This document shows, one piece after another, positions 1 through 64,000 of a DNA stretch of 64,000 bases. Numbering within the stretch: the first letter of the stretch is position 1; the number at the start of each line of letters is the position of its first letter. The stretch is from contig OY740792.1 of assembly GCA_963514005.1 (NCBI GenBank), positions 21,018,001 through 21,082,000 on the forward strand, read 5' to 3'. The notes under the pieces are model-generated. The model did no database searches. It was not told the DNA's origin and worked only from the letters and a program-made list of their open reading frames with translations. The DNA is from Raja brachyura (taxonomy: Eukaryota). The position numbers were made by a program, and so were the translations under genes.

Positions 1-426
1 TTTCAGTTTAAGGTTACTGCTAGTGATATTAGGGGGCATGTCATGGATTCTAATATTCTTAATTGGGAAAAAGAATGAAAAAACAGATGTTGAACACGTC
101 AATACACCAGCCACACATTCTGAAAACTGGGCTCTGCTGAGGTTTCATATTTCTCAAAATAATCTTTCTAAACAGATTTCTTAGGTCTCACGTTGCATAG
201 TGTGGATTACCTTGAAATAAATATACGGATCTTGAAAAATGAATTATTTTTTTAGTTGATCATAGCTCATTTATTTTATACCATAATTTGTTGTCAGGCC
301 ACAATAGTGAACAAGGAAGGATGTTTGGACAAATATAACAATGACACATCATTATTAAAAAAATAGCATGGTTGTCAGGTAGCAAAGGTTGCAGGCTTAT
401 AGTGAAGGGTGAAAAAGTCCAGAAAT

Positions 427-899
427 TAGAAACATAGAAACATAGAAAATAGGTGCAGGAGTAGGCCATTCGGCCCTTCGAGCCTGCACCGCCATTCAAT
501 GTGATCATGGCTGATCATCCAACTCAGTATCCCGTACCTGCCTTCTCTCCATACCCCCTGATCCCTTTAGCCACAAGTGCCACATCTAACGCCCTCTTAA
601 ATATAGCCAATGAACTGGCCTCAACTACCTTCTGTGGCAGAGAATTCCAGAGACTCACCACTCTCTGTGTAAAGAATGTTTTCCTCATTTCGGTCCTAAA
701 GGAATTCCCCCTTATCCTTAGACTATGACCCCTTGTTCTGGACTCCCCCAACATCGGGAACAATCTTCCAGCATCTAGCTTGTCCAACCCCTTAAGAATT
801 TTGTAAGTTTCTATAAGATCCCCCCTCAATCTTCTAAATTCCAGCGAGTACAAGCCGAGTCTATCCAATCTTTCCTCATATGAAAGTCCTGACATCCCA
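427..899 (-). mobile_element. CR1/HER1-type LINE, 5'-truncated 3' end
   Basis: ORF 524..922 is the CR1 ORF2 C-terminus (LGLYSLEFRRLRGDLIETYKI...FFTQRVVSLWNSLP). The 3' tail is (TTTCTATG)n, seen as tagaaaca repeats at 427-448. Confidence 0.95.
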
Positions 900-966
900 A
901 ATTGTAGAGTAAAAAGATGCAATTCTAAAAAAACTTTTCACAGAATGATCCACATAAGCTTACTTT

Positions 967-1242
967 ATTGAGTACTTTTAAAGTGTATATACTGTTGTAA
1001 TATAGCACATTTGAGTTAACTGTGATCGTGAGGGTATGGGCATAGGAGAAATTCATTTTGAACTGCCATCGTTAAAGATGTGATGGAATATACTCTGAGC
1101 AGTTACAATTGAGTACTTTTAAAGTGTATATACTGTTGTAATATAGCACATGAGTTAACTGTGATCGTGAGGGTATGGGCATAGGAGAAATTCATTTTAA
1201 ACTGCCATTGTTAAAGATGGAATGGAATATACTCTGAGCAGT
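967..1242. repeat. Local tandem duplication, 2 x ~136 bp
   Basis: 967..1103 and 1108..1242 both run attgagtacttttaaagtg...ctctgagcagt with only a few differences. Confidence 0.95.
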
Positions 1243-2779
1243 GCACTCTGCTTCCAAACTCAATGGATTTGATTTAACAGGCATACACTACCACATGAGA
1301 AGTCATGTGCTAGCTATTGGAAAAATAAGTTTTCTTAAGTTCGAAGTGCAAAACAGAGAAATATAAGTGGTTCAATGACAATTAGCAATTGTAAATTTAT
1401 GGTTCCGTTCAACCAATTTAATTTGTTTTTCTTAATAATTTACAGTGGATAATTGAAATCATGCCAGGAATAACAAATTCTTCTTTTGAAGAGATTGTAA
1501 AAAAAACGAAGTACATTTACTTTAGGAAAGGGAGAAGGTCCAAGGGATTTTCAAAAGTCAGAGTTTGAGAAAAAAACGGTGAAAGATTGTTTCAGATGAC
1601 TGTTGAATCAATAATATTGAGTCCAGGTTAATGGAACCAAGATTTTCATTGTAACTGTACCTCACCATACTTGTGCACATGGCAATAAACTCGACTTGAT
1701 GATTTTCACTGAAAGAATGGAGGGTTGAATTAAAAGATTTTTCATATATCACAGGTGGTTAGAATAAGGATAATCACTAAGAGAAAACCTGTTTAACATA
1801 ATTTTAAATGGACTTGAAAAGGAAGATTATGATGAGATAGAAAATGAGCAGGGAAATGAGAAGAGCCAGCTCTGGCAACGCTACAATGGTCCATGTGTCT
1901 CTTTCTATATACAGTATTTTTATGATCTATTTTCTTCCATGATCTGATTTTATGGATTCAAATCAAATGAGAAAAGTTATAAATCTTTTACTTTACGCAT
2001 ACTGTTTTGAAAACATGATGAATTTGGGGCATCAGAATTGCTTTCAGTGCCCCACATTTATGAAAATGTTCAGTGTTGTCATTGCTTTTGGATCAAATGC
2101 TACTTGCTATTTATAATTTCAATCATTGTAATTAGTCCACTCAAAATCATGTTTCAGACTAATCCATATATGCCTTCTAGCAAAAGTTTGTATTAATAGT
2201 TTTAATGATATTATTTCTGTAGTCATCAAAGTAAAGGTTCTTAATCTGTTGATCATACAACAGTGAGGTACCCTGCCTCCACTCCTGAACAGACCATCAC
2301 GATTTTTTCTATTGTACACATCAATCATACTTATGGTTTCTTTAACAAAGTGGTCTATTTAGCAATATAGCCAGATTATGAAAAAGCTCTGCATCTCATT
2401 AGATCCTGGAACTCAGATGGTTTTACATGATGGAAAAAACATTTTATTGAAACAGTACACTGGATTGAAAGGCAGAGTTCACTGGCAGAAATGATATTAT
2501 TCCATCCTATCCAAGAAATTATCCAGTTTAGCAAATTGCTGTAAAGAAATATCTATCAACCATACATTCATACTTTCCAATATGAAACTGAAGATAGTAT
2601 TAACTTGAAATATCACATCTTTATATACCTTATCACATTTCTCAAACATTCTTAAATACTTCAAACGCAACAGATTCACTGTTGTTGCATAGGCTTACGC
2701 AGACAGACAAAGCTGGCATTTTGCACACATGGTCCCACAAAACAGCGCTGTCAGGAAAGACCAGTCAGTTTGGTTTTAT

Positions 2780-3054
2780 TGAGGGAGGAATGTTGATTAA
2801 GACACTGGGAGAACTCCCTGCTCTTCAAGTATAGTACCATGCTGCTTTTAATATCTACCCAAACCACTGTTGGCAACAGACTGGGTAGCAATTTAATAGT
2901 GAACTTGAAGGACTGCATCTCTGATAATGTAACATTCCCTCAACACTGCACTAAAGTGTCAGCATAGATTATGTTCTCAAGTCCTTGGGGTGGGGCTTGA
3001 ACCCACAACCTTCCGACTCAGAGGCAAGGATGCTCCCATCTGAGCCAAGCTGAC
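2780..3054 (-). mobile_element. tRNA-headed DeuSINE (SacSINE1/AmnSINE-related)
   Basis: Minus-strand head gtcagcTTGGCTCAGATGG...GGTTCAAGCCC gives Pol III A/B boxes, followed by a Deu-domain-like core (ctgacactttagtgcagtgttgagggaatg...). Family assigned from recall. Confidence 0.75.
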
Positions 3055-3067
3055 GGGAATACTGTAC

Positions 3068-3136
3068 CTCTAAATCTTTCTTGCCCCTGGCCATCAATAT
3101 TAGATACTGGGGTTGATCTGAAGACAGGCGGTTTGT
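3068..3136 (-). CDS. Repeat exon, 69 nt, phase 1-1: DKPPVFRSTPVSNIDGQGQERFR
   Basis: Acceptor ctttcttttaaatttattacag|, donor gag|gtacag. Open in frame, and VFRSTPVS matches VFRPTPVS of exon 30311. Confidence 0.75.
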
Positions 3137-4559
3137 CTGTAATAAATTTAAAAGAAAGCAATTTTATGGTAACTTTCTGGCTTTGTGCACACAAAACCTA
3201 AAAGGAAGCATATTGTAAAAATAGTTTGGCCTCATGCAGCAGGTATGTCAAAAACTCAAGTTTACTTGTTTCATCAGAAATTAAAACCAAAAGATAACCA
3301 CTGAAAGTATACGAGTAAAGAAATACAAAATTAGTTAAATCACAAAAATTACAAAATTACAAAAATGAGCATAAGTTCCACAAACTGCTAAAAAATGGCT
3401 GAGTATTCATGTGGATTATGTTTACAAGGCATGGAATGGGACTTTTACATAATCTTTTGCCTTAAAACTTGTAACCTCTGTGTTTTATTTTAGTTGCAGT
3501 TTTTCATTTCTATTTACTCCATCTTATTAACAGAGTAATAACTTAGATAACTTATAACTTAAAGATAAAAGATAACTTATCTTTAGGTCTTCAGCTCTGA
3601 TGAAACATATAGAACAAAAACATTTCCATATACTTTCACTTTATGAATGTTGATTATACTGCTGCACATTTCCAACATTTTCTGTTTTTGCTTCAAATGT
3701 TCCTCAATTTTCTTTGTGATAAATGATCTCAACATATCATAGCTAACAAATCTTTAATATTCTGTTTCATTGAAATTACTTATAAATCCATTTGGTTTAA
3801 TTGGGCACCCAGCCAGTTGAGGTGCTTCCATAATCTCGGCCCAATGTTTATAACACACTTGATTCTGTTATAAGCAATTGAAGGAGTGAGAATTTTGATG
3901 TTATTATTATTAGCCCACCTTAATATTACAACATTAATAATGCATGCCAGTAAAAGACCTATCATTTTGCCATTATTTAGAGCCATGGAACTATATCCAG
4001 AAAAACTAGGGTTATTCTATAGCGTTAGTACCAATATTAGCATTGTTCAAGACTAATTCAAATAAGATATTTTGTAATTAAAAAAGAAAAATATGAATTA
4101 AAGGTATAATCCTTGATTAAAATTTGGGCAAAATGCAGCTTTATTGACAATACAATAACATGTTATTAGCACATGCTGCATAAGCACTTAATCAGACACT
4201 TTTTAATTGCATAACACAAATCATCCATTCACTCCAATTAAACTTAATAAATTACTCAATTGCCATGAATACCTTGAACACTTGCAAAGAATTATGCACG
4301 CTTTGAAAGGCAGACTCAATAACACATTAACACAAGCCCCCACAGCATCTGACGACCGAGTGATCTCGGTCTCTGAGGTTGACGATATAGAGGGTGAATC
4401 AGCGCATCTTTCAGCCCAAATGGCGTACCTCAATGAACGCTAAAGCAAAACTGGCTAGAGTATTCAAGGACATCCTCAACCCCTTGCTCCTCTGACCTGA
4501 GATTTCCACCTGCGTCAAAAGAGCAACTATTTGTCTAGGTACCCACGAAGAGTACGGTG

Positions 4560-5820
4560 AGCCCTCTAAATAACTGTCTGGTCATTAAGACCTTAGAGAG
4601 GATAGTTATGGCACGAATATATTCATGGCTCAGAATTGGGTCCACTTAAAATTGGCTATGGCCACAACAGCTCAATAGCAGATGCTATCTATTTGACTGG
4701 TTCTTTTCTCTGCTCTTGACCATCTGGATAGCAGGAATACATACGTCAACTGGTGTTCATGGACTAAGCTCAGCATTCAATGCCATCTTCCCCTCCAAAC
4801 TTATCGCCAAGCTCCAAAACCAGGACCTCTATACCACCCTTTGTAACCAGATTCTGTACTTCCTTATCAGCAAAACTCAATCAGTGCAGATTGGCAACAT
4901 CATCTCCTCCTCACTTAATATTAACATGGGTGCACCTCAAGGCTGTATGATTAGCTCCTGCTTTATAAGCAAAGTTCTAATGCCATGTAAAAAAATTGCC
5001 AATGTCACCACTGGTGTTGGCAGAATCATGGATGGTATTGGCTCAGAGTATAGGAAAGAGATAGAACACCTGGTCGACTGGTGCTGCAACAACCACTTTT
5101 CACTCAATGTCAATAAAACCAAATAACTAATCTATGCCTTCAGAAAGGAAAAGGTGGGAGATTAGATGCCAGTTTTCATTGGTGGGTCAGTGATGAAGGT
5201 GAGTTAGTAACTCAAATTACTGGGCATTAATATCTAGGATGACCTGTCCTTGGCCTGGTGCATAGATGTAATCATGGAGGACTACTTCTTAGAAGTTGAA
5301 AGAGATTCGGCATGTCACTCAATTAAAATTCTACAGATGCACTTTAGCAAGTTTCTGACCCATTGCATTGTGGCCTGGTATGCAAATTTCTTAGCAAAGA
5401 ATTGAAGAGGTTGCAGAAGAGGCTACCCACTTCGATCCATGCCCACTTCTCCCTGCTACCAGTGTAAGAAATAAAAAAGCTTGAAGTCTCCACAACCAGG
5501 TTCAGCAACAGCTATTTTGTTACAAATATCAGATTTTTGAATCGATATGCACAACCTTAATTCTACTTTGGCAATGGAGCAGTATGATTGATTCTTGCAC
5601 TATATTGCAATTGTTTTGTATATGTGTATTTTTGTACATGTTTTTTTCCCCTACAGTCTTTTGCGTTTTCATTGTTTTTTAGAATATCTCTGTAATTTAT
5701 CTATAATTAATGCTTGTGTGTGTTGTCTGGGTTAATGTGTCTAGGATGCTGCTGCAAATAATATTTCATTATACTTATACCCCAAGTATTTGTGCATATA
5801 CCAATACATTGGACTTGACT
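4560..5820 (+). mobile_element. Degenerate Rex1/Babar-like LINE
   Basis: ORF 4716..5126 carries RT motifs SSAFNAIFPSKLIAKL, GAPQGC and LVDWCCNNHFSLNVNKTK, with many stops and frameshifts around it. Confidence 0.8.
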
Positions 5821-6569
5821 TGAGAATGTTGGCATAATGTTTGCTTTTGAAGTATTGACTACTACTGAATATAAGAACTGTTTTCTCTGCTGCCAATAAA
5901 CTTGCCAAAATTATAAATCACATTAAACCCTCACATTTTTTTCAGTTTATGGGTAAACAGCACACATTCCAACAGTTGCCACTGAGGATCTATTTCTAAT
6001 GTTATAATTTACATTTTATAAGTAATCCGTTGCACTAGCAGACATAATTGTCAGGTGCAATATCCGCACTCACCAATTGAGACAAAAACTCCGTGTATAC
6101 CTAAAATGTGACTATTTGCCAATATCACGTGGTACTCACATTCATTTGCTCATTCATATAAACAACGGCTGGAAAATATATTTAGAATGATCATACATCA
6201 GACCCATGAGATTAAAATGCATGCAATTTGATGCAGATTCCAGGCAACCCCAGTAGATTTCAAAAAATATTCATTGATTTTCGGCCACATTATGTTTTTC
6301 GCATTCCATAGGATATCACACCTGTATTAGTGATTGGAGAAAGTCAGCTTTCTTCCCATAACTTGCACCATGCATAACTCCCTTCAGCCGAAGTTAAATA
6401 GAATTGATAGTAGTTAACATAGTTAGTTTCCCAGCAAAGAGCAATACATTTGAATGGTACACAATATGAAAACACTGAAAGAAATGATGTAACAATGTGG
6501 ATGTGAAAGTCAGAGGTTTGATTAGTATATCTGTCAATGACCACTAAAGTTGATGGTGTTGGGGATAGC

Positions 6570-7440
6570 AAGTAAGGTTGCCGAAGACAGTAGATCTGAT
6601 GGAAAATTGGGTGAAGTGTTGGCAGATAGAATTAAATCCTGATAGTTTAGTTTAGTTTAGTGATACAACGCGGAACCAGGTCCTTCAGTCCACCGGGTCT
6701 GCACCGATCAGTGATTCCTGCACACTTACACTATCCTACAAGGGACAATTTACAATTATACCAAGCCAATTAACCTACAAACTTGTATGTCTTTGAAGTG
6801 TGGGAGGAAACCGAAGATCCCGGAGAAAACCAACACAGGTCACAGAGAGAACTTACGAACTCTGTACAGACAGCACCAGTAGTTGGGATCGAACCCGGGT
6901 CTCTGGCGCTGCAAGGCAGCATGTCTACCGCTGCGCCACCGTGCTGCCTAGGGTGTGAGGTAATGCATTTTGGGAAGTCAAATAAGGGTAGGACATATGC
7001 AGCAAATGATAGGGCTCCAAGGAATGTTGATGAACAGAGGAACCTTGGGTTTCAAGTCCGTAGTTCCCTGAAAGTTCCTACACAGGTAGTAGTGCAGTAG
7101 CATATGGCTTGCCTTCATACTTTTGAGTTTTAAAGTTTTCATGTAGTGTTGCAAATTTCTAAAACGCTGATTAGACAGCCCTTCGATAGTTATGTGCCGT
7201 TCTGGTTGCCACACTGCAGAGAATGCAGGGGGTATTCACCAGAGTATCAAAAACAAAAGGGCATTGGTAAGGTGAGAGGAACCAACTTAAAAGGTAAGTT
7301 GAAAGGCAAGTCCGTTTTTTTTACACTCAGAGAGTGGTGATATTTGAAATTCGTTGCCAAAGGAAGTGGTGGTGTCAGATATAACCACTACATTAAAATG
7401 AGTTACAGGCACGTAAACAGGCAAGGCATAGAAATGCTGA
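6570..7440 (+). mobile_element. Old CR1 fragment interrupted by a SINE
   Basis: Decayed WQ.EFNP.KCEVMHFGKSN and QRNLG motifs are split by the insertion at 6645-6948. Confidence 0.7.
6645..6948 (-). mobile_element. HE1-type tRNA-derived V-SINE, full length
   Basis: Minus strand begins ggcagcacggTGGCGCAGCGG (A box) ... GGTTCGATCCC (B box) and ends in a (CTAAA)n tail. Confidence 0.9.
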
Positions 7441-7654
7441 ATACAGCATTCAAAAATAACTAGAATATTTGGATTGAATGCAACAGATATTATACATAAC
7501 TTGACGGGTATCAAGTGGGACAAAACTTTTCAAATCTGCCACCACATATAATGTTCCAGTGATCCCAGTAAAGGGAATTTTTAGGCGACTACTGGCGCCC
7601 TCAAAGAGTTACTTTTCTGAAAAAACGTTATTAGTTCAGTAAATCATTACTTAC

Positions 7655-7714
7655 CTTGCGTAGTGCCAGAACTACTGGAGGATGACTGAATAACAGTTGA
7701 TGTTGTCTCAGCTC
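7655..7714 (-). CDS. Exon, 60 nt, phase 1-1: GAETTSTVIQSSSSSSGTTQ
   Basis: Acceptor ttttattttgctgacccctgcag|, consensus donor aag|gtaagt. Open Ser/Thr-rich frame with the same phase as the array. Confidence 0.8.
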
Positions 7715-7942
7715 CTGCAGGGGTCAGCAAAATAAAACGAAAAATGATGAAGAGGTTGGACCAGTAGCAGTAAACCCACATTATTTTGTAATAATCTTAA
7801 GTCTACTTGACCATCTGTTGTTATATTTTTATGCAAACACGAAAAAGCAATTGGAATCTTAAAATATTGGCGAGAAAGAAATATCTGCAATTGAAATGTC
7901 AGACTGTTATATAAAATTTCACATTGTTTTGTTTAACCAAAA

Positions 7943-8465
7943 GGGGCTGTCCCACTGTGGCGACCTAATTGGCGAGCTTTGAAGAGTTTAGGAGAGTTTG
8001 AAAAAGTGTCATGTTGAAGACTCCTTCGACTATGTAGACGACCTCCTTCGACTATGTTGAAGACTATCTTCGACTAGCTTCAGGAAAATTGGACACCGAA
8101 TAGTGGAGAGTGAAGACGACCTCCTTCGACCTCCCTTCGACTGTTGAAGACTATCTACCACTACCATCGACTACCTTCGACTACCCTTGGCTACCTACGA
8201 TTAACATGCCGACCTACAACGACCTACTTCGACTAAACCTACAAGTAAAAAATATAGATTTTTTCCATGGCGACCTTTTTTTACTTGTGGGCATTTTTCA
8301 GCATGTTGAAAAATTTGTTGTGACCTAGCTGAGGCCTCGAGTACGCGGGGACTACTCTCGAGCATGAAGGAGAGTTACAAAGACATCCTAGGACCTTGTG
8401 GCGACCATGCTGAGAGTATGAGTCGAGGGCAAACTCTTCTAAACTTGCCGCAGTGGGACAGCCCC
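7943..8465. mobile_element. Non-autonomous DNA transposon (MITE), PIF/Harbinger-like
   Basis: TIRs ggggctgtcccactg ... cagtgggacagcccc, with internal (ccttcgact)-like short repeats and no coding capacity. The TSD is imperfect (aaa left, tta right). Confidence 0.8.
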
Positions 8466-8625
8466 TTAAAGCATTCTGAAGATTGCATAACACTATCACT
8501 AAGGGGTAGCACCAAAGAATCCTTAAAAACGATCAGATATAAACTATTTTGGAAAATTGGAAATGATGATGCACTAAATTCAAATAAGCAAGGTACCAAA
8601 TGTATTTTACCTTCAATTGAACAAT

Positions 8626-10059
8626 TAGAAACATAGAAAATAGGTGCAGGAGTAGGCCATTCGACCCTTCGAGCCAGCACTGCCATTCAATATGATCATG
8701 GCTGATCATCCAACTCAGTATCCTGTACCTGCCTTCTCTCCATACCCCCTGATCCCTTTAGCCACAAGGACCACATCTAACTCCCTCTTAAATATAGCCG
8801 ATGAAGTGGCCTCAACTACATTCTGTGGCAGAGAATTCCAGAGATTCACCACTCTCTGTGTGAAAAATGTTTTTTTCATCTCGGTCCTAAAAGATTTCCC
8901 CTTTATCCTTAAACTGTGACCCCTTGTTCTGGACTTCCCCAACATCGGGAACAATATTCCTGCATCTAGCCTGTCCAACCCCTTAAGAATTTTGTAAGTC
9001 TCTATAAGATCCCCCCTCAATCTTCTAAATTCTAGCGAGTACAAGCCGAGTCTATCCAGTCTTTCTTCATATGAAAGTCCTGACATCACAGGAATCAGTC
9101 TGGTGAACCTTCTTTGTACTCCATCTCTGGCAAGAATGGATTTCCTCAGATTAGGAGACCAAAACTGTATCAAGACCCTGTACAACTGCAGTAGAACCTC
9201 CCTGCTCCTATACTCAAATCCTTTTGCTATGAATGCTAACATAACATTTGCTTTCTTCACTGCCTGCTGCACCTGCATGCCTACTTTCAATGACTGGTGT
9301 ACCATGACACCCAGGTCTTGTTGCATCTCCCCTATTCCTAATCGGCCACCATTCACATAATAGTCTACTTTCCTGTTTTTGCCATCAAAGTGGATAACCT
9401 CACATTCATCCACATTATACTGCATCTGCCATGCATTTTCCCACTCACTCAGCCTATCCAAGTCACCTTGCAGCCTCCTAGCATCCTCCTCACAGCTAAC
9501 ACTGCCCCCCAGCTTCGTGTCATCCGCAAACTTGGAGATATTGCATTCAATTCCCTCGTCCAAATCATTAATATATATTGTAAATAGCTGGGGTCCCAGC
9601 ACTGAGCCTTGCGGTACCCCACTAGTCACTGCGTGCCATTCTGAAAAGGACCCATTTACTCCTACTCTTTGCTTCCTATCTGCCAGCAAGTTCTCTATCC
9701 ACATCAATACTGAACCGCCAATACCGTGCGCTTTAAGTTTGTATACTAATCTCTTATGTGGGACCTTGTCTAAAGCCTTCTGGAAGTCCAGATATAACAC
9801 ATCCACTGGTTCTCCCTTATCCACTCTACTAGTTACATCCTCGAAAAATTCTATAAGATTCGTCAGACATGATTTACCTTTCGTAAATCCGTGCTGACTT
9901 TGTCCAATGATTTCACCACTTTGCAAATGTGCTGCTATCCCATCTTTAATAACTGACTCTAGCAGTTTCCCCACTACCGATGTTAGACTAACTGGTCTGT
10001 AATTCCCCGTTTTCTCTCTCCGCTCCTTTTTAAAAAGTGGGGTTACAACAGCTACCCTC
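8626..10059 (-). mobile_element. Young CR1/HER1-type LINE, 5'-truncated, RT domain largely open
   Basis: ORF 8715..10247 has NYRPVSLTS, QHGF, YLDFQKA, GVPQGSVLGP and FADDTK, with a (TTTCTATG)n tail. The ORF portion beyond ~10060 is flanking read-through. Confidence 0.97.
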
Positions 10060-10299
10060 GTAAGTTCATTTATGAACTTTTTTTCAAAGCTTGTGAACAT
10101 AACAAATAGGGATAGATGAGGACCATTTGGCAGCTCATGCTTGCTAATGTTCAATGATAATATAGCTGCCTTTTTACCTGCGTTAACTTCATTCCTTGGT
10201 ACTCTTAACATCAAAAAATCAGTAGCTGTCTTGAGTACACTCAGCAACTGAACTCCACAGTTCTCTGGGCAGATAATTTTGAAGACTCCCTAACCTTTG

Positions 10300-11900
10300 G
10301 TTGCCCCAGCCAGGGCAAACATCTAACCTGTCAAATCCTTAAGAATTGTATGCTTCATTGAGATAATCTCTCATTCTTCTAAATTCTGGAGTCACGGGCA
10401 TTCTCTACTTGATCGCTCCAGATATAACAATCCTCGTATCCCAGAAATCAATTAGGTGAACATTTGCTGTACTTTCTTTATCACGGAATATCTTTACTTG
10501 GCAAGGGAGATCAGACTTGCACACAATTTTCCAAATAACCTCACCAAATTTCATACAACTGAAGTGAAGCACATTACTCTGGTACTCACATTTTCTTGCA
10601 GTGAAGGCCAACAACCCATTTGCTTTCCTTATTGATTGCTGAATTAGCATGCACACCAACTCCTTTCAAACTTTCATCATTTCAAAAGTACTCTAACATT
10701 CTATTTTGTTCAGTATCTGATCTCCCATTTTACACATTGTGTTTATCTGCTGAATTACCATGAAGATTAGTTGACAACTAGATTGGTAACAGCAACATAC
10801 AAGATTACATTACATTGAGTCTTCCTTCAAATAATTGACAAATTGTGAACACCTTGTGATCCCTGCCATATCATGCAGCCTCCTAACTATTGATCCTTTT
10901 AATCTTATTCTGTTTTCTGTCCACACCAGATTATTACTTCAAATTTGATCAATAATCTCTTGCGTAGCCTCCTAGATCTGAAAGACCAAATATACTATGT
11001 CAATTACTTTACTACATTATCTCCTGTTCATTGGTCTAAAGCTCCCAGTTTTCTCTCGCCCTCTATTTTTAAATTGTAAGATTAAATATGATGTCTTCCA
11101 ATTCAGAACCATTACAGAACCAATGCATTCGCCATCTTCATGACTACCTCTTCTAAACCCTCTTCTAAAACCCCAGGATGCAGATCGTCAACCACTGAGG
11201 ATGTATTGCTTTTCAGGTCCATTCATTTTTTTATTTTGCTAATTTCTTATATATTTTTTCTTTGCTCAATAGCCATTATCTTATACTATTTCATGGAGGT
11301 TTTCAATGTTTATGAAAGCAGGCCCAAAATAATGGTTTGATTTCATTATTCTACAACATAATTTCTCCTGCCTCCACATAACAGGTCCACATTAATATTT
11401 GCTAATCGTTTTCATATTACACATCTATAATAGCTCTTACAATCTGTTTCTACTTTCTACATAAGCATTGCCTGCTCTCCTTTATCAATGTCTTGGTCTT
11501 CTTTTGTTGCATTCTGATATTTTTCACAATCCTCAGGTTTTTTTTGGCATTGTTTTTTTCGATCTAATAATATCTTTGAATTATCTTGCTAGCCACAGCT
11601 GGGACATTTTTCCTTTTTTTTGGCATTAGAAGAATATATATTACTTATAAATTATGAATTAAATCTTTAAAATGTAGCCATTGTTGGCGTACAGTCACAT
11701 CTTTTAATGTTGCTTTCCAATTTACAATGGCTAACTCATGTGTCATGCTTTTATAGCTTGCTTTATCCTGATTTAAGAGCCTGGTTTCCAATTAATCTAA
11801 ATTACTTTCAATCTTCTACAACACTACGATTACTGTTCCCTAAAGCCCCTTTAACTACAAGATTTTCAATTAACACTCTCTTATTACATCTCGATCATTT
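10300..11900 (-). mobile_element. Old degenerate CR1 LINE
   Basis: Residual motif QQSIRKANGLLAF (ORF 10405..10659) and patchy nucleotide similarity to the younger CR1 copies. Confidence 0.7.
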
Positions 11901-13238
11901 TCCAAGCAATTTATAGTGGATTTCTGTGGATCCTACACAAATACAAGAGTTTCAGATTAAGGCAGATAGCTACAATGTATTCATAACTGGAATATATTTT
12001 AGAAAATGCAAGAGATCCCCATTAGTGATGCGTGTTTTAGTTTAAAGAATGCATAGCGGCGTCATCAGGTACCTGGCCTTAATGAATGGAGGAAACTATC
12101 TCACCATGCGTGCCTTCTTACCAATAACATTTTGAAACTTAGAAATAAAGAACAGAGAAGGAGAGTAAATAAGAAAGGGCGAATTGTGTGACTTCAAGCA
12201 AAGGATGAGGAAAATCAAAGTGACCAAAGTAGGTTATGAGAGAAAGAGAGAAATCAAATACAAAGGAGAAAAACAGGAAATACAGTTCATAATATAAGAT
12301 TTATAAAACTTCAAAACAATGGACAGAGAGAAGAATTGAACAGATCAATTAGTTCAATTTCTGGGCTGACAGGATCATTGGCATAATCATATGATCACAT
12401 TAGTAAATAAAGTTTTCAATTACCAGTTTTATCTCTTTTGTGGTAAATGCAGTACATTCTTAAAAATAATGGTGAAGAAATAGGTGAAAAGTTGCAAAGT
12501 TAAATGCAAAATCAAGTAAATTATCCAATTTTCTGGGGATTCACAATTCTGCCACAATTCATAAACCAGGAGTTTATAACAGTTTTACTCCTGTCAGGAG
12601 CACTGGTAAAAAACAAACAGCTGGGTTCCTTCATATCACCTCACCTCCCTTCAAGCTTGACAGATATTTACCATGCCAAATTGGAAAATTACACTAAAGT
12701 CAATTTTATGCTTTGACTGTTCCTTGTTAACTTGATACAAAAATCCTTTAGTCTTCATCTCTCAGGCCCTATTCCTTTAAGATTCCTATCTCTCAAGGTG
12801 AAGGTCTCTTTTAGTGCTTGTAATTGGCTTCCAGCACATTAAGCCTAGACTAATCCATTTTTGTCTCCTCCAATGGAGCAGAATTACACAATTTTCTTGG
12901 CAATAGGATATCAATTGTTCCCTGCTGATTCACCACATCTGAGAGTAAGCACTGAGAATTAATTGCAAAGAGAATGAGTGTCCTACAACTGTTATATTAT
13001 TTAACCTCCCCCACCCCTCCTCCCGGTGTTGGAAACTAGTGAAGGAACAATCCAGAACGTCGCTGGGCCCAGTGACTACCGGGAGGCCATTGATTTTTCT
13101 CTATTCATTTCTGTTGTTGATCTTTACACTATTCAGCCATTTACAAATAAATACAATTATAACTGTCTGCAAGCTGCATAAACATTTTATGCTAAAATTA
13201 TTTTCGACAGATTATGGCAGAAAGAATGCCGTGATTTT

Positions 13239-14079
13239 TGCAGGGTGACTTGGAGGACAGGTTGGGTGAGTGGGCAGATGGATGGCAGATGCAGTTTAAT
13301 GTGGATAAATGTGAGATTATCCACTTTGGTTGCAAAACCAGGAAGGCAGATTATTATCTAAATGGTGTCAAGTTGGGAAAAGGGGAAAGTACAAAGAGAG
13401 CTGGGGGTCCTTCTTCATCACTCAGTGAAAGTAAGCATGCAGGTACAGCAGGCAGTGAAGAAAGCGAATGGCATGTTGGCCTTTACAGCAAGAGGAGTTG
13501 AGTATAGGAGCAAAGAGGTCCTTCTGCAGTTGTACAGGACCCTAGTGAGACCACACCTGGAGTATTGTGTGCAGTTTTGGTCTCCAATTTTGAGGAAGGA
13601 CATTCTTGTTATTGAGGGAGTGACGAGTAGGTTCACAAGGTTAATTACCAGGTTGGTGGGACTGTCATATGTTGATAGAATAGAGCGGCTGGGCTTGTAT
13701 ACTCTGGAATTTGGAAGGATGAGAGGGGTCTTATTGAAACATATAAGATTATTAAGGGTTTGGACATGCTCGAGGCAGGAAACATGTTCCCGATGTTGGG
13801 AGAGTCCAGAACCAGGAGCCACAGTTTGAGAATAAGGGGTAAGCCATTTAGAACAGAGATTATGAATCTGTGGAATTCTCTATCTCAGAAGGCAGTGGAG
13901 GTCAATTCTCTGGAGGCTTTCAAGAGAGACAGATAGATCTCTTAAATATAGAGGAGTGAAGGGATGTGGGGAGAAGGCAAGAACTGGGTACTGATTGTGG
14001 ATGATCAGCTATGATCACAGTGAATGGTGGTGCTGGCTCGAAGTGCCGAATGGTCTACTCCTGCACCTATTGTCTATTG
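13239..14079 (+). mobile_element. CR1/HER1-type LINE 3' fragment
   Basis: ORFs 13238 and 13362 (WQMQFNVDKCE, LYRTLVRPHLEYCVQFWSP). Tail is (CTATTGT)n. Confidence 0.95.
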
Positions 14080-14315
14080 AAATAATTTGTTGTGGTCTTC
14101 AGGATGATTGGCAGAATATTTAAACTATGATTTGGAATGCAGGACTCAAAGTGATTGACATAATCTAATATTTGTTCGTTTTGAAATGTTATAGGGCACA
14201 GTAACAGAAAGGGAACTGATAAATATTTCAAATAGTTGTGTAACTGCAGTAAAAACATTTAAATGGCCCATTCTTTGCCTTGATTATTATTGTTGTATTA
14301 TTTATCAAAGGGTTA

Positions 14316-15715
14316 CTTCCTGATGTACTAGTGGCCAGAGGATCTGGGGTGGTGGAGGAACTGAAGGAAATCCACATTAAGCAGGAAATGGTGTTGGGTG
14401 GGCTGACGGGACTGAAGGCTGATAAATCCCCAGGGCCTGATGGTCTGCATTCCAGGGTACTCAAGGAAGTGGCTCTAGAAATTGTGGATGCATTGGTGAT
14501 CATTTTCCAATGTTCTTTAGATTCAGGATCAGTTCCTGTGGATTGGAGGGTAGCTAATGTTATCCTACTTTTTAAGAAAGGCAGGAGAGAGAAAACAGGG
14601 AATTATAGACCAGTTAGCCTGACATCGGTGGTGGGGAAGATGCTGGAGTCAATCATAAAAGATGAAATAGTGGAACATTTGGATAGCAGTAACAGGATCG
14701 GTCCGAGTCAGCATGGATTTACGAAGGGGAAATCATGCTTGACTAATCGTCTGGAATTTTTTGAGGATGTAACTAGGAAGATGGACAAGGGAGATGGATG
14801 TAGTATACCTGGACTTTCAGAAAGCATTTGATAAGGTCCAACATAGGAGATTAGTGGTCAAAATGATGGCACATGGTATTGGGGGTAGAGTGCTGACATG
14901 GATAGAAAATTGGTTGGCAGACTGGACAAAGTATAGCATTTAACGGGTCCCTTTCAGAATGAGTGACTATTGGGGTACCACAAGGCACGGTGCTGGGACC
15001 GCAGCTATTTACAATAAACATCAATGATTTAGAAGAAGGGATTCAAAATAACATTAGCAAATTTGCAGATGACACAAAGCTGGGTGGCAGTGTGAACTGT
15101 GAGGAGGATGCTATGAGAATGCAGGGTGACTTGGATAGGTTGGATGAGTGGCATGGCAGATGCAAATGAAGTATTGCATGCAGTTTTGGTCCCATAATTT
15201 GAGGAAGGACATTCTTGCTATTGAGGGAAACGATAGGGAGTGCAGCGTAGGTTTACAAGGTTTATTCCCGGGATGGCGGGACTGTCGTAAGCTGAGAGAA
15301 TGGAGTGGCTGGGCTTGTATACTCTGGAATTTAGAAGGATAAGAGGGGATGTTATTGAAACATTTAAGATTATTAAGGGTTTGGACACGCTAGAGGCAGG
15401 AAAGATGTTCCCGATGTTGGGGGAGTCCAGAACCAGGGGCCGCAGTTTAAGAATACGGGGCAAGCCATTTAGAACAGAGATAAGGAAACACTTTTTCACA
15501 CAGAGTGTTGTGAGTGTGGAATTCTCTGCCTCAGAGGGCGGTGGAGGCCAGTTTTCTGGATACTTTCAAGAGAGAGCTAGATAGGGCTATTAAAGTTAGC
15601 AGAGTCAGGGGAGTTGGGGAGAGGGCAGGAACGGGGTACTGATTGGGGGTGATCAGCCATGATCACAATGAATGGCGGCGCAGGCTCGAAGGGCCGATTG
15701 TCTACTGTCTATTGT
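14316..15715 (+). mobile_element. CR1/HER1-type LINE with internal deletion
   Basis: ORFs 14280, 14963 and 15300 (KSPGPDG, NYRPVSLTS, FADDTK). The sequence jumps from WQMQ to YCMQFWS near 15168. Tail is ctattgt. Confidence 0.95.
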
Positions 15716-18289
15716 TACACATTTATACCTCTTCATCATTATTTGATTCTCCCTCTTATTACCCTCTTAAGCAGTCATGCAAAATGTAATTATTTTTCAG
15801 TTCAACTTTTCTGATACACTCCTTGTTAACTCTTAAGCATTATCCTGCATAAAATGCAACTCACTTAAAACTCCACTGTGCACACTTTTTCTCAACGTCA
15901 TTCTCATCCTGTCCTCAGTGGTCTCTATTTCCCAATGTAATTCGTTCAAAATGTTAATATTTACCTTTTGTTGAATTTATCCTACTTTCCCTTTTCCACT
16001 ACCATTCCTGCAGAGTAGCGTGCAATTTTTTAATGTCTTTAATTTCTGGCCACCTTTGAAACCCTTGTAACTTTCTTCAGATTTATTGGCAGAAATTCAG
16101 TTTATTTGATGTTCAGTGATGTCTGTAAATTTGATATCATTCAATTGCCCTTTAAATATTACCATGAAGCTTATATCTCCTTTAACCAAAAGCCAACTGC
16201 CCTGCTATTTAAAAAAAAACACCACAAATTATGTGCTCGATAAATGAAGTAAGATCCATCAAAACATTTAGAATTTGTCCATTTTACATCCATCTATTAA
16301 ATCTACATCACATATTCTTTCGACATGTTCATGCTTGCATATAATGAAGACCAGAGAGCTTGGTGAAGAAAGAAATCTGAGCAAACTTAAAGACACATGG
16401 GAAGTCTGAATACACCAGGCACTCATTTCTGCAATGCATAACTTCAGTACAATTAATACAAACAATTTGATGTTGGCAAGATGATTATTTTACATTATAT
16501 TTGCATCTACCAAATGTTGTTTTGAACTTACATAAATGATTGGAAACCCAAAACCTAAGCAGCAGTCTGAACTGAGTCCCACTATAACATAACCAATAGC
16601 CATAGGAATTTGTATGGTTTGGCTTTTGGTGTGATGAAGTAATGGAAGGAGTGGCAGGTTTTCAGCAAGTAATGGAAACAGCTAGCTGGCTCTATGTTAG
16701 ATTTATTTGACTCTATGTTATTCAAACCAACCAAATCTGATTTTCAGCAACAGTAAAATTAATACGTTACTATGTCAAAAATAAAGTTCAATATATCTTT
16801 GTAAGAAGCAACACTAACCCTAATTAATTTTTCCTTTTCATTGATTATACATAGAACTATAAATCGAATAATTTGGCACTGATATGAGTAATATTTCATA
16901 ATAGTTCAGTATAAATCAAAAAAAGAAATAGAACACATGGATTTTCATCTACAACTATTTCATACTCAGGGTAATTTTTGTGCTTGTTCACCTCTCAGAA
17001 ATGGACGTCTACCACCTTTAGCAACAGATTTGTATTAAGCACTCAGGATTTGGAGTAAATGCAGACTAAAGTTTGGTTCATATAGCCTTAACAACTAGAC
17101 GAACAATCCACAACATTTTTAAAATGTTGTATATTTCTTATACTAGTCAAATTAATAGCCTCCCAAACTATAGATTGTTTTGTGCAGTAGACCCTTGCCT
17201 AACTGATGCAGTTGTACAGTTCAAACTGAATGCAGTCACTGTCCCATTTATGAGATTAAGGATGTCAGAGAGTAATATTCCCATATCAAAAAACAAAATG
17301 TTGATGGAACCCAGTGGGCCACAACAAATCTATGGAGGAAATGAACAGACGATGTTTTGGGTCGAGACCCTCCCTTCTTTTGTAGATACCCATTGATTAT
17401 TTTGTCTTTGAAATACTTTGAATAGTATTTTTATAAAATAAACTTTAAAAGTCTCTCCCTGCCTGATATTTCAATTACCTAACCCTAATTGCTATTTAAC
17501 ATCCCATAAGAACACATGCTGGAAAAGTTATTTGTTGTACAGAAGCAATTAAAATACAAATAACAAGCCAAAGTAACTGAAAATTCACCAGCCAATTTCA
17601 ACAAATGACAGCTTAGCCCATATCTGGGTGGGAATTTCAGGCATTATCACCAATGTACAAGCATGAGAAAGATCAGAGCCGGGGTCAAGGAATACAGCTG
17701 AGAATGGAGCACAAGTGCAGCCCAGCTGGAAAGTGACAAGGGAGAGATCAACACCAACAGAAAGGAAGGTGGCCGTGAGGTTGGCTATATGCCTGGAGGT
17801 TACATTGCATTACCTCCTCCAACCAAAAGCCCCCACTCCATGTCTTCCCAAAGAAAAAGAAGGATGTTTGTTCATATCCTGATTGATAGAAACAGTTTAC
17901 CCAATCAACCATTTATCTGCAACTTTTAATTCTTCCTTCCACCAAATAAAAATATTTTGACAAATGTCCCTAATGAGCTCCCTCTGAGCAGGGCAAAGAT
18001 TAATATGCTACAGGAATATTCTGGGGTGCGGGGGGGGAGATAACAAGCTAATATAAACTATACAATGTGTACTGAATAATTATTTTGTAAAATTCCAATT
18101 TAGAGCATTAATATAATATACCCATGAGTGGATAAAATATTTTGTTCCGGCCAGCTTCAGTACATTTTTCAATTTCTTGATGCAGAATAGTTTCAGTATA
18201 TAGAAGATATCAAATATCAATGTAATAATTGAATAAATGTTTTAACATCTTTGTTGCATTAAAAATATATAAATAGTAATGAGTGGATT

Positions 18290-19100
18290 ACAGTGCAAAG
18301 TAACTGTTAGTTATGCTGATGTAGATCCAAGTGGACAGGTAATATTGCAAAAAAAATGCACGTGATGTAGTAATGTGGAAGTTGTACTTCTTGACTTGAA
18401 ACTTGCACAGAGATAACAGTATGAGGTAGAACCACCAGTATGTGTCAGACCTCCAGGAAGAGGGTTTGAAAGAGGTAATTTGTTCAGGAATGTGATAGCC
18501 GTGTGGACGCTGCTCTTGAGACTGGAAGTCTGAGCTTTCAAACTCCTGTAAATTCTCCCAGAAGGTAGAAGAAAGAAAATAGATTAGCCAAGGTGGCAGG
18601 TATCCCTGATGATACTTCCAGCCTTTTTGATGCAATGCAGTGAAGATGGACTGGATGGAAGGAAATGATGAGGCTGTGATGGATTCACACTCATTGTGGG
18701 TTCAGGCAGCCAAGAGCAGAGCAGTTACAATACCAGGCTGACATGCATCCCATCAGAATACTGTCAATAGCACATCTGTGAAAGTTTTAGAGAATCCTCA
18801 TGGACATGCTTTTTAGAAAGTAAATATGCTGGTGCACTTTCTTGGTCACTGCATCAATGTGAAAGGATCAGGTTAGGTTTGTGATGACATGGATGCCTAG
18901 GAACTTGAAGCTGATGCCTGTTTCTGAGCAGCTCCATTGATGAAGACTGGGTTGTGTCACCTCACTCCTACTCCACCCCTTTTCCAATCCTCAGGTCAAC
19001 AACTAACTCCTGCCTTACTGACATTAGTGCTGTGCTGTTGTCCAGATGCCATGGCACAAGGTTTCTTGATCTCTTTCCTGTATTCCATCTTGTTGTTGCT
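18290..19100 (-). mobile_element. Degenerate Rex1-like LINE 3' part
   Basis: Minus strand retains cttcaagttcctaggcatccatgtc (FKFLGIH) and downstream Rex1-like remnants. Confidence 0.6.
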
Positions 19101-20237
19101 ATGATTTCCCTTAGGAACTAACGTAAATGTTAAAAGTTATGACAGCAATTATTGAACTGCAGGACTGCACCTGAAATGTTTGGTCATTTCAATTTAAATG
19201 AGTTAATATCATAACTTAAAGCAACTTTTATTTATATTCTTGATTTTCTCACAAAAAAATCCAAGGATTCCAAGGAAGTACAGGATTATTAATTCATTTA
19301 TTTTGAAGTATGTCAAAGACGTTTGTTAATAAAACAACTGCACATTAGAACAAGTTCATTTAATTCAGCTGGGCATCTACTCTTAGATTCACTCCATAGC
19401 AGTAGAAAATTACATTGACATTTTCAGCTGCATATACAAATGTGAAAAATATAAGTATATAATATTTCACATATCAATTTGTTGTTTGCTCTTAGTCATT
19501 GGAGAGTAAAAACTGAAAGCTGATACATTGCATGATCCAAGTAATTGTCTCTGCCTGTCACATCTGACTTCTAATTCTCAATGGGTTCATTGTCTTTTGT
19601 ATAAAATGGACTGGTTTAATGGAGGTGGTGTCCATTCTGATAGCAGAGAGCAGGTTTGAGTGCTCATTGTGAAAACAGGGTAGAGGCATTATTCCTGCCC
19701 GTAGTTTAGAAAATAATTCCTCAGTTTAGCTTGTTTAGCTTAGTGACACACCAAAATTTAACAAGATATATCTTGGTAAATAAAAAATATTCTTTCAAGC
19801 TGAAATTACTATTTGATTAATAATTCTCCTGTGAAAAATTGCTGTATTAATTAATGCATAACAAAGCAAAACATTTTTCTGCTTTGTATTAAAATTGTTG
19901 TCATCTGCATTGCACAGAGAATATATATAGTTTACCTCTCTCTAAAATGTGGTCAAATTAAAACTTCAAGGGTACCAACCTCACGTCCATCTATAATAAA
20001 TCAGGTACATTGTTTTATAAAGATAGGAACAATGTACCAATTAACAATTTGGGATATGGATCATATGCAGACAGAGATTAATTTAATCTGGCATAATGTT
20101 TGGCTCAGATACTGTGAGCTGAAGGGCATGTTCCTGGGCTGTACTCTTCTGTGTTCTAACACACTTCATTGTAATTCTTCTCATCAAGTAATAATGTGAT
20201 AACATTGTGCAGTTCATGGGTAAACTATCAAACCTGG

Positions 20238-20429
20238 CCTTTCCCTTTATGGTGATAACCATTAATTTCTTTCTGTTTTGGGGGTGACAGACTCACCTGG
20301 GGGGCAATAATATTCTTGAGAGAACATTATTTGTTAAGAAATAATGTTCGCTCATGAATATCATTGACCCCTGGTGAGTCTATCACCCCCTAAAAAAAAT
20401 AGTTATGGTTGTCACCCTAAAGGGAAAGG
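20238..20429. repeat. ~190-bp imperfect palindrome (hairpin/foldback element)
   Basis: Left arm cctttcccttta.ggtga.aaccat...gggggtgacagactcacc...gaacattattt is the reverse complement of the right arm around a ~6-nt centre (gttaag). Confidence 0.9.
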
Positions 20430-20958
20430 AAATTTTCACAGCTCTCCCATTTTTGTGGGAAAAAAAACTGTTTAAGCAGTAAGTGCAGTCTTTTTGGCCT
20501 CTTGATCCTAATGTCCTGTATTGGCAGCAACTTGTAAAAGTTTGAATTCTTCATACCAGCCACAAGGAACTGACCATTAGTCAATGAGGCCTCTCTTCCT
20601 GGACACATTTTACACTTGTCTAACAAGAACCTATAAACTTCAATCTTGACAATTTGAATTGATATAAGATGCCTAACAATTCACGGGAAACACTTCCAAG
20701 TATCAACTACATTTATGTGAGAAAAAAAAAATGCATTCTGGTTTCATCAGTTTTAATTACAAGCTATCCCTTTTAGTTCCAGATTCGCACAGCACACATA
20801 TTAATTTTGGTCATTTGAGGCGTGACCAATATCACATCAGATATTCTGGATCCAAACTCCTTAAAACTGCAGGAATTCCTTAAAACTGCAGGTACTACCT
20901 AGCATATGGGATATATATTTATTTGCAAAAGAAACAGTAGAATAATTAAATAAACTAC

Positions 20959-21776
20959 TGTAGCGGCACCTAGTGGTGGCCTGGGAATCACAAACCCTCG
21001 CTATTGGCTGGCGCGGTCACATGATCGCGGGAGTGTTTTCGCGGGCTTTTGTATAGCATTCATTCACGCTCTACCGTGTTAGAAGGAGCTTCGTATTTCG
21101 ACAATGCTGCGCCCCCTGCTCGTTTGCAGGAAATGCCTCGGCCGATTGTCAGTAGAGGCTATCGCGATCGGCCAGATTCACCGCCTCTAGGTTCGGGACC
21201 GCCGTTCCGGACTTCGTTTCCTCATGGACTCGGAGCCGTCGTGAGCATCCTCCCCCGACTGGACTGGACACCCGTGCCGGTAAGTGAGGCCCCGTCCTGA
21301 CCGCCGTCAACAGCAGCACCATCCGCATGTAGGGCATGCGGACTCTTTCCCTCATCTTTGACTCCCGCCCATATTCCTGGACTTTTACCGTCGCGGACGT
21401 GGCCTAACCGTTGCTGGGTGCCGATTTCCTCCGGGCCTTTTCGCTACTGGTGGACGTGCGGGGCAGGCACCTCGTTCCACCGGTGTGCCCCGGGACCGCA
21501 AGCCCGCAGCACCACGGAACCTCCCCACCCGCAGCTGAGCGCAGTAGCCAATGGAGATGGCCCGTATGCCTCCCTGCTCGCCAAGGTCCCTGGGCTTTTC
21601 ACCCCCCCCCCCCCCATTTTCGTGCGACCGTCCTTAAGCATGGGGTGGTGCACCTTATTCCCTGCGGATTGGTAAAGAGGAGTTCAGACAGATGGAGGAC
21701 ATGGGAATCGTGCGGTACTCTGATAGCCCGTGGACATCCCCATTGCAGATGGTCCCTAAAGCATCTGGGGGGAGGA
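20959..21776 (+). mobile_element. Internally deleted Ty3/Gypsy LTR retrotransposon remnant
   Basis: Starts TGTAGCG and is GC/CpG-rich. Aspartic protease remnants (DSGAVVSILP; LLGADFLRAFSLLVDVRGRHLV) and the RT start (SPWTSPLQMVPKASGG) are present. Confidence 0.85.
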
Positions 21777-23670
21777 AACGCGTTTGAGTAAATTGTTTTA
21801 TTGTCGTTCAAAATAAAGAATCTTACCTTACTCAATCAACTCGACTCTCCAAACTACAAATGAGTAATAGTTAATGGGTTAATATTAAAATCCATATATG
21901 CAAAACTGCAGAAATACAATTGGGGTTAGTATATTCCTTGTACTATAATGTGTACATTATCCAAATGCTTGCGTGCCAAAACAATCAGGATAATATAGTG
22001 GCCAGAAATTACATCACTAATTATTATTCAAAGAGATTGGGATTTTTGGAATGCACTCAGCACCTAGCTGCCATTAGTCCAGATGTCTTCAACTTTACTT
22101 ATATTGCATTAACGCGTACTTTCAAACCAAAAATATAAAGTTGAAATATCAATAAGGCATAGCAAAGAATGATGAGAAAAGTTATTCTTTCTAACGTGAT
22201 CCTGTGATTTGTTGCCAATTATGACATTTGGAAATCCAGAATGGCTCATTTCAGATGATGAATGTTAAGTTCAGAACAGCAGGGAGATAGAATTGATTTT
22301 TGTGCTAGTTGAAATTTTATTTCCATGACTGAAAATAATAAAGTAACCCAGAAGCAGTCCTCAGGCACAGCCACCGCCTGAATTAATGGGCCACCAAGCA
22401 TAATTCCCCTTTTTAATCATTGAACCTGGATTTTTGGCACAACTGTTAAGCAAGAGGGAATAGGACTTCTTCCAATTCACTTAATTCAGTGACTGCATAT
22501 TTTAGTGTCACCTTGAATATTCTGTGCAGGTTTCTGAGTATGTCAATAGCTCTGGGTCAGCACCTAGTAAATTTGAAGGCAGGACGTAATGTGCTGTCAT
22601 AGGATTTAAGTATCTGCTGTAATTTAGTTCCACCAACTTCAATTAAATTAAATTTAAAATTGCATATGTTAGTATGCTGTGAATTCAGCACATGTCAATA
22701 AATTTCTAACCTTCAAAAATACTCTCATTATGATTGAGCGAGTAGGATGGAACCACCAAGAAAATCTTGATCTGAATGTAAAAGAATTGGGAAGATGGGG
22801 GTGTCTTTTTCCAGATGTGGGTGTAGATTGGGAACTGTTGAAAGGGAGAGGCCAGTTGTATAGTAGACACAGAAATGAAGATAAATACTGTCTCAACAAT
22901 CAAGAATGACAGTCACATGACATAAGAGGTGCTGTTGAAGACATTTTGGATAGATCTTATAGAGAAAAAAACACAGCAGACACAATATACGTGGTATTTT
23001 TTGGTTAACTACTGAATGAGGTAATGATCAAGAGGACTATTTTGCCCTGTTATCTGAGGCCCCCTGTTGTTTATATACTTATATTCATCCAGGCAAACAC
23101 AGATGTATTTAATGGTTACACACAGGATAAGGTCACTGTGTCCTCGCAGGGCCTTCAGCAGAGCAACTAGTTCCACACTTGGCCCTGTCTCCATGGCTTT
23201 GCAATTTTTTCCTTTCTGTACATTTATCAAATTCCCTAATGAAGGCACATGACAAAAGCTATCCTCAACACATCTGCAGGTAATTCATTCCAGATTCTAA
23301 TGCTGCATGAAAAAAAAAAATCCTCCAGAACACTCACAATTCTCTTCCCCTTTATTTTAAACCTGTGGCATCTCCTCGTTAACTCATCTACTAAAGGAAC
23401 CAGGCTCCGACAATCTATACTGTACATTGTCCTCATTATTTTAAATGTTTCTATCATTGCTCTCAATCTTTGCATCTGCACAGAAAATTGTCTCAGCCCC
23501 TCTAATTTATAACCGCAGTCTCTCATCTCAGGAAATATGCTCATAATATTTTTTCTGAATCTTCTCTAAATTTCCAATCACGTATTGACCAAAATTCAAT
23601 ATTATGCTCCAGCTGAGGCTAGAACAGTGTTTTATAAAGATTCAACTTGCTTTTCCTGCTTTTATAGTCT

Positions 23671-24687
23671 ACTAGACCAAGTGGGACCCATTGGGTCCCG
23701 TCCCCTCAATGCACGGATGCAAGGGGAGTGGGCGGCCTGCGGTGTCGCACACACATTAACCAACCTATCACACACACACACACTAACCACCCCCATTGAT
23801 ATCATATTAATATTATTAATTCACTCCTTTTACCCCATGCCCCGCCCTATTCACTCACACATAGCCCCCAACTCGCAGGCACAGAGAGGGACACATAGGC
23901 ACAGAGCGGGACACGGGGGCACAGAGAGGGACACGGGGCACAGAGAGGGACACGAGGGCACACGGGGAACTCTCTGGAAACTCGGAGCGGTTTGCAGCTG
24001 GAGTGAGCGTGCTGGGTAGGGGCGAGGCTTCACAAGCTGCGCCCGCCGCGAGGAGAAAGTTCTTCAGCGCTTGAGCGCCAGTGACCTCTGGTGCCCTCGG
24101 GATCTGCAGAACTTGCTTGTTCTTTTTGTGCCTTTTGAAGAACGGGGGGGGGGGGGGGGGAGGTGGTAACATAACTCATGGAAAACAGGGCGCATGCGCG
24201 TTGACAGCAGCTGCTTTTATCCAGAGCGGGGGTGGCAGAGCCACGAGCGAGATGGGCCATGAGCAAAGGCAGCAGCTGGGCAGCGGTTATATTAAAAAAA
24301 AACTTCAGATTGGTGATAAATGTTAGTGAAAAACTCGGGAAATAATTAACCAAATTTTGTGGATTTTTGAAATCATAAGGTAAACTTTGACCAGAAAATG
24401 TAAAATTTTCACTGTTATTATAAGGCCAGCAGCTGGGCAGCGGTCAGATGTGAAAAAAAGTCAAATTGGTCAACAATTTTAAGTCAGGAGAATAATTAAC
24501 TAAAGAAAAAAAGTCATGAGAATAATTAACAAAATTTACAATGGAGTGGATTTCTGAAATCATAAGGTAAATCTCCACTGGAATATGTAAAGATTTCCCC
24601 ATTTTGGCATCTGGGTTTTGAGGAGATGCATTTCAAATGCGAAATGACACACACGCATACACAGAACTTCAATAAGTATATGATATG
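23671..24687 (+). mobile_element. Non-autonomous DINE/Lep1-like (Helitron/Helentron-type) element
   Basis: Begins actagaccaagtGGGACCCAtTGGGTCCC (terminal hairpin) and ends acacacgcatacacaga...aagtatatgatatg. Removing it rejoins CR1 as ...ttatagtct|atgcctcta with no clear TSD. The class is inferred. Confidence 0.6.
23878..23966 (+). repeat. 20-bp minisatellite (ggcacagagagggacacggg) x ~4.5
   Basis: Read directly from the sequence. Confidence 0.9.
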
Positions 24688-24757
24688 ATGCCTCTATTGA
24701 TAAATCCCAAAATTATGTCAAATTAATTGCAGCCAATAGTTATCATTTTCAATATAA

Positions 24758-24975
24758 GACACAAGTGCTGAAGGTCTGACAGCATTTCTGGAAAACATGG
24801 ATAAGTGACATTTCAGGTTGGGACCCTTCTTCAGTCTGAAGACCTCTTCTTGAGTATGAAGAAGGATCCCAACCCAAAACATTACCTATCTGTTTCTCCA
24901 AAGATGCTGCCTGAGTCATTGAGTTACTCCAGCACTTTGTGTCTTTTTCATAAATCAGCATCTGCAGTTCCTTGC
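24758..24975. mobile_element. Inverted pair of Penelope-like terminal fragments
   Basis: Two opposed copies of the ctgaagaagg..ccc.aaac...gatgctgcctga...ttactccagcactttgtgt motif, which also ends the element at 48820-49510. Confidence 0.65.
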
Positions 24976-27189
24976 TTCTGCCATTTTCAATGATACATAA
25001 CACACTTAATTCCAGGACTCCAATATTCTTTATTCTGTTTTGATTCTCCTAATTTTTCCTAACAAAATACAATACCTCACATTTCTCTGAATTAAACTTC
25101 ATATGTACTGAGTCTGCTTGTTCTACCAGCCGGTCTATATCCTGCTAGTCTACTAATATCCTCCTCAAAGCTTATTATACGGCCAAATTTTGCATCATCT
25201 ACAATCTTAAAATTATGGTTTGTATCCTGAAGTCTAGGTCATTAATATATATATATATTTAATGGCTCTGATGCAGATCCGTGGGGAAGGATACTATTTA
25301 CCTTCCTCCTGTCTGAATATCAACCTTTCACACAACCCTCTCTTGTCTGTTATTTAGCCAATTTCAAATTCCATGCTATTAATATTTCAATATGGATTAA
25401 CTCCACTCATCAAAAACATATACTAAATTGGTTAAACAATGCATACTGGCTTCCCTTAATCATTTTCCCTCAAGATGAATATGAATCCTATCTGGGATCT
25501 ATGTCTCCAAAGATGTTCCCACCTTCAAATATTTAAATTGACTGGTTTATAACAGCTGGCTTGCTCCCTTTTTTTAAACAGGGGAGAAACATTTATTCCT
25601 CTCTAACCCTCTGGCCTCACTCCATAATCAAAGAACATTGAAAAATTATGATTGGTGCCCCAGCAATCTCTTCATGTACTTCCCTCAAAATCCAATCCAA
25701 AGTGCTTTAACATATTTTAGCACATATGTTTGGGAGAAATTATATGCTGGGAAAAGTTTCATTAATCTTCATATTCACTCTCTCTAAAGTCAGCATTATA
25801 ATCCCTGGTGCATTTGTTGATCATCCTTCAAGGACACCTGTGCTCTCCACCACCTGAATCACATATTGTAGGAAGGTACTGCAGATGCTGGTTTATACCA
25901 AAGATAGGATACACATAGGGTACATAAAAACAAGTAACAGTACATGGATGACAAGCTACAGGGCAATTATCCTGAGGGGCAAGTTTTTCCACACAGAGGG
26001 TGGTAGTTATATGGAATAGTAGTTAAATGGAACTGGTGGGGGAATGGTAGAGGCATATGCAATTTCAGGTATTTAGATAAGAAAGGAGTAGAGGAACAAA
26101 TGGAGGTAAGTGGGATTTGCAGATAGGCGTCACTGTTTGCATAAGCAAGTTTGTCCGAAGGTCCCATTTCCGTACTGTGCAACGAAATTACTCTCCATTA
26201 CTCTCTATAATTAGTAGCTATTCGTATGTAGTATTGCATGTTTTCATTTATAATCTTGATTTTGAATGTTCGGAGGATCATGACTTTTACTTCTACATTG
26301 AGACACAGTTTTCAATTGTATGAGGAACGTAACAAGTGGACTCTTATTAAATAGAGAACAGGGTTGCAAATACAGGAATCAATTTCTACATGGATGACTA
26401 AGGTCGAAAAAGCGTCTTTAAGTTGTATAAGATTGAAATGAATCAAAGGTGCTGCCATGGAATCCAGCAATGCAGCTCAAGAATATCTATTTTCTGGTGT
26501 GGTATCTTTTGCAGTACTCACAAAAGAATGAAATGCAACTATGGCATTCCATGTCATGAAGAAGGTAGTAGCTATTTTTCTTCCTGCTGGTTTCATGCAG
26601 GAGTGAATGAAAAATAGTCCTTTCGCCCAGTCTTGAAAGCTACCCATGTTAACCTCCCTCTGCAACAGTAGATGGCAAATTGTGAGGTGGTGTGAATATC
26701 CACAGATAGAATCATTAACTTCTGCTGATTGGATTTGTTTCAGCATGTATGGCAATGCAATCCTTACACTTCTCTGAAGTTGCATTGATGGCTATAGCAG
26801 ATGGCATATTTTAGTGAGGATAAAGGTGCAGAGGTCAAACCACTCAGAAATTGATGTACGTTAAAATTTTGGTAAGATAATTGCTCCTTGAACATCTGAT
26901 AAATTATGACAACCCTGCTGAGAGCCAGCCTCCCACATTTATATTAACGTTTCCTGCCTAATTTTTCTCTGGTTATTTTCTCAATAATGCCATACTGCAG
27001 TTATTATTAAAACACAAAGTACCTGCTATAAAACCAGCATGTGCTCTACCAAGAAAACCAAAGCCAAAACCAAAGCTGTATCTAAACTGCTTATACACAA
27101 TTGTGCTAAGGACATCAACTCTATATGCAATAATAAGCTGTCTACATGTTAACAAGCACATAAAAACTAATTGTGTAGGTACAAATATA

Positions 27190-29150
27190 TCATTGGAGTT
27201 ATCAAGTGGGCACCTCCCTTCGCTGGCGTTTCATTGAGTTAGGCCCATGACACCTCGGGAAGGCTCAATAGTTAGTTCTGGCATCCCAGAACAACCCCCC
27301 TCAATACCTGCTCTCACCACCTATGTGACCAGTATCTACTAAATAAAGGAAACTACAGACGATTAATTAATTCAAACAAATGCTACACACATACATCCTA
27401 TCGTACACTTATCCTACCCCATCATTAAATAGTCGTAGCTCCTCAAAAAATCTACCTGATATAAAACCGGGATACACTTACACAGGGTACACTTACAAAG
27501 AAATACACATACCATGCATTATACATTTCCTTTCTGCCCCCAGGACTGTTGGGGGGACTGTTTCTTCTCCACCAAATCCACCTACTGCCTTGCTCTGTAC
27601 TCTTGCTTTCCATCCTCACTGCTCAACTTCTGCTGCCAATCTACATATCAAAGCTTTTTCCTTTCATAAGCCTCATCCACTAACTTCTCCCAAGGCACCG
27701 TCAGTTCTGTAACATGCATCATCCACTGAATAACTGACCATAACACTATATCTGGCCTCAAACTAGTATTAATTATTTCCTGTGGAACAAGCTTTCCTCC
27801 AAAAGCTACTTGCCTCTCCCAATCATTGGCTCCCCTTAGTTGGCCTAACTCATACCAGTCTGAAAACGTCCCTCCTTTACCTTTCACTCCTTCATGGAAA
27901 AAATGAATTGCTGTACTCTCAGTCCCGATTTCTACTGAATTCAACCTGTGCTTCCCCTCTCAATTGCCGCAGCTATACACTTCAAGACCTGGTTTTGCCG
28001 CCAAGTATACCTGACTTGGTATACGCCAAATATACTACATCCTGACAAAATATGCCTCAACGTTGCTACTTCTGAACACAGCATGTCCCCGCCTACCCAT
28101 TTTTTCAGCTTCTGTGGTGATATAAGGAAACTTACAATTGCTACAATTACAATTTCTCTTAAAAATAGTGGAGTCAGGGGATATGGAGAGAAGGCAGGAA
28201 CGGGGTACTGATTTGGTATGATCAGCCATGATCACATTGAATGGCGGTGCTGGCCGGAAGGGTCAAATGGCCTACTCCTGCACCTATTGTCTATTGTCTA
28301 TATGACCCACCCCATGCACCACACGTCCCTCTAACTAAACTTCATCTTTTCTACACTTTACTAATTCATCCACTGTCCGTTAACCTGAGCCACTGCCCTT
28401 ATTCATCTCACTGCTTCCTCCTGATGACGTACCTGCTCCACAACCAATTTCCTCCTCTCTGTTGGGCCTGCCTTACTCCACACTGGTTTCCCTGTGCTAA
28501 GCCCGAGGCCTCCTTTCCCTTGCTACACCCTACCAACAATCTCTGTACGCCTCAGAGCTGCATGTGCTTCTTGTACTGCATGTTTCAAGTTCCACATCAT
28601 CCTCCTAGATACATTTGGCACCAGATTGCTTTCCAAGATTTCTTTGCTCCCAAATAATTGCAACTCTAACTCACATTAGCACACTTTAACTCCTCTGTTA
28701 GGCTAGACAATGGTAAATGGAGAATACCTTTCCAATATAAAGCCACATTACTAAGACACCATGGAAATACTAACCATTTCCTAATATATGAATTAACCAA
28801 TCTCTCAACCCTTTCCACCTTAGAAAGTGGCACCTCATATACTGTTAATGGCCACATCAACAGAGGGAATAGCCCAAACTACAAAGACCACAACTTCAAC
28901 TTGCCTGAAAGCCCTGACTTATCTTATCCTTTCTAACCTGTCAAAAACATATTTTTCCAAGTAGCTGAACCAGTTCAGTTTCATCCAACCTCCTGATATA
29001 CCACCTACCCAAACTATGAACTGGATGCTCCATTATAGATGGGATTTCCTCCTCATCTACATAGAACCTTTTCTCTACTGCCATATTTCTAGCCAAAGAA
29101 ATACTTTGTGATTTACTAGGCTTAATCTTCAATCTAGCTAAATTAAGATG
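27190..29150 (-). mobile_element. Degenerate RLE-type non-LTR retrotransposon (Hero/R2 group)
   Basis: ORF 27648..27944 has the restriction-like endonuclease motif LRPDIVLWS...ELTVPWE...AYERKKL. ORF 28666 reads WPLTVYEVPLSKVERVERLVNSYIRKWL and ORF 28941 reads KIKPSKSQSISL. Confidence 0.85.
28156..28301 (+). mobile_element. Short CR1 3' end nested in the Hero-like element
   Basis: LKNSGVRGYGEKAGTGY* followed by 3' UTR and a (CTATTGT)n tail. Confidence 0.9.
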
Positions 29151-29297
29151 TTATTAATGTACCCACTTCTGAGAGCAGCTGTGTGTTTTTTTTTACAGTC
29201 TAATTATCTTCAGTACTTCCCTTACCCCAGCATTTCTTTACCCTGAATCATGTATTTCATAATCCCCACTGCTAGTAGTAATGTAACTGACCATTAC

Positions 29298-29378
29298 CTG
29301 TACGGTCCACTTTGGCATTAGTTTTATGCACTGGCTTGGAGGTGATGATTGACGAACTATCCTTTGGAGGATCAGATA
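29298..29378 (-). CDS. Repeat exon, 81 nt, phase 1-1: VSDPPKDSSSIITSKPVHKTNAKVDRT
   Basis: Acceptor ttttattttttatctcttgcag|, donor cag|gtaatg, open frame. Confidence 0.8.
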
Positions 29379-30310
29379 CTGCAAGAGATAAAAAATAAAA
29401 AGAAACAAAATCCGGCAATTAGAAATGCACTTCATGAGACCATATCATTTTATCATGGTTCCAGATACACCTGGTTCAAGTTAAGAGCAAGTTCCAATAA
29501 GGAAATCCTTTGGTTGTTTACGTGCAACAGCAAAGCATGAAGAAACTGTAATGTATTTAATTACCAAGGAAGTTTATACATCATTTCTGATTATATACAA
29601 AGCAAGGTACAAAGTATTGAATTAGTAACGCATTCATATCAATACTGATGTGAACATAATTTAGATATTCGCTTGACAAAACTATTGTTGCACTAAACAT
29701 GCAAACCACTGTCGATACGTTCAGACTGGCAAAGTGCATACAAATGCAATCAATTATAACATAACTAACTATTTGATATAATGTAAAAGCAAATAGTGAA
29801 TTTCAAGCAAAGCAGACAGATAAATGGCGAAAGCACATCTTACACAAATACAAAGTACTGTGCTTCATGTAACAATAAATGGGGCCTAATAGTACAGTAT
29901 TTATATCTGTGTCAGAGGTTAGTATCATTTCAGCTAATATCTAATATTTTTAGAAGATCGATTTGAGTGCCATATAAAAATGAGTCCGATTATAAGCTAA
30001 ACGTTAAATTTAATGCATTTTCTCGGTATAAAATAAAATACAATGCAAAAAAAGTCATCCAAACCCTTAATTATCCTCAGAACATCTACTACTCCATCCG
30101 ACATTCTGCAATTGTAATTTCTATCTCAACAACGGCGGTTTTCACCAGAAATTCAGGAAGTAAAGGATAAATGCATAGTAAGTGACATACAAAATATGAA
30201 AACACTAAAGCAAAGACTGTTGAGCAACAATGGATGATTAAGAGGTGATTATGAATTTTTGACATAATGTTAAACAGCAATGTTCCAATCCATGCTTTTT
30301 TTGAAAATAC

Positions 30311-30400
30311 CTGAGTGATCTGTTTTCCCAGTGCCACGCACTTGAGATACTGGGGTTGGTCTGAACACATTGGGAGTGTCAGAAGAGGAAAACTTATAGT
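30311..30400 (-). CDS. Repeat exon, 90 nt, phase 1-1: DYKFSSSDTPNVFRPTPVSQVRGTGKTDHS
   Basis: Acceptor tcttttgtcctcgacag|, donor cag|gtattt. Carries the SDTPNVF.P.P repeat motif. Confidence 0.85.
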
Positions 30401-31464
30401 CTGTCGAGGACAAAAGATACTAAATGCAAGCTTCTTCCATCTCTCACCAAATGGCACCAGTACAGTATATCTGAGTTATAGGTTGGTATCATAAAAAAAA
30501 TACCAAATACAGGCTTCATTCATTTTTCATGTGCTGATTATGCTAATGCATCTCAATGGTAGAACTTATTTATATCTAATAATAACAATCATAACTGTTG
30601 GCAAGACTGAGATCTGAATTGTTAGTTCAGTACCATTCAACGCCTTCCATTCCAAAATTATTGAAATATGAAAAGATATATTCAGCCAAAAACATTTAAA
30701 TACTACGAAAGCCTCAATATAGGCCAGATCCATTCCACGACAAGAAGAACACAAAGTTCTGGGAACTTATTAAACAAATAGAATAATGCAGGCAAATGTT
30801 AAAATCTGCAAGATGCATTGGCAGTTTCTAGGTAACTTGCTTCATGCAAAAGCATCAAATGGATTCCAAGCAAGAGATGGTGGCATTACAACGTTACTCA
30901 CGACGCATGAATGCAACATATAGAATAATACGTGAAGACAACGTGCCATAGAATTTATGAAATAAGTCGCATTCATTGACATCACAATTTTTAGCAACAT
31001 GCTTCGTATGCACAATATTGATCAGGCAATCTATTTTACATGCCCCTAAAATTCATGTGATATAGTACGTAAAGCCCTTTAAAGGTATGAAACACAATGC
31101 AAACTGATCACATCATATATTAAAAACAACAGCAATTAATGAAATCCATGCAAGACATGGTGCACTGATTGGCAACTACATTTTGAATCTGTATCGATTT
31201 CTACGGTAGATGTGATACGCTGTAATGAGTTACACAGAACATGCAAACCATTGTGCATGATACAATTCAGCACTGTTTACAAGATAACAGCTGCAGAGCT
31301 TGCAATCACAAGCTATAGTAGTTCTTAATGTATAAATGTAAATTCAATAAATCTAATACTGTAGATTTTTAAAACCACTTAATTTAACGAAGTAGTGGAT
31401 AGAGTTTCTTACAACATTTTACTACACCATCAAGAACCCATACCAGGGACATTACTGCAATTAC

Positions 31465-31557
31465 CTGCCAAATCCTTGTTCTCTATGTTATCAAGTGCAG
31501 ATTCTTGTTCTTGATTGAATATATTTGGTGGAGTGCCAGAAATTAGCTGTGTATAAT
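31465..31557 (-). CDS. Repeat exon, 93 nt, phase 1-1: DYTQLISGTPPNIFNQEQESALDNIENKDLA
   Basis: Acceptor tttttttaatcccttatag|, donor cag|gtaatt, open frame, repeat motif present. Confidence 0.85.
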
Positions 31558-31629
31558 CTATAAGGGATTAAAAAAAACAAAATGCACACCTGTGTCTTTC
31601 ACTCAAGTAATACTAACAATAACTACCTG

Positions 31630-31829
31630 GACATTCGTGAATTTCCTTCAGTGTTTCGGTTTCATCCTACATCCCAAAGATGCAAGGGTTTGTAGGTTAA
31701 TTGGCCTCTGCAAAATAGCCCCTAATGTGAATGGAATGGATTTGAAAGTGGAATAATTTAGGACTAGTGTAAACGGGTGATCAGTGGGCTGGAGGGCCTG
31801 TTTCCTTGCTCTATCAATTAAACTAAACA
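31630..31829 (+). mobile_element. HE1-type V-SINE 3' fragment
   Basis: cggtttcatcctacatcccaaaga...tttgtaggttaattggc...aaactaaac is homologous to the SINE at 6645-6948. Confidence 0.8.
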
Positions 31830-32364
31830 TGGTACTGGGGAAGTGGTATACCAGTATATGAGAAGAGATTGTGTTTGCTAGACAATACTCATTGGAATAA
31901 AAATTAAGTGAACACTAAAGTTGAGAACTCAAAGTCATGAAGAATTTTGATAAACAGAAGGAAGAGTTTCAACCTCAGCCAAAAGAAACAAATTTAGGAT
32001 TTTAATCAGGATAACATTGATAACTTTATTGCTATTGTTTAAAATAGTGCTATGGGATCTTTTATAGCAACCTAGAAGGTAGACAGGGCTTCCATTTAAC
32101 ATTTCATATGACCGACTGCATCTCCTGTATATTGGTTTTCAGTTGTAGAGCGTGGTTGTCATCAGAGCTCGGCATTCGTGCACATGGAAGAAGTTTGGAA
32201 CAATGGAAGATACAGAACAATAAAGTGGTACACCATAGACCGAGAGTCATGCTTGGATCATTGATGGCGATTTGGAATGGGATTGGAGAGGGAGGAAAAT
32301 ACAGCCATTGGTGCCACTGTGGCTCGACAGCAAAAGGTAGGGAAACGAATAAATAGTAAGGAAC

Positions 32365-32457
32365 GATACGAAAAGGGTTCTTCTTCTTCTTCTTTCGTGT
32401 GGCGTGCACAGCCTAAAGTTGTTGGACAACTTGTTCTATTTGATACGAAAAGGGTTC
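32365..32457 (-). mobile_element. 61-bp retroposon 3' stub with 16-bp TSD
   Basis: gatacgaaaagggttc at 32365-32380 and 32442-32457 flanks an insert that ends in (GAA)n on the minus strand. Confidence 0.85.
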
Positions 32458-33650
32458 GTTGGCACTGAATGAATTGTGGGGGGAGAACATTCAAGGTTGC
32501 GGGCGGATGGAGAACAAGCGTCCAGTCCAGGACAATAGTGCAACGACCATGTTGCCCTAGCGCTTCCCAACAATGGCTGTTTCCCAGCATCAGGTCCCAG
32601 TTTTTCTCCAGTCCACTAAAAAGAGTATTGCACGGGAAATTGCATCCTTCAGCACACTCAATGTAGAGTTCAAGTTAGGGACATAAAGAAAACTCATGCT
32701 CAGAAATGCCTGTTCAAAATTTCAGAAATAAATGAGGCGATGTTGAAAAATGCCATTACAATATTTTTTTCAATCAATTTTGCATTGTACAGCAATAAGA
32801 AAAGTGAGTTGTTTAACTGAATTTCCAAACATACAATTTTATAATTGAGACAGGTAAAGTAGCCTTTTAAGCGGCTGTCGTAAATTAATTTATGCCTCCA
32901 AGGAAAAAATATATAGCTAACCTTGGAAAATTACTTAGTTAATAGCAGGGCAGTAGGAAGGCCCAAATTCCACCTGTTACACTTCTGACACTTTTACCTC
33001 CAGAGAGGAAAAGCTTAGAGATGTCTTAATTGATTATGCATTTCTTCAAAATTAAGCTTCACAAACACCAATCGGATCATGTAATGTTTTACTGAGGTAT
33101 AAGCAAGAAAAGGTGCAAATTCCAAGATAATATACCTTTGTTATACATAAGCAATATGCAATTGTCTCAAATTCAATACTCATGCTATATGACCGAGCAC
33201 AGCTTATGCAAACATTGAAATTTGAAGTTTATTACAAATTAATTAAATTCCACAATGATATATGAAAATGGCTCCATGCAGGGCAAAAATCGCACCTCAG
33301 CTTTACGTTTATCAAAATTTATGAAACTGGAGGAACCTATCCATGTATCCAAGACAAAATACTTTCACTCTGTCATTGAATGAAACAAATAATATTTTTG
33401 AAACATCATCTACTGCAAACAATCTCTCGTCTAGCTAAATTGGTTTGTTCTAAATATTTTAAACCAAAATAAAATCTGTGTGTGTCTTGCATATAATAGA
33501 AGTGAATTATTCTGCTTTAGCAACGACCTCAACCTCAAGCATGAAAACAAGCATATGTTACTTTTCTTTATGCAAGATGTGGCAAATGAAATGAGTGTAT
33601 TTTTCAGAACAAGACATGTGAGTTGTGACATATTACAGGCAACCAATTAC

Positions 33651-33734
33651 CTGTGATCTCCTTGTCTTCTTTTTTACCAAGCTCAGGAGTTGAACTGAAC
33701 GTGTGAGAAGTTTCAGAATTTGTTGGTATAGGGG
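33651..33734 (-). CDS. Repeat exon, 84 nt, phase 1-1: APIPTNSETSHTFSSTPELGKKEDKEIT
   Basis: Acceptor ttctctttgtttcttctag|, donor cag|gtaatt. Homologous to exon 43392 (TSH.F..TP...EDK..T). Confidence 0.85.
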
Positions 33735-34301
33735 CTAGAAGAAACAAAGAGAATCCTTTGTATCTTTGCTATTTTGTTAACTTACCTTCTCTGTAATGTG
33801 ATGTTACCCTTTTGTGAAATAAATAAATTAATGGCTCCAAACTTATCTGCGACAAATTTATTCACACAATAATCTATTGGCAATTGCATGCTTTATAATC
33901 TTGCAATCCACAAATAATTGACTAAATGGTCTGAAATCTGATGATTTCCTATATCTTTACGACATAAGAGACCACTCAGCCCATTGAGTCCACGCCAGTT
34001 CCAGAATAATCTCATCAGTGACTTCCCACACATTTTCCAGTAAGGTCCTTCCCACCTTATGAATGCCAGACATATGTACAGCTGCCACGTATGAACAAGC
34101 ATTTGGGAGAATAGTGGTATGGATTTGATAGCTGCTGCAAAGTTGCAGGTATCTTCCAGGTGAGAGAACTCAATGTTTGTGGCCCTTTTTCCGACTTGTG
34201 AACGGTTTGGGTTTCGACTGTTCTCAGGAATGGAACCCTGGAGATGACCTGCATACTCTTTCACATACCCATGAACTCTCTTTATTCTCCTGCCACCCAA
34301 C

Positions 34302-34772
34302 TAGAAACATAGAAACATAGAAAAATAGGTGCAGGAGTAGGCCATTCGGCCCGTCGAGCCTGCACCGCCATTCAATGTGATCATGGCTGATCATCCAACT
34401 CAATATCCCGTACCTGCCTTCTCTCCATACCCCCTGATCCCTTTAGTCATAAGTGCCACATCTAACGCCCTCTTAAATATAGCCAATGAACTGGCCTCAA
34501 CTACCTTCTGTGGCAGAGAATTCCAGAGACTCACCACTCTCCGTGTAAAGAATGTTTTCCTCATCTCGGTCCTAAAGGAATTCCCCCTTATCCTTAGACT
34601 GTGACCCCTTGTTCTGGACTCCCCCAACATCGGGAATAATCTTCCAGCATCTAGCTTGTCCAACCCCTTAAGAATTTTGTAAGTTTCTATAAGATCCCCC
34701 CTCAATCTTCTAAATTCCAGTGAGTACAAGCCGAGTCTATCCAATCTTTCCTCATATGAAAGTCCTGACATC
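34302..34772 (-). mobile_element. CR1/HER1-type LINE 3' end
   Basis: ORF 34400..34771 with a (TTTCTATG)n tail. Near-identical to 427..899. Confidence 0.95.
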
Positions 34773-35479
34773 TACATTGGGGGTAGTTAACAGTGGTCAA
34801 TTAAATACCAACCAGCATGTCCTTAGAATTAGGATGTGGGAACTTTGCTGGCATCCCTGACCTAAAAGTAGCTGAAAAGGACATACACCAACTAGAAAAC
34901 AAATTGTTCTCGGACATTGGGTGAATCCCAGCAGAGGTTCTAAATTCAGCAGAAAGAGATCTCTGTAACTCATTCACAAGTTCATCTCCCATATCTAGCG
35001 AGAGATCTCAGAGAACCGCAAATGTGCCAATCTTCAATTAAACAGACACAACTTATTTCAGCAAACACACAGGAGTTTCTCTAATGTCTGCCACAGGGAA
35101 AGTCTTCACCAGGGCCTTCCCCAACTGCCTTGCCCCTATGACAATAGAGCAACAATCCAAAATCACAAAGTGAATTCCTTTTGCCTAAATACACAACAGA
35201 CATAACCTTCACCTCCTGTCAACTTCAAAGCAAATGAAGGGAAACGCATCAATAACTATATGTGTAAATACAAGGAACTGCAGATGCTGGAATCTTGCAT
35301 AGAACACAAAGTGCTGGAGTGACTCAGGCAGCATCACTGGTGTACATGGATAGGTGACGTTTCAGGTAAGCACCCTGCTTTTATAACCTCTCAAAATTAT
35401 TCTGACTGTCAATTGGGACGCACTGAATATCATTTTATTCAAATTTAGCTTAACAAGAAATTAATCTCCATCTTATTCT

Positions 35480-36190
35480 TCTTGTTCTTCTTCATGATGG
35501 CATGTAAGCCATGATCCTGATCAGCAGGTCACAACATACATAATCCCTGTAAAATGACATTGAGAAAGATTGTATAATTGGCCCAATATTTTTGCTCAAT
35601 CTTCCTCACTGCAGTGCTGCCCTTCACTTCCAACAAGCTCTTGCTGTCATTGTTCTAATTTATAAGCCAAATGAAACACTTCAAATATTGCCTCTGCTTT
35701 AGAAACAACATTGCCCCAGCTGGACTTCTCAATCGATGCTTGCAAATACATATATTCAAGGTCCAAATCATTGTTGCCTTGTCCTCTGTAGCATATTGTT
35801 AATATCTGCAAAGCAAAAGTTCTCCACCAATCTTCCCCATGGTGTAACATAGCCCTCTGAAGGATACAATAGTCTATGTCAAGGCCCTGAAAAGGACAGA
35901 CCACTTACTGTACCTGAGAACCATTCTCAATGAAGGTAGACATCAATTATGCCTTAAATTCACCAGGACAACCTTAGGCCACCCGAATAAAAGTATGTTT
36001 GAAGATAACAAAGTCAAAACTAGCACAAAGTGCATTACCAGCAGACAACAGGTGTAAGAGCAAACTACGGTATCTCCTATCAACTATCTATGGCAGAGTC
36101 AACAGCTCCCACACTGGCCTCTGTTGCCACCCCAGACCTACAGAAATCTACGGGACATCCTCAATCCTGAAGAACTGTCTAAGAGGAAAG
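35480..36190. mobile_element. Degenerate RTE-like LINE fragments
   Basis: Remnants resembling the RTE ORF C-terminus (35900-36190) and an oppositely oriented piece with an (AAG)n-like tail near 35475. Highly decayed. Confidence 0.4.
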
Positions 36191-36439
36191 AGAACAATTA
36201 TTAGTCAAACCATCATTCAGTTCTGTATCATATATATTCTTGTGTTCATATTTTTGATATCAAGTCAATTTGTAGAATTGGCACTACATCACAGTTTAAC
36301 GCAAATACCTTTGAATTCCTGGTCTTCTGTGTTACCACGTTCAGATATAGGGGATTGATCAAATACATGAGTAGTGCCAGAGTTTGTCAGGTTACGGTCT
36401 GCAAGGGACAACATAGAAACCAAATACAAACGTCACATT

Positions 36440-37410
36440 TTTCATGAGAATTTGCCCTTTCTGGACATTTGCTATACACCTAGATGAGTACAGAATCAAA
36501 ATCTCCAGAATCAAGAGCTACAGATGTTATTCTATATGATCTGAAAATAAGTGGAAAGGCATCTTATGATGAGGACATTATGATTCCACAATGGGTTATA
36601 GAAGATAGATTGGGCAAAAGTGGAGTTTAACATAGGTCAGTGTGAAGACATGCACTTCAGTAAGAGGTTTTAAAGCATCGATTATTATCTAAATGGCGAG
36701 GGATACGGGAAACTGGTGGTTCAGAGGATTTTAGGCGTTCTTGTGTATCAATCACAAAAAGATAAAAGGCATGTTCCATGACTAGTTAAGAACATCATAG
36801 GCATTTTGAATCTTGTGCTAGGGAGTTGAACTTTGAGAATAGGAAGGTTTTGTAAAGGTTGTGTTGATGGAGCCACACCTGGAATACTATGCAGCATTTT
36901 TGTTCCCTTACTGAAAAAGGATTTAGTGGCATTAGAAGCAGTTGAATAGAGATTCACCGGGCTAATCCTGAAATGTAAGAGTTGTCCTATCATGAGCTAG
37001 ATAGTTTGGTCTGTATTCCACAGATGGTTGAGGGTGACATTACTCAAAACATGTAAGATACTAAAAGGGCTTTAACAGGGTAGATGCTGAAATATTGTTT
37101 CTAGTGGGAGAGTGATGAACAAGGGGACATGGTTACAAATGAAGGAGCTGGTCACCTTAGTCCAAGGTGCACAGAAATTTATTTTCCCGGAGGGTAAATA
37201 ATCTCTCAATTCTAAATCCAGAGGTTGGTAGATCATTTGATGTATTTAAAGTGGAAATTGATGAATATTTGAAAGATTGAGTACTTCAAGGTTATAGGGA
37301 ATTTACAGAAGAGGACTTGAGGCTACCATAGGTGAGTCATCATCATAATGAGTGGCCAGGCAGGCTTTAGAGCCTGGAGGCCCACATATGCTCCTATTTT
37401 CTTGTGTTCT
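36440..37410 (+). mobile_element. Old CR1 LINE
   Basis: Decayed gattattatctaaatggcgag, ccacacctggaatactatgcagcatttt and gagattcaccgggctaatcc motifs, with a 3' end ctcctattttcttgtgttcttgt. Confidence 0.8.
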
Positions 37411-39169
37411 TGTACTGGCCAGCCAATATAATTTAGACATGCAAAGTTTTTATAAGCAATGAGATGCATGATATCTTGCCCAGTGTTTCATGCAAAACAT
37501 AATATCATGCTAGCTGAGTGTACATTACACCAACATGCAGCAGGACAAACAAGTGCAGAGCAACATTTCTGAATCACAAACAAATGACTAAGACAAATGT
37601 TCCTTTAGTTGAGAGTTTAAATTGATCACTTAAACAACTTCTGATGAAGTGTCATTGACCTAGAATGTTAACTCTATTCCTCTCTCCACATGACTACCAA
37701 ATAATCTTCAAAATACATTTTTATTTTAGATTTCCATTTTTATTTAATGTATTTGTTTGTTTGATTGTGTATTATCTCTGGCGACAACATATTTATTACA
37801 TTTATTCATAAAACAAACAAAAGGTTTTGTATTTAAAAAAATGCCGAAATAACTCAGCGGGTCAGGCAGCATCTCTGGAGAACATGGAAATGTGGCATTT
37901 CAGATCAGGACCCTTCTTCAGATTTTGTATCATCTATTACATTTAAGTGAAACCCTGCTACTCATTAAATTGCTTTAACTGGACAGGCAATACTAAAGAT
38001 ATATTACAATAATTTGTGTATGGAACAAAAGGAGGCTAATTTAATTATGGCCCACTCTTGCACATGGCTACAATGTACGCAATACCCAAGAATTATATTA
38101 AAGCATTCGTAATGCCTCAATGAGCAGCTGGGAATAATCCAATGCCAGTTGGCTGGGTCAATCAGTTCTTGGGAAGGAGAAAGAAAGTGGGATTGAGCAC
38201 GACAGCGGTAACCCATCGTAAAGTTGCAGAGTTTGGAAGAATAATCTTTTCCCAATCACGTGACTATAACCAATATTGACATTAGCACAGGCAACATTCC
38301 CTAATTTTCTGACAAGGAAACCACTAATGCAGTCAGATTATCCAGAATGGGTGCCATGTGTCAGACAGGTTGAGGTGAGAAAGTTATTATTTAAAGTTGC
38401 AAAATTATTCAGTCAAAATATGATATAAACTTTTGTATTTCTTCAGCTGTAGGATATGCTGAGCAGCTGCTATCCATAACCTGAAAACATGGAAAGAAGG
38501 ACCAATGACAGGTTGTGCAGATGTTTGCTTCCTGGAAAAGACAATAATATTACTCACCTCTTGGTAAGTCCTTCAGAGGTCCACCATTCACTATCAATGT
38601 ACTTTGGTAATGACCAAAATATCTACCTATGCTAATCCCACTTTCATTTAGCCTGTACCCTTGTATGGCACGGTGCTTTAAAAAATTATTCTAAATATCT
38701 GTTAAATGTTGTGAGATTGCCCGCTTCCACCACCTCATTGCATTCTCAATCACATGTCACAGTTTTGGCAAACTTACCCATCTGTCAATAATGAGGAGAC
38801 CTTGTTACAGTAATGGAATTACTGAAACCCCAATGAAATATACAATAATGCACTTAAGTTTTGAAGACATGAATAGATTGCCATCATGGCCCCTGTTGTG
38901 AGAGGATGAGCTCGAGATGATTCTGGAACATATATCCAGATGAAAGCCTCTTTCGTGCAGCCACGGAATCCTTTGCATTAACCATTCTATGATACGAGGT
39001 CTTGTATCCATTCACCCGTATCTGCAACACTTTTCAACAGCTGAATCCCAAAGATCCGATACTTACTTTCATTTGATGTGGATGAAGATGATCTCACTGA
39101 CTAGGCAACTACTTTCTGCTTTCCATATGTATTATTATAGTGTACCGATGCGATATTACTATACACATG

Positions 39170-40220
39170 ATCAAAGAGAAGGTATTGGCAGTTTTAAAAC
39201 AAATGGAGATGGATAAATCTCCAGGGTCTGACTAAGTATATCCTTCGACCTTGTGGGAAGCTAGTGAGGAAATTGCAAAGATATTTGTATCATCACTACC
39301 ACAGGTAAAATTCTGCTAGACTGAAGAGTAAATAATGTTCTACCACTATTTAAGAAGGGCAGCAAAGACAAGCCAGGGAACTACAGGCCACTGAACCTGT
39401 TAGTGGAGGCATGTTGTTGGAAGGGATTCTTAGGGACAGGGTCTACCAGCATTCGGATAGGACGGGAATGATTAGGGATAGTTAGCATGGCTTTGTGTAT
39501 AAGAAATCATATCTCACAAATCTGATAGAGATTTTTTGAAGAAGTCATCAACAAGTTTGATGAGGGCAGGGCAGTGGACCTTGTCTATATGGAGTTTAGC
39601 AAGGTCTTTGATAAGCTTCCACATGGTAGGCTGACTGGAAGATTGTTTTGAATGGAATTCAAGGTGAGCTGACCAATTGGATTCAAAACTGGCTTGGAGG
39701 AAGGAGTCAAAGGCTAGTCGCAGAGGGTTGTTTATCTGTTTATCTGATTGGAGGCCTGTGATCATTAATGTGCCGCAGGTGTGGGTTCTAGGTCTCTGGT
39801 TGTTTGGATTAAAGATTTGGATGACAATGTCATTAATATTGTTAGTAAATTTGCAGATGACCACAAAATTAGTGATACAATAGAGAGTAAGGATGGATAT
39901 CTAAGTTTGCAACAAGATCTAGATCTGTTGGTTAGGTGGACCACGGAATGACAAATGGAATTTAACTGACAAAAGTATGGGGTGTTGCCCTTTGGTAAGT
40001 TAAACCATGGCAGGACTTATATGGTAAATGGGAGAGCCCTTGCAGAACAGAGGGATTTGGGGGTATAGGTGCATGATTCCATAAAATTCACAAGTCAGGC
40101 GGTCTGTGTGGTGAAGAAGTCATTTGGCATGCTTGCCTCCATTGGGAAGGGAATTGAGTAGCAAAGTTGGGACATCAAAGACCACACTTGTAGTAGTGGG
40201 TGCAGTTCTAGTCACATAAC
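39170..40220 (+). mobile_element. Old CR1 LINE (RT region)
   Basis: gataaatctccaggg (DKSPG), gggaactacaggcca (GNYRP) and aaatttgcagatgac (KFADD), with many stops. Confidence 0.85.
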
Positions 40221-43200
40221 TATATGAATTCAGCCTAAGGCTTTCAATGTCAGGTGCTCAGGTATAGTTAATAGATTTCTTATATTCACTGGGAAGACAT
40301 AAGTGTGTAATGTGGGGTGATCATGGACCGGAGGAAATTTGGAAAATATGAAATACAATGTTGTGGTCACCCATGGAGACTAACTTAAAATATGTAAGAA
40401 CACAAAGGAATGCTAATATTAATTAGATCAATACACATGTACAGTATTTATTGCAATTGTAGGTACAGGATATTTCTAATGCTGGATACTACAATCATGT
40501 CTCAACTAGTGATTTTTACAGGAATTATTTTATTTTTGCTGGATACACAAAGTTGCCCATACACAAAGCTTGTGAACATAGAAGGGAAATAATCCAAACC
40601 TGCGCATGCTGGTGGATCCAGGTGCAATCCATTTACTTCATGTGAGTTACTGACTTACCCACATGGCAAAGATGTGCAACGAAGCATTTAGCAGCTTTAT
40701 TTTCCTCCTTAATCCAATTCATTGCAACAGTACTTGCCTTCACCCAACTGGCTCAATTTTGACCCCACTGAAAGTATCACCTTATTTTAGTTTTAACTGA
40801 CTCCTGGTGAGATTCCTGTCATTAGGTTTGCTCCTGATGAATATAACTGAGAAACTGTTCTAAACTTTCCACCTAGTCTAGCTTTGCTAGACACCAATGA
40901 TGTAATGCTATTCCTAGCATCGGCTTTATTTGGGAAAACATGATGGAAAATTTGACTTAAGACATTTCTCCAAAATTAATACATTTACCCTAAGTATCAG
41001 CTGGTCTTTATTTCTAGTGCAGCCATCTTTTGGTTCACTTGCTGCCTCCTCTATTACTGTCAACTAGAAAGCTGTGGTCAAGGAAACTATTTTCTCTGCA
41101 ACTTCCTGCTCATATTTCATATTTCCCTGGCATAGTTGGTATCTGGATATCACAAAATGTGTAAAGGTATTTGGTTTCAATGGTCAGCTGCTTAGTCTGT
41201 TCAGCAGCAGTAAAACACTCTAAAAGCCAATTCCATCTTAAAGAGCCCAAGCTTAATTTCCAACTATTTTCTAGTATAGAAGCCCCTGAAGGCAGATTTA
41301 ATGTGCATTATTATTCAAGCATTGGAAATGTTTAAAAACCTGTCTTCCATGAGATGTCAGCAAGTAGAAAGATCTGTAAAACCCTCCACTTTGTCACTGG
41401 AAATGAAATTGGGCTCAAATTCTCTGTAAGTGGTGAGTCAGTGGGGATTCAGCAGTGCAAGGAAAAACAAGTAAAAACTTACCTCATATGTATTCGCTGT
41501 CACTTTACTATTAATTGCCAGCTCAATTCTCAACAATGAGGCCTGAATGATAATGAGGCCTAATGAGCCATATGGGGAGGCAGAATTTTGTTTCCATAAA
41601 ACATTGAGAAAATTGTTCAATAGCAAGCCAAACCTGATCAAAACTGTGAGGGGTTTTGGATAATCTGCCTGGTACTTCTGATCCAGTGTCAATGCTAATA
41701 CTGAGTGATGAAATCACAACTTCCAGCACTGGTATGTGTCTAAGTCGGCAGTGATACCTGCTGCCCTCCTGCTGTTGACTGCTCTTATGCTGCATAGATG
41801 AACTCATGGAGTCCACCAGGGAAGTCTGACTGCTGAGCCTACACTAAGTTAAACATGGTAGATGTTAAATGAAGAGTAGAGGTCAGTTTCTGGGGACAGG
41901 TTTAGTAGTTATTTATTTATTTGTTATTTGGTAATGTCAATGTTTTTAGTATGTAAATATGATGAGAATAAGAATAAAATTGTGATGGGTGCAGGATTAA
42001 GTGTAAAATAAGTGCTCAGTGGTGTGTGTGCGGATGTGGTGGGGCGTAGAGCTGTAGGACGTGTTTCCCCGTTGTATGCCTCTAATTCTATGATGCTTAC
42101 GATTGAATGTTAAATTTAAACTGGTCCCAAATGTTAGTGAACATTTGCAAATGTCAAAGCCGTTTTCTGAGTCCAATTGGGTATCTGCCAAGGCTTCCGG
42201 AGGAAGACTGTATCTAGCGACTCACCAGAACAAATGGTGTAGCTCAACAGCAAAGAGCCATCAATTGTGAGACAGCAGAAAACCTGCCCCGTTACAAATT
42301 CAAAATTACAAATTAACATCAGTTAAGAACGTTTCAGAAGAAATTATTAAAATTGTTCAACCAAACATTTAAATTTGAAATGTGTAAATTATAAGATACT
42401 AACCTTGTTCCCTCTCAGCTGTTTGTCGCAATACAAATGAATGGAATTGTTCAGATATCAGATTCCCCAGAGTATGTGATGTGCAACTACACAACCTTGT
42501 CATTTACTGTTTGACTCCATGAGGTATCCAATATTGGAGCACAATGGAGACAGAAGGGCAAGTCAATCAAGCTAGGCTGCCAAAATTAAGTAACACCTAA
42601 AACAGGGAAATGCCCAGTATTTCTAAGAAGCCTTATTCAATATTTCCCAAAACATTCTGGGCCATTTTCTTGTCAGTAAGAATAGCAAAACGAATTATTA
42701 AATCTGAGAAGCACAGCAGATTCATATTCTGACAAAATCTACACAGCATAGCCATGATAATGAAAGAAACAATGAGTGGATGCAACAACAATATCCAGCT
42801 TTGTGAAACACACACTTGCTGTTGATGCAATTATCTAACCATTCTTTCCATAGTTATCTAAACACAAACATAGCCACACACCACCTTTATAATCCATGCA
42901 ATGTATGACAGTGCTCAGCAAGTATATTTTACAGACGAGCAATCAAAAGAGCTCCATGCACTATACACTTACACCACACTGCTTACCCAGTATAACTTTC
43001 AAAGAAATAAACTTGAGGTCATTGTGGTGTAGCATAACTTTAAAATGGACATTCAGTCTCAAGATCAAATGAGTATCACTTCAGCCATGCATTAAAATGC
43101 AGATGTAAATAGATGATCGCTGATTTTGCAGCATAAATACTTATATTTATATATATTATATATATTTACATAAATACGAAATGTCAATTCACTCGCTGTT

Positions 43201-43391
43201 ATGTTTTTAATGTGCAATGTTGCATCTTAGATTTCTTTAAAATGAATATACCTTAAGGATAAAACACAAATTGTAAATCATCAAAATAACAGAATTCTAG
43301 AATGGGTTACATAACATATTATCAAACCTATCAATTCTGCATAACATTGTGTAGCATCATTACTATTCACACCACAATTTACCACTAGTAC

Positions 43392-43481
43392 CTGTGAATT
43401 TCTTGTCTTCTATGTGGTCAATCTCAGAAACAGGGGTTGGAATAAACACATGTGAAGTGTCAGAGATTGGCAGTTTATGGT
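43392..43481 (-). CDS. Repeat exon, 90 nt, phase 1-1: DHKLPISDTSHVFIPTPVSEIDHIEDKKFT
   Basis: Acceptor tttctttgtcatcctttacag|, donor cag|gtacta. Prototype short repeat. Confidence 0.88.
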
Positions 43482-44081
43482 CTGTAAAGGATGACAAAGA
43501 AACCAAATACAAATCTTGTGTCTTTACCCAGTAGTGTAATAACCTGCCTATTTTGGCATCTGAAACATTTGTGACTGTTTTTGTATTGGATCAATATGTT
43601 TATTTCAATATAGCCAATGAATTGATAAGAAATCTGAATGTTTTATCTCCAACAAAAGCTGTGGACCACCGATGATATTCCTGGTACATATTATTATAGA
43701 CAGTTATTCTATCTGATTTCTTGCACTAGTTTTGAACTTAAACCAAACTGGTCTTTTATATTTCATACATTATTCACCCTAAAGACCACTTGTTAATGAT
43801 TCCATAATATCTCATGCACATCAGCTTTGCCATAGTTAAAATGCTCTGCTGCAGCAGTTTAATTTAATATGGTCAAATATAAATAATTACCAAGCAAACT
43901 TCAAGCAAATTGATGTGGATAATTCTATCAAATTAATTGTATAAATGTACTTAAATTGTTGGACACAACAGCTAATAGAAAAAAGATCATGCAAATGCAA
44001 AAAGGTGAATGTGCATTAAATTTCTTCCATGGTCAGTATTTACAGCACTTATTATTTAGAGCCTGATAGCTTTTTGAATAC

Positions 44082-44162
44082 CTGTCTGTTGTTTCTCTCC
44101 TGCATTATAAACATGGGTTGGATTAGACAATTTTGCAGTCTTAGATGTTGAGAGTTCATGGT
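44082..44162 (-). CDS. Repeat exon, 81 nt, phase 1-1: DHELSTSKTAKLSNPTHVYNAGEKQQT
   Basis: Acceptor tttgttatttgttacag|, donor cag|gtattc. The DHELSTS start is shared with the 144-nt exons. Confidence 0.85.
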
Positions 44163-44459
44163 CTGTAACAAATAACAAATATACCAAATGAAATAAAGCA
44201 AGTGAAAAGCATGCAAGGGTGGTTGTGTGCACTTTTATAAATGTAGTGGCTATTGCAAAAGAATAAAGAAGCTTCCATGTAAAATTCTCCCAGTCCTCTC
44301 AGAGGAGAGATTTTATTCCAATCCAAATATCAAAACTTAGAAATACAGCTTTTGTTAGAAAAAAATGGATGTAATGGAGTCAGAGTTCTACAGCATAGCG
44401 ACACCCAAAACTTGACATCATGTGAGGTGAAGGGCCTGTTCCTGTGCTGGACTGTTCTA

Positions 44460-45650
44460 CGTTTGTAGTCAGTGTCTCAGCCAATGAAGACAAGCATGCC
44501 AAATGTCTTCTTCACCACCCTATATGTTAATGTCACCATTTTCAGTGAACTATGAATTTACATTCCAAGGTTTCTCTGTATATCAACACCCCCTGCTTCT
44601 TATTCTATATATTGTGCCATTATTTGACATCCCAAAATACATTCCCTCACAAGTGTCTTGATTAAATTCCACCTATCCACACAACTTTCTAGCTGATCTA
44701 TTCCTCTGGACCTTTAGACAAACTTATCTTTTGATATGCCTCCAAGTTAATGTCATCAATAAACTTACTAATCAGAAAACTTACATTCTCATCCACATAA
44801 TTCTCATCCAGTTATAGATGATAAACAACAAGGTCCCAATACTGATCCCCAATGTACACCATTGATTACTGACTTCCAATCAGAAAAACAACCCTCCACC
44901 ATCACCAAGCCAAATTTGGTTCCAATTTGTCAACACATATCAAATCCAACGTGCTTTATTCTTCCAAGCCATCCTAACATGTGGGACAAAAGCCTTTCAA
45001 CAGTTTGTGTATGTCATATATTCCCTACCTTCGTAGTTACCTCAAATAAACCCAAATAAATGTACAAGACAGGATTTCCCCTGCACAAAACCAAGCTGAC
45101 TCCTCGACTCCTCATACTCAGTCCCTAACTTTCCAAATGGGCATAAATCCTGCCCCATGAATTTTTTCTTCTATTACAGAAGTAAGGTCTGAGTTTCCTG
45201 GCTTAACCTTACAGTCTTTCTCGAAAAAGGGAATGACATTTGCTATCCTCCAGTTTTCTGGAACGTCATTCAAGGCTAGCAAAGATACACAACTCTCCTT
45301 GGAGCCCCAGCAAACACCTCCACTGCTCTTAATGTGATCTAAGAATATAATCCTATCAGGCCCAGGGCATTTAACTGACTTAATATGTTCCAAAATCCCC
45401 TTCCACATATAAACGTTACAAAATATCAACATATTCCTCCACTAACTCCTCTCTCTCCATCGTCTACATCTTGCTCAAGGTGAATACCGATGAGAAGTAT
45501 TCAATTAGGAACCCACTCATATCCTCTGGCTCTGCATGTAGATTTCTCAGAGAGATCACATTCTTTCGGAGTGCTCCTTTACTTTGAACGGTAAAGGTTT
45601 GAGGATTCACTGTAGTCCTGCTTGTTAAGGCCATTTCATGTCTCTTTTTT
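44460..45650 (-). mobile_element. Old CR1 LINE
   Basis: ORF 45118..45432 (KCPGPD...VPENWRIANVIPFFEK) and downstream RT remnants. Confidence 0.8.
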
Positions 45651-46669
45651 GACCTCCTAATTTGTTTTTTAATTTAAGATATATCATTGAGCGTTACATC
45701 AGAAATGAAGTAACCTTGTGCATGAATGACATACAATTCACATCATGAAGTGGGACTATCAACTTGCCCATCCAACCCTCAACTGGCTCGGTGGTATTAC
45801 TATAGTTGTACAAAATGACCAGAAAATTGCCTTTTTTTTCCTTACAGGGGAAAATATACATTTTCAGTTGCACAATGTTGAAAACACTCAGCAGCATATT
45901 AATTTCGTCTCTCTGTTATAGGACATTAATGTATCACCATTGCTGAATTGGCCCTATTATGACATCCTAAGGCCAAGCAATGAATTCAAATGTAACCATG
46001 CATAAAATATTCAAAATTATCTTTCAAATAATATCAAATCACAATAATGTTGTGGGCGACTGTACTGGTTGCAGGTTGAATACAACTTCCAACAACATTA
46101 ATACCAGTAATATCAAGATAATCGGCCGCGCGCTGTTAAATACAACCAGCGACTAATATTTTTGCAGACAATCAATAACAGCAACAAAAGTTAAACTTTC
46201 TCCTTGATGTTCACGACAATTACATTAGAAATATTCAAAGCAGAAGTGTACATGATTTAAATGGCAATAGACAATTCATGCATTAAGAAGTTGCATTACC
46301 ATCCAGCACACTACAACAAATCAGACACAACAATTCGACAAACACTTTATAGCCAAGCGCAGCATCTAAATTTCTCCAAATAAGATGTGCTGCACAAATA
46401 ATCCAACAGAGATAAGCAGAATCACTAATCCCATGAAATGAAGAGCAGTGTCATCATTTCATATAGTTTTTGTTACAAGTTGCAAGCAAGACAGTGCACG
46501 GACTTGTCAAATACATTCAGACACAAGTGAATTATACCACCATTCAATTATAAAATCATCAAATGGCATTTTAGAATGTGTCCTAAATTCATGTTACATA
46601 AGGGCATATTGCCATATACAGTTACTAGGTACTGATTTCCTAGATTCACAAAGGCACAAATATTGCCAG

Positions 46670-46765
46670 AATGTCAGCAAATCTTAGCAAATTCAGATTA
46701 GGAGATTCCAATCATCATCTCAGGAATGTCAATGACATTGACGAGGTTCAACTGGGCTGATTCAA
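46670..46765 (-). pseudogene. Heavily decayed relic of the repeat exon
   Basis: Flanked by the array's intron motifs (aaggcacaaatattgccagaa; ggaatccagatacaaaat) with internal atcttagca and ggaatgtca, but no intact splice sites. Confidence 0.5.
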
Positions 46766-47350
46766 GGGGTTAAGACGGAATCCAGATACAAAATCCTCAT
46801 GGTATTTTGATGAACATAGCAGTAGTACCAGGTATCATCACATTGTATCAATATACTACATTTGTTTTCATAATTTTAATATTGAAGTTAACCATGAATT
46901 AATATTAGTTTTGATATACTAAACTACGTTTAATAGAAAATGGTGACCAATTAATCGGTATTATTCGAGAAGAGTCATGTATGAGTAAAATAATGAAAAG
47001 TATGTGCTATATAATTTCCAATGCATGAAATCCAATCATTATTCAATAAACTTCTCAACAAAATAGTTCTCATCAGCAGACAGCACATTTACATCTAAGC
47101 CATGTGTAAACTCAATGAAATATGCACAATAACCCAACAAAAAGCAAAATACATAAGACAAAGACATAGAATTACAACGAATTGCTTACGTCACATGGGC
47201 CGTGATACAACATTGTAAGCTGCAAGCAATATAGTGCAATGGCAACCATAACTCAATTAACTGTAAAAGCGTGTGGTAGCACTTGCTGCATGTGCCCTAA
47301 ATTTCCATCATTATAACACAAGCTTAGGTCATAAATATTGTTAAAGGTAC

Positions 47351-47494
47351 CTGTACCTTCAGTATCACTTATCTTAGCATGCTCAGGTTCTGGGATTGGA
47401 TTGATCACATTAGCAATATCAGTGACTGGCAGCCCACCGTCAGGCATTAAAGTGAACACGTTAGTAGTAGCTTCTGAGATTTTCACCTCATGGT
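47351..47494 (-). CDS. Repeat exon, 144 nt: DHEVKISEATTNVFTLMPDGGLPVTDIANVINPIPEPEHAKISDTEGT
   Basis: Acceptor cttccttcttatctcttcag|, donor cag|gtacct. Overlaps ORF 47253..47486. Confidence 0.9.
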
Positions 47495-48027
47495 CTGAAG
47501 AGATAAGAAGGAAGCTGGATACAAAATACTGTTTTTCTCAGGTTTATTATTAGTTATTCTCATGATTAATATTGAATTAAAGGACTATTATGTACCATGT
47601 TCGCAAGTTTATTCTTATTCATTTCATATAATTAATTTGTCTAGATAGCGTGAAACCATGAACTAACCATTGTATAATACACCGTTTACCTGATTCATTC
47701 AATATTAACCAGCAATAGTATAACACAAAACAAATTTACTATCCAATAAACATTATAGCCATGAGCAGTTGATTAACAATTTTGTCCAAATAATCTGAAA
47801 AATATTTTAAAAATTGCTTAATTCCAAGACGCATTTAGTGAATTTCACAGTTAATTTAAACTGTGGCACGACTATCAAATGCACTTCACAAACCTGTAAC
47901 CTAAATACCAATAAAAAGGCATGGCCTAACTTTCTGCTACAGGTACATTTGTACAAACCTCAGTTTGTGTATATCAATTATTCCATTGCACAGTCCACGC
48001 TCAAGGCACAAATAGGGTCAGCCACAC

Positions 48028-48158
48028 CTGGAACCTTAGCATCCAAACTTAGAATTTCAGGACTCAATATGGTATTGCACACATTAGTAATATTAATGGC
48101 ATTTTTCAACCTGGGATATTACTAATATTAGGAGTGTCAGAGGTTGTCACCTTGTGAG
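48028..48158 (-). pseudogene. Pseudo-exon of the repeat family
   Basis: Acceptor position reads cttcAA instead of cAG. HKVTTSDTPNISNIPG is followed by TGA and a frameshift. Donor cag|gtgtgg. Confidence 0.7.
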
Positions 48159-48479
48159 TTGAAGGGATAAGAAAGAAAATAGTGTTTTGGACAAAAAAAT
48201 TGTGACAATGTTTTACAATTTGTCTTATTGTATATTCAAGTGGAACTATGAATAATATAAAAGTATCAAATTAACATGTTCACCACTTAAATTTAATGGT
48301 AATAAAAACATTACAGTGATATTGCCACTTCATGTCAATCATTGTATGGCAAATAATCATCACAAATTCATGGCCATGATTGGCTGACAATGTGCTGCCC
48401 AGCTAGAGTACAATGAGAATAAAATAATCACAATGCATGAAATTCCAGGAAACATCAATACTCAAAGCACAAATGCTTA

Positions 48480-48604
48480 TTCTCTGTTATCTGAGCACAA
48501 TCAGGTTCTAAACTTAATTATATTAGATGTATCAGTGACGAAGAAATCATGGTCTGGCTCTAAAATGACCAAATTTGTTGTGTCAGATGTTGGCATTTCA
48601 CAGT
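48480..48604 (-). pseudogene. Pseudo-exon of the repeat family
   Basis: Acceptor ctgtcag| is intact. DCEMPTSDTTNLVILEPDHDFFVTDTSNII is followed by a frameshift to TGA, and the donor region is deleted. Confidence 0.75.
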
Positions 48605-48819
48605 CTGACAGAATGCAAAGGAAGCATGATATACTGTAAATAAAGTTATCCTGAAGGATCTAACCCTGAAAATTACTTCTCATCCTTTATCCGGACTTAT
48701 GCACCATCTGGATTTGTTTTAAAGTGATACAAAAATGATAAAACACAGCATGCGTTGACAAATATCTTTCAACGAGCAGAGAAGAGCAGATTTTTGCCCC
48801 ATATCTCTCTCATCTATGT

Positions 48820-49510
48820 ACCAATGTACGTTCACACTCACTTCTTCTAACCTCATCTACTGCATTTTGGTGTTCCTGATGTGGCATCCTGTACATCAAC
48901 GAGACCAAGTGTATACTTGGCAACCATTTCGCTGAACACTTGCACTCAGTCCGCCATGGACTACTGGATGTCCCGGTTGCAAACTATTTTAACTCCCCTT
49001 CCCATTCCCACACTGGCCTCTTTGTCTTGGGCCTCCTCCATTGCCAGAGTGAGGCCACACACAAACTGGAGGAACAGCACCCCATATTCCCATTTGGGTA
49101 ATTTACAATCCAACAGTATGAACATTGAATTCTCCAATTTATGGTAACCTCTAACTAACTTACCCCAAACATCTCCCACTGCTCCACCCCTGTGCCCCAC
49201 CTGGACTCCCACCTATATGTACCCTCCCCCCTCCACCTACTTTTCTCCCTCTGGCTTCACATTCCACAACTCTTCAAACCTGTCTCACATCTGTTCTTAT
49301 CTCTGGCCTTTGTTCCAAATCCCTATTGCCTATGTCGCCCTATTGCCTCTCCCCTTTTCCAACCGCCATCTCCCCCTCTACAATCAGTCTGAAAAGTCCT
49401 GAAACAAAACGTCGGCTAACCATGTTTTCCAGTGCTGCTGCCTGACCTGCTGAGTTACTCCAGCACTTTGTGTCCTTTTGTGTATTAACCAACATCTGCA
49501 GTTCTTTGTT
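48820..49510 (+). mobile_element. Penelope-like element 3' part (GIY-YIG remnant)
   Basis: Decayed TSSNLIYCI..CGILYI.ETK..LGNHFAEHLHSV, plus the terminal motif ...gctgagttactccagcactttgtgt. Confidence 0.85.
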
Positions 49511-49514
49511 GCTA

Positions 49515-49935
49515 CCTATCCTAGTGTCTTTCAAACACTGTTATCGTACCTGGCTCAACTACCTCCTCTGGCAGCTCGTTCCATGTACCCACCACCCTCT
49601 CCGAGTGGAAAACGTCACCCCTCAGTTTCCTATTAAATGTTGTTCCTCTCTCCTTGAACCTATATCCTCTGGTTCTTGATTCCCTGAACCTGGCTAAAAG
49701 ATTGTGCATCCACACTTTCTATTCCCCTCATAATGTTATACGCCTCATCCCTCATCCTCCTACACTCCAATGAATAAAGTCCCAGTCTGTCCAACCTTTC
49801 CCTATTTTCAGGTCCTCAAGACCTGGCAATATCTTTGTAAATCTGCTTTGCATTTTTTCCAGCTTAATGACATCCTTCCTATTGCATGTCACTGAAACTG
49901 AACACAGTACTCCAATGAAGCGTCACCAACGTCTC
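49515..49935 (-). mobile_element. CR1 3' fragment
   Basis: ORF 49521..49715 reads ESRTRGYRFK...FHSERVVGTWNELPEEVVE. Confidence 0.8.
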
Positions 49936-49939
49936 CAAT

Positions 49940-50480
49940 TACTCATCAATATCTTGGTTTGACAACTGCTTAGCCCCAAGACCGCAGGAAGTAGCAGAGA
50001 TTTGTGCATGCAGCCCAGTCAATCATGCAAGCACAACTTCCCCTTCCCATCACCACCATTGCCTCCATCTACCACACGCTGCCTCAGGAAAGCAGCCAAT
50101 ATAATTAACGTCCACCTACATCCACTTCATTCTCTCTTCTTCCCTCTCCCGTTGGGGAGATGAAACAAAAGATTTAAAGCATGTAACACCAGATTCTAGA
50201 ACAGCACTATCCCTGTTATTATCCCTTCCTTGAAGAGACCTTGAAAAAATGAAGCAGCGCTGCTGATCTCCCCATCTACCTCATGGTGGCTCTTGCACTT
50301 TCTATTGTCACCACTTTCTCTGTAGCTGCAACAATATGTTTTGCACTATGTTTCCTTTCTCTTTTAGCATTACTTATACACATTTATGACTTGATTGTAC
50401 TTGTGTATAGTATAATTTGACTGGTTAGTATGCAAAATAACGTTTTTTACTATATCTCTGTACATGTGATAATACACATG
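49940..50480 (+). mobile_element. Rex1-like LINE 3' fragment
   Basis: Remnant cgctgcctcaggaaagcagccaatataatt...ctcttctcccctctcccgttgggg (RCLRKAANII...LFSPLP.G). Confidence 0.6.
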
Positions 50481-50682
50481 ATTTCAAGAGTAAGAAGCTC
50501 TATGTTGCTCATTTCATACTGTTTGTGACATTGAATAAGTCGCATGCATGTTAATTTCTTAACTATCAAAAATACTTTGCACCCATTGAACAGTAAGGCA
50601 GCAATTCTACAAGTAAGGTAATTTCTTGTCACCTTATAACAAACCTCAACACGAAAAGCATACATATGTTTGGCAGAAGTAC

Positions 50683-50823
50683 CTTTAACTTCAGTATCTT
50701 TTACATTAGCACGTTCAGGTTCTGGGATTGGATTGATCGTATTAGGAGTATCAGTGAGTGGCAGCACATAGTTCGGCATTAATGTGACCACAAACGGAAT
50801 ATCTGAGCTTGGCACCTCATCAT
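50683..50823 (-). CDS. Repeat exon, 141 nt: DDEVPSSDIPFVVTLMPNYVLPLTDTPNTINPIPEPERANVKDTEVK
   Basis: Acceptor ccttccttcttatctctttag|, donor aag|gtactt. Confidence 0.9.
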
Positions 50824-50973
50824 CTAAAGAGATAAGAAGGAAGGCAGAGAGAAAATGTGTAGTCTCACAAGGAAATTATACGTGTTGTTTAAATGAACAG
50901 TTTTGAATTCCTGCAATAAAAGGAATATAATTTAATTAATAATGATACTTTGCACACAATTGTCAAATAGATA

Positions 50974-52601
50974 CAGTGTCCTCCATAATGTTTGGGACAA
51001 AGATCCATCATTTATCTATTTGCCACTGTACTCCACAATTTGAGATTTGTAATAGAAAATATCACATGTGGTTAAAGTGCACATTGTCAGATTTTATTTA
51101 AGGCAATTTTTATACATTATGGTTTCACCATGTAGAAATTATAGTTGTATTTATACATAGTTCCCCCCCATTTCAGGGCACCATAATGCTTTGGACACAT
51201 GAGTTCACAGGCGTTTGTAATTGCTCAGGTGTGTTTAACTGCCTCCTTAATGCAGGTATAAGAGAGCTCTCAGCACCTAGTCTTTCCATCACCTTCGGAA
51301 ACTTTTACTGCTGTTTATCAACATGAGGACCAAAGTTGTGCCAATGAAAGTCAAATAAGCCATTATGAGACTGAGAAACAAGCATAAAACTGTTAGAGAA
51401 ATCAGCCAAACCTTAGGCTTACCAAAATCAACTGTTTGGAACATCATTAATAAGAAAGAGAGCACTGGTGAGCTTACTACTCGCAAAGGGACTGGCAGGC
51501 TAAGGAAGAACTCCACAACTGTTCCTCTCTATAATAATGAAAAATCCCCAAACACCTGTCCGACAGATCAAAAACACTCTTAAGGAGTCAGGTGTGGATT
51601 GTCAATGACCACTGTCGGCAGAAGACTTCATGAACAGAAATACAGAGGCTACACTGCAAGATACAAACCACAGGTTAGCCGCAAAAATAGGATGGCCAGG
51701 TAAATGTTTGCCAAGAAGTACTTAAAAGAGCAACCACAGTTCTGAAAAAAGGTCTTGTGGACAGATGAGATGAAGATGAAATTATATCAGAGTGATGGCA
51801 AGAACAAAGTATGGAGGACAGAAGGAACTGTCCAAGATCCAAAGCATACCACCTTATCTGTGAAACACGGTGCTGGGGGTGTTATAGCCTGGGCATGTAT
51901 GGCTGCTGAAGGTACTGGCTCAATTATCTTCATTGATGATACATCTGCTGATGATAGTAGCATAATTAATTCTGAAGTGTATATACACATCCTACCTGCT
52001 CAAGTTCAAACAAATCCCTCAATACTCATTGGCCGGTGGTTCATTCTACAGCAAGACAATGATCCCAAACATACTGTTAAAGCAACAAAGGAGTTTTTCA
52101 AACCTAAAAAAGGTCAATTCTTGAGTGGCCGTCAATCACCCGATCTGAACCCAATTATGCATGCCTTTTATATGCTGAAGAGAAAACTGAAGGGGACTAG
52201 CCCCCAAAACAAGCATAAGCTAAAGATGGATGCAATTAAGCCCTGGCTGAGAATCACCAGAGAAGACACCCAGCAACTGGTGATGTCCATGAATCGCAGA
52301 CTTCAAGCAGTCATTGCATGCAAAGTCAATGGAACAAAATACTAAGCATGGCTTCTTTCATTTCCATGACATTGCTGTGTCTCAAACATTATGGTGCTCT
52401 GAAATGGGGGGACTATGTATAAACACTGCTTTAATTTCAACATGGTGAAACCAAAACGTATAAAAATGGCCTTTAGTAAAATCTGATAATGTGCACTTTA
52501 TCCACATGTGATTTTTTTTCTATTACAACTCTCAAATTGTTTAGTACAGAGGCAAATAAATAAATGATGGGTCTTTGTCCCAAACATTATGGAGGGCATT
52601 G
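50974..52601 (+). mobile_element. Full-length inactive Tc1-family transposon (IR/DR type)
   Basis: TA TSDs at 50972-73 and 52602-03. TIRs of ~225 bp begin cagtgtcctccataatgtttgggac and contain inner direct repeats. A transposase remnant lies inside. Confidence 0.97.
51323..52345 (+). pseudogene. Tc1 transposase pseudogene
   Basis: HTH region (TVREISQTLGLPKSTVWNII), WTDE, QQDNDPKH and SPDLNPIM (catalytic E replaced). Premature stops and frameshifts. Confidence 0.93.
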
Positions 52602-53388
52602 TATGTCTTACCTATTTAATTTGAAATTATTCACAAAGCATAATATAGCACCAGGAAATCCATGAAGCAGGATTGCTGCCATTTGAGAAACACAATTTTT
52701 CCATCCAGTCGCAATGATTGGTTAGCACAAAACAAAGCCACTATTTCCAATTATGTAAGAATGTTGCCCAAATGATAGAGGCATCCAACACAAAAACAGG
52801 TTTTTATCCTACCAGGTCGACACCAACCATCAAATACTTAACCATACCAATCCCATTTATCAATACTTGATCTCCAACCTTCTATGCTGCCTAGAAACAT
52901 CATATTGCAGCCATCCATTGGATGGATCCACCTCCCCCCCAATATCCTCACTAACCCTCTTACTCCCCCACATTAAACTATTATTATTAAATCCCATCAA
53001 TTAGCACCAGACCCAATTTACCAGTTAATCAACGTTGTTCTGTTACCCAAGACTATTCTCCTTACTGTCAACAAACCTATTTACTCTCATCAGTATTCCG
53101 TTTCTTAACTGTCTTTTTTATCACATGCCTAAGATTCCAACATCAACATCTGATGCAGATAAGCAAAAGATTTATTCATTCAAGGATTGCCTTGTCATGT
53201 CAATTTGACTCAACATTAAACAGGTTATAAACATGAATACTTGCAACTTTAACACAGATTTAACTGTAAAAGCTTGTACAGCATCTGGCCTAAGTTTCTG
53301 GCACTTTTATAGAAACCTCAGCGTGAACTTATTCTTATTTAATCTATTTCTCAATACACACTCAAAGCACAAATGTTATCTAAGGTAC

Positions 53389-53511
53389 CTGCAACTTTAA
53401 TATCTATATCTTCAGACTTGGTTATGGGATTGAGGATATTAGGAATGTCAGTAGCTTGTGGATCAGAGTCTGGGATTAAACTGAACATGTTAGAAGTTGG
53501 CACCTCATGGT
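53389..53511 (-). CDS. Repeat exon, 123 nt: DHEVPTSNMFSLIPDSDPQATDIPNILNPITKSEDIDIKVA
   Basis: Acceptor cttcttcttattccctcag|, donor cag|gtacct. Carries in-frame deletions relative to the 141-nt unit. Confidence 0.88.
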
Positions 53512-54139
53512 CTGAGGGAATAAGAAGAAGCCAGGTACAAATTTTAATCTTGCCCGAAAATGTTTTTACATCATTTTGATGTACACAATTGTATTACTGT
53601 ACATTATTACATTGCAACAACATAGATTAATTAATCGAACTACTATATTACTAAATGTATTCATGTCAAGTGATGAACTGCACTAATTGGTAATACATTT
53701 TTACAGTACCAAACTAATCGAATGTTATGCCTAATTAATCCAAGTTACTCAAAATGATTTAAACAAATGGTGTGACAATAGATAAACCATGCAGTAATAT
53801 TTTTCCACTATGAATAATACTTTTTAACACCACAATACTCAAAAAGAGTAATTAAACAACAGACACTCCATGCAGCAGCAATGTTCATACTACAAAAAAG
53901 TGATTTATCATTTAATAAACATTACAACAGAATAGCTGAGAGCTAGTTGAATTCCATGCAGGTTGTGTATGGATAATCACAGACACTTTGCAGACAAGTA
54001 ATCCAAACAAACATTTAACAGTGTACACATGGAATAGCAGCTTCAGAACGTTGCTTAACAATCTGGTACGTTGGCACAATCCTCTCCCTGCACATGGTTA
54101 TTTATTCTTAAACTCATTTTCAAGACAAAAGTATTGCCA

Positions 54140-54249
54140 TTAGTCTGATTTTGATTTAGGGATTGGATTGATTACAATAGGAATGTTACTAAATACTAGA
54201 TCAGAGCCCAAGTTTAAACTATACAGGGTAGGAGGCACAATGGTTGCCT
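54140..54249 (-). pseudogene. Truncated relic exon: EATIVPPTLYSLNLGSDLVFSNIPIVINPIPKSKSD*
   Basis: The VINPIP motif is retained, but there is an in-frame TAA, no donor and a weak acceptor. Confidence 0.65.
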
Positions 54250-55180
54250 CTATTGACTTTTCATGGACTCTATAATGGTGTAGCATAAACCTCTACATAT
54301 TTTCAAACCATTTGGTACATGGATAGGAAAGACTAATTGACGGAAAGAGGGATATGGGCCAAAAACAGGCAAATTTGTGTCTAGCTTAGCTGGGTCTTAA
54401 ATTCATTTTAGAGTGTCAATGTGTTTTGGATCTTAAATGTAATATAATTATTTTGCAAATGTGTATTGATTTTTTTTAACAAATTCAAAGTGTTGCTGCC
54501 AATTTGCAAATGCCCAACAGATTCAGTCAACAACAGCTGACATATTGACATTAAATAAGCTTTCAAAGACATCCTGTGTGTGCAGTGAGCTGTCTATGCA
54601 CAGACTCAGTTGGTAGTTATGCCAAGGCACTGGGAGCTGAGACTTTGTAAACACTGGGTCAGGGACCATGCTGGAACTGTATAACCCCGGGGCATGTAGC
54701 CAGTGATTTCAGCGCAATAAAAAATGTGCCCCAATTATTGATTAATTCATTCAATAATACGGCAATAAAATCTGATATATATGGAATAATGAGAGAGTTC
54801 ATGAGCAACATACTTTCCACTATGTCACAGCTAATTATTACTTGATACATTTTTCAACAATATTGTCATTGGAGAATGAACAAACACTTCACAGCTACGC
54901 AATCCCTAAACTCAGTAAAATAAGGACATTGACAAAATAACCTAACAAAGGTAAGCATAAAGTACAAATTTTAAGAAATATGAAGTGGATTTCCCTTAAA
55001 CGGTGCCACAACATTAAATGAGCTGCATGCAAGACAGGATGTTGGTATATTTTACATACATGCAATGTGAACACTGATTGCACGGGGATTGTGTGGCATA
55101 GCATTAAAAGCATGCGCGCTAAACTTCTACTGCTTTAGCACATACCTCAACAGCCAAGGAACAAATATTGGCAGAAATAC

Positions 55181-55321
55181 CTGTAACGTCAAAATCTTTT
55201 ATCTTAGCGCGCTCAGTTTCTGGGATTGGATTGATCACATTAGGAGTATCAGAAACCAGAGGGTTTAGGCCTGATATTAAAGTAAGCACTTTAGGAGTGC
55301 GAGAAGTTGAAACCACGTGGT
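55181..55321 (-). CDS. Repeat exon, 141 nt: DHVVSTSRTPKVLTLISGLNPLVSDTPNVINPIPETERAKIKDFDVT
   Basis: Acceptor tgttttttatcccttcag|, donor cag|gtattt. Confidence 0.9.
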
Positions 55322-55902
55322 CTGAAGGGATAAAAAACAGAATTCTTATTTTCTGAATCTATGTTGTTTCTGTGAATAATATTGAAAATGCTAGGCACCA
55401 TTGTTATCTAGTGATGCAGCACATCTGGTCTTCTTACAGTGTAATAAAACTAAATATTCAAAACTCATGTAAAGATGAATAATACTTTTCATAAAGTGCT
55501 AAATCAAATGAACATAATGCATTGCCTCATGAACTCAACATTATTCAAATTGTCGGATATAAGAACAGATGCTCCATGCCACAAAATAGCCAAGATAGGT
55601 TTATAGACTTTTATAGCCGATAAAGCAAGGGTCTCTAAAAGTCATGAAATAAGAAGCATGGCCAAATAATTCAACAAAGATATTTAAATGCTCTCTTCCA
55701 GGAAAAATGCAACAGTGTGTTCATTTCCAGTATTTGCAATGAAACTGAACAGTTGCCTGTAGACAGATTATTGTCAAATACTTGTTATGCACTGGCAACT
55801 TGAACAATAGTTTTAATGGCAGTGTTCCTACAGCACATGTTCTTTGTCTTTTTAGCTCAAACCTCACAATCCATCACTAATTATATACTCAATCAGAAGT
55901 AC

Positions 55903-56042
55903 CTGTAACTTTGATATAGCCTGTCTTAATAACTTCAGATTTAGGATTTGGAGTGAACACAATAGGAATGTTTGTGACTGAAAACTCAAAGACTGGAATT
56001 AAATTTAATGCATTAGAATGTCAGAGATCATCACATCCTGAC
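55903..56042 (-). pseudogene. Pseudo-exon (140 nt, acceptor AG>GG, 1-nt deletion)
   Basis: Acceptor position reads cccctcGG. GQDVMISDI then shifts frame into NALNLIPVFEFSVTNIPIVFTPNPKSEVIKTGYIKVT. Donor cag|gtactt is intact. Confidence 0.75.
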
Positions 56043-56647
56043 CCGAGGGGATAAAATGGAACTAAATGTCCAATTTAATTACTATTTAACAAAAATAATA
56101 AAACATTGTTTTGATCGACATCAGTATGGGGAGTATAACTGAACCTTTCTTCATTCTGAGAATATGAAGTGAATTTCATTGCAACCATGAATTGTGACTC
56201 TGGTACTATTGTCGTTGCAGCATTGTACAATTAAATCAGTATTTCTCAAAGTTATTCATATAAAAATGTTACAACTACATACAGTTACAACATTTTCACC
56301 TTTCAAATGGAACTACCGTTTAAGTAATTTTCCCAACAACACAGCAGTGATTTGCTCTGGACTCAAAACTCCAAGAAAATAATTTTGTTGTCAAAATAAC
56401 CTCAAACTAAATGCATACATTTCAGGAGGAGATATGCGATGGGCTGTTATGTTTATAGATGCTTTGGCATGTTACTGAATAATTGTATGCAAGATAATGT
56501 ATTCCGCAATAAAATTACTTCACATACAAGTAACTTGAAGATGAATTTAACAGAAAAATGATGGCATAGATTTTATAGCATGTGTCAAAAAATTCTGCCA
56601 CTCTAGCAATTAGGTAAATTCCCAAGTGAAAGTATTGTCAGAAGTAC

Positions 56648-56779
56648 CTGCAACTTCTGTATCTCTCAAACTAGTTCGTTGAGATTCTAGGATTGGATCG
56701 ATCACATGAGTAACCGGCAGCTCATGGTTTAACATTAAAGTAAACACTTTACTAGTGTCCGAGGTTGGCACCACCTGGT
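56648..56779 (-). CDS. Repeat exon, 132 nt: DQVVPTSDTSKVFTLMLNHELPVTHVIDPILESQRTSLRDTEVA
   Basis: Acceptor cttcttccttgtcccgagcag| (GAGCAG tandem), donor cag|gtactt. Confidence 0.87.
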
Positions 56780-57282
56780 CTGCTCGGGACAAGGAAGAAG
56801 CCAGGTACAAAATTCTTAATCTTGCATGATAATGCATGAACTTTCATAAATTAATTATATTCCATTATAGAGCATTGTCATTATTACATAGCAATCTTGC
56901 ATGGCTCCCACTGTCTCACCACAACCTCCTTATCCCTACTATCTTTACACCAGATCTATTTATTATTTCCTAATGGTTCCAAGGCCTTAACATCCCTGTT
57001 GAAATGTGATATCTGAATTTTCTGAACTATGCAACATAATAACTAATTAAGTAAAAGTACAAGTAAATTCCCAGGCAATATGGAAGATTAGTCGTTTCCT
57101 GTTATGTTATGTAAGCTGTTATATTGGCCATTAATTATTTTACACAGGAGCAATGCAAATAATGTGAGACAGATCTACAACATAAAAAATAATTTCCTGT
57201 TATTTTAACAGGCATCTCAACATGCAGATTGTTTTTGCTCTTGCTGCAGTTTACAGTAAGGCACAAACATTATCAGAAATAC

Positions 57283-57429
57283 CTGTTATTTCTGTATCTT
57301 CTATTTTAGTAGTGTCAGACGCGTGGATGGCATTGGGAACATTTGAAATGTCAGTGACAGGTACGTTAATGTCTGAGATTAAACAGAAGATGTTAGGGAT
57401 GTTAGAGGTTGGCAACACAGTCCGCTGTA
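57283..57429 (-). CDS. Repeat exon, 147 nt: VQRTVLPTSNIPNIFCLISDINVPVTDISNVPNAIHASDTTKIEDTEIT
   Basis: Acceptor tcctgcttacttccag|, donor cag|gtattt, open frame. Confidence 0.8.
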
Positions 57430-58202
57430 CTGGAAGTAAGCAGGATATAAAATGTTCAAATTACATAATTATTGTTGAAAATTGAACATTACAATTACAT
57501 TGGATGGTTTCCAATGCGGCAATAAATGCCACAGGTAAAACAGATTTTATGTAACACAAAACTACCCCGACAATATAATTGATTAAGTTCACTAATTCAA
57601 TATCATTCAAAATAATTTAACGCACAACATTACAAGAGACTCTCCACACTGCAACATTACATTCATTATTTAGAGACTATTCATAATTCAATAAATCAGA
57701 AGAAACACCGACAGAATAGGTTAACACATCACTTCTCAAACAAACTCAAAGTTTTATGAAAAATGCCCATTTATTCCAGCATAGATGAGCAAAATGCTTA
57801 ACTCCAGGTGATATGCAGTGCATTTCCCAATTGACAATATCTGTACCAGAACACAGAGCAGATTGCATGTATTTTAGGATAGGTCTGCTAAAATCAAGGT
57901 CATGCATGGTGGAATGGGAAAAATGGGAATGTGGAAAATGATAGTGAGGCCCTGGGTTTGGCCAACAACGAAGAAGCAAATTAAGGAAAGATGTGTGCAG
58001 TAGGCTTGTTTTCCATACTCTTCCATACTTTACACACAACCAATACAAATTTTCACATAAATATTTATGTAAAAGCATAACATGGCATCTGTGGCACGTG
58101 TCCAGACTTTTTTCCTTAATTGTGATAAACCTAAGCATGCACTTTTAATTATTTGCTCCATTGCTTACTTTAAACATAAAATACACAGATTGTTAGAACT
58201 AC

Positions 58203-58346
58203 CTGTAACATCTGCCTCTCCTATCTTAGTAGGATCAGGTTCTGGGATTGCATTGATCACACTGGGAATGTCTGTAGCTTGCCGTTCATAGCCAGATATA
58301 AAAGGGAACACTGTAGTTGTGTGAGCAGTTGATAATTCATGGTCTT
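58203..58346 (-). CDS. Repeat exon, 144 nt: EDHELSTAHTTTVFPFISGYERQATDIPSVINAIPEPDPTKIGEADVT
   Basis: Acceptor ccctttcatccttag|, donor cag|gtagtt. Confidence 0.88.
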
Positions 58347-58820
58347 CTAAGGATGAAAGGGAAGCCAAATTACAAAATTCTAAATATCTTCTGATCATAC
58401 ACCTGCGCTAAGTTGTTTCCTATGTGTATTAGCTCATTGAACACTATCGTTATTTAATTATTTATACAGTATAGAACAACGTCCTCCAGCCCATTGAAAT
58501 TATACAAAACAGAGCGATCCCATTAGTCCCATACCACTGTTTTGTCCTTGCAGCAATCACTCACATCGTTGCTAACAATAACGAAGCAAGTTAAGGATAG
58601 ACATCTAAGGGTACAGTATGTTTGTGTTTTCCAGGCTCTTCCATGCCTTACACACAACCAACACAAATATTCGCGTAAATATTTATGTAAAAGCATAACA
58701 TGGCATCTGTGGCACGTGTCCAGACGTTTTTCCTGAATTGTGATAAACCTAAGCATGCACTTTTGATTATTTGCTCCATTGCATATTTCAAACATAGAAT
58801 ACACATATTGTTAGGACTAC

Positions 58821-58964
58821 CTGTAAATTCTGCCTCTCCTATCTTAGCAGGATCAGGTTCTGGGATTGGATTAATCACACTAGGAATGTCTGTGGCTTGC
58901 CGTTCATAGCCAGATATAAAAGAGAACACTGTAGTTGTGCGAGAAGTTGACAATTCATGGTTTT
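58821..58964 (-). CDS. Repeat exon, 144 nt: ENHELSTSRTTTVFSFISGYERQATDIPSVINPIPEPDPAKIGEAEFT
   Basis: Acceptor tttttaatccttag|, donor cag|gtagtc. Confidence 0.88.
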
Positions 58965-59451
58965 CTAAGGATTAAAAAGTAAGCCAAATTATAAAATTAC
59001 AAACATCTTCTGAATGTACACCTGCACTGAGTAGTTTCCTATGTATATTAGCACATTGAACTTTATCATTAGTTAATTATTTAATACAGTATAGAACAAA
59101 ATCATCCAGCTCACTTGAATTATATGAGATCAGAACCTAATAGAGCAATCCCATCAGTCTCATACCACCTCTTATTTCCTTGCAACAGGCTCTCACATTG
59201 TTTCCAACAACAAAGAAGCCAGTTAAGGAAAGGCATCTATGTGTAGAGTATGTTTGTGTTTTCCAGGCTCTTCCATGACTTACACACAACCAATACAAAT
59301 ATTCACATAAATATTCATGTAAAAGCATACCATGTCAACAGTGGCACGTGTCCAGATACTTCTCCTCAATTGTGATAAACATAAGCATGCACTTTTAATT
59401 ATTTGCTCCATGCTTACTTCAAACATAAAAAACACAGATTGTTAGAACTAC

Positions 59452-59595
59452 CTGTAACATCTGTCTCGACTATCTTAGTAGGATCGGATTCGGGGATTGG
59501 ATTGATCACACTGGGAATGTCTGTGGCTTGCCGTTCATAGCCAGATATTAAATTGAACACTTTAGTTGTGTGAGAAGTTGATAATTCATGGTCTT
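59452..59595 (-). CDS. Repeat exon, 144 nt: EDHELSTSHTTKVFNLISGYERQATDIPSVINPIPESDPTKIVETDVT
   Basis: Acceptor cctttttatccttag|, donor cag|gtagtt. Confidence 0.88.
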
Positions 59596-60075
59596 CTAAG
59601 GATAAAAAGGAAGCCAAATTACAACATTCGAAATATCTTCTGAACATAAACCTGCGCTAAGTAGTTTCCTATGTATATTAGCACATTGAACACTACCATT
59701 ACTTAATTATTTAATACAGTACGGAACAAAGTCATCCAGCTCATTTGAACGACACGAGAACCTAATAGAACTATCCCATCAGTCCCATACCCCCTCGTAT
59801 TTCCTTGCAACACTCACTCACATTGTCGTCAACAAGGACGAAGCAAGTTAAGGAAAGACCATAAGTGCACAGTATGTTTGTGTTTTCCAGGCTCTTCCAT
59901 GGGCTTACACACAACCAATCCAGATATTCATATAAATATTCATGTAAAAGCATAATGGCATCTGTGGCACATGTTCACAATTTTTTCCATAAATGTGATA
60001 AACCTAAGCATGCACTTTTGATGATTTGCTCCATTGCTTATTTCAAACATAGAATACACATATTGTTAGGACTAC

Positions 60076-60219
60076 CTGAAAATTCTGCCTCTCCTATCTT
60101 AGCAGGTTCAAGTTCTGGGATTGGTTTGATCACACTGGGAATGTCTGTGGCTTGCCGTTCATAGCCAGATATTAAAGAGAACACTGTAGTTGTGTGAGAA
60201 GTTGACAATTCATGGTCTT
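60076..60219 (-). CDS. Repeat exon, 144 nt: EDHELSTSHTTTVFSLISGYERQATDIPSVIKPIPELEPAKIGEAEFS
   Basis: Acceptor cctttttatccgtag|, donor cag|gtagtc. Confidence 0.88.
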
Positions 60220-60688
60220 CTACGGATAAAAAGGAAGCCAAGTTACAAAATTCTAAGCATCTTCTGAATGTACACCTGCGCTAAGTAGTTCCCTATGAAT
60301 ATTAGCTAATTGAAAATAATCATTACTTAATTATTTAATACAGTAAGGAACAAAGTCATCCAGCTCATTAGCATGATATGAGAACCAAACAGAGCGATCC
60401 CATCAGTCTCATACCGCCTCTTATTTCCTTGCAAGCCTCTCTCACATTGTCGCCAACAATGACGAAGCAAGTTAAGGAAAGACAGCTAAGTGTACACTAT
60501 GCTGTGTATTGCATGCTCTTCCATGACTCACACATAGCCAATACAAATATTCACATAAACACCTAGCATGCCATCTGTGGCACATGTCCAGAATTTTGTC
60601 CTTAATTGTGATAAACCTAAGCATGCACTTTTAATTATTTACTCCATTGCTTATTTCAAACATGGAATACACATATTGTCAGAACTAC

Positions 60689-60832
60689 CTGCAAATTCTG
60701 CCTCTCCTATCTTTGTAGGATCGGCTTCTGGGATTGGTTTGATCACACTGGGAATGTCTGTGGCTTGCCGTTCGTAGCCAGATATTAAAGAGAACACTGT
60801 AGTTGTGTGAGAAGTTGACAATTCATGGTCTT
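60689..60832 (-). CDS. Repeat exon, 144 nt: EDHELSTSHTTTVFSLISGYERQATDIPSVIKPIPEADPTKIGEAEFA
   Basis: Acceptor cctttttatccgtag|, donor cag|gtagtt. Confidence 0.88.
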
Positions 60833-61299
60833 CTACGGATAAAAAGGAAGCCAAGTTACAAAATTCTAAGCATCTTCTGAATGTACACCTGCACCAAGTA
60901 GTTTCCTATGAATATTAGCACATTGTAAATAATCATTACTTAATTATTTAATACAGTAAGGAACAGTCATCCAGCTCATTAGAATTATATGAAAACCAAA
61001 CCGAGCGATCCCATCAGTCTCATACCGCCTCTTATTTCCTTGCAACGCGCGCTCACATTGTCGCAAATAATGAGGAAACAAGTTAAGAAAAGACAGCTAA
61101 GTGTTCACTATGCAGTGTTTTGCATGCTCTTCCATGCTTTACACACAACCAATACAAATATTCACATAAACGCCTAGCATGGCATCTGTGGAACCTGTCC
61201 AGAAATGTTTCCTTAATTGTGATAAACCCAAGCATGCACTTTTAATTATTTACTCCATTGCTTATTTCAAACATGGAATACACGTATTGTTAGAACTAC

Positions 61300-61443
61300 C
61301 TGTAACATCTGCCTCTCCTACATTAGTAGGATCGGGTTCTGGGATTGGATTGATCACATTGGGAAGGTCTGTGGCTTGCCGTTCATAGCCAGATATTAAA
61401 GTGAACACTTTAGTCGTGTGTAAAGTTGATAATTCATGGTCTT
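61300..61443 (-). CDS. Repeat exon, 144 nt: EDHELSTLHTTKVFTLISGYERQATDLPNVINPIPEPDPTNVGEADVT
   Basis: Acceptor cctttttatccttag|, donor cag|gtagtt. Confidence 0.88.
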
Positions 61444-61508
61444 CTAAGGATAAAAAGGAAGCCAAATTACAAAATTCTAAATATATTCTGAACATACACC
61501 TGCGCTAA

Positions 61509-63420
61509 TAGACAATAGGTGCAGGAGTAGGCCATTTGGCCCCTCGAGCCAGCACCGCCATTCAATGTGATCATGGCTGATCATTCCCAATCAGTACCCC
61601 GTTCCTGCCTTCTCCCCATACCCCCTGACTCCGCCATTTTTAAGAGCTCTATTTAGCTCTCTCTTGAAAGCATCCAGAGGACCTGCCTCCACCGCCCTCT
61701 GAGGCAGAGAATTCCACAGACTCACCACTCTCTGTGAGAAAAAGAGTTTCCTCTTCTCCGTTCTAAATGGCTTACTCCTTATTCTTAAACTGTGGCCCCT
61801 GGTTCTGGACACCCCCAACACCGGGAACATGTTTCCTGCCTCTAGCATGTCCAAGCCCTTAACAATCTTATATGTTTCAATGAAATTCCTTCTCATCCTT
61901 CTAAACTCCAGAGTGTACAAGCCCAGCTGTGCCATTTTCTCAGCATATGACAGTCCTGCCATCCCAGGAATTAACCTTGTAAACCTATGCTGCACTCCCT
62001 CAATAGCAAGAATGTCCTTCCTCAAATTAGGGGACCAAAACTGCACACAATACTCCAGGTGCGGTCTCACTAGGGCTCTGTACAACTGCAGAAGGACCTC
62101 TTTGCTCCTATATTCGATTCCTCTTGTTATAAAGGCCAACATGCCATTCGCTTTCTTCACTGCCTGCTGTACCTGCATGCTTACTTTCATAGATTGATGT
62201 ACAAGGACCCCCAGATCCCGTTGTACTTCCCCTTTTCCCAACTTGACCCCATTTGGATAGTAATCTGCCTTCCTGTTTTTGCTACCAAAGTGGATAAGCT
62301 CACATTTATCCGCATTAAACTTCATCTGCCATGCATCTGCCCACTCCCCCAACCTGTACAAGTTACCCTGCATTCTCATAGCATCCTCCTCACAGTTCAC
62401 ACTGCCATCCAGCTTTGTGTCATCTGCAAATTTGCTAATGTTACTTTGAATCCCTTCATCCAAATCATTGATGTATATTGTAAATAGCTGCGGTCCCAGC
62501 ACCGTGCCTTGCGGTACCCCACTAGTCACTGCCTGCCATTCTGAAAGGGACCCATTAATCCCTACTCTTTGTTTCCTGTCTGCCAACCACTTCACTATTC
62601 ATGTCAGCACTCTACCCCCAATACCATGTGCCCTAATTTTGCCCACTAATCTCCTATGTGGCACTTTATCAAATACTTTCTGAAAGTCCAGGCACACTAC
62701 ATCCACTGGCTCTCCCTTGTCCATTTTCCTAGTTACATCTGCAAAAAATTCCAGAAGATTAGTCAAGCAGGATTTCCCCTTCGTAAATCCATGCCGACTC
62801 GGACTGATCCTGTTACTGCTATCCAAATGTGCGGCTATCTCATCTTTTATAATTGACTCCAGCATTTTCCCCACCACTGATGTCAGGCTAACTGGTCTAT
62901 AATTCCCCATTTTCTCTTTCCCGCCTTTCTTAAAAAGTGGGATAACATTAGCTACCCTCCAATCCACAGGAACTGACCCTCAGTCTATAGAACATTGGAA
63001 AATTATCACCAATGCATCCACGATTTCCAGAGCCACTTCCTTAAGTACCCTGGGATGCAGACCATCAGACCCTGGGGATTTATCAGCCTTCAGTCCCATC
63101 AGTCTCTCCAACACCATTTCCTGCCTAATGTGGATTTCCTTCCGTTCCCCTGTCACCCCAGATCCTCTGGCTACTACGATATCAGGAAGATTATTTGTGT
63201 CCTCCTTAGTGAAGACAGATCCAAAGTACCTGTTCAACTCATCTGCCATTTCCTTGTTCCTCATAATAAATTCACTTTTTTCAGTCTTCATGGGTCCAAC
63301 TTTGGTCTTAACTAATATTTTCCTCTTCACATACCTAAAGAAGCTTTCACTATCCTGCTTTATATTCTTAGCTAGCTTACCTTCGTACCTTATCTTTTCT
63401 CCCCGTATGGTCTTTTTGGT
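61509..63420 (-). mobile_element. Young CR1/HER1-type LINE inserted in an array intron
   Basis: ORFs 62980, 62599 and 61591 form one ORF2 frame broken by two TGA stops. Tail is ctattgtcta. The insertion splits the unit sequence gcgctaa|gtagtttcc. Confidence 0.97.
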
Positions 63421-63829
63421 TAAGTAGTTTCCTATGTATATTAGCATATTGAATACTATCATTATTTAATACAGTATGGGACAAAATCATCGAGCACATT
63501 TGAATGATACGAGAACCTAATAGAGCGATCCCATCAGTCCCATACCCCCTCGTATTTCCTTGCAACACTCACTCACATTGTTGCCAACAATGACGAAGCA
63601 AGTTAAGGAGAGACCATAACTGCACAGTATTTTGTGTTTTCCAGGCTCTTCCATGGGCTTACACACAACCAATCCAGATATTCATATAAATATTCATGTA
63701 AAAGCATAATGGCATCTGTGGCACATGTTCACACTTTTTTCCATAAATGTGATAAACCTAAGCATGCACTTTTGATGATTTGCTCCATTGCTTATTTCAA
63801 ACATAGAATACACATATTGTTAGGACTAC

Positions 63830-63973
63830 CTGAAAATTCTGCCTCTCCTATCTTAGCAGGTTCAAGTTCTGGGATTGGTTTGATCACACTGGGAATGTCT
63901 GTGGCTTGCCGTTCATAGCCAGATATTAAAGAGAACACTGTAGTTGTGTGAGAAGTTGACAATTCATGGTCTT
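63830..63973 (-). CDS. Repeat exon, 144 nt, same sequence as 60076..60219
   Basis: Acceptor cctttttatccgtag|, donor cag|gtagtc. Confidence 0.88.
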
Positions 63974-64000
63974 CTACGGATAAAAAGGAAGCCAAGTTAC

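What the first reader, a model, noticed from the sequence alone, without database searches (positions are those of the whole stretch)
43392..55321. The 47-48 aa exon appears to derive from the 30 aa exon by an internal 17-codon duplication
Seen: short exon 43392 = DHKLPISDTSHVFIPTP (17 aa) + VSEIDHIEDKKFT (13 aa) = 90 nt. Long exon 50683 = DDEVPSSDIPFVVTLMP (17) + NYVLPLTDTPNTINPIP (17) + EPERANVKDTEVK (13) = 141 nt, i.e. 90+51. In relic 48480 the second block still starts DH. Inference: repeat evolution was nested, with an intra-exon duplication first and whole-exon amplification of only the long form afterwards. Short and long classes occupy separate parts of the gene, with the boundary between 44162 and ~46670.
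Basis: partly seen in the sequence, partly recalled or inferred. Interest (0 to 1): 0.75.

Follow-up and report, generated by a model that had tools for sequence, protein, structure and literature searches.

The report
Doubled-block exon in shark ABI3BP
In a skate's ABI3BP gene, which encodes a tissue-matrix protein, the long repeated exon is the older short exon plus one extra related 17-amino-acid block; all sharks and rays checked have it and the one chimaera checked does not, so it is a neat but ordinary case of repeats forming inside repeats.

Summary
The anatomy is real. The region is the repeat stalk of skate ABI3BP/TARSH (minus strand). Long exons are 51+51+39 nt and short exons 51+39 nt. 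Block 1 resembles block 2 beyond shuffles in 10 of 10 window exons tested (22-29 of 51 nt against about 14). The 17-residue doubling is present in 11 of 11 shark and batoid species and in 0 of 6 Callorhinchus models. So the short form is probably ancestral and the long form arose on the elasmobranch stem; sharks do not have only the short form. Short exons were already a multi-copy family, they flank the long block on both sides, and long exons have reverted to short, e.g. 57283-57372 through an internal acceptor at the block junction. Exon 43392 is not singled out as the parent; an upstream shark short unit matches block 2 plus tail better. Whether block 1 is a copy from the same exon or came from another short exon is unresolved: two trees disagree and no AU test rejects either. 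New case of a known process; interest 0.33.

The parts
63830..63973 (-). Long repeat exon (144 nt; 141 nt with the second AG of a NAGNAG acceptor), recent skate array copy; exon identical to the 60076 copy
58203..61443 (-). Six long repeat exons of the recent tandem array (58203, 58821, 59452, 60076, 60689, 61300; 144/141 nt each), donor spacing 611-631 nt; across all 7 array copies exons are 87-100% and downstream introns 79-97% identical
57283..57372 (-). Secondarily short 90-nt exon (block 2 + tail), opened by a CAG at the block junction; this is the form in the skate gene models
57373..57429 (-). Former block 1 of that exon, still in frame with its own upstream AG but left out of all 18 skate models examined
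   Evidence: 57373-57423 averages 29.2 of 51 nt identity to four block-1 copies against a null of 13.5, p 0.0002
56648..56779 (-). Long repeat exon, 132 nt (9-nt deletion in block 2)
55903..55992 (-). Open 90-nt block 2 + tail behind a junction CAG; upstream block 1 decayed and its acceptor lost. Not in the skate models examined; a short unit lies at the matching place in stingray and manta models
55181..55321 (-). Long repeat exon, 141 nt (51+51+39), CAG at the block junction
54153..54270 (-). Relic long-class exon (approximate ends)
   Evidence: nhmmer E 2.7e-8
53389..53511 (-). Long repeat exon, 123 nt (internal deletions), CAG at the block junction
50683..50823 (-). Long repeat exon, 141 nt: block 1 50823-50773, block 2 50772-50722, tail 50721-50683
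48482..48604 (-). Relic long exon: intact acceptor, block 1 48604-48554, block 2 from 48553, then a stop; no donor seen
48018..48160 (-). Relic long exon, acceptor AG lost and frame broken (approximate ends)
   Evidence: nhmmer E 6e-11
47351..47494 (-). Long repeat exon, 144 nt (138 nt with the nearer donor at 47357, which matches the skate models); last long exon
46680..46758 (-). Weak relic of a long-class exon
   Evidence: nhmmer E 9e-4
44082..44162 (-). Short repeat exon, 81 nt
43392..43481 (-). Short repeat exon, 90 nt: block 43481-43431, tail 43430-43392
29298..36398 (-). Five further short repeat exons: 36309-36398 (90), 33651-33734 (84), 31465-31557 (93), 30311-30400 (90), 29298-29378 (81)
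7655..7714 (-). 60-nt Ser/Thr-rich exon of the same gene
3068..3136 (-). 69-nt exon just before the conserved C-terminal part; the second FN3 and TARSH_C exons lie beyond position 1

Best explanation
These are symmetric phase-1 exons encoding the Ser/Thr/Pro/acid-rich stalk of ABI3BP/TARSH, between its N-terminal FN3 domain and its C-terminal FN3 and TARSH_C domains (shown). The cartilaginous-fish ancestor already had an array of about 30-residue exons (inferred from chimaera). On the elasmobranch stem, one member of the type that still lies just 5' of the long block in sharks (called Sa here) gained a tandem copy of its first 51 nt (inferred). The likely route is slippage or unequal crossover between the acceptor's CAG and a CAG at exon position 49-51, which would explain why the second block starts exactly like an exon start (inferred). 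The new 141-nt exon was amplified with its intron in the middle of the older array, with separate later bursts in skates, stingrays and sharks (shown by near-identical copies). The process also runs backwards: the junction CAG can serve as an acceptor and drop block 1 into the intron, and some shark units look like block 1/block 2 collapses. The likely effect is to lengthen and tune, by exon skipping, a disordered and probably O-glycosylated spacer (inferred; glycosylation not tested).
For: Gene identity: 15 of 17 hits of the exon profile are chondrichthyan proteins with the FN3 and TARSH_C families; the other two are a catshark fragment and an unnamed 91-residue piece. Pfam TARSH_C E below 1e-47 in 3 of 3. 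Block homology above shuffles. Tail homology: 43392 and 36309 tails match long tails at 20.0 and 22.3 of 39 nt against a null of about 12, p at most 0.0006; 30311 does not (p 0.087). Polarity: 17-spacing in 11 of 11 elasmobranch species, 0 of 6 Callorhinchus models at two thresholds. In the 30-column tree (80 rows, LG+G4) block 1 and block 2 form one clade (98/90) with Sa as sister (98/84). Block 1 shares Glu3 with block 2 and Sa (21 of 27, 18 of 24, 2 of 2) against mostly Lys in 3' shorts (13 of 20) and chimaera (8 of 14), and shares Ile16 (17 of 27, 16 of 24, 2 of 2). The end of block 1 is closer to the end of block 2 than to the intron in 5 of 5 exons, by margins of 1 to 6 of 18 nt. A junction CAG is present in 5 of 15 copies looked at. 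Whole-unit skips of 30, 31 and 48 residues among Rhinoraja isoform models match the exon boundaries.
Against: In raw identity, shark block 1 and block 2 are less alike (6.0 of 17) than each is to some short unit: block 2 to Heterodontus Sa 9.1; block 1 to Heterodontus 1132 8.9 and to Callorhinchus 1009 9.5. In window DNA, block 1 to block 2 is 26.0 of 51, below block 1 to 43392 (28.6) and block 2 to 43392 (32.5). The block-only tree (17 columns, 70 rows) puts block 2 with Sa and block 1 with chimaera short units; the duplication constraint is 5.9 log units worse than free and 2.3 worse than the join constraint, and none of six trees is rejected (p-AU 0.32-0.68). In the 30-column set the join topology is not rejected either (p-AU 0.094), and block 1 rows lack the 13 tail columns. 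Ten of 15 junctions lack the CAG. Polarity rests on one holocephalan species; 0 of 96 bony-vertebrate ABI3BP proteins carry a recognisable block, so there is no outer outgroup. Relatives are known to me only as predicted proteins.
Confidence: 0.55

Rival explanations
1. Chimeric join: the long exon arose when an out-of-register crossover or deletion joined the first 51 nt of one short exon to the start of a different short exon (Sa type), using the same CAG microhomology. The blocks would be paralogous exons, not copies made inside one exon. Polarity and later amplification are as in the best explanation.
For: Each block is closer to a different short unit than to the other block. The unconstrained block-only tree groups block 2 with Sa and block 1 with Callorhinchus 885/921/1009/1048. 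Block 1 keeps His2 and Thr6 like most short units, while block 2 and Sa share Tyr2, Val6 and Pro15-Ile16-Pro17.
Against: The 30-column tree nests block 1 among block 2 and the join topology is 20 log units worse, though not rejected (p-AU 0.094). Block 1 shares Glu3 and Ile16 with block 2 and Sa. The best-matching short units were picked after seeing the table. The exon order in Heterodontus (Sa, another short, then long) needs extra losses under simple crossover schemes (my inference).
Confidence: 0.35
2. The long form is ancestral in cartilaginous fishes and short exons are collapsed long exons; chimaeras lost the long form.
For: Long-to-short reversion does happen: window 57283-57372 with its block 1 still upstream, and short units with long-type tails inside shark arrays. 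Only one holocephalan species was available.
Against: Reverted units keep long-type tails (7.6-8.2 of 13 identity to long tails in the three shark cases), whereas chimaera units score 1.0-4.1 and 3' short units 0.7-5.7. Short units are far more diverged from each other and occur on both sides in sharks, rays and chimaera. It needs loss of every long copy in the chimaera.
Confidence: 0.07
3. The two-block look is a chance effect of low-complexity Ser/Thr/Pro/Asp-rich sequence.
For: With correction for all lags, 10 of 13 long window exons are not significant on their own.
Against: Composition-matched shuffles are exceeded in 10 of 10 window and 10 of 10 basking-shark units. The short-exon DNA profile hits most long exons at two offsets. 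A strict 17 then 30-31 spacing recurs in 11 species.
Confidence: 0.01

Closest known systems
ABI3BP / TARSH (Target of Nesh-SH3), vertebrate extracellular-matrix protein
   Same: Same gene: window exons match annotated skate ABI3BP proteins in order (for example 45 of 46 and 29 of 29 residues against Amblyraja); FN3 and TARSH_C domains. Human ABI3BP also has an alternatively spliced disordered middle region (PMC13518942, passage seen).
   Different: The 17+13 and 17+17+13 units are not detectable in 96 bony-vertebrate ABI3BP proteins. The skate models examined are 2049-2319 residues against 878-1976 for the bony-vertebrate models listed.
Protein repeat expansion by internal tandem duplication and exon duplication (Bjorklund et al. 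2006, PMC1553488; nebulin super-repeats)
   Same: Expansion in the middle of an existing repeat array, with exon-plus-intron units copied; slippage and exon shuffling are both named as routes (passages seen).
   Different: Here the unit itself changed length by a sub-exon event with a dateable origin and repeated reversion; the passages I saw deal with whole Pfam domains.
Tandem cassette-exon arrays in mucin-like stalks (CD45/PTPRC of fishes, CD44 variable exons, titin PEVK) - recalled, not from a call
   Same: Symmetric phase-1 exons, low-complexity disordered spacer, length tuned by exon skipping.
   Different: Unrelated in sequence as far as tested: the exon profile hit none of them. I recall no two-block derived exon class in them, and did not test this.

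Membership tests
ABI3BP/TARSH | C-terminal TARSH_C domain and two FN3 domains | tested here: met
   Met on the orthologous proteins (Pfam PF21731 and PF00041 in 3 of 3). The exons for these domains lie outside the window, so they were not read from it.
ABI3BP/TARSH | Window exons are colinear with annotated ABI3BP proteins | tested here: met
   Of 19 exon definitions tried, 17 match Amblyraja P0018 at 85% or more, at positions rising in gene order; the 147-nt form of 57283 and the 55903 unit do not.
ABI3BP/TARSH | Secreted matrix protein acting through integrin beta-1 | not testable with these tools
   From PMC6426741 and PMC13518942 passages, for mammals only.
Intra-exon tandem duplication | Two adjacent homologous blocks in register within one exon | tested here: met
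Intra-exon tandem duplication | Single-block form present in an outgroup that lacks the double form | tested here: met
   0 of 6 Callorhinchus models, one species
Intra-exon tandem duplication | The two blocks are each other's closest relatives | tested here: inconclusive
   30-column tree yes (98/90); 17-column tree no; AU rejects neither
Intra-exon tandem duplication | Microhomology at the breakpoints | tested here: inconclusive
   CAG at the block junction in 5 of 15 copies; equally expected under the chimeric join
Tandem exon duplication array | Symmetric-phase exons repeated with homologous introns | tested here: met
   All called exons are multiples of 3, phase 1-1; 7 copies with 79-97% identical downstream introns
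Tandem exon duplication array | Units spliced and skipped as whole cassettes | tested here: inconclusive
   Seen in predicted Rhinoraja isoforms; no RNA reads were laid on the window
Mucin-like O-glycosylated stalk | High Ser/Thr/Pro content; dense O-glycosylation | tested here: inconclusive
   Thr 12.5%, Ser 10.0%, Pro 9.3%, Glu+Asp 16.9%, no Cys or Trp in 838 residues; glycosylation not testable here

The most novel reading that the evidence does not exclude
The long exon is a chimera of two different ancestral exons, fused at the second one's own acceptor. That acceptor survives inside the exon as a latent splice site, so long exons can switch back to short ones by splicing alone and have done so in several lineages. 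The long exon would then be both an elasmobranch-wide marker and a reversible, splice-tuned length switch in a matrix protein.
Probability: 0.25. Interest if true: 0.5.

Novelty: new member of a known kind. Interest (0 to 1): 0.33.

Why it matters
It gives a dateable case of a repeat unit changing length inside an exon array: absent in the chimaera, present in all sharks and rays checked, amplified separately in each group, and partly reversed by intronisation. The long exon is a candidate rare genomic change for Elasmobranchii. It also shows that ABI3BP, whose general function is poorly defined (PMC6426741, passage), has a fast-changing spacer in cartilaginous fishes. The processes themselves are well known and no new function is shown, so the interest is mainly for specialists in exon and repeat evolution.

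Tried and rejected
Pfam scan of the 12 long-exon peptides: two weak single-member hits (E 0.039, 0.078), treated as chance. Tandem Repeats Finder does not report the exon array or the 51-nt doubling. My first guesses from memory (CD45, titin PEVK, endomucin) were dropped. The profile search of 1.84 billion representatives gave 9 hits: 8 are ABI3BP proteins or skate-like exon pieces and one (E 4e-4) is an unrelated repeat protein that I left out. Sequencing-run search: no RNA holder listed; no reads were laid, so splicing in this animal is unchecked. No whole genome is held, so the 5' part of the gene could not be read. The exon 43392 as direct parent: not singled out. Trees: the 30-column tree used 80 of the units listed, leaving out Hemiscyllium, Rhinoraja and Hemitrygon block 1/2 rows and the Hemitrygon short rows. 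The 17-column tree used 70 rows, also leaving out Narcine block 1/2 and the three internal short units; a seventh constraint (block 1 with three chimaera units) did not finish. Both trees have very few columns. Paper searches that found nothing on this repeat or its origin: ABI3BP+exons+alternative splicing, ABI3BP/TARSH/shark (32), internal or intra-exon duplication terms (39), ABI3BP+skate+cartilage (40, 0 papers), ABI3BP+fibronectin type III+exons (47), exon duplication+repeat protein+cartilaginous fish+extracellular matrix (55, 0 papers), tandem exon duplication terms (56); I saw listings and abstract openings only, apart from passages of three papers. Subscription journals are mostly not covered. 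Earlier scan notes: nothing by place or sequence, eight unrelated notes by words.
Full report
1. Observation. On the minus strand, 43392-43481 is a 90-nt exon and 50683-50823 a 141-nt exon. A scan for open phase-1 exons plus DNA profiles found 13 long-class exons (123-147 nt, 47351 to 63973), 7 short repeat exons (81-93 nt, 29298 to 44162), two further small exons (7655, 3068) and five degraded or doubtful long-class copies (about 55900, 54160, 48480, 48100, 46680). In relic 48480 block 1 is exactly 51 nt (48604-48554) and block 2 begins Asp-His.

Is the doubling more than chance? Block 1 and block 2 share 22-29 of 51 nt against codon-shuffle means of 12.7-14.8 (p 0.0001-0.016) in 10 of 10 exons tested; seven are near-copies, so this is four independent lineages. 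Without assuming the register, lag 51 was the best self-match in 11 of 13 long exons and 0 of 8 short ones; only 3 of 13 pass p 0.05 alone after correction for all lags. The short-exon profile hits most long exons at two offsets. Tails are homologous too for 43392 and 36309 (p at most 0.0006), not clearly for 30311 (p 0.087).

2. What it is. A profile of 12 long exons hit 17 proteins; 15 are shark or ray proteins carrying FN3 and TARSH_C families, most named ABI3BP or target of Nesh-SH3. Three full-length orthologues carry two FN3 domains and TARSH_C. Window exons match skate proteins at 85-100% and in gene order (17 of 19 definitions against Amblyraja), so the window is a skate ABI3BP gene, cut off at both ends. 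The 22 spliced exons give 838 residues without a stop: Thr 12.5%, Ser 10.0%, Pro 9.3%, Glu 8.8%, Asp 8.1%. Rhinoraja isoform models differ by whole units of 30, 31 and 48 residues and by single residues at unit starts (14 isoforms compared with X1; 15 of 23 cluster members listed). This matches my exon boundaries and shows that the 47 versus 48 difference is mostly a NAGNAG acceptor. These are predicted models; I did not see their RNA support.

3. Outgroups. A 17-column block profile was run over the proteins. Spacings of 16-18 residues between blocks occur in 11 of 11 elasmobranch species (five sharks, six batoids; 2 of 7 up to 19 of 46 spacings) and in 0 of 6 Callorhinchus models at two thresholds (for example 0 of 16 in P0030). 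None of 96 bony-vertebrate ABI3BP proteins has a hit. So sharks have the long form, the chimaera has only the short one, and the simplest reading is one gain on the elasmobranch stem. The block similarity is clearer in sharks (10 of 10 basking-shark units, p at most 0.0084). The polarity rests on one holocephalan species.

4. Short exons were already a family: Callorhinchus P0030 has 17 block hits, including near-identical repeats of a multi-unit cassette, so short exons were amplified too. Short units also lie 5' of the long block in sharks (Heterodontus 786, 816, 846; Cetorhinus 669, 699, 755), which places the long block in the middle of an older array. Short units also lie inside the long block: Cetorhinus 1120, Scyliorhinus 128, Hemiscyllium 1117, Stegostoma 1302 and 1379. 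The three shark cases measured keep long-type tails (7.6-8.2 of 13), so they are reversions. The window has one: 57283-57372 appears as a 30-residue unit in 18 of 18 skate models and 4 of 6 Hemitrygon models, while the 51 nt upstream are still a block 1 (29.2 of 51 nt, null 13.5, p 0.0002). The junction there is CAG after a pyrimidine-rich stretch; 5 of 15 junctions examined end in CAG (57283, 55903, 55181, 53389, relic 48480). Later bursts were lineage-specific: 7 copies in the window at 611-631 nt spacing with 87-100% exon identity, 11-16 copies of that unit in three skates, and 3-4 copies of a different unit in Hemitrygon and Mobula.

5. How the long exon arose. Block 2 plus tail is best matched by the shark short unit just 5' of the long block (Sa: Heterodontus 816, Cetorhinus 755): 8.1-9.1 of 17 in the block and the highest tail BLOSUM scores of any non-reverted short unit (20.5, 24.9), against 4.5-6.6 of 17 for the four 43392 orthologues. 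So 43392 is a paralogue, not the likely parent. For block 1 there are two routes with the same anatomy: a 51-nt tandem copy inside the Sa-type exon, or a join of another short exon's first 51 nt to the Sa-type exon. Both can use the CAG shared by the acceptor and exon position 49-51, which explains why block 2 starts like an exon (inference). For duplication: in a 30-column tree of 80 rows, blocks 1 and 2 are one clade (98/90) with Sa as sister (98/84); block 1 shares Glu3 and Ile16 with block 2 and Sa. For the join: blocks 1 and 2 are less alike (6.0 of 17) than each is to some short unit (8.9-9.5); the 17-column tree of 70 rows puts block 1 with chimaera units and block 2 with Sa; block 1 keeps His2 and Thr6 where block 2 and Sa have Tyr and Val. 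AU tests reject neither (0.094; 0.32-0.68). Exchange between blocks after the event would blur both tests. I put duplication at 0.55, the join at 0.35, a long ancestor at 0.07 and chance at 0.01.

6. Likely function. The exons build a low-complexity spacer between folded ends; symmetric phase lets any unit be added, lost or skipped. In human cells the disordered region of ABI3BP (391-818) is partly spliced out during osteoblast differentiation, and the protein binds integrin beta-1 (PMC13518942, passages; PMC6426741, passages). A length-tuned, probably O-glycosylated spacer is my inference; nothing here shows that the extra block was selected.

7. Relation to what is known. The gene is a known family member. 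Expansion of repeats in the middle of arrays by internal and exon duplication is described (PMC1553488, passages). Seven paper searches found no account of this repeat or its origin; the library lacks most subscription papers. Similar cassette arrays in CD45, CD44 and titin are recalled, not from a call.

8. Limits and verdict. No genome was held and no reads were laid, so the 5' exons, shark and chimaera DNA, and splicing in this animal are unchecked. Observation confirmed; interpretation partly supported; a new member of a known kind; interest 0.33.

Noticed in passing
window 58203-63973, acceptors of the array exons: Tandem NAGNAG acceptors give 144 or 141 nt; Rhinoraja isoform models differ by the matching single residue.
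   Followed up: partly
window about 61510-63420: An insertion of about 1.9 kb interrupts the array (donor spacing 2530 against about 620); a peptide at 62616-62738 looks like LINE reverse transcriptase (label recalled, not tested).
   Followed up: no
window 63830-63973 and 60076-60219: Non-adjacent copies are 100% identical in the exon and 97% in 330 nt of intron: very recent multi-unit duplication, conversion or an assembly effect.
   Followed up: partly
window about 50975-52605: Element of about 1.6 kb with inverted ends and a decayed transposase-like interior, just 5' of exon 50683; resembles Tc1/mariner (seen; label recalled, not tested).
   Followed up: no
window 47351-47494: Two in-frame donors 6 nt apart (47357 and 47351); the skate protein models match the nearer one.
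   Followed up: partly
window 55903-55992: Open 90-nt unit with a junction CAG and a donor, absent from the skate models examined, while a short unit lies at the matching place in stingray and manta models: possibly an unannotated or recently lost exon.
   Followed up: partly
window 7715-29297: A 21.6-kb stretch with no repeat exon found by either profile.
   Followed up: no
P0030 (Callorhinchus) residues about 798-1047: A four-unit cassette is repeated, and several units carry the same 9-residue extension, possibly read-through of a donor in the gene model.
   Followed up: no
P0001 (Stegostoma) residues about 736-1300: Two kinds of long unit alternate, suggesting amplification of a two-exon cassette.
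   Followed up: no
P0025, P0013: ABI3BP orthologues carry misleading source names (mucin-2 in Leucoraja; fibronectin type III domain-containing protein 1-like in Heterodontus).
   Followed up: no

Follow-up and report, generated by a model that had tools for sequence, protein, structure and literature searches.

In the window, by which we mean the whole 64-kb stretch of DNA analyzed here, an array of tandem exons on the minus strand codes for the Thr/Pro-rich stalk of skate ABI3BP/TARSH, dead copies of one exon being interleaved with live ones (Table 1). We are confident that the array is best explained overall as an ABI3BP stalk whose exons arise in tandem, are lost, and may fall back on an internal AG. 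The split between live and dead copies is not binary, and one copy carrying both a broken frame and a lost splice site is used as a shortened exon.

Table 1. Exons and exon relics located in the window
Feature	Position	Strand	Remarks
Relic R46.7	46665..46797	-	Most decayed; acceptor region altered, in-frame stop, donor deleted
Live exon E47.5	47351..47494	-	Long exon; 144 nt with the donor at 47351, 138 nt with its tandem donor at 47357
Relic R48.1	48028..48158	-	Acceptor AG>AA (48160-48159), frameshifts, stop at 48108, weak GTGTGG donor
Relic R48.6	48480..48604	-	Acceptor intact, 5-nt gap (frameshift), TGA at 48503, donor deleted
Live exon E50.8	50683..50823	-	Long exon, 141 nt; 98% identical to all three skate models
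Live exon E53.5	53389..53511	-	Long exon, 123 nt, in-frame deletions; skate models; exon-sized cover in run X2
Relic R54.2	54140..54267	-	Poor acceptor (candidate AGs before 54267 and 54249), TAA at 54142, donor deleted
Live exon E55.3	55181..55321	-	Long exon, 141 nt; skate models; X2 piece ends at 55321
Relic R55.9	55903..56042	-	AG>GG at 56044-56043 and 1-nt gap in leader (140 nt), donor intact
Live exon E56.8	56648..56779	-	Long exon, 132 nt (135 from NAGNAG acceptor); skate models; X2 piece ends at 56779
E57.4, live core	57283..57372	-	90 nt from internal acceptor; 21/21 skate, 18/20 Hemitrygon isoforms
E57.4, dead leader	57373..57429	-	Ancestral AG>GG at 57423-57422, 2-nt gap; 0/21 skate isoforms
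Six recent tandem units, ~620 bp	58203..61443	-	One 144-nt exon each: 58346-58203, 58964-58821, 59595-59452, 60219-60076, 60832-60689, 61443-61300
Seventh recent exon	63830..63973	-	144 nt; identical to the 60.2k exon; CR1-type LINE next in its intron
Two live short exons	43392..44162	-	44162-44082 (81 nt), 43481-43392 (90 nt); splice joint 43481/44082
Five further short exons	29298..36398	-	Phase 1: 36398-36309, 33734-33651, 31557-31465, 30400-30311, 29378-29298
Last two stalk exons	3068..7714	-	7714-7655 (60 nt), 3136-3068 (69 nt); the second links the array to ABI3BP

A tandem exon array in the skate ABI3BP stalk

By its sequence matches, the gene is identified as skate ABI3BP (TARSH), represented here by its repeat stalk of symmetric phase-1 cassette exons. 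Proteins matched in a profile search with the array carry the names 'target of Nesh-SH3' or abi3bpa, the intact exons are 75-100% identical to skate gene models (one of them named target of Nesh-SH3), and the 3.1k exon agrees with Mobula ABI3BP at 22/22 residues. The TARSH_C (PF21731) and fn3 domains were found in orthologues P0018 and P0039; the corresponding exons here lie outside the window. We recovered 20 homologous tandem exons, and then two more, all in a single phase (phase 1) and of lengths divisible by three, and the frame is kept whichever exon is added or skipped. All profile matches in the window with E <1 sit on the coding strand. A Pfam search with the repeat gave no family (best E 0.039), and the 47-residue repeat has matches in sharks and rays only in the searches made here. 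Judged from its composition, the product probably forms a spacer that is extended, O-glycosylated and of varying length, with FN3 on its N-terminal and FN3/TARSH_C on its C-terminal side.

We compared the array with 21 RefSeq isoforms from the annotations of three skates, Amblyraja, Leucoraja and Rhinoraja (15 of 23 isoforms for the Rhinoraja cluster). The intact copies have counterparts of 75-98% identity in the same order in all 21, and the models string all intact copies into one protein, with isoforms that differ just in which exon or exons they skip. The tandem arrangement of homologous exons, alike in length and in the same phase, would suit a Dscam-type cluster in which a single copy enters each mRNA, but the models place consecutive intact copies together in one protein; we give that arrangement almost no credence and reject mutually exclusive splicing. 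Copy number differs among lineages: one exon is present 11, 16 and 13 times in the skate models, at least seven times here, and once in Hemitrygon and Mobula, whereas another is single in skates and has three and four copies in Hemitrygon/Mobula.

The youngest part of the array consists of ~620-bp units whose introns are 5-19% diverged, and which Tandem Repeats Finder, with its period limit of 500, left unreported. These units contain no exon indels versus 15 intron gap events (Poisson P 0.007 with the 14 downstream ones), and their p-distance is 0.092 in exons versus 0.145 in introns. Pooled over the young copies, dN/dS comes to ~0.86, and in the old ones pN nearly equals pS, so there is little sign of function at the level of amino acids. 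Units of exon plus intron duplicate in tandem; under the preferred explanation they would do so by unequal crossing-over or slippage, and selection would protect frame and splicing far more than the amino acids themselves.

The earlier note had described copies with both splice sites intact as carrying in-frame indels only. Each of the lengths it gave (123, 132, 141, 144 and 147 nt) can be read as an open AG..GT frame, and a neutral simulation gives P ~5e-9 for all six old copies staying in frame given intact sites. However, two of those lengths differ from the annotated forms: the skate models use E47.5 as a 138-nt exon and not as one of 144 nt, and the 147-nt reading of E57.4 (57429-57283) was rejected as a chance frame, its path being missing from all 21 skate isoforms examined.

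Two sequence runs with RNA-like cover bear on splicing. X1 and X2 are contigs that we treat as putative RNA (word share 0.07), from organisms coded A and B that are possibly not the window's species. The joint between the two live short exons has CT..AC ends (GT-AG on the minus strand) and occurs in X1 (116.7) and X2 (76), with 0 in X5/X7; it is the one splice joint among the 15 listed of ~2050 joints, a listing crowded by Tc1/CR1 repeats, and none of these 15 falls inside 46670-56042. At one contig depth of 30.7, the X2 depth in four bins corresponds to 31, 92, 141 and 90 nt, to two decimals, the 90 nt being the bin over E57.4; the bin of E56.8 has a depth of 8.29 versus 8.01 expected. X1 has no spliced cover over E53.5-E56.8, an absence that carries no evidential weight.

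Five relics and what their lesions imply

A profile built from 14 exon-bearing regions and run against the window recovered all five relics, with E values of 3.1e-21 (55.9k), 9.6e-08 (54.2k), 3.6e-17 (48.6k), 2.4e-11 (48.1k) and 1.8e-4 (46.7k), and their best local alignment scores of 80.5-135.5 exceed shuffle maxima of 48.5-68. All five are genuine and lie on the minus strand at the places listed in Table 1, which bears out the earlier note's claim of about five dead copies among live ones; the lesions it had described in R48.1, R48.6, R54.2 and R55.9 were likewise found on alignment. The relics are 29-45% distant from the exon consensus versus 14-23% for copies with both ancestral sites. They align to the skate models at no more than 47% identity over alignments of at least 19 residues, and all five are skipped in the 21 skate isoforms examined, which are annotation models; the exon-exon junctions that bypass them are all present, in 15/15, 3/3 and 3/3 isoforms. 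X2 has zero depth over R46.7, R48.1 and R55.9, a lack of cover that again carries no evidential weight, and repeats confound its bins over R48.6 and R54.2.

The earlier note had also reasoned that the coupling between a broken frame and a lost splice site shows the intact copies to be spliced and translated. Sequence comparison supports the view that the copies which kept both ancestral sites are genuine coding exons: they appear in skate proteins, their frame is kept, and the relics are skipped in 21/21 isoforms. The coupling is weaker evidence than it appears: seven of the intact copies arose by recent duplication of a single exon, and one deletion across the donor can hit frame and site together. 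In three relics the donor was lost by a deletion of ~15-30 nt across the exon end (its size varies with the reference), so that loss of site and loss of frame may have been a single event. One might go further and ascribe the coupling to small numbers, to recent duplication and to single deletions, as an artefact uninformative on expression, with some intact copies possibly silent. Two of the seven young duplicates do have identical exons, the donor-removing deletions in three relics also truncate the exon, and dN/dS is near 1. However, Fisher's p is still 0.002 when the young copies are counted once, the simulated probability given above is far smaller, and four relics carry a frame lesion or stop of their own besides the lost site. 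The intact copies are also present in the annotated proteins of three skates, and junction use is indicated in a relative for the old intact copies; individual young 144-nt copies may be silent. We consider an artefact very unlikely and retain the reading of the intact copies as coding exons.

Alternatively, some of the relics may have been retained for regulation, acting either as poison exons or as splice-site decoys. In R48.6 a strong acceptor precedes a stop, pyrimidine tracts are kept in R48.6 (14/17) and R48.1 (16/17), and DNA contigs of two other organisms cross all five relics at ~98% identity. That identity, however, equals that of the surrounding intron, the relics' distance from the exon consensus exceeds that of the copies with both ancestral sites, and no in-frame AG..GT path was found in R48.6, R48.1 or R46.7. 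A regulatory role is thus very unlikely, slightly more so than the artefact considered above, and decay is preferred: a copy that loses a splice site would drop out cheaply, with further decay to follow. One X5 contig carries an extra 23 letters within 47384-48949, possibly at the donor deletion of R48.6.

The earlier note had pointed to related species as the place to look for orthologues of the relics. One was assigned, for R55.9, in Hemitrygon and Mobula birostris; trees of 29-46 columns resolved none for R54.2, R48.1 or R48.6, and R46.7 is likewise without one. By position, though with no resolution from the tree, R48.6 or R48.1 may be the orthologue of an extra exon between the orthologues of E50.8 and E47.5 in Narcine, Hemitrygon and Mobula. 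A protein search with the R48.6 frame gave no candidate.

A spare acceptor within the exon

The 141-nt exon consists of a 51-nt leader and a 90-nt core. The leader duplicates the initial 51 nt of the core, and where the two meet, several copies have an in-frame AG. A self-match between leader and core peaks at offset 51 in 9/9 exons tested, seven of which are close copies, and the Hemitrygon and Stegostoma models include isoforms that differ by the 17-residue leader alone. E57.4 is frame-broken like R55.9, because its homologous acceptor has changed from AG to GG and it has a 2-nt gap, yet its core is used as a 90-nt exon from the acceptor at 57372, which has 13/17 pyrimidines. The rule that a broken frame with a lost site marks a dead copy consequently fails. 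So does its converse, that AG, GT and an open frame mark a used exon, since the 147-nt path and the R55.9 core are each found in 0/21 skate isoforms.

R55.9 retains an open 90-nt AG..GT core (55992-55903), whose orthologue, a short exon, is part of 18/20 annotated isoforms in Hemitrygon and 5/5 in Mobula birostris. Trees built from 29-46 columns join the two at 99/94, 95/89 and 93/85, with R55.9 forming a long branch in one tree; the alternative of the stingray short exon as an orthologue of E56.8 was rejected (p-AU 0.018). By this comparison, R55.9 would be a dead copy here with a live orthologue in another lineage, that of stingray and manta. The surviving AG, open frame and normal donor, together with that widely annotated orthologue, could instead mean that R55.9 is alive in this species and that its core serves as a cassette exon of minor or tissue-specific use. 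Against this stand its absence from the skate isoforms, its long branch (0.42-0.51) beside Hemitrygon and Mobula copies that do not differ from one another, as expected under decay, and an internal acceptor tract with 10/17 pyrimidines versus the 13/17 of the used one. We regard a living R55.9 as unlikely, and favor its death in skates.

Under the preferred explanation, loss of the upstream acceptor alone would let a copy fall back on the internal AG and survive as a 90-nt exon. E57.4 may have followed this route in skates and a stingray; R55.9 may have done the same in the line of stingray and manta, and in skates it appears to have died later. A tentative extension, which we hold to be rather unlikely, is that the leader-core build, by providing a spare in-frame acceptor, makes exons die in two steps, first the leader and then the core, with E57.4 and R55.9 at the two stages, and that rays and skates use this to adjust how long an extracellular-matrix spacer is, under selection and by tissue, in combination with runaway duplication, which affects different single exons.

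Relation to known systems

The gain and loss of exons here is a clear but ordinary case of a process already known, as in the ROCO/TPR genes of Ectocarpus. The LRR exons of its ROCO genes and the exons of its NB-ARC-TPR genes include 'inactivated exons' (Zambounis et al., PMC3341825). In the available text of that paper, as in the skate array, there is one repeat per exon, a variable number of repeats, and dead intronic copies with stops, frameshifts or lost splice sites. The Ectocarpus repeats are described there as folded ligand-binding units in multigene families, often inverted and with reported positive selection (PMC3341825). In contrast, the skate array is one gene whose copies all lie on the coding strand and code for a low-constraint stalk, and its internal acceptor permits survival at half length; the pooled dN/dS is 0.86 (no site model), and no inverted copies appear at profile E <1.

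The casein genes offer a further likeness, although casein exons are mostly much smaller. They too grew by exon duplication, and have lost exons in particular species through donor mutation or a damaged pyrimidine tract, with the DNA left in the intron; they encode a different protein, and no leader-core structure was found in the portion of that article available (PMC6726744). Tandem exon duplications in OBSCN, NEB and other genes, with unannotated intronic copies, are also similar (Ivanov and Pervouchine, PMC9013439). That paper, in its accessible part, stresses mutually exclusive choice and the expression of hidden copies and leaves ABI3BP unmentioned, whereas the skate copies are additive and the hidden ones mostly dead. 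Dscam1 shares the lineage-specific gain of tandem exon copies, but picks one exon per cluster where the skate array includes many copies together, and the accessible text of PMC3364881 has nothing on its dead exons. Vertebrate ABI3BP/TARSH, described in the available text of a review as an extracellular matrix protein (PMC6426741), is the same gene, with FN3 domains and TARSH_C flanking a repeat stalk; the words 'exon', 'isoform' and 'splice' are absent from that review. Our literature search, with subscription papers and supplements outside its scope, returned no paper on this exon array.

Nothing here shows a new function of ABI3BP. The array does caution against calling an exon live, or setting its ends, from AG, GT and an open frame alone. 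A single gene holds copies of one exon that are newborn, old, half-dead or dead, and has orthologues in several sequenced sharks and rays, and this series therefore makes the order of exon-loss events testable: whether the site or the frame goes first, and whether an exon is lost whole or by halves.

Repeat exons of the ABI3BP stalk

The minus strand carries a long series of short phase-1 exons, including 20 open AG..GT exons in a splice-site scan trained on array exons. A profile of ten exon translations matched 17 proteins, nearly all ABI3BP/TARSH models of sharks and rays, and a search with P0018, the best representative of these matches (an ABI3BP model with fn3 and TARSH_C domains), added Amblyraja, Leucoraja and Rhinoraja models. 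In the matched ABI3BP proteins, FN3 domains and TARSH_C flank the repeat region. The window's exons share 75-100% identity with the skate models and less with those of other rays and sharks, and we therefore assign the window to the stalk region of a skate ABI3BP gene. RefSeq names this gene mucin-2 for Leucoraja and FNDC1-like for Heterodontus, and has it as uncharacterized for several species, owing to the dominance of the repeat stalk in the sequence. ABI3BP is described as a protein of the extracellular matrix whose function is largely unknown (PMC6426741). In the nine exons counted, Thr makes up 13% of residues, Pro 11%, Ser 8% and acidic residues 15%, and we infer that the stalk is a glycosylated spacer.

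One exon has 11, 16 and 13 copies in the models of the three skates, seven or more in the window and one each in Hemitrygon and Mobula. Of another exon, skates have a single copy and these two rays have 3 and 4. The 63.9k and 60.2k units, three units apart, have identical exons (63830-63973 and 60076-60219) and introns that are 5% different, and therefore duplicated recently; their likeness suggests multi-unit block duplication or gene conversion.

Exons, relic copies and other repeats of the window
Feature	Position	Strand	Observation
Open exons (20)	63,973-29,298	minus	
Further exon	7714-7655	minus	
Further exon	3136-3068	minus	
Relic R55.9	55.9 kb		AG>GG, 1-nt gap; core open
Relic R54.2	54.2 kb		Stop; donor absent
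Relic R48.6	48.6 kb		5-nt gap, stop; donor absent
Relic R48.1	48.1 kb		AG>AA, frameshifts, stop
Relic R46.7	46.7 kb		Stop; donor absent
CR1-type LINE reverse transcriptase fragment	61594-63465	minus	Few stops; in intron of 63.9k unit, splitting one 620-bp unit
CR1-type reverse transcriptase frame	8718-10289	minus	Uninterrupted, 1.57 kb
Further CR1 pieces	near 527-937, 13.2-15.6k, 34.4-34.8k, 49.5-49.9k		
Tc1-type transposon	~51100-52560	plus (transposase)	Transposase partly open; opposite-strand joint 51018/52559 consistent with Tc1-type terminal inverted repeats
Tandem duplicate	967-1242		139 bp, two copies 95% alike; intronic
Pieces of a different non-LTR retroelement	27455-29150	minus	Zinc-finger and endonuclease-like stretches, judged by eye
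NAGNAG tandem acceptors	exons of 58203-63973; 56779-56782		One-residue difference separates Rhinoraja isoforms

Relic and intact copies

All five dead copies claimed in the earlier note were found (profile E 3.1e-21 to 1.8e-4), each with an alignment score above the maximum of 100 shuffles, and the exon profile returned no additional relic in the window at E < 1. In R48.6, R54.2 and R46.7, the donor was lost in a deletion spanning the exon end; consequently, loss of frame and loss of site were possibly one event. Between exons E50.8 and E47.5, an exon absent from skates is annotated in Narcine, Hemitrygon (twice) and Mobula; in the window this gap (47495-50682) holds two relics at that position, as candidate orthologues only. 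Within 47384-48949, a DNA contig of another organism is 23 letters longer than the window, perhaps at the site of the R48.6 donor deletion.

In three gene-model annotations, the relics are all skipped and the intact exons are directly consecutive in 15/15 Rhinoraja (of 23 in the cluster), 3/3 Leucoraja and 3/3 Amblyraja isoforms examined. The note's main inference about the intact copies was largely right, with two exon boundaries corrected and one real exception. E47.5, taken for a 144-nt exon, has tandem donors, and skate models take 138 nt; the exception is E57.4, which the note counted as intact at 147 nt. Its homologous acceptor is changed from AG to GG, it also has a 2-nt gap, and only its core is used.

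Four sequencing runs were aligned to 43,300-58,450; X1 and X2 are guessed to be RNA, and the runs, possibly from relatives, give no inclusion levels. X1 and X2 share a joint between 43481 and 44082 with GT-AG at its ends, which is absent in X5 and X7. In X2, one contig (depth 30.7) carries differences at 55272 and 56748. These positions are 50 and 32 letters away from piece ends, and those ends therefore coincide with the acceptors predicted at 55321 and 56779. In four X2 bins the depth corresponds, to two decimals, to 31, 92, 141 and 90 nt covered at 30.7; the E56.8 bin gives 8.29 versus 8.01 expected. From piece ends and bin depths, rather than displayed joints, we infer one spliced X2 contig over the E57.4 core, E56.8, E55.3 and E53.5.

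The coupling of frame to splice sites distinguishes six intact lineages from five relics (Fisher p 0.002, with seven young copies counted once and independence assumed). A stronger test takes the young 620-bp units as the neutral yardstick: introns have 15 gap events and exons 0 (Poisson P 0.007, from the 14 downstream intron events); these 14, against 154 substitutions, include one multiple of three. In an approximate decay simulation, run to the observed divergence from a majority-consensus ancestor, the probability that all six old copies stay open-framed, given intact sites, is ~5e-9. On the other side, among young copies dN/dS is 0.86, in old copies pN is near pS, and the pooled estimate gives no sign of diversifying selection. 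Selection therefore bears on frame and splicing and only slightly on residues.

Leader, core and internal acceptor

The 141-nt exons match themselves best at a 51-nt offset (all nine examined, of which three are independent, with 24-29 identical positions out of 51), and a long exon is therefore a 51-nt leader, copied from the core start, plus a 90-nt core, which resembles the short exons downstream. An in-frame AG lies at the leader-core join of E57.4, R55.9, E55.3, E53.5 and R48.6. From another long exon, one isoform each of Hemitrygon and Stegostoma omits the 17-residue leader and nothing else. The E57.4 core appears without its leader in 21/21 skate and 18/20 Hemitrygon isoforms, the leader being used in none, and its internal acceptor has 13/17 pyrimidines versus 10-11 in paralogues.

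R55.9 carries a lesion of the same kind. The earlier note had proposed checking relic orthologues in related species, and the R55.9 core was matched to a ray short exon: it groups with that of Hemitrygon and Mobula birostris (supports 99/94, 95/89 and 93/85, on short alignments), R55.9 being a long branch and the stingray and manta copies identical to each other. Pairing this ray exon with E56.8 was rejected (p-AU 0.018). The exon is annotated in 18/20 Hemitrygon and 5/5 Mobula birostris isoforms, and the R55.9 core in 0/21 skate isoforms. On the simplest reading, R55.9 would have lost its leader, survived as a core and then died in skates, the timing being our reconstruction.

Relation to known repeat-exon arrays

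The skate array works like three known systems: Ectocarpus genes with one repeat per exon and inactivated intronic copies (PMC3341825), tandem exon duplication with hidden copies, common in animals (PMC9013439), and caseins, whose exons were lost through splice-site damage (PMC6726744). Its exons are tandem and symmetric, copies have been gained in particular lineages, and some copies are dead; a mutually exclusive exon cluster was tried as a description and rejected. Our literature search, largely outside subscription papers, found no paper on the skate array or the leader-core fallback. The process is known, and the skate array is a further instance of tandem repeat-exon arrays with dead copies, with no new mechanism. 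The internal-acceptor fallback, together with an orthologue annotated in stingrays and skipped in skates, makes it a tidy test case.

Follow-up and report, generated by a model that had tools for sequence, protein, structure and literature searches.

The window, a stretch of 64,000 nucleotides of Raja brachyura DNA, carries part of ABI3BP (TARSH) on the minus strand, and from position 57961 onwards this gene contains an array of tandem exon+intron units. The array runs past the window edge, and positions marked as extended continue the numbering of the window beyond its two ends. The features are as follows.

57961-73150 (extended; contig 21075961-21091150), minus strand: whole exon+intron array, 15 exons, 15.2 kb
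57961..64000, minus strand: in-window 3' part of the array, which continues beyond the window edge
57961..57968, plus strand: left array edge, GCCAACAA
58203..58346, minus strand: exon e1, type A (ends DVT), orthologous by position to the final repeat of Leucoraja and Amblyraja
58821..58964, minus strand: exon e2, type B, with a full-length match to a contig of run X20
59452..59595, minus strand: exon e3, type A
60076..60219, minus strand: exon e4, type B, with the same DNA sequence as e7
60689..60832, minus strand: exon e5, type B
61300..61443, minus strand: exon e6, type A
63830..63973, minus strand: exon e7, type B
About 59870..60690: near-identical tract of 825 nt (right part of intron i3, e4, i4), which shows only 6 differences when compared with its counterpart at about 63620-64445 (extended)
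61508..63420, minus strand: 5'-truncated LINE reverse-transcriptase fragment in intron i6, 1913 nt, sense to the gene
57283..57372, minus strand: single-copy ABI3BP repeat exon, the next one 3' of the array, its acceptor set by the exon start in skate models
3068..56779, minus strand: range covered by the remaining single-copy ABI3BP exons of the window, which are colinear with skate proteins
About 56648-56779, 55181-55321, 53390-53511, 50683-50823, 47351-47494, minus strand: single-copy ABI3BP exons
About 44082-44162, 43392-43481, 36309-36398, 33651-33734, 31465-31557, minus strand: single-copy ABI3BP exons
About 30312-30400, 29296-29378, 7655-7714, 3068-3136, minus strand: single-copy ABI3BP exons

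The long-ORF listing did not reveal the name of the gene. Searches with a profile of the array exon returned 19 matches, of which 18 are proteins of cartilaginous fish, and 17 of those 18 possess TARSH_C and FN3 domains. Three skate proteins were placed exon by exon on the minus strand between extended window coordinates +161822 and -34158, each giving about 40 colinear tblastn segments at 75-100%. Three exons downstream of the array match TARSH_C (PF21731) above cut-off and are colinear with the array, an exon upstream of it matches fn3 above cut-off, and two fn3 stretches are present in each of two relatives scanned; exon L013:5048-5260 searched alone had no Pfam match. FNDC1 possesses more N-terminal FN3 domains than ABI3BP. 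The array gene is ABI3BP, and the only other TARSH_C locus in the genome, on C8, is likely to be its paralogue. One skate ABI3BP orthologue, that of Leucoraja erinacea, carries the wrong label 'mucin-2'.

The sequence-only reading had placed seven exons at 58203, 58821, 59452, 60076, 60689, 61300 and 63830, with spacings of 618, 631, 624, 613 and 611, each exactly 144 nt, stop-free and in the order A-B-A-B-B-A-B. All of these observations were reproduced, and the exons are all on the minus strand, flanked by AG/GT and of phase 1-1. The seven exons are real, but they are only the 3' half of an array of 15 units, whose types run ABABB-ABABB-AABBB. The description of coding exons in tandem exon+intron units with the frame kept extends to the whole array, where 15 of 15 exons are intact. 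Since every exon is 144 nt and of phase 1-1 and the introns (429-487 nt) are homologous and 81-99% alike, this is a tandem duplication of a symmetric exon. Mean unit identity is 86.8%, far beyond chance, and all of the genome matches counted for a unit fragment (at least 17) lie at the array locus. Tandem Repeats Finder missed the array because of its period limit of 500.

The introns proved less orderly than had been proposed. A 12-nt deletion described as private to two introns is present in six of 14 (i4, i5, i7, i9, i12 and i14), and intron types do not track exon types, given that i2 adjoins a B exon and is 83-84% identical to i4 and i5 but closest to i10. The LINE fragment in i6, which we take to be CR1-like, has TAA on both sides and two in-frame stops ahead of its terminal stop. 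Three different mobile-element insertions are present in the array, all in introns; since introns make up about 77% of the unit, their position is uninformative.

Indels are present in the introns and absent from the exons, as noted earlier from the letters. No frameshift, stop or splice lesion was found against 5.8, 2.8 and 2.5 expected (about 11 at intron rates, P about 1.5e-5), in a test that assumes independent Poisson changes, an assumption broken by shared ancestry and conversion, and that uses 23 indels after 4 of 27 gap events were removed as junction artefacts of excised insertions. The proposed check of dN/dS and of exon against intron indels was run and found the exons constrained in frame and splice sites at a dN/dS of about 0.8 (0.81 among array exons). 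Synonymous sites are less variable than introns (16 vs 23 expected, P=0.07), and so exon conservation may be partly homogenisation or splice-enhancer constraint.

The unit contains T (14%), E (11.7%), S (9.4%) and P (8.9%), lacks Cys, and with a net charge of -0.13 per residue falls on the disordered side of the charge-hydropathy line. AlphaFold2 predicted no secondary structure (pTM 0.14) from one 47-residue unit and 14 sequences, an input that makes the result weak for disorder. The kept frame and drifting residues fit a predicted acidic, disordered spacer between FN3 ends, whose length would be varied by exon skipping. No Pfam family was found for one unit. Mucin PTS domains have about 40% S+T plus Pro, and with S+T of 23.5% the unit is mucin-like at most. 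A Ser-Gly pair is present in 14 of 15 units, and no proteoglycan is claimed because the pairs lack an acidic cluster. The exon profile matched no named protein outside cartilaginous fish in word-based searches that each scored about 8000 candidates, and therefore the 48-aa unit looks lineage-specific within the reach of these searches.

The amplification had been called recent, which does not agree with units that are 87% identical or with an array whose A and B types are common to Leucoraja, Amblyraja and Rhinoraja. Copies per model number 15-16 in Leucoraja, 8-13 per isoform in Amblyraja and 9-11 in Rhinoraja (21 isoforms counted), and the myliobatiform rays Hemitrygon and Mobula have one orthologous repeat each. 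On a quick tree of 47 columns and little resolution, the skate array repeats group with the single ray exon in one clade (SH-aLRT 93), within which an A-type clade (SH-aLRT 92) contains all four skates. Units e1-e4, the four nearest the 3' end, are each most similar to the unit in the corresponding position of Leucoraja and Amblyraja (85-94%). The searches returned no protein from a guitarfish or sawfish, and so the amplification can be placed only before the split of the sampled skates. The array is an old, fairly ordinary exon expansion and not a new satellite.

A coding satellite, recently amplified and built on a regular 3-unit higher-order repeat, is accordingly a highly improbable account, even though e4 and e7 are identical, i4 and i7 are 99% alike, and the right parts of i3 and i6 are 98% alike. 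The distances cited for it were reproduced (1848 from 59452 to 61300, and about 1841 from 60076 to 63830 minus the LINE), but such equal spacings are uninformative, since any three consecutive units add up to 1772-1873 (12 sums). In a lag test of all 15 units, lag-3 identity was 0.880 where the null gave 0.867 (p=0.066); the best of the nine lags was lag 2 (p=0.033), and none was called significant. The supposed third member of the repeat is unmatched, with e5/e8 at 91%, i5/i8 at 83% and e6/e9 at 88%, and only one tract, that of 825 nt, is near-identical at a three-unit offset. The lag test and a tract scan thus found no repeated multi-unit block, and 15 units at a single locus do not make a satellite. 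A true higher-order repeat does exist in the Leucoraja protein (lag 4 identity 0.908, 0 of 5000 shuffles). A 5-unit period, hinted by the type string, was judged not significant (uncorrected p=0.052 on DNA and 0.043 on protein). A fresh tandem duplication of three units was also rejected, since i5/i8 and e6/e9 show no more than average similarity. Unequal exchange between units, the remaining part of the proposal, is supported: the best-match partner switches along most units, giving mosaic similarity, and near-identical tracts occur both at lag 2 (409 nt, 6 differences) and at lag 3. The e4/e7 tract is likely to be a young gene-conversion tract; conversion would be preferred over duplication followed by deletion because e6/i6 shows only 93-94% likeness to e8/i8. 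The exact identity of e4 and e7 could also suggest that the block or the whole array is an assembly artefact, or that the extra exons are unspliced junk, which is extremely unlikely: 264 kb of sequence contain no N, 5 sites distinguish i4 from i7, the array is anchored by the three mobile-element insertions and is also present in independent assemblies of three skates, contigs of run X3 (another organism) lie on unit-specific stretches with 0-5 differences, and all 15 exons are intact. Read depth in run X1, possibly from the source sample, averaged 40.8 over the array and 13.4 in the flank; this weak hint was rejected as a copy-number test because depths of overlapping contigs from 15 paralogues are summed.

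The array exons would be cassette exons included in series. Public skate models, which are automatic, skip one or two whole 48-aa units and include the others in series (Rhinoraja X15, X16 and X25; Leucoraja X5). Run X20, from another organism and only guessed to be RNA, covers 11 of 11 exon-containing bins and none of 10 intron-only bins outside the LINE, although introns may fall under the 90% likeness cut-off; no exon-exon joint was seen in its joint table, which the LINE swamped. Because the array exons are equal in length, of the same phase and highly similar, they might instead form a mutually exclusive cluster with one exon per transcript, as predicted in human ABI3BP, but this is very unlikely: all 21 skate models (automatic) have 8-16 units in series and differ by whole-unit skips, symmetric exons carry no frame penalty on joint inclusion, and introns of this length are not short enough to bar it. 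For human ABI3BP a cluster of 10 mutually exclusive exons is predicted (PMC5740500), and the disordered middle of the human protein is alternatively spliced (PMC13518942; PMC9239745).

The 8-mer GCCAACAA at the left array edge is also present at the right end (73143-73150, extended) and within internal introns, and beyond it the flanks match the unit consensus at only 7 of 30 and 3 of 30 positions. Because the 620-bp unit can still be aligned over its full length and each edge of the array can be read, a founding junction can be proposed, for which this shared 8-nt microhomology is the likely candidate. In the skate lineage, a single exon and the roughly 240 nt of intron flanking it on either side would have been duplicated at the 8-mer. 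Exchanges offset by a changing number of units (2, 3 or more), through unequal crossing-over and gene conversion, would then have enlarged and reshuffled the array while the 3' end units kept their place, with selection purging frameshifts, stops and splice-site losses and acting barely on residues. Each 48-residue unit would add an extended, probably O-glycosylated segment to a secreted matrix protein, between the N-terminal FN3 domain and the C-terminal FN3 and TARSH_C part, and cassette skipping would yield isoforms of graded length. We consider it very probable that the middle of skate ABI3BP holds a tandem array, common to other skates, of 15 symmetric 144-nt exons, all intact, which likely arose from one duplication at an 8-nt microhomology and encode a predicted acidic, disordered spacer whose length would be set by exon skipping.

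The closest known systems are automatic skate RefSeq models: Leucoraja erinacea XP_055500955.1/958.1 ('mucin-2'), Amblyraja radiata XP_032888575.1 ('target of Nesh-SH3') and Rhinoraja longicauda XP_078265648.1. They represent the same gene with a 48-aa repeat at the same position and the same A/B types, whereas number and order differ mid-array, with 15 aperiodic units in Raja brachyura, 16 with a 4-unit repeat in Leucoraja and four identical units in Amblyraja. These models are known as annotations, and a search found no published paper on them. Tandem exon duplication is familiar in the repeat-rich spacers of titin PEVK, tropoelastin and the CD44 variable exons, where symmetric exons have likewise multiplied with their introns, length varies by skipping and units turn over by unequal exchange; unlike these, the skate unit can be aligned throughout and has readable edges. 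Alpha-satellite-type higher-order repeats comprise monomer types in multi-unit blocks, and the skate array resembles them in its A/B types and local near-identical blocks but is coding, single-locus, limited to 15 copies and without a repeated multi-unit block. Human ABI3BP is alike by description, with two FN3 domains, a disordered spliced middle and a lineage-variable cluster of similar exons, but that cluster is classed as mutually exclusive whereas skate units appear in series. The human cluster has been lost in mouse and rat (PMC6426741, PMC9239745, PMC13518942, PMC5740500). Mammalian ABI3BP is secreted into the matrix and has integrin beta-1 dependent activity (PMC6426741).

The gene is now named and its history corrected to an old, skate-wide exon array that is still turning over. 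As it stands the array does not change the general view, but it is a tidy natural case of exon-array birth at a readable microhomology junction, growth and concerted turnover, with the frame kept and the residues free. It would gain importance if the length of the spacer turned out to be under selection or regulated by tissue. A bolder and rather unlikely extension is that exon amplification has recurred in the middle of ABI3BP as a hotspot selected for length and not sequence. Skates, in which one exon has multiplied 11-16 times, stingrays and devil rays, and carpet sharks would then each possess a molecular ruler, tuned by splicing, between two ends that bind matrix; about 720 additional residues would adapt the tissue matrix of skates, and unit number would vary between individuals. 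Different exons of the gene have been amplified in these other lineages, with 3-4 copies in stingrays and devil rays and a two-exon pair in carpet sharks.

A self-comparison of the window showed strong off-diagonal matches over 57961-64000 at offsets of one, two and three units, and seven segments there are each 144 nt long, on the minus strand, bounded by AG/GT, in phase 1 on both sides and open in frame. The spacings of 618, 631, 624, 613 and 611 bp reported by the sequence-only reading were reproduced, as was its order A-B-A-B-B-A-B for these seven exons, where type A ends in DVT and type B in EF[T/S/A]. Once 200 kb of flanking DNA was added, with zero N in the extended sequence around the array, the whole array comprised 15 exons, designated e1 to e15 from the 3' end and separated by introns i1 to i14. 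A 311-nt unit fragment has at least 17 genome matches, and every one found lies at the array locus. Single-copy repeat exons belonging to this family, which are older, flank the array on either side. Introns without an insertion measure 429-487 nt; insertions interrupt three.

Features of the array and its probable paralogous locus (the window is G000:C12:21018001-21082000; extended numbering continues that of the window into the flanks)
57961 and extended 73143: 8-mer GCCAACAA at the array edges
61508-63420: LINE in an array intron
64443, 67364, 67975, 70378, 70998, 71571, 72197, 72770 (extended, minus strand): starts of the eight further array exons
~64853-67148 (extended): terminal-inverted-repeat element, 2.3 kb, in intron i8
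~68320-70100 (extended): second LINE in an array intron, 5'-truncated
G000:C8:26503884-26517942: second TARSH_C locus, on another contig of the same genome

The i8 element has 37-nt terminal inverted repeats that are 89% alike, TAA flanking each end and an interior full of short repeats, and resembles a non-autonomous PIF/Harbinger-type element. The second LINE is of the same family as the first (89% over 1214 nt), lies at a different position within the unit and contains a nested, partly inverted fragment. The partial introns at the array ends sum to one unit intron with an overlap of 8 nt, GCCAACAA; outside it, 7/30 and 3/30 flank positions agree with the unit consensus, the right-edge alignment requiring a 4-nt gap immediately inside the 8-mer. 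A first duplication at this 8-nt microhomology would leave such edges.

A profile of 14 repeat exons retrieved 19 proteins, 18 from sharks and rays and one unnamed; most of the shark and ray proteins bear the name target of Nesh-SH3 or abi3bpa. Skate proteins were gained from a second protein search. Three skate proteins map colinearly, exon by exon, on the minus strand from extended +161822 to -34158 at 75-100% identity. Among five of the gene's own exons compared with Pfam domains, three matched TARSH_C and one fn3, all over the cut-off, and one had no hit. The genome holds two TARSH_C loci, the array gene and the C8 locus, which is likely FNDC1; protein similarity identifies the gene housing the array as ABI3BP and the animal as a skate. 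Its repeats are already present in automatic models of three skates, and no paper on this array was found among the titles and abstract starts of a largely open-access literature. The ABI3BP array is real and well explained.

The Leucoraja orthologue (P0020/P0027) carries the RefSeq name 'mucin-2'. A repeat exon at extended 77958-78098 is open with intact splice sites, sits on a long branch, groups with a Narcine repeat and is missing from the mapped skate models; decay or infrequent use would be possible reasons. Just beyond the 5'-most mapped exon, on the plus strand at extended 167598-173244, lies a seemingly intact two-ORF LINE, L1-like by appearance, with open frames of 393 and 1285 aa.

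The exon+intron units share a mean pairwise identity of 86.8% (range 83.0-99.2). Among 21 skate isoforms, those of Leucoraja hold 15-16 copies of the repeat, those of Amblyraja 8-13 and those of Rhinoraja 9-11, and the rays Hemitrygon and Mobula have a single orthologous repeat each. A quick tree of 193 repeats and 47 columns places skate array repeats and the single ray exon in one clade (SH-aLRT 93), and within the same tree an A-type clade has members from all four skates (support 92). The four 3'-most units best match the last four Leucoraja and Amblyraja repeats position by position, at 85-94%. The amplification had been called recent; the repeat common to four skates, the shared A-type clade and the positional matches speak against this and place the amplification before the split of the sampled skates. 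In Hemitrygon and Mobula, the exon orthologous to 47351-47494 occurs in 3-4 near-identical copies (clade support 99), and the carpet shark Stegostoma has a two-exon series of two alternating repeat types; both are independent amplifications of other ABI3BP exons.

A 3-unit higher-order repeat had also been proposed, from near-equal distances (1848 and ~1842 bp), and an intron deletion had been called private. In a shuffle test of nine lags over the 15 units, lags 2, 3 and 5 gave p=0.033, 0.066 and 0.052, and no lag was significant after correction. The lag-3 signal is a single 825-nt tract with 6 differences (right part of i3, e4 and i4 against i6, e7 and i7), to which near-identity at this offset is confined, the remainder of the putative block being unremarkable (e5/e8 91%, i5/i8 83%, e6/e9 88%); the lag-2 tract is 409 nt with 6 differences. 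The distances, 1848 and 1841 bp as measured here, match through unit length alone, as each of the 12 sums over three neighbouring units falls within 1772-1873. The deletion, of 12 nt, is found in 6/14 introns. The best-match partner switches along most units. Because e4/i4 and e7/i7 are 98-100% alike whereas e6/i6 and e8/i8 are just 93-94% alike, the likeliest reading of the young tract is that gene conversion overwrote part of an older duplication. The Leucoraja array, unlike that of Raja brachyura, does carry a genuine higher-order repeat, of 4 units (identity 0.908 at lag 4, 0/5000 shuffles). A short contig of sequencing run X1 at 61146-61207 carries i12/i14-type intron letters, of which the assembly has two introns, at depth 35.3, about 3x single-copy depth (11-12); this hints, weakly, at one more unit; contig depth does not equal copy number.

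After four junction artefacts were removed from 27 gap events, 23 intron indels remained, 18 with lengths not divisible by three, and the 15 array exons contained none, confirming that exons stay 144 nt and open while introns gather indels. Had the exons and their splice sites changed as fast as the introns, one would expect 5.8 frameshifts, 2.8 stops and 2.5 splice-site changes; none was observed (P about 1.5e-5 in a Poisson model that takes no account of shared ancestry). The dN/dS check suggested earlier gave dN 0.100, dS 0.124 and a ratio of 0.81 for array exons, and 43 replacement versus 16 silent alleles are compatible with neutrality (p=0.65). Replacements fall below the intron-rate expectation (43 vs 65, P=0.003), and silent changes likewise (16 vs 23, P=0.07). 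The array residues are nearly free of constraint.

Among the sequencing runs listed, none is annotated as RNA. Run X20, from a different organism and of guessed RNA nature, covered 11/11 exon-containing bins and 0/10 intron-only bins outside the LINE, a pattern that could also stem from intron divergence; one of its contigs, at 58821-58966, matches exon 58821-58964, and no exon-exon joints were observed in it. The automatic skate protein models differ through skips of one or two entire units, the others being kept in series, which points to array exons being cassette exons.

The 15 units add 720 residues with 23.5% Ser+Thr, 8.9% Pro, 18.6% Asp+Glu, no Cys and no N-glycan sequon, and by the charge-hydropathy boundary the array protein classes as disordered. 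AlphaFold2 gave no secondary structure for a single unit (pTM 0.14, weak evidence by itself). Published work describes mammalian ABI3BP as a matrix protein acting via integrin beta-1 (PMC6426741), its disordered middle as partly spliced out in osteoblast differentiation (PMC13518942) and more included in osteoarthritic cartilage (PMC9239745), and 10 exons there as predicted to form a mutually exclusive cluster, which mouse and rat have lost (PMC5740500). Because of the composition and disorder of the array and the spliced disordered middle in mammals, the array may act as an extended acidic spacer, predicted to be probably O-glycosylated, whose length would be tuned by exon skipping.

AAG directly follows the TAG acceptor in 14/15 array exons (e.g. 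window 60217-60225), e2 having lost this tandem NAGNAG site; alternative acceptor use could drop one residue. Rhinoraja models X1-X6 show one-residue length differences.
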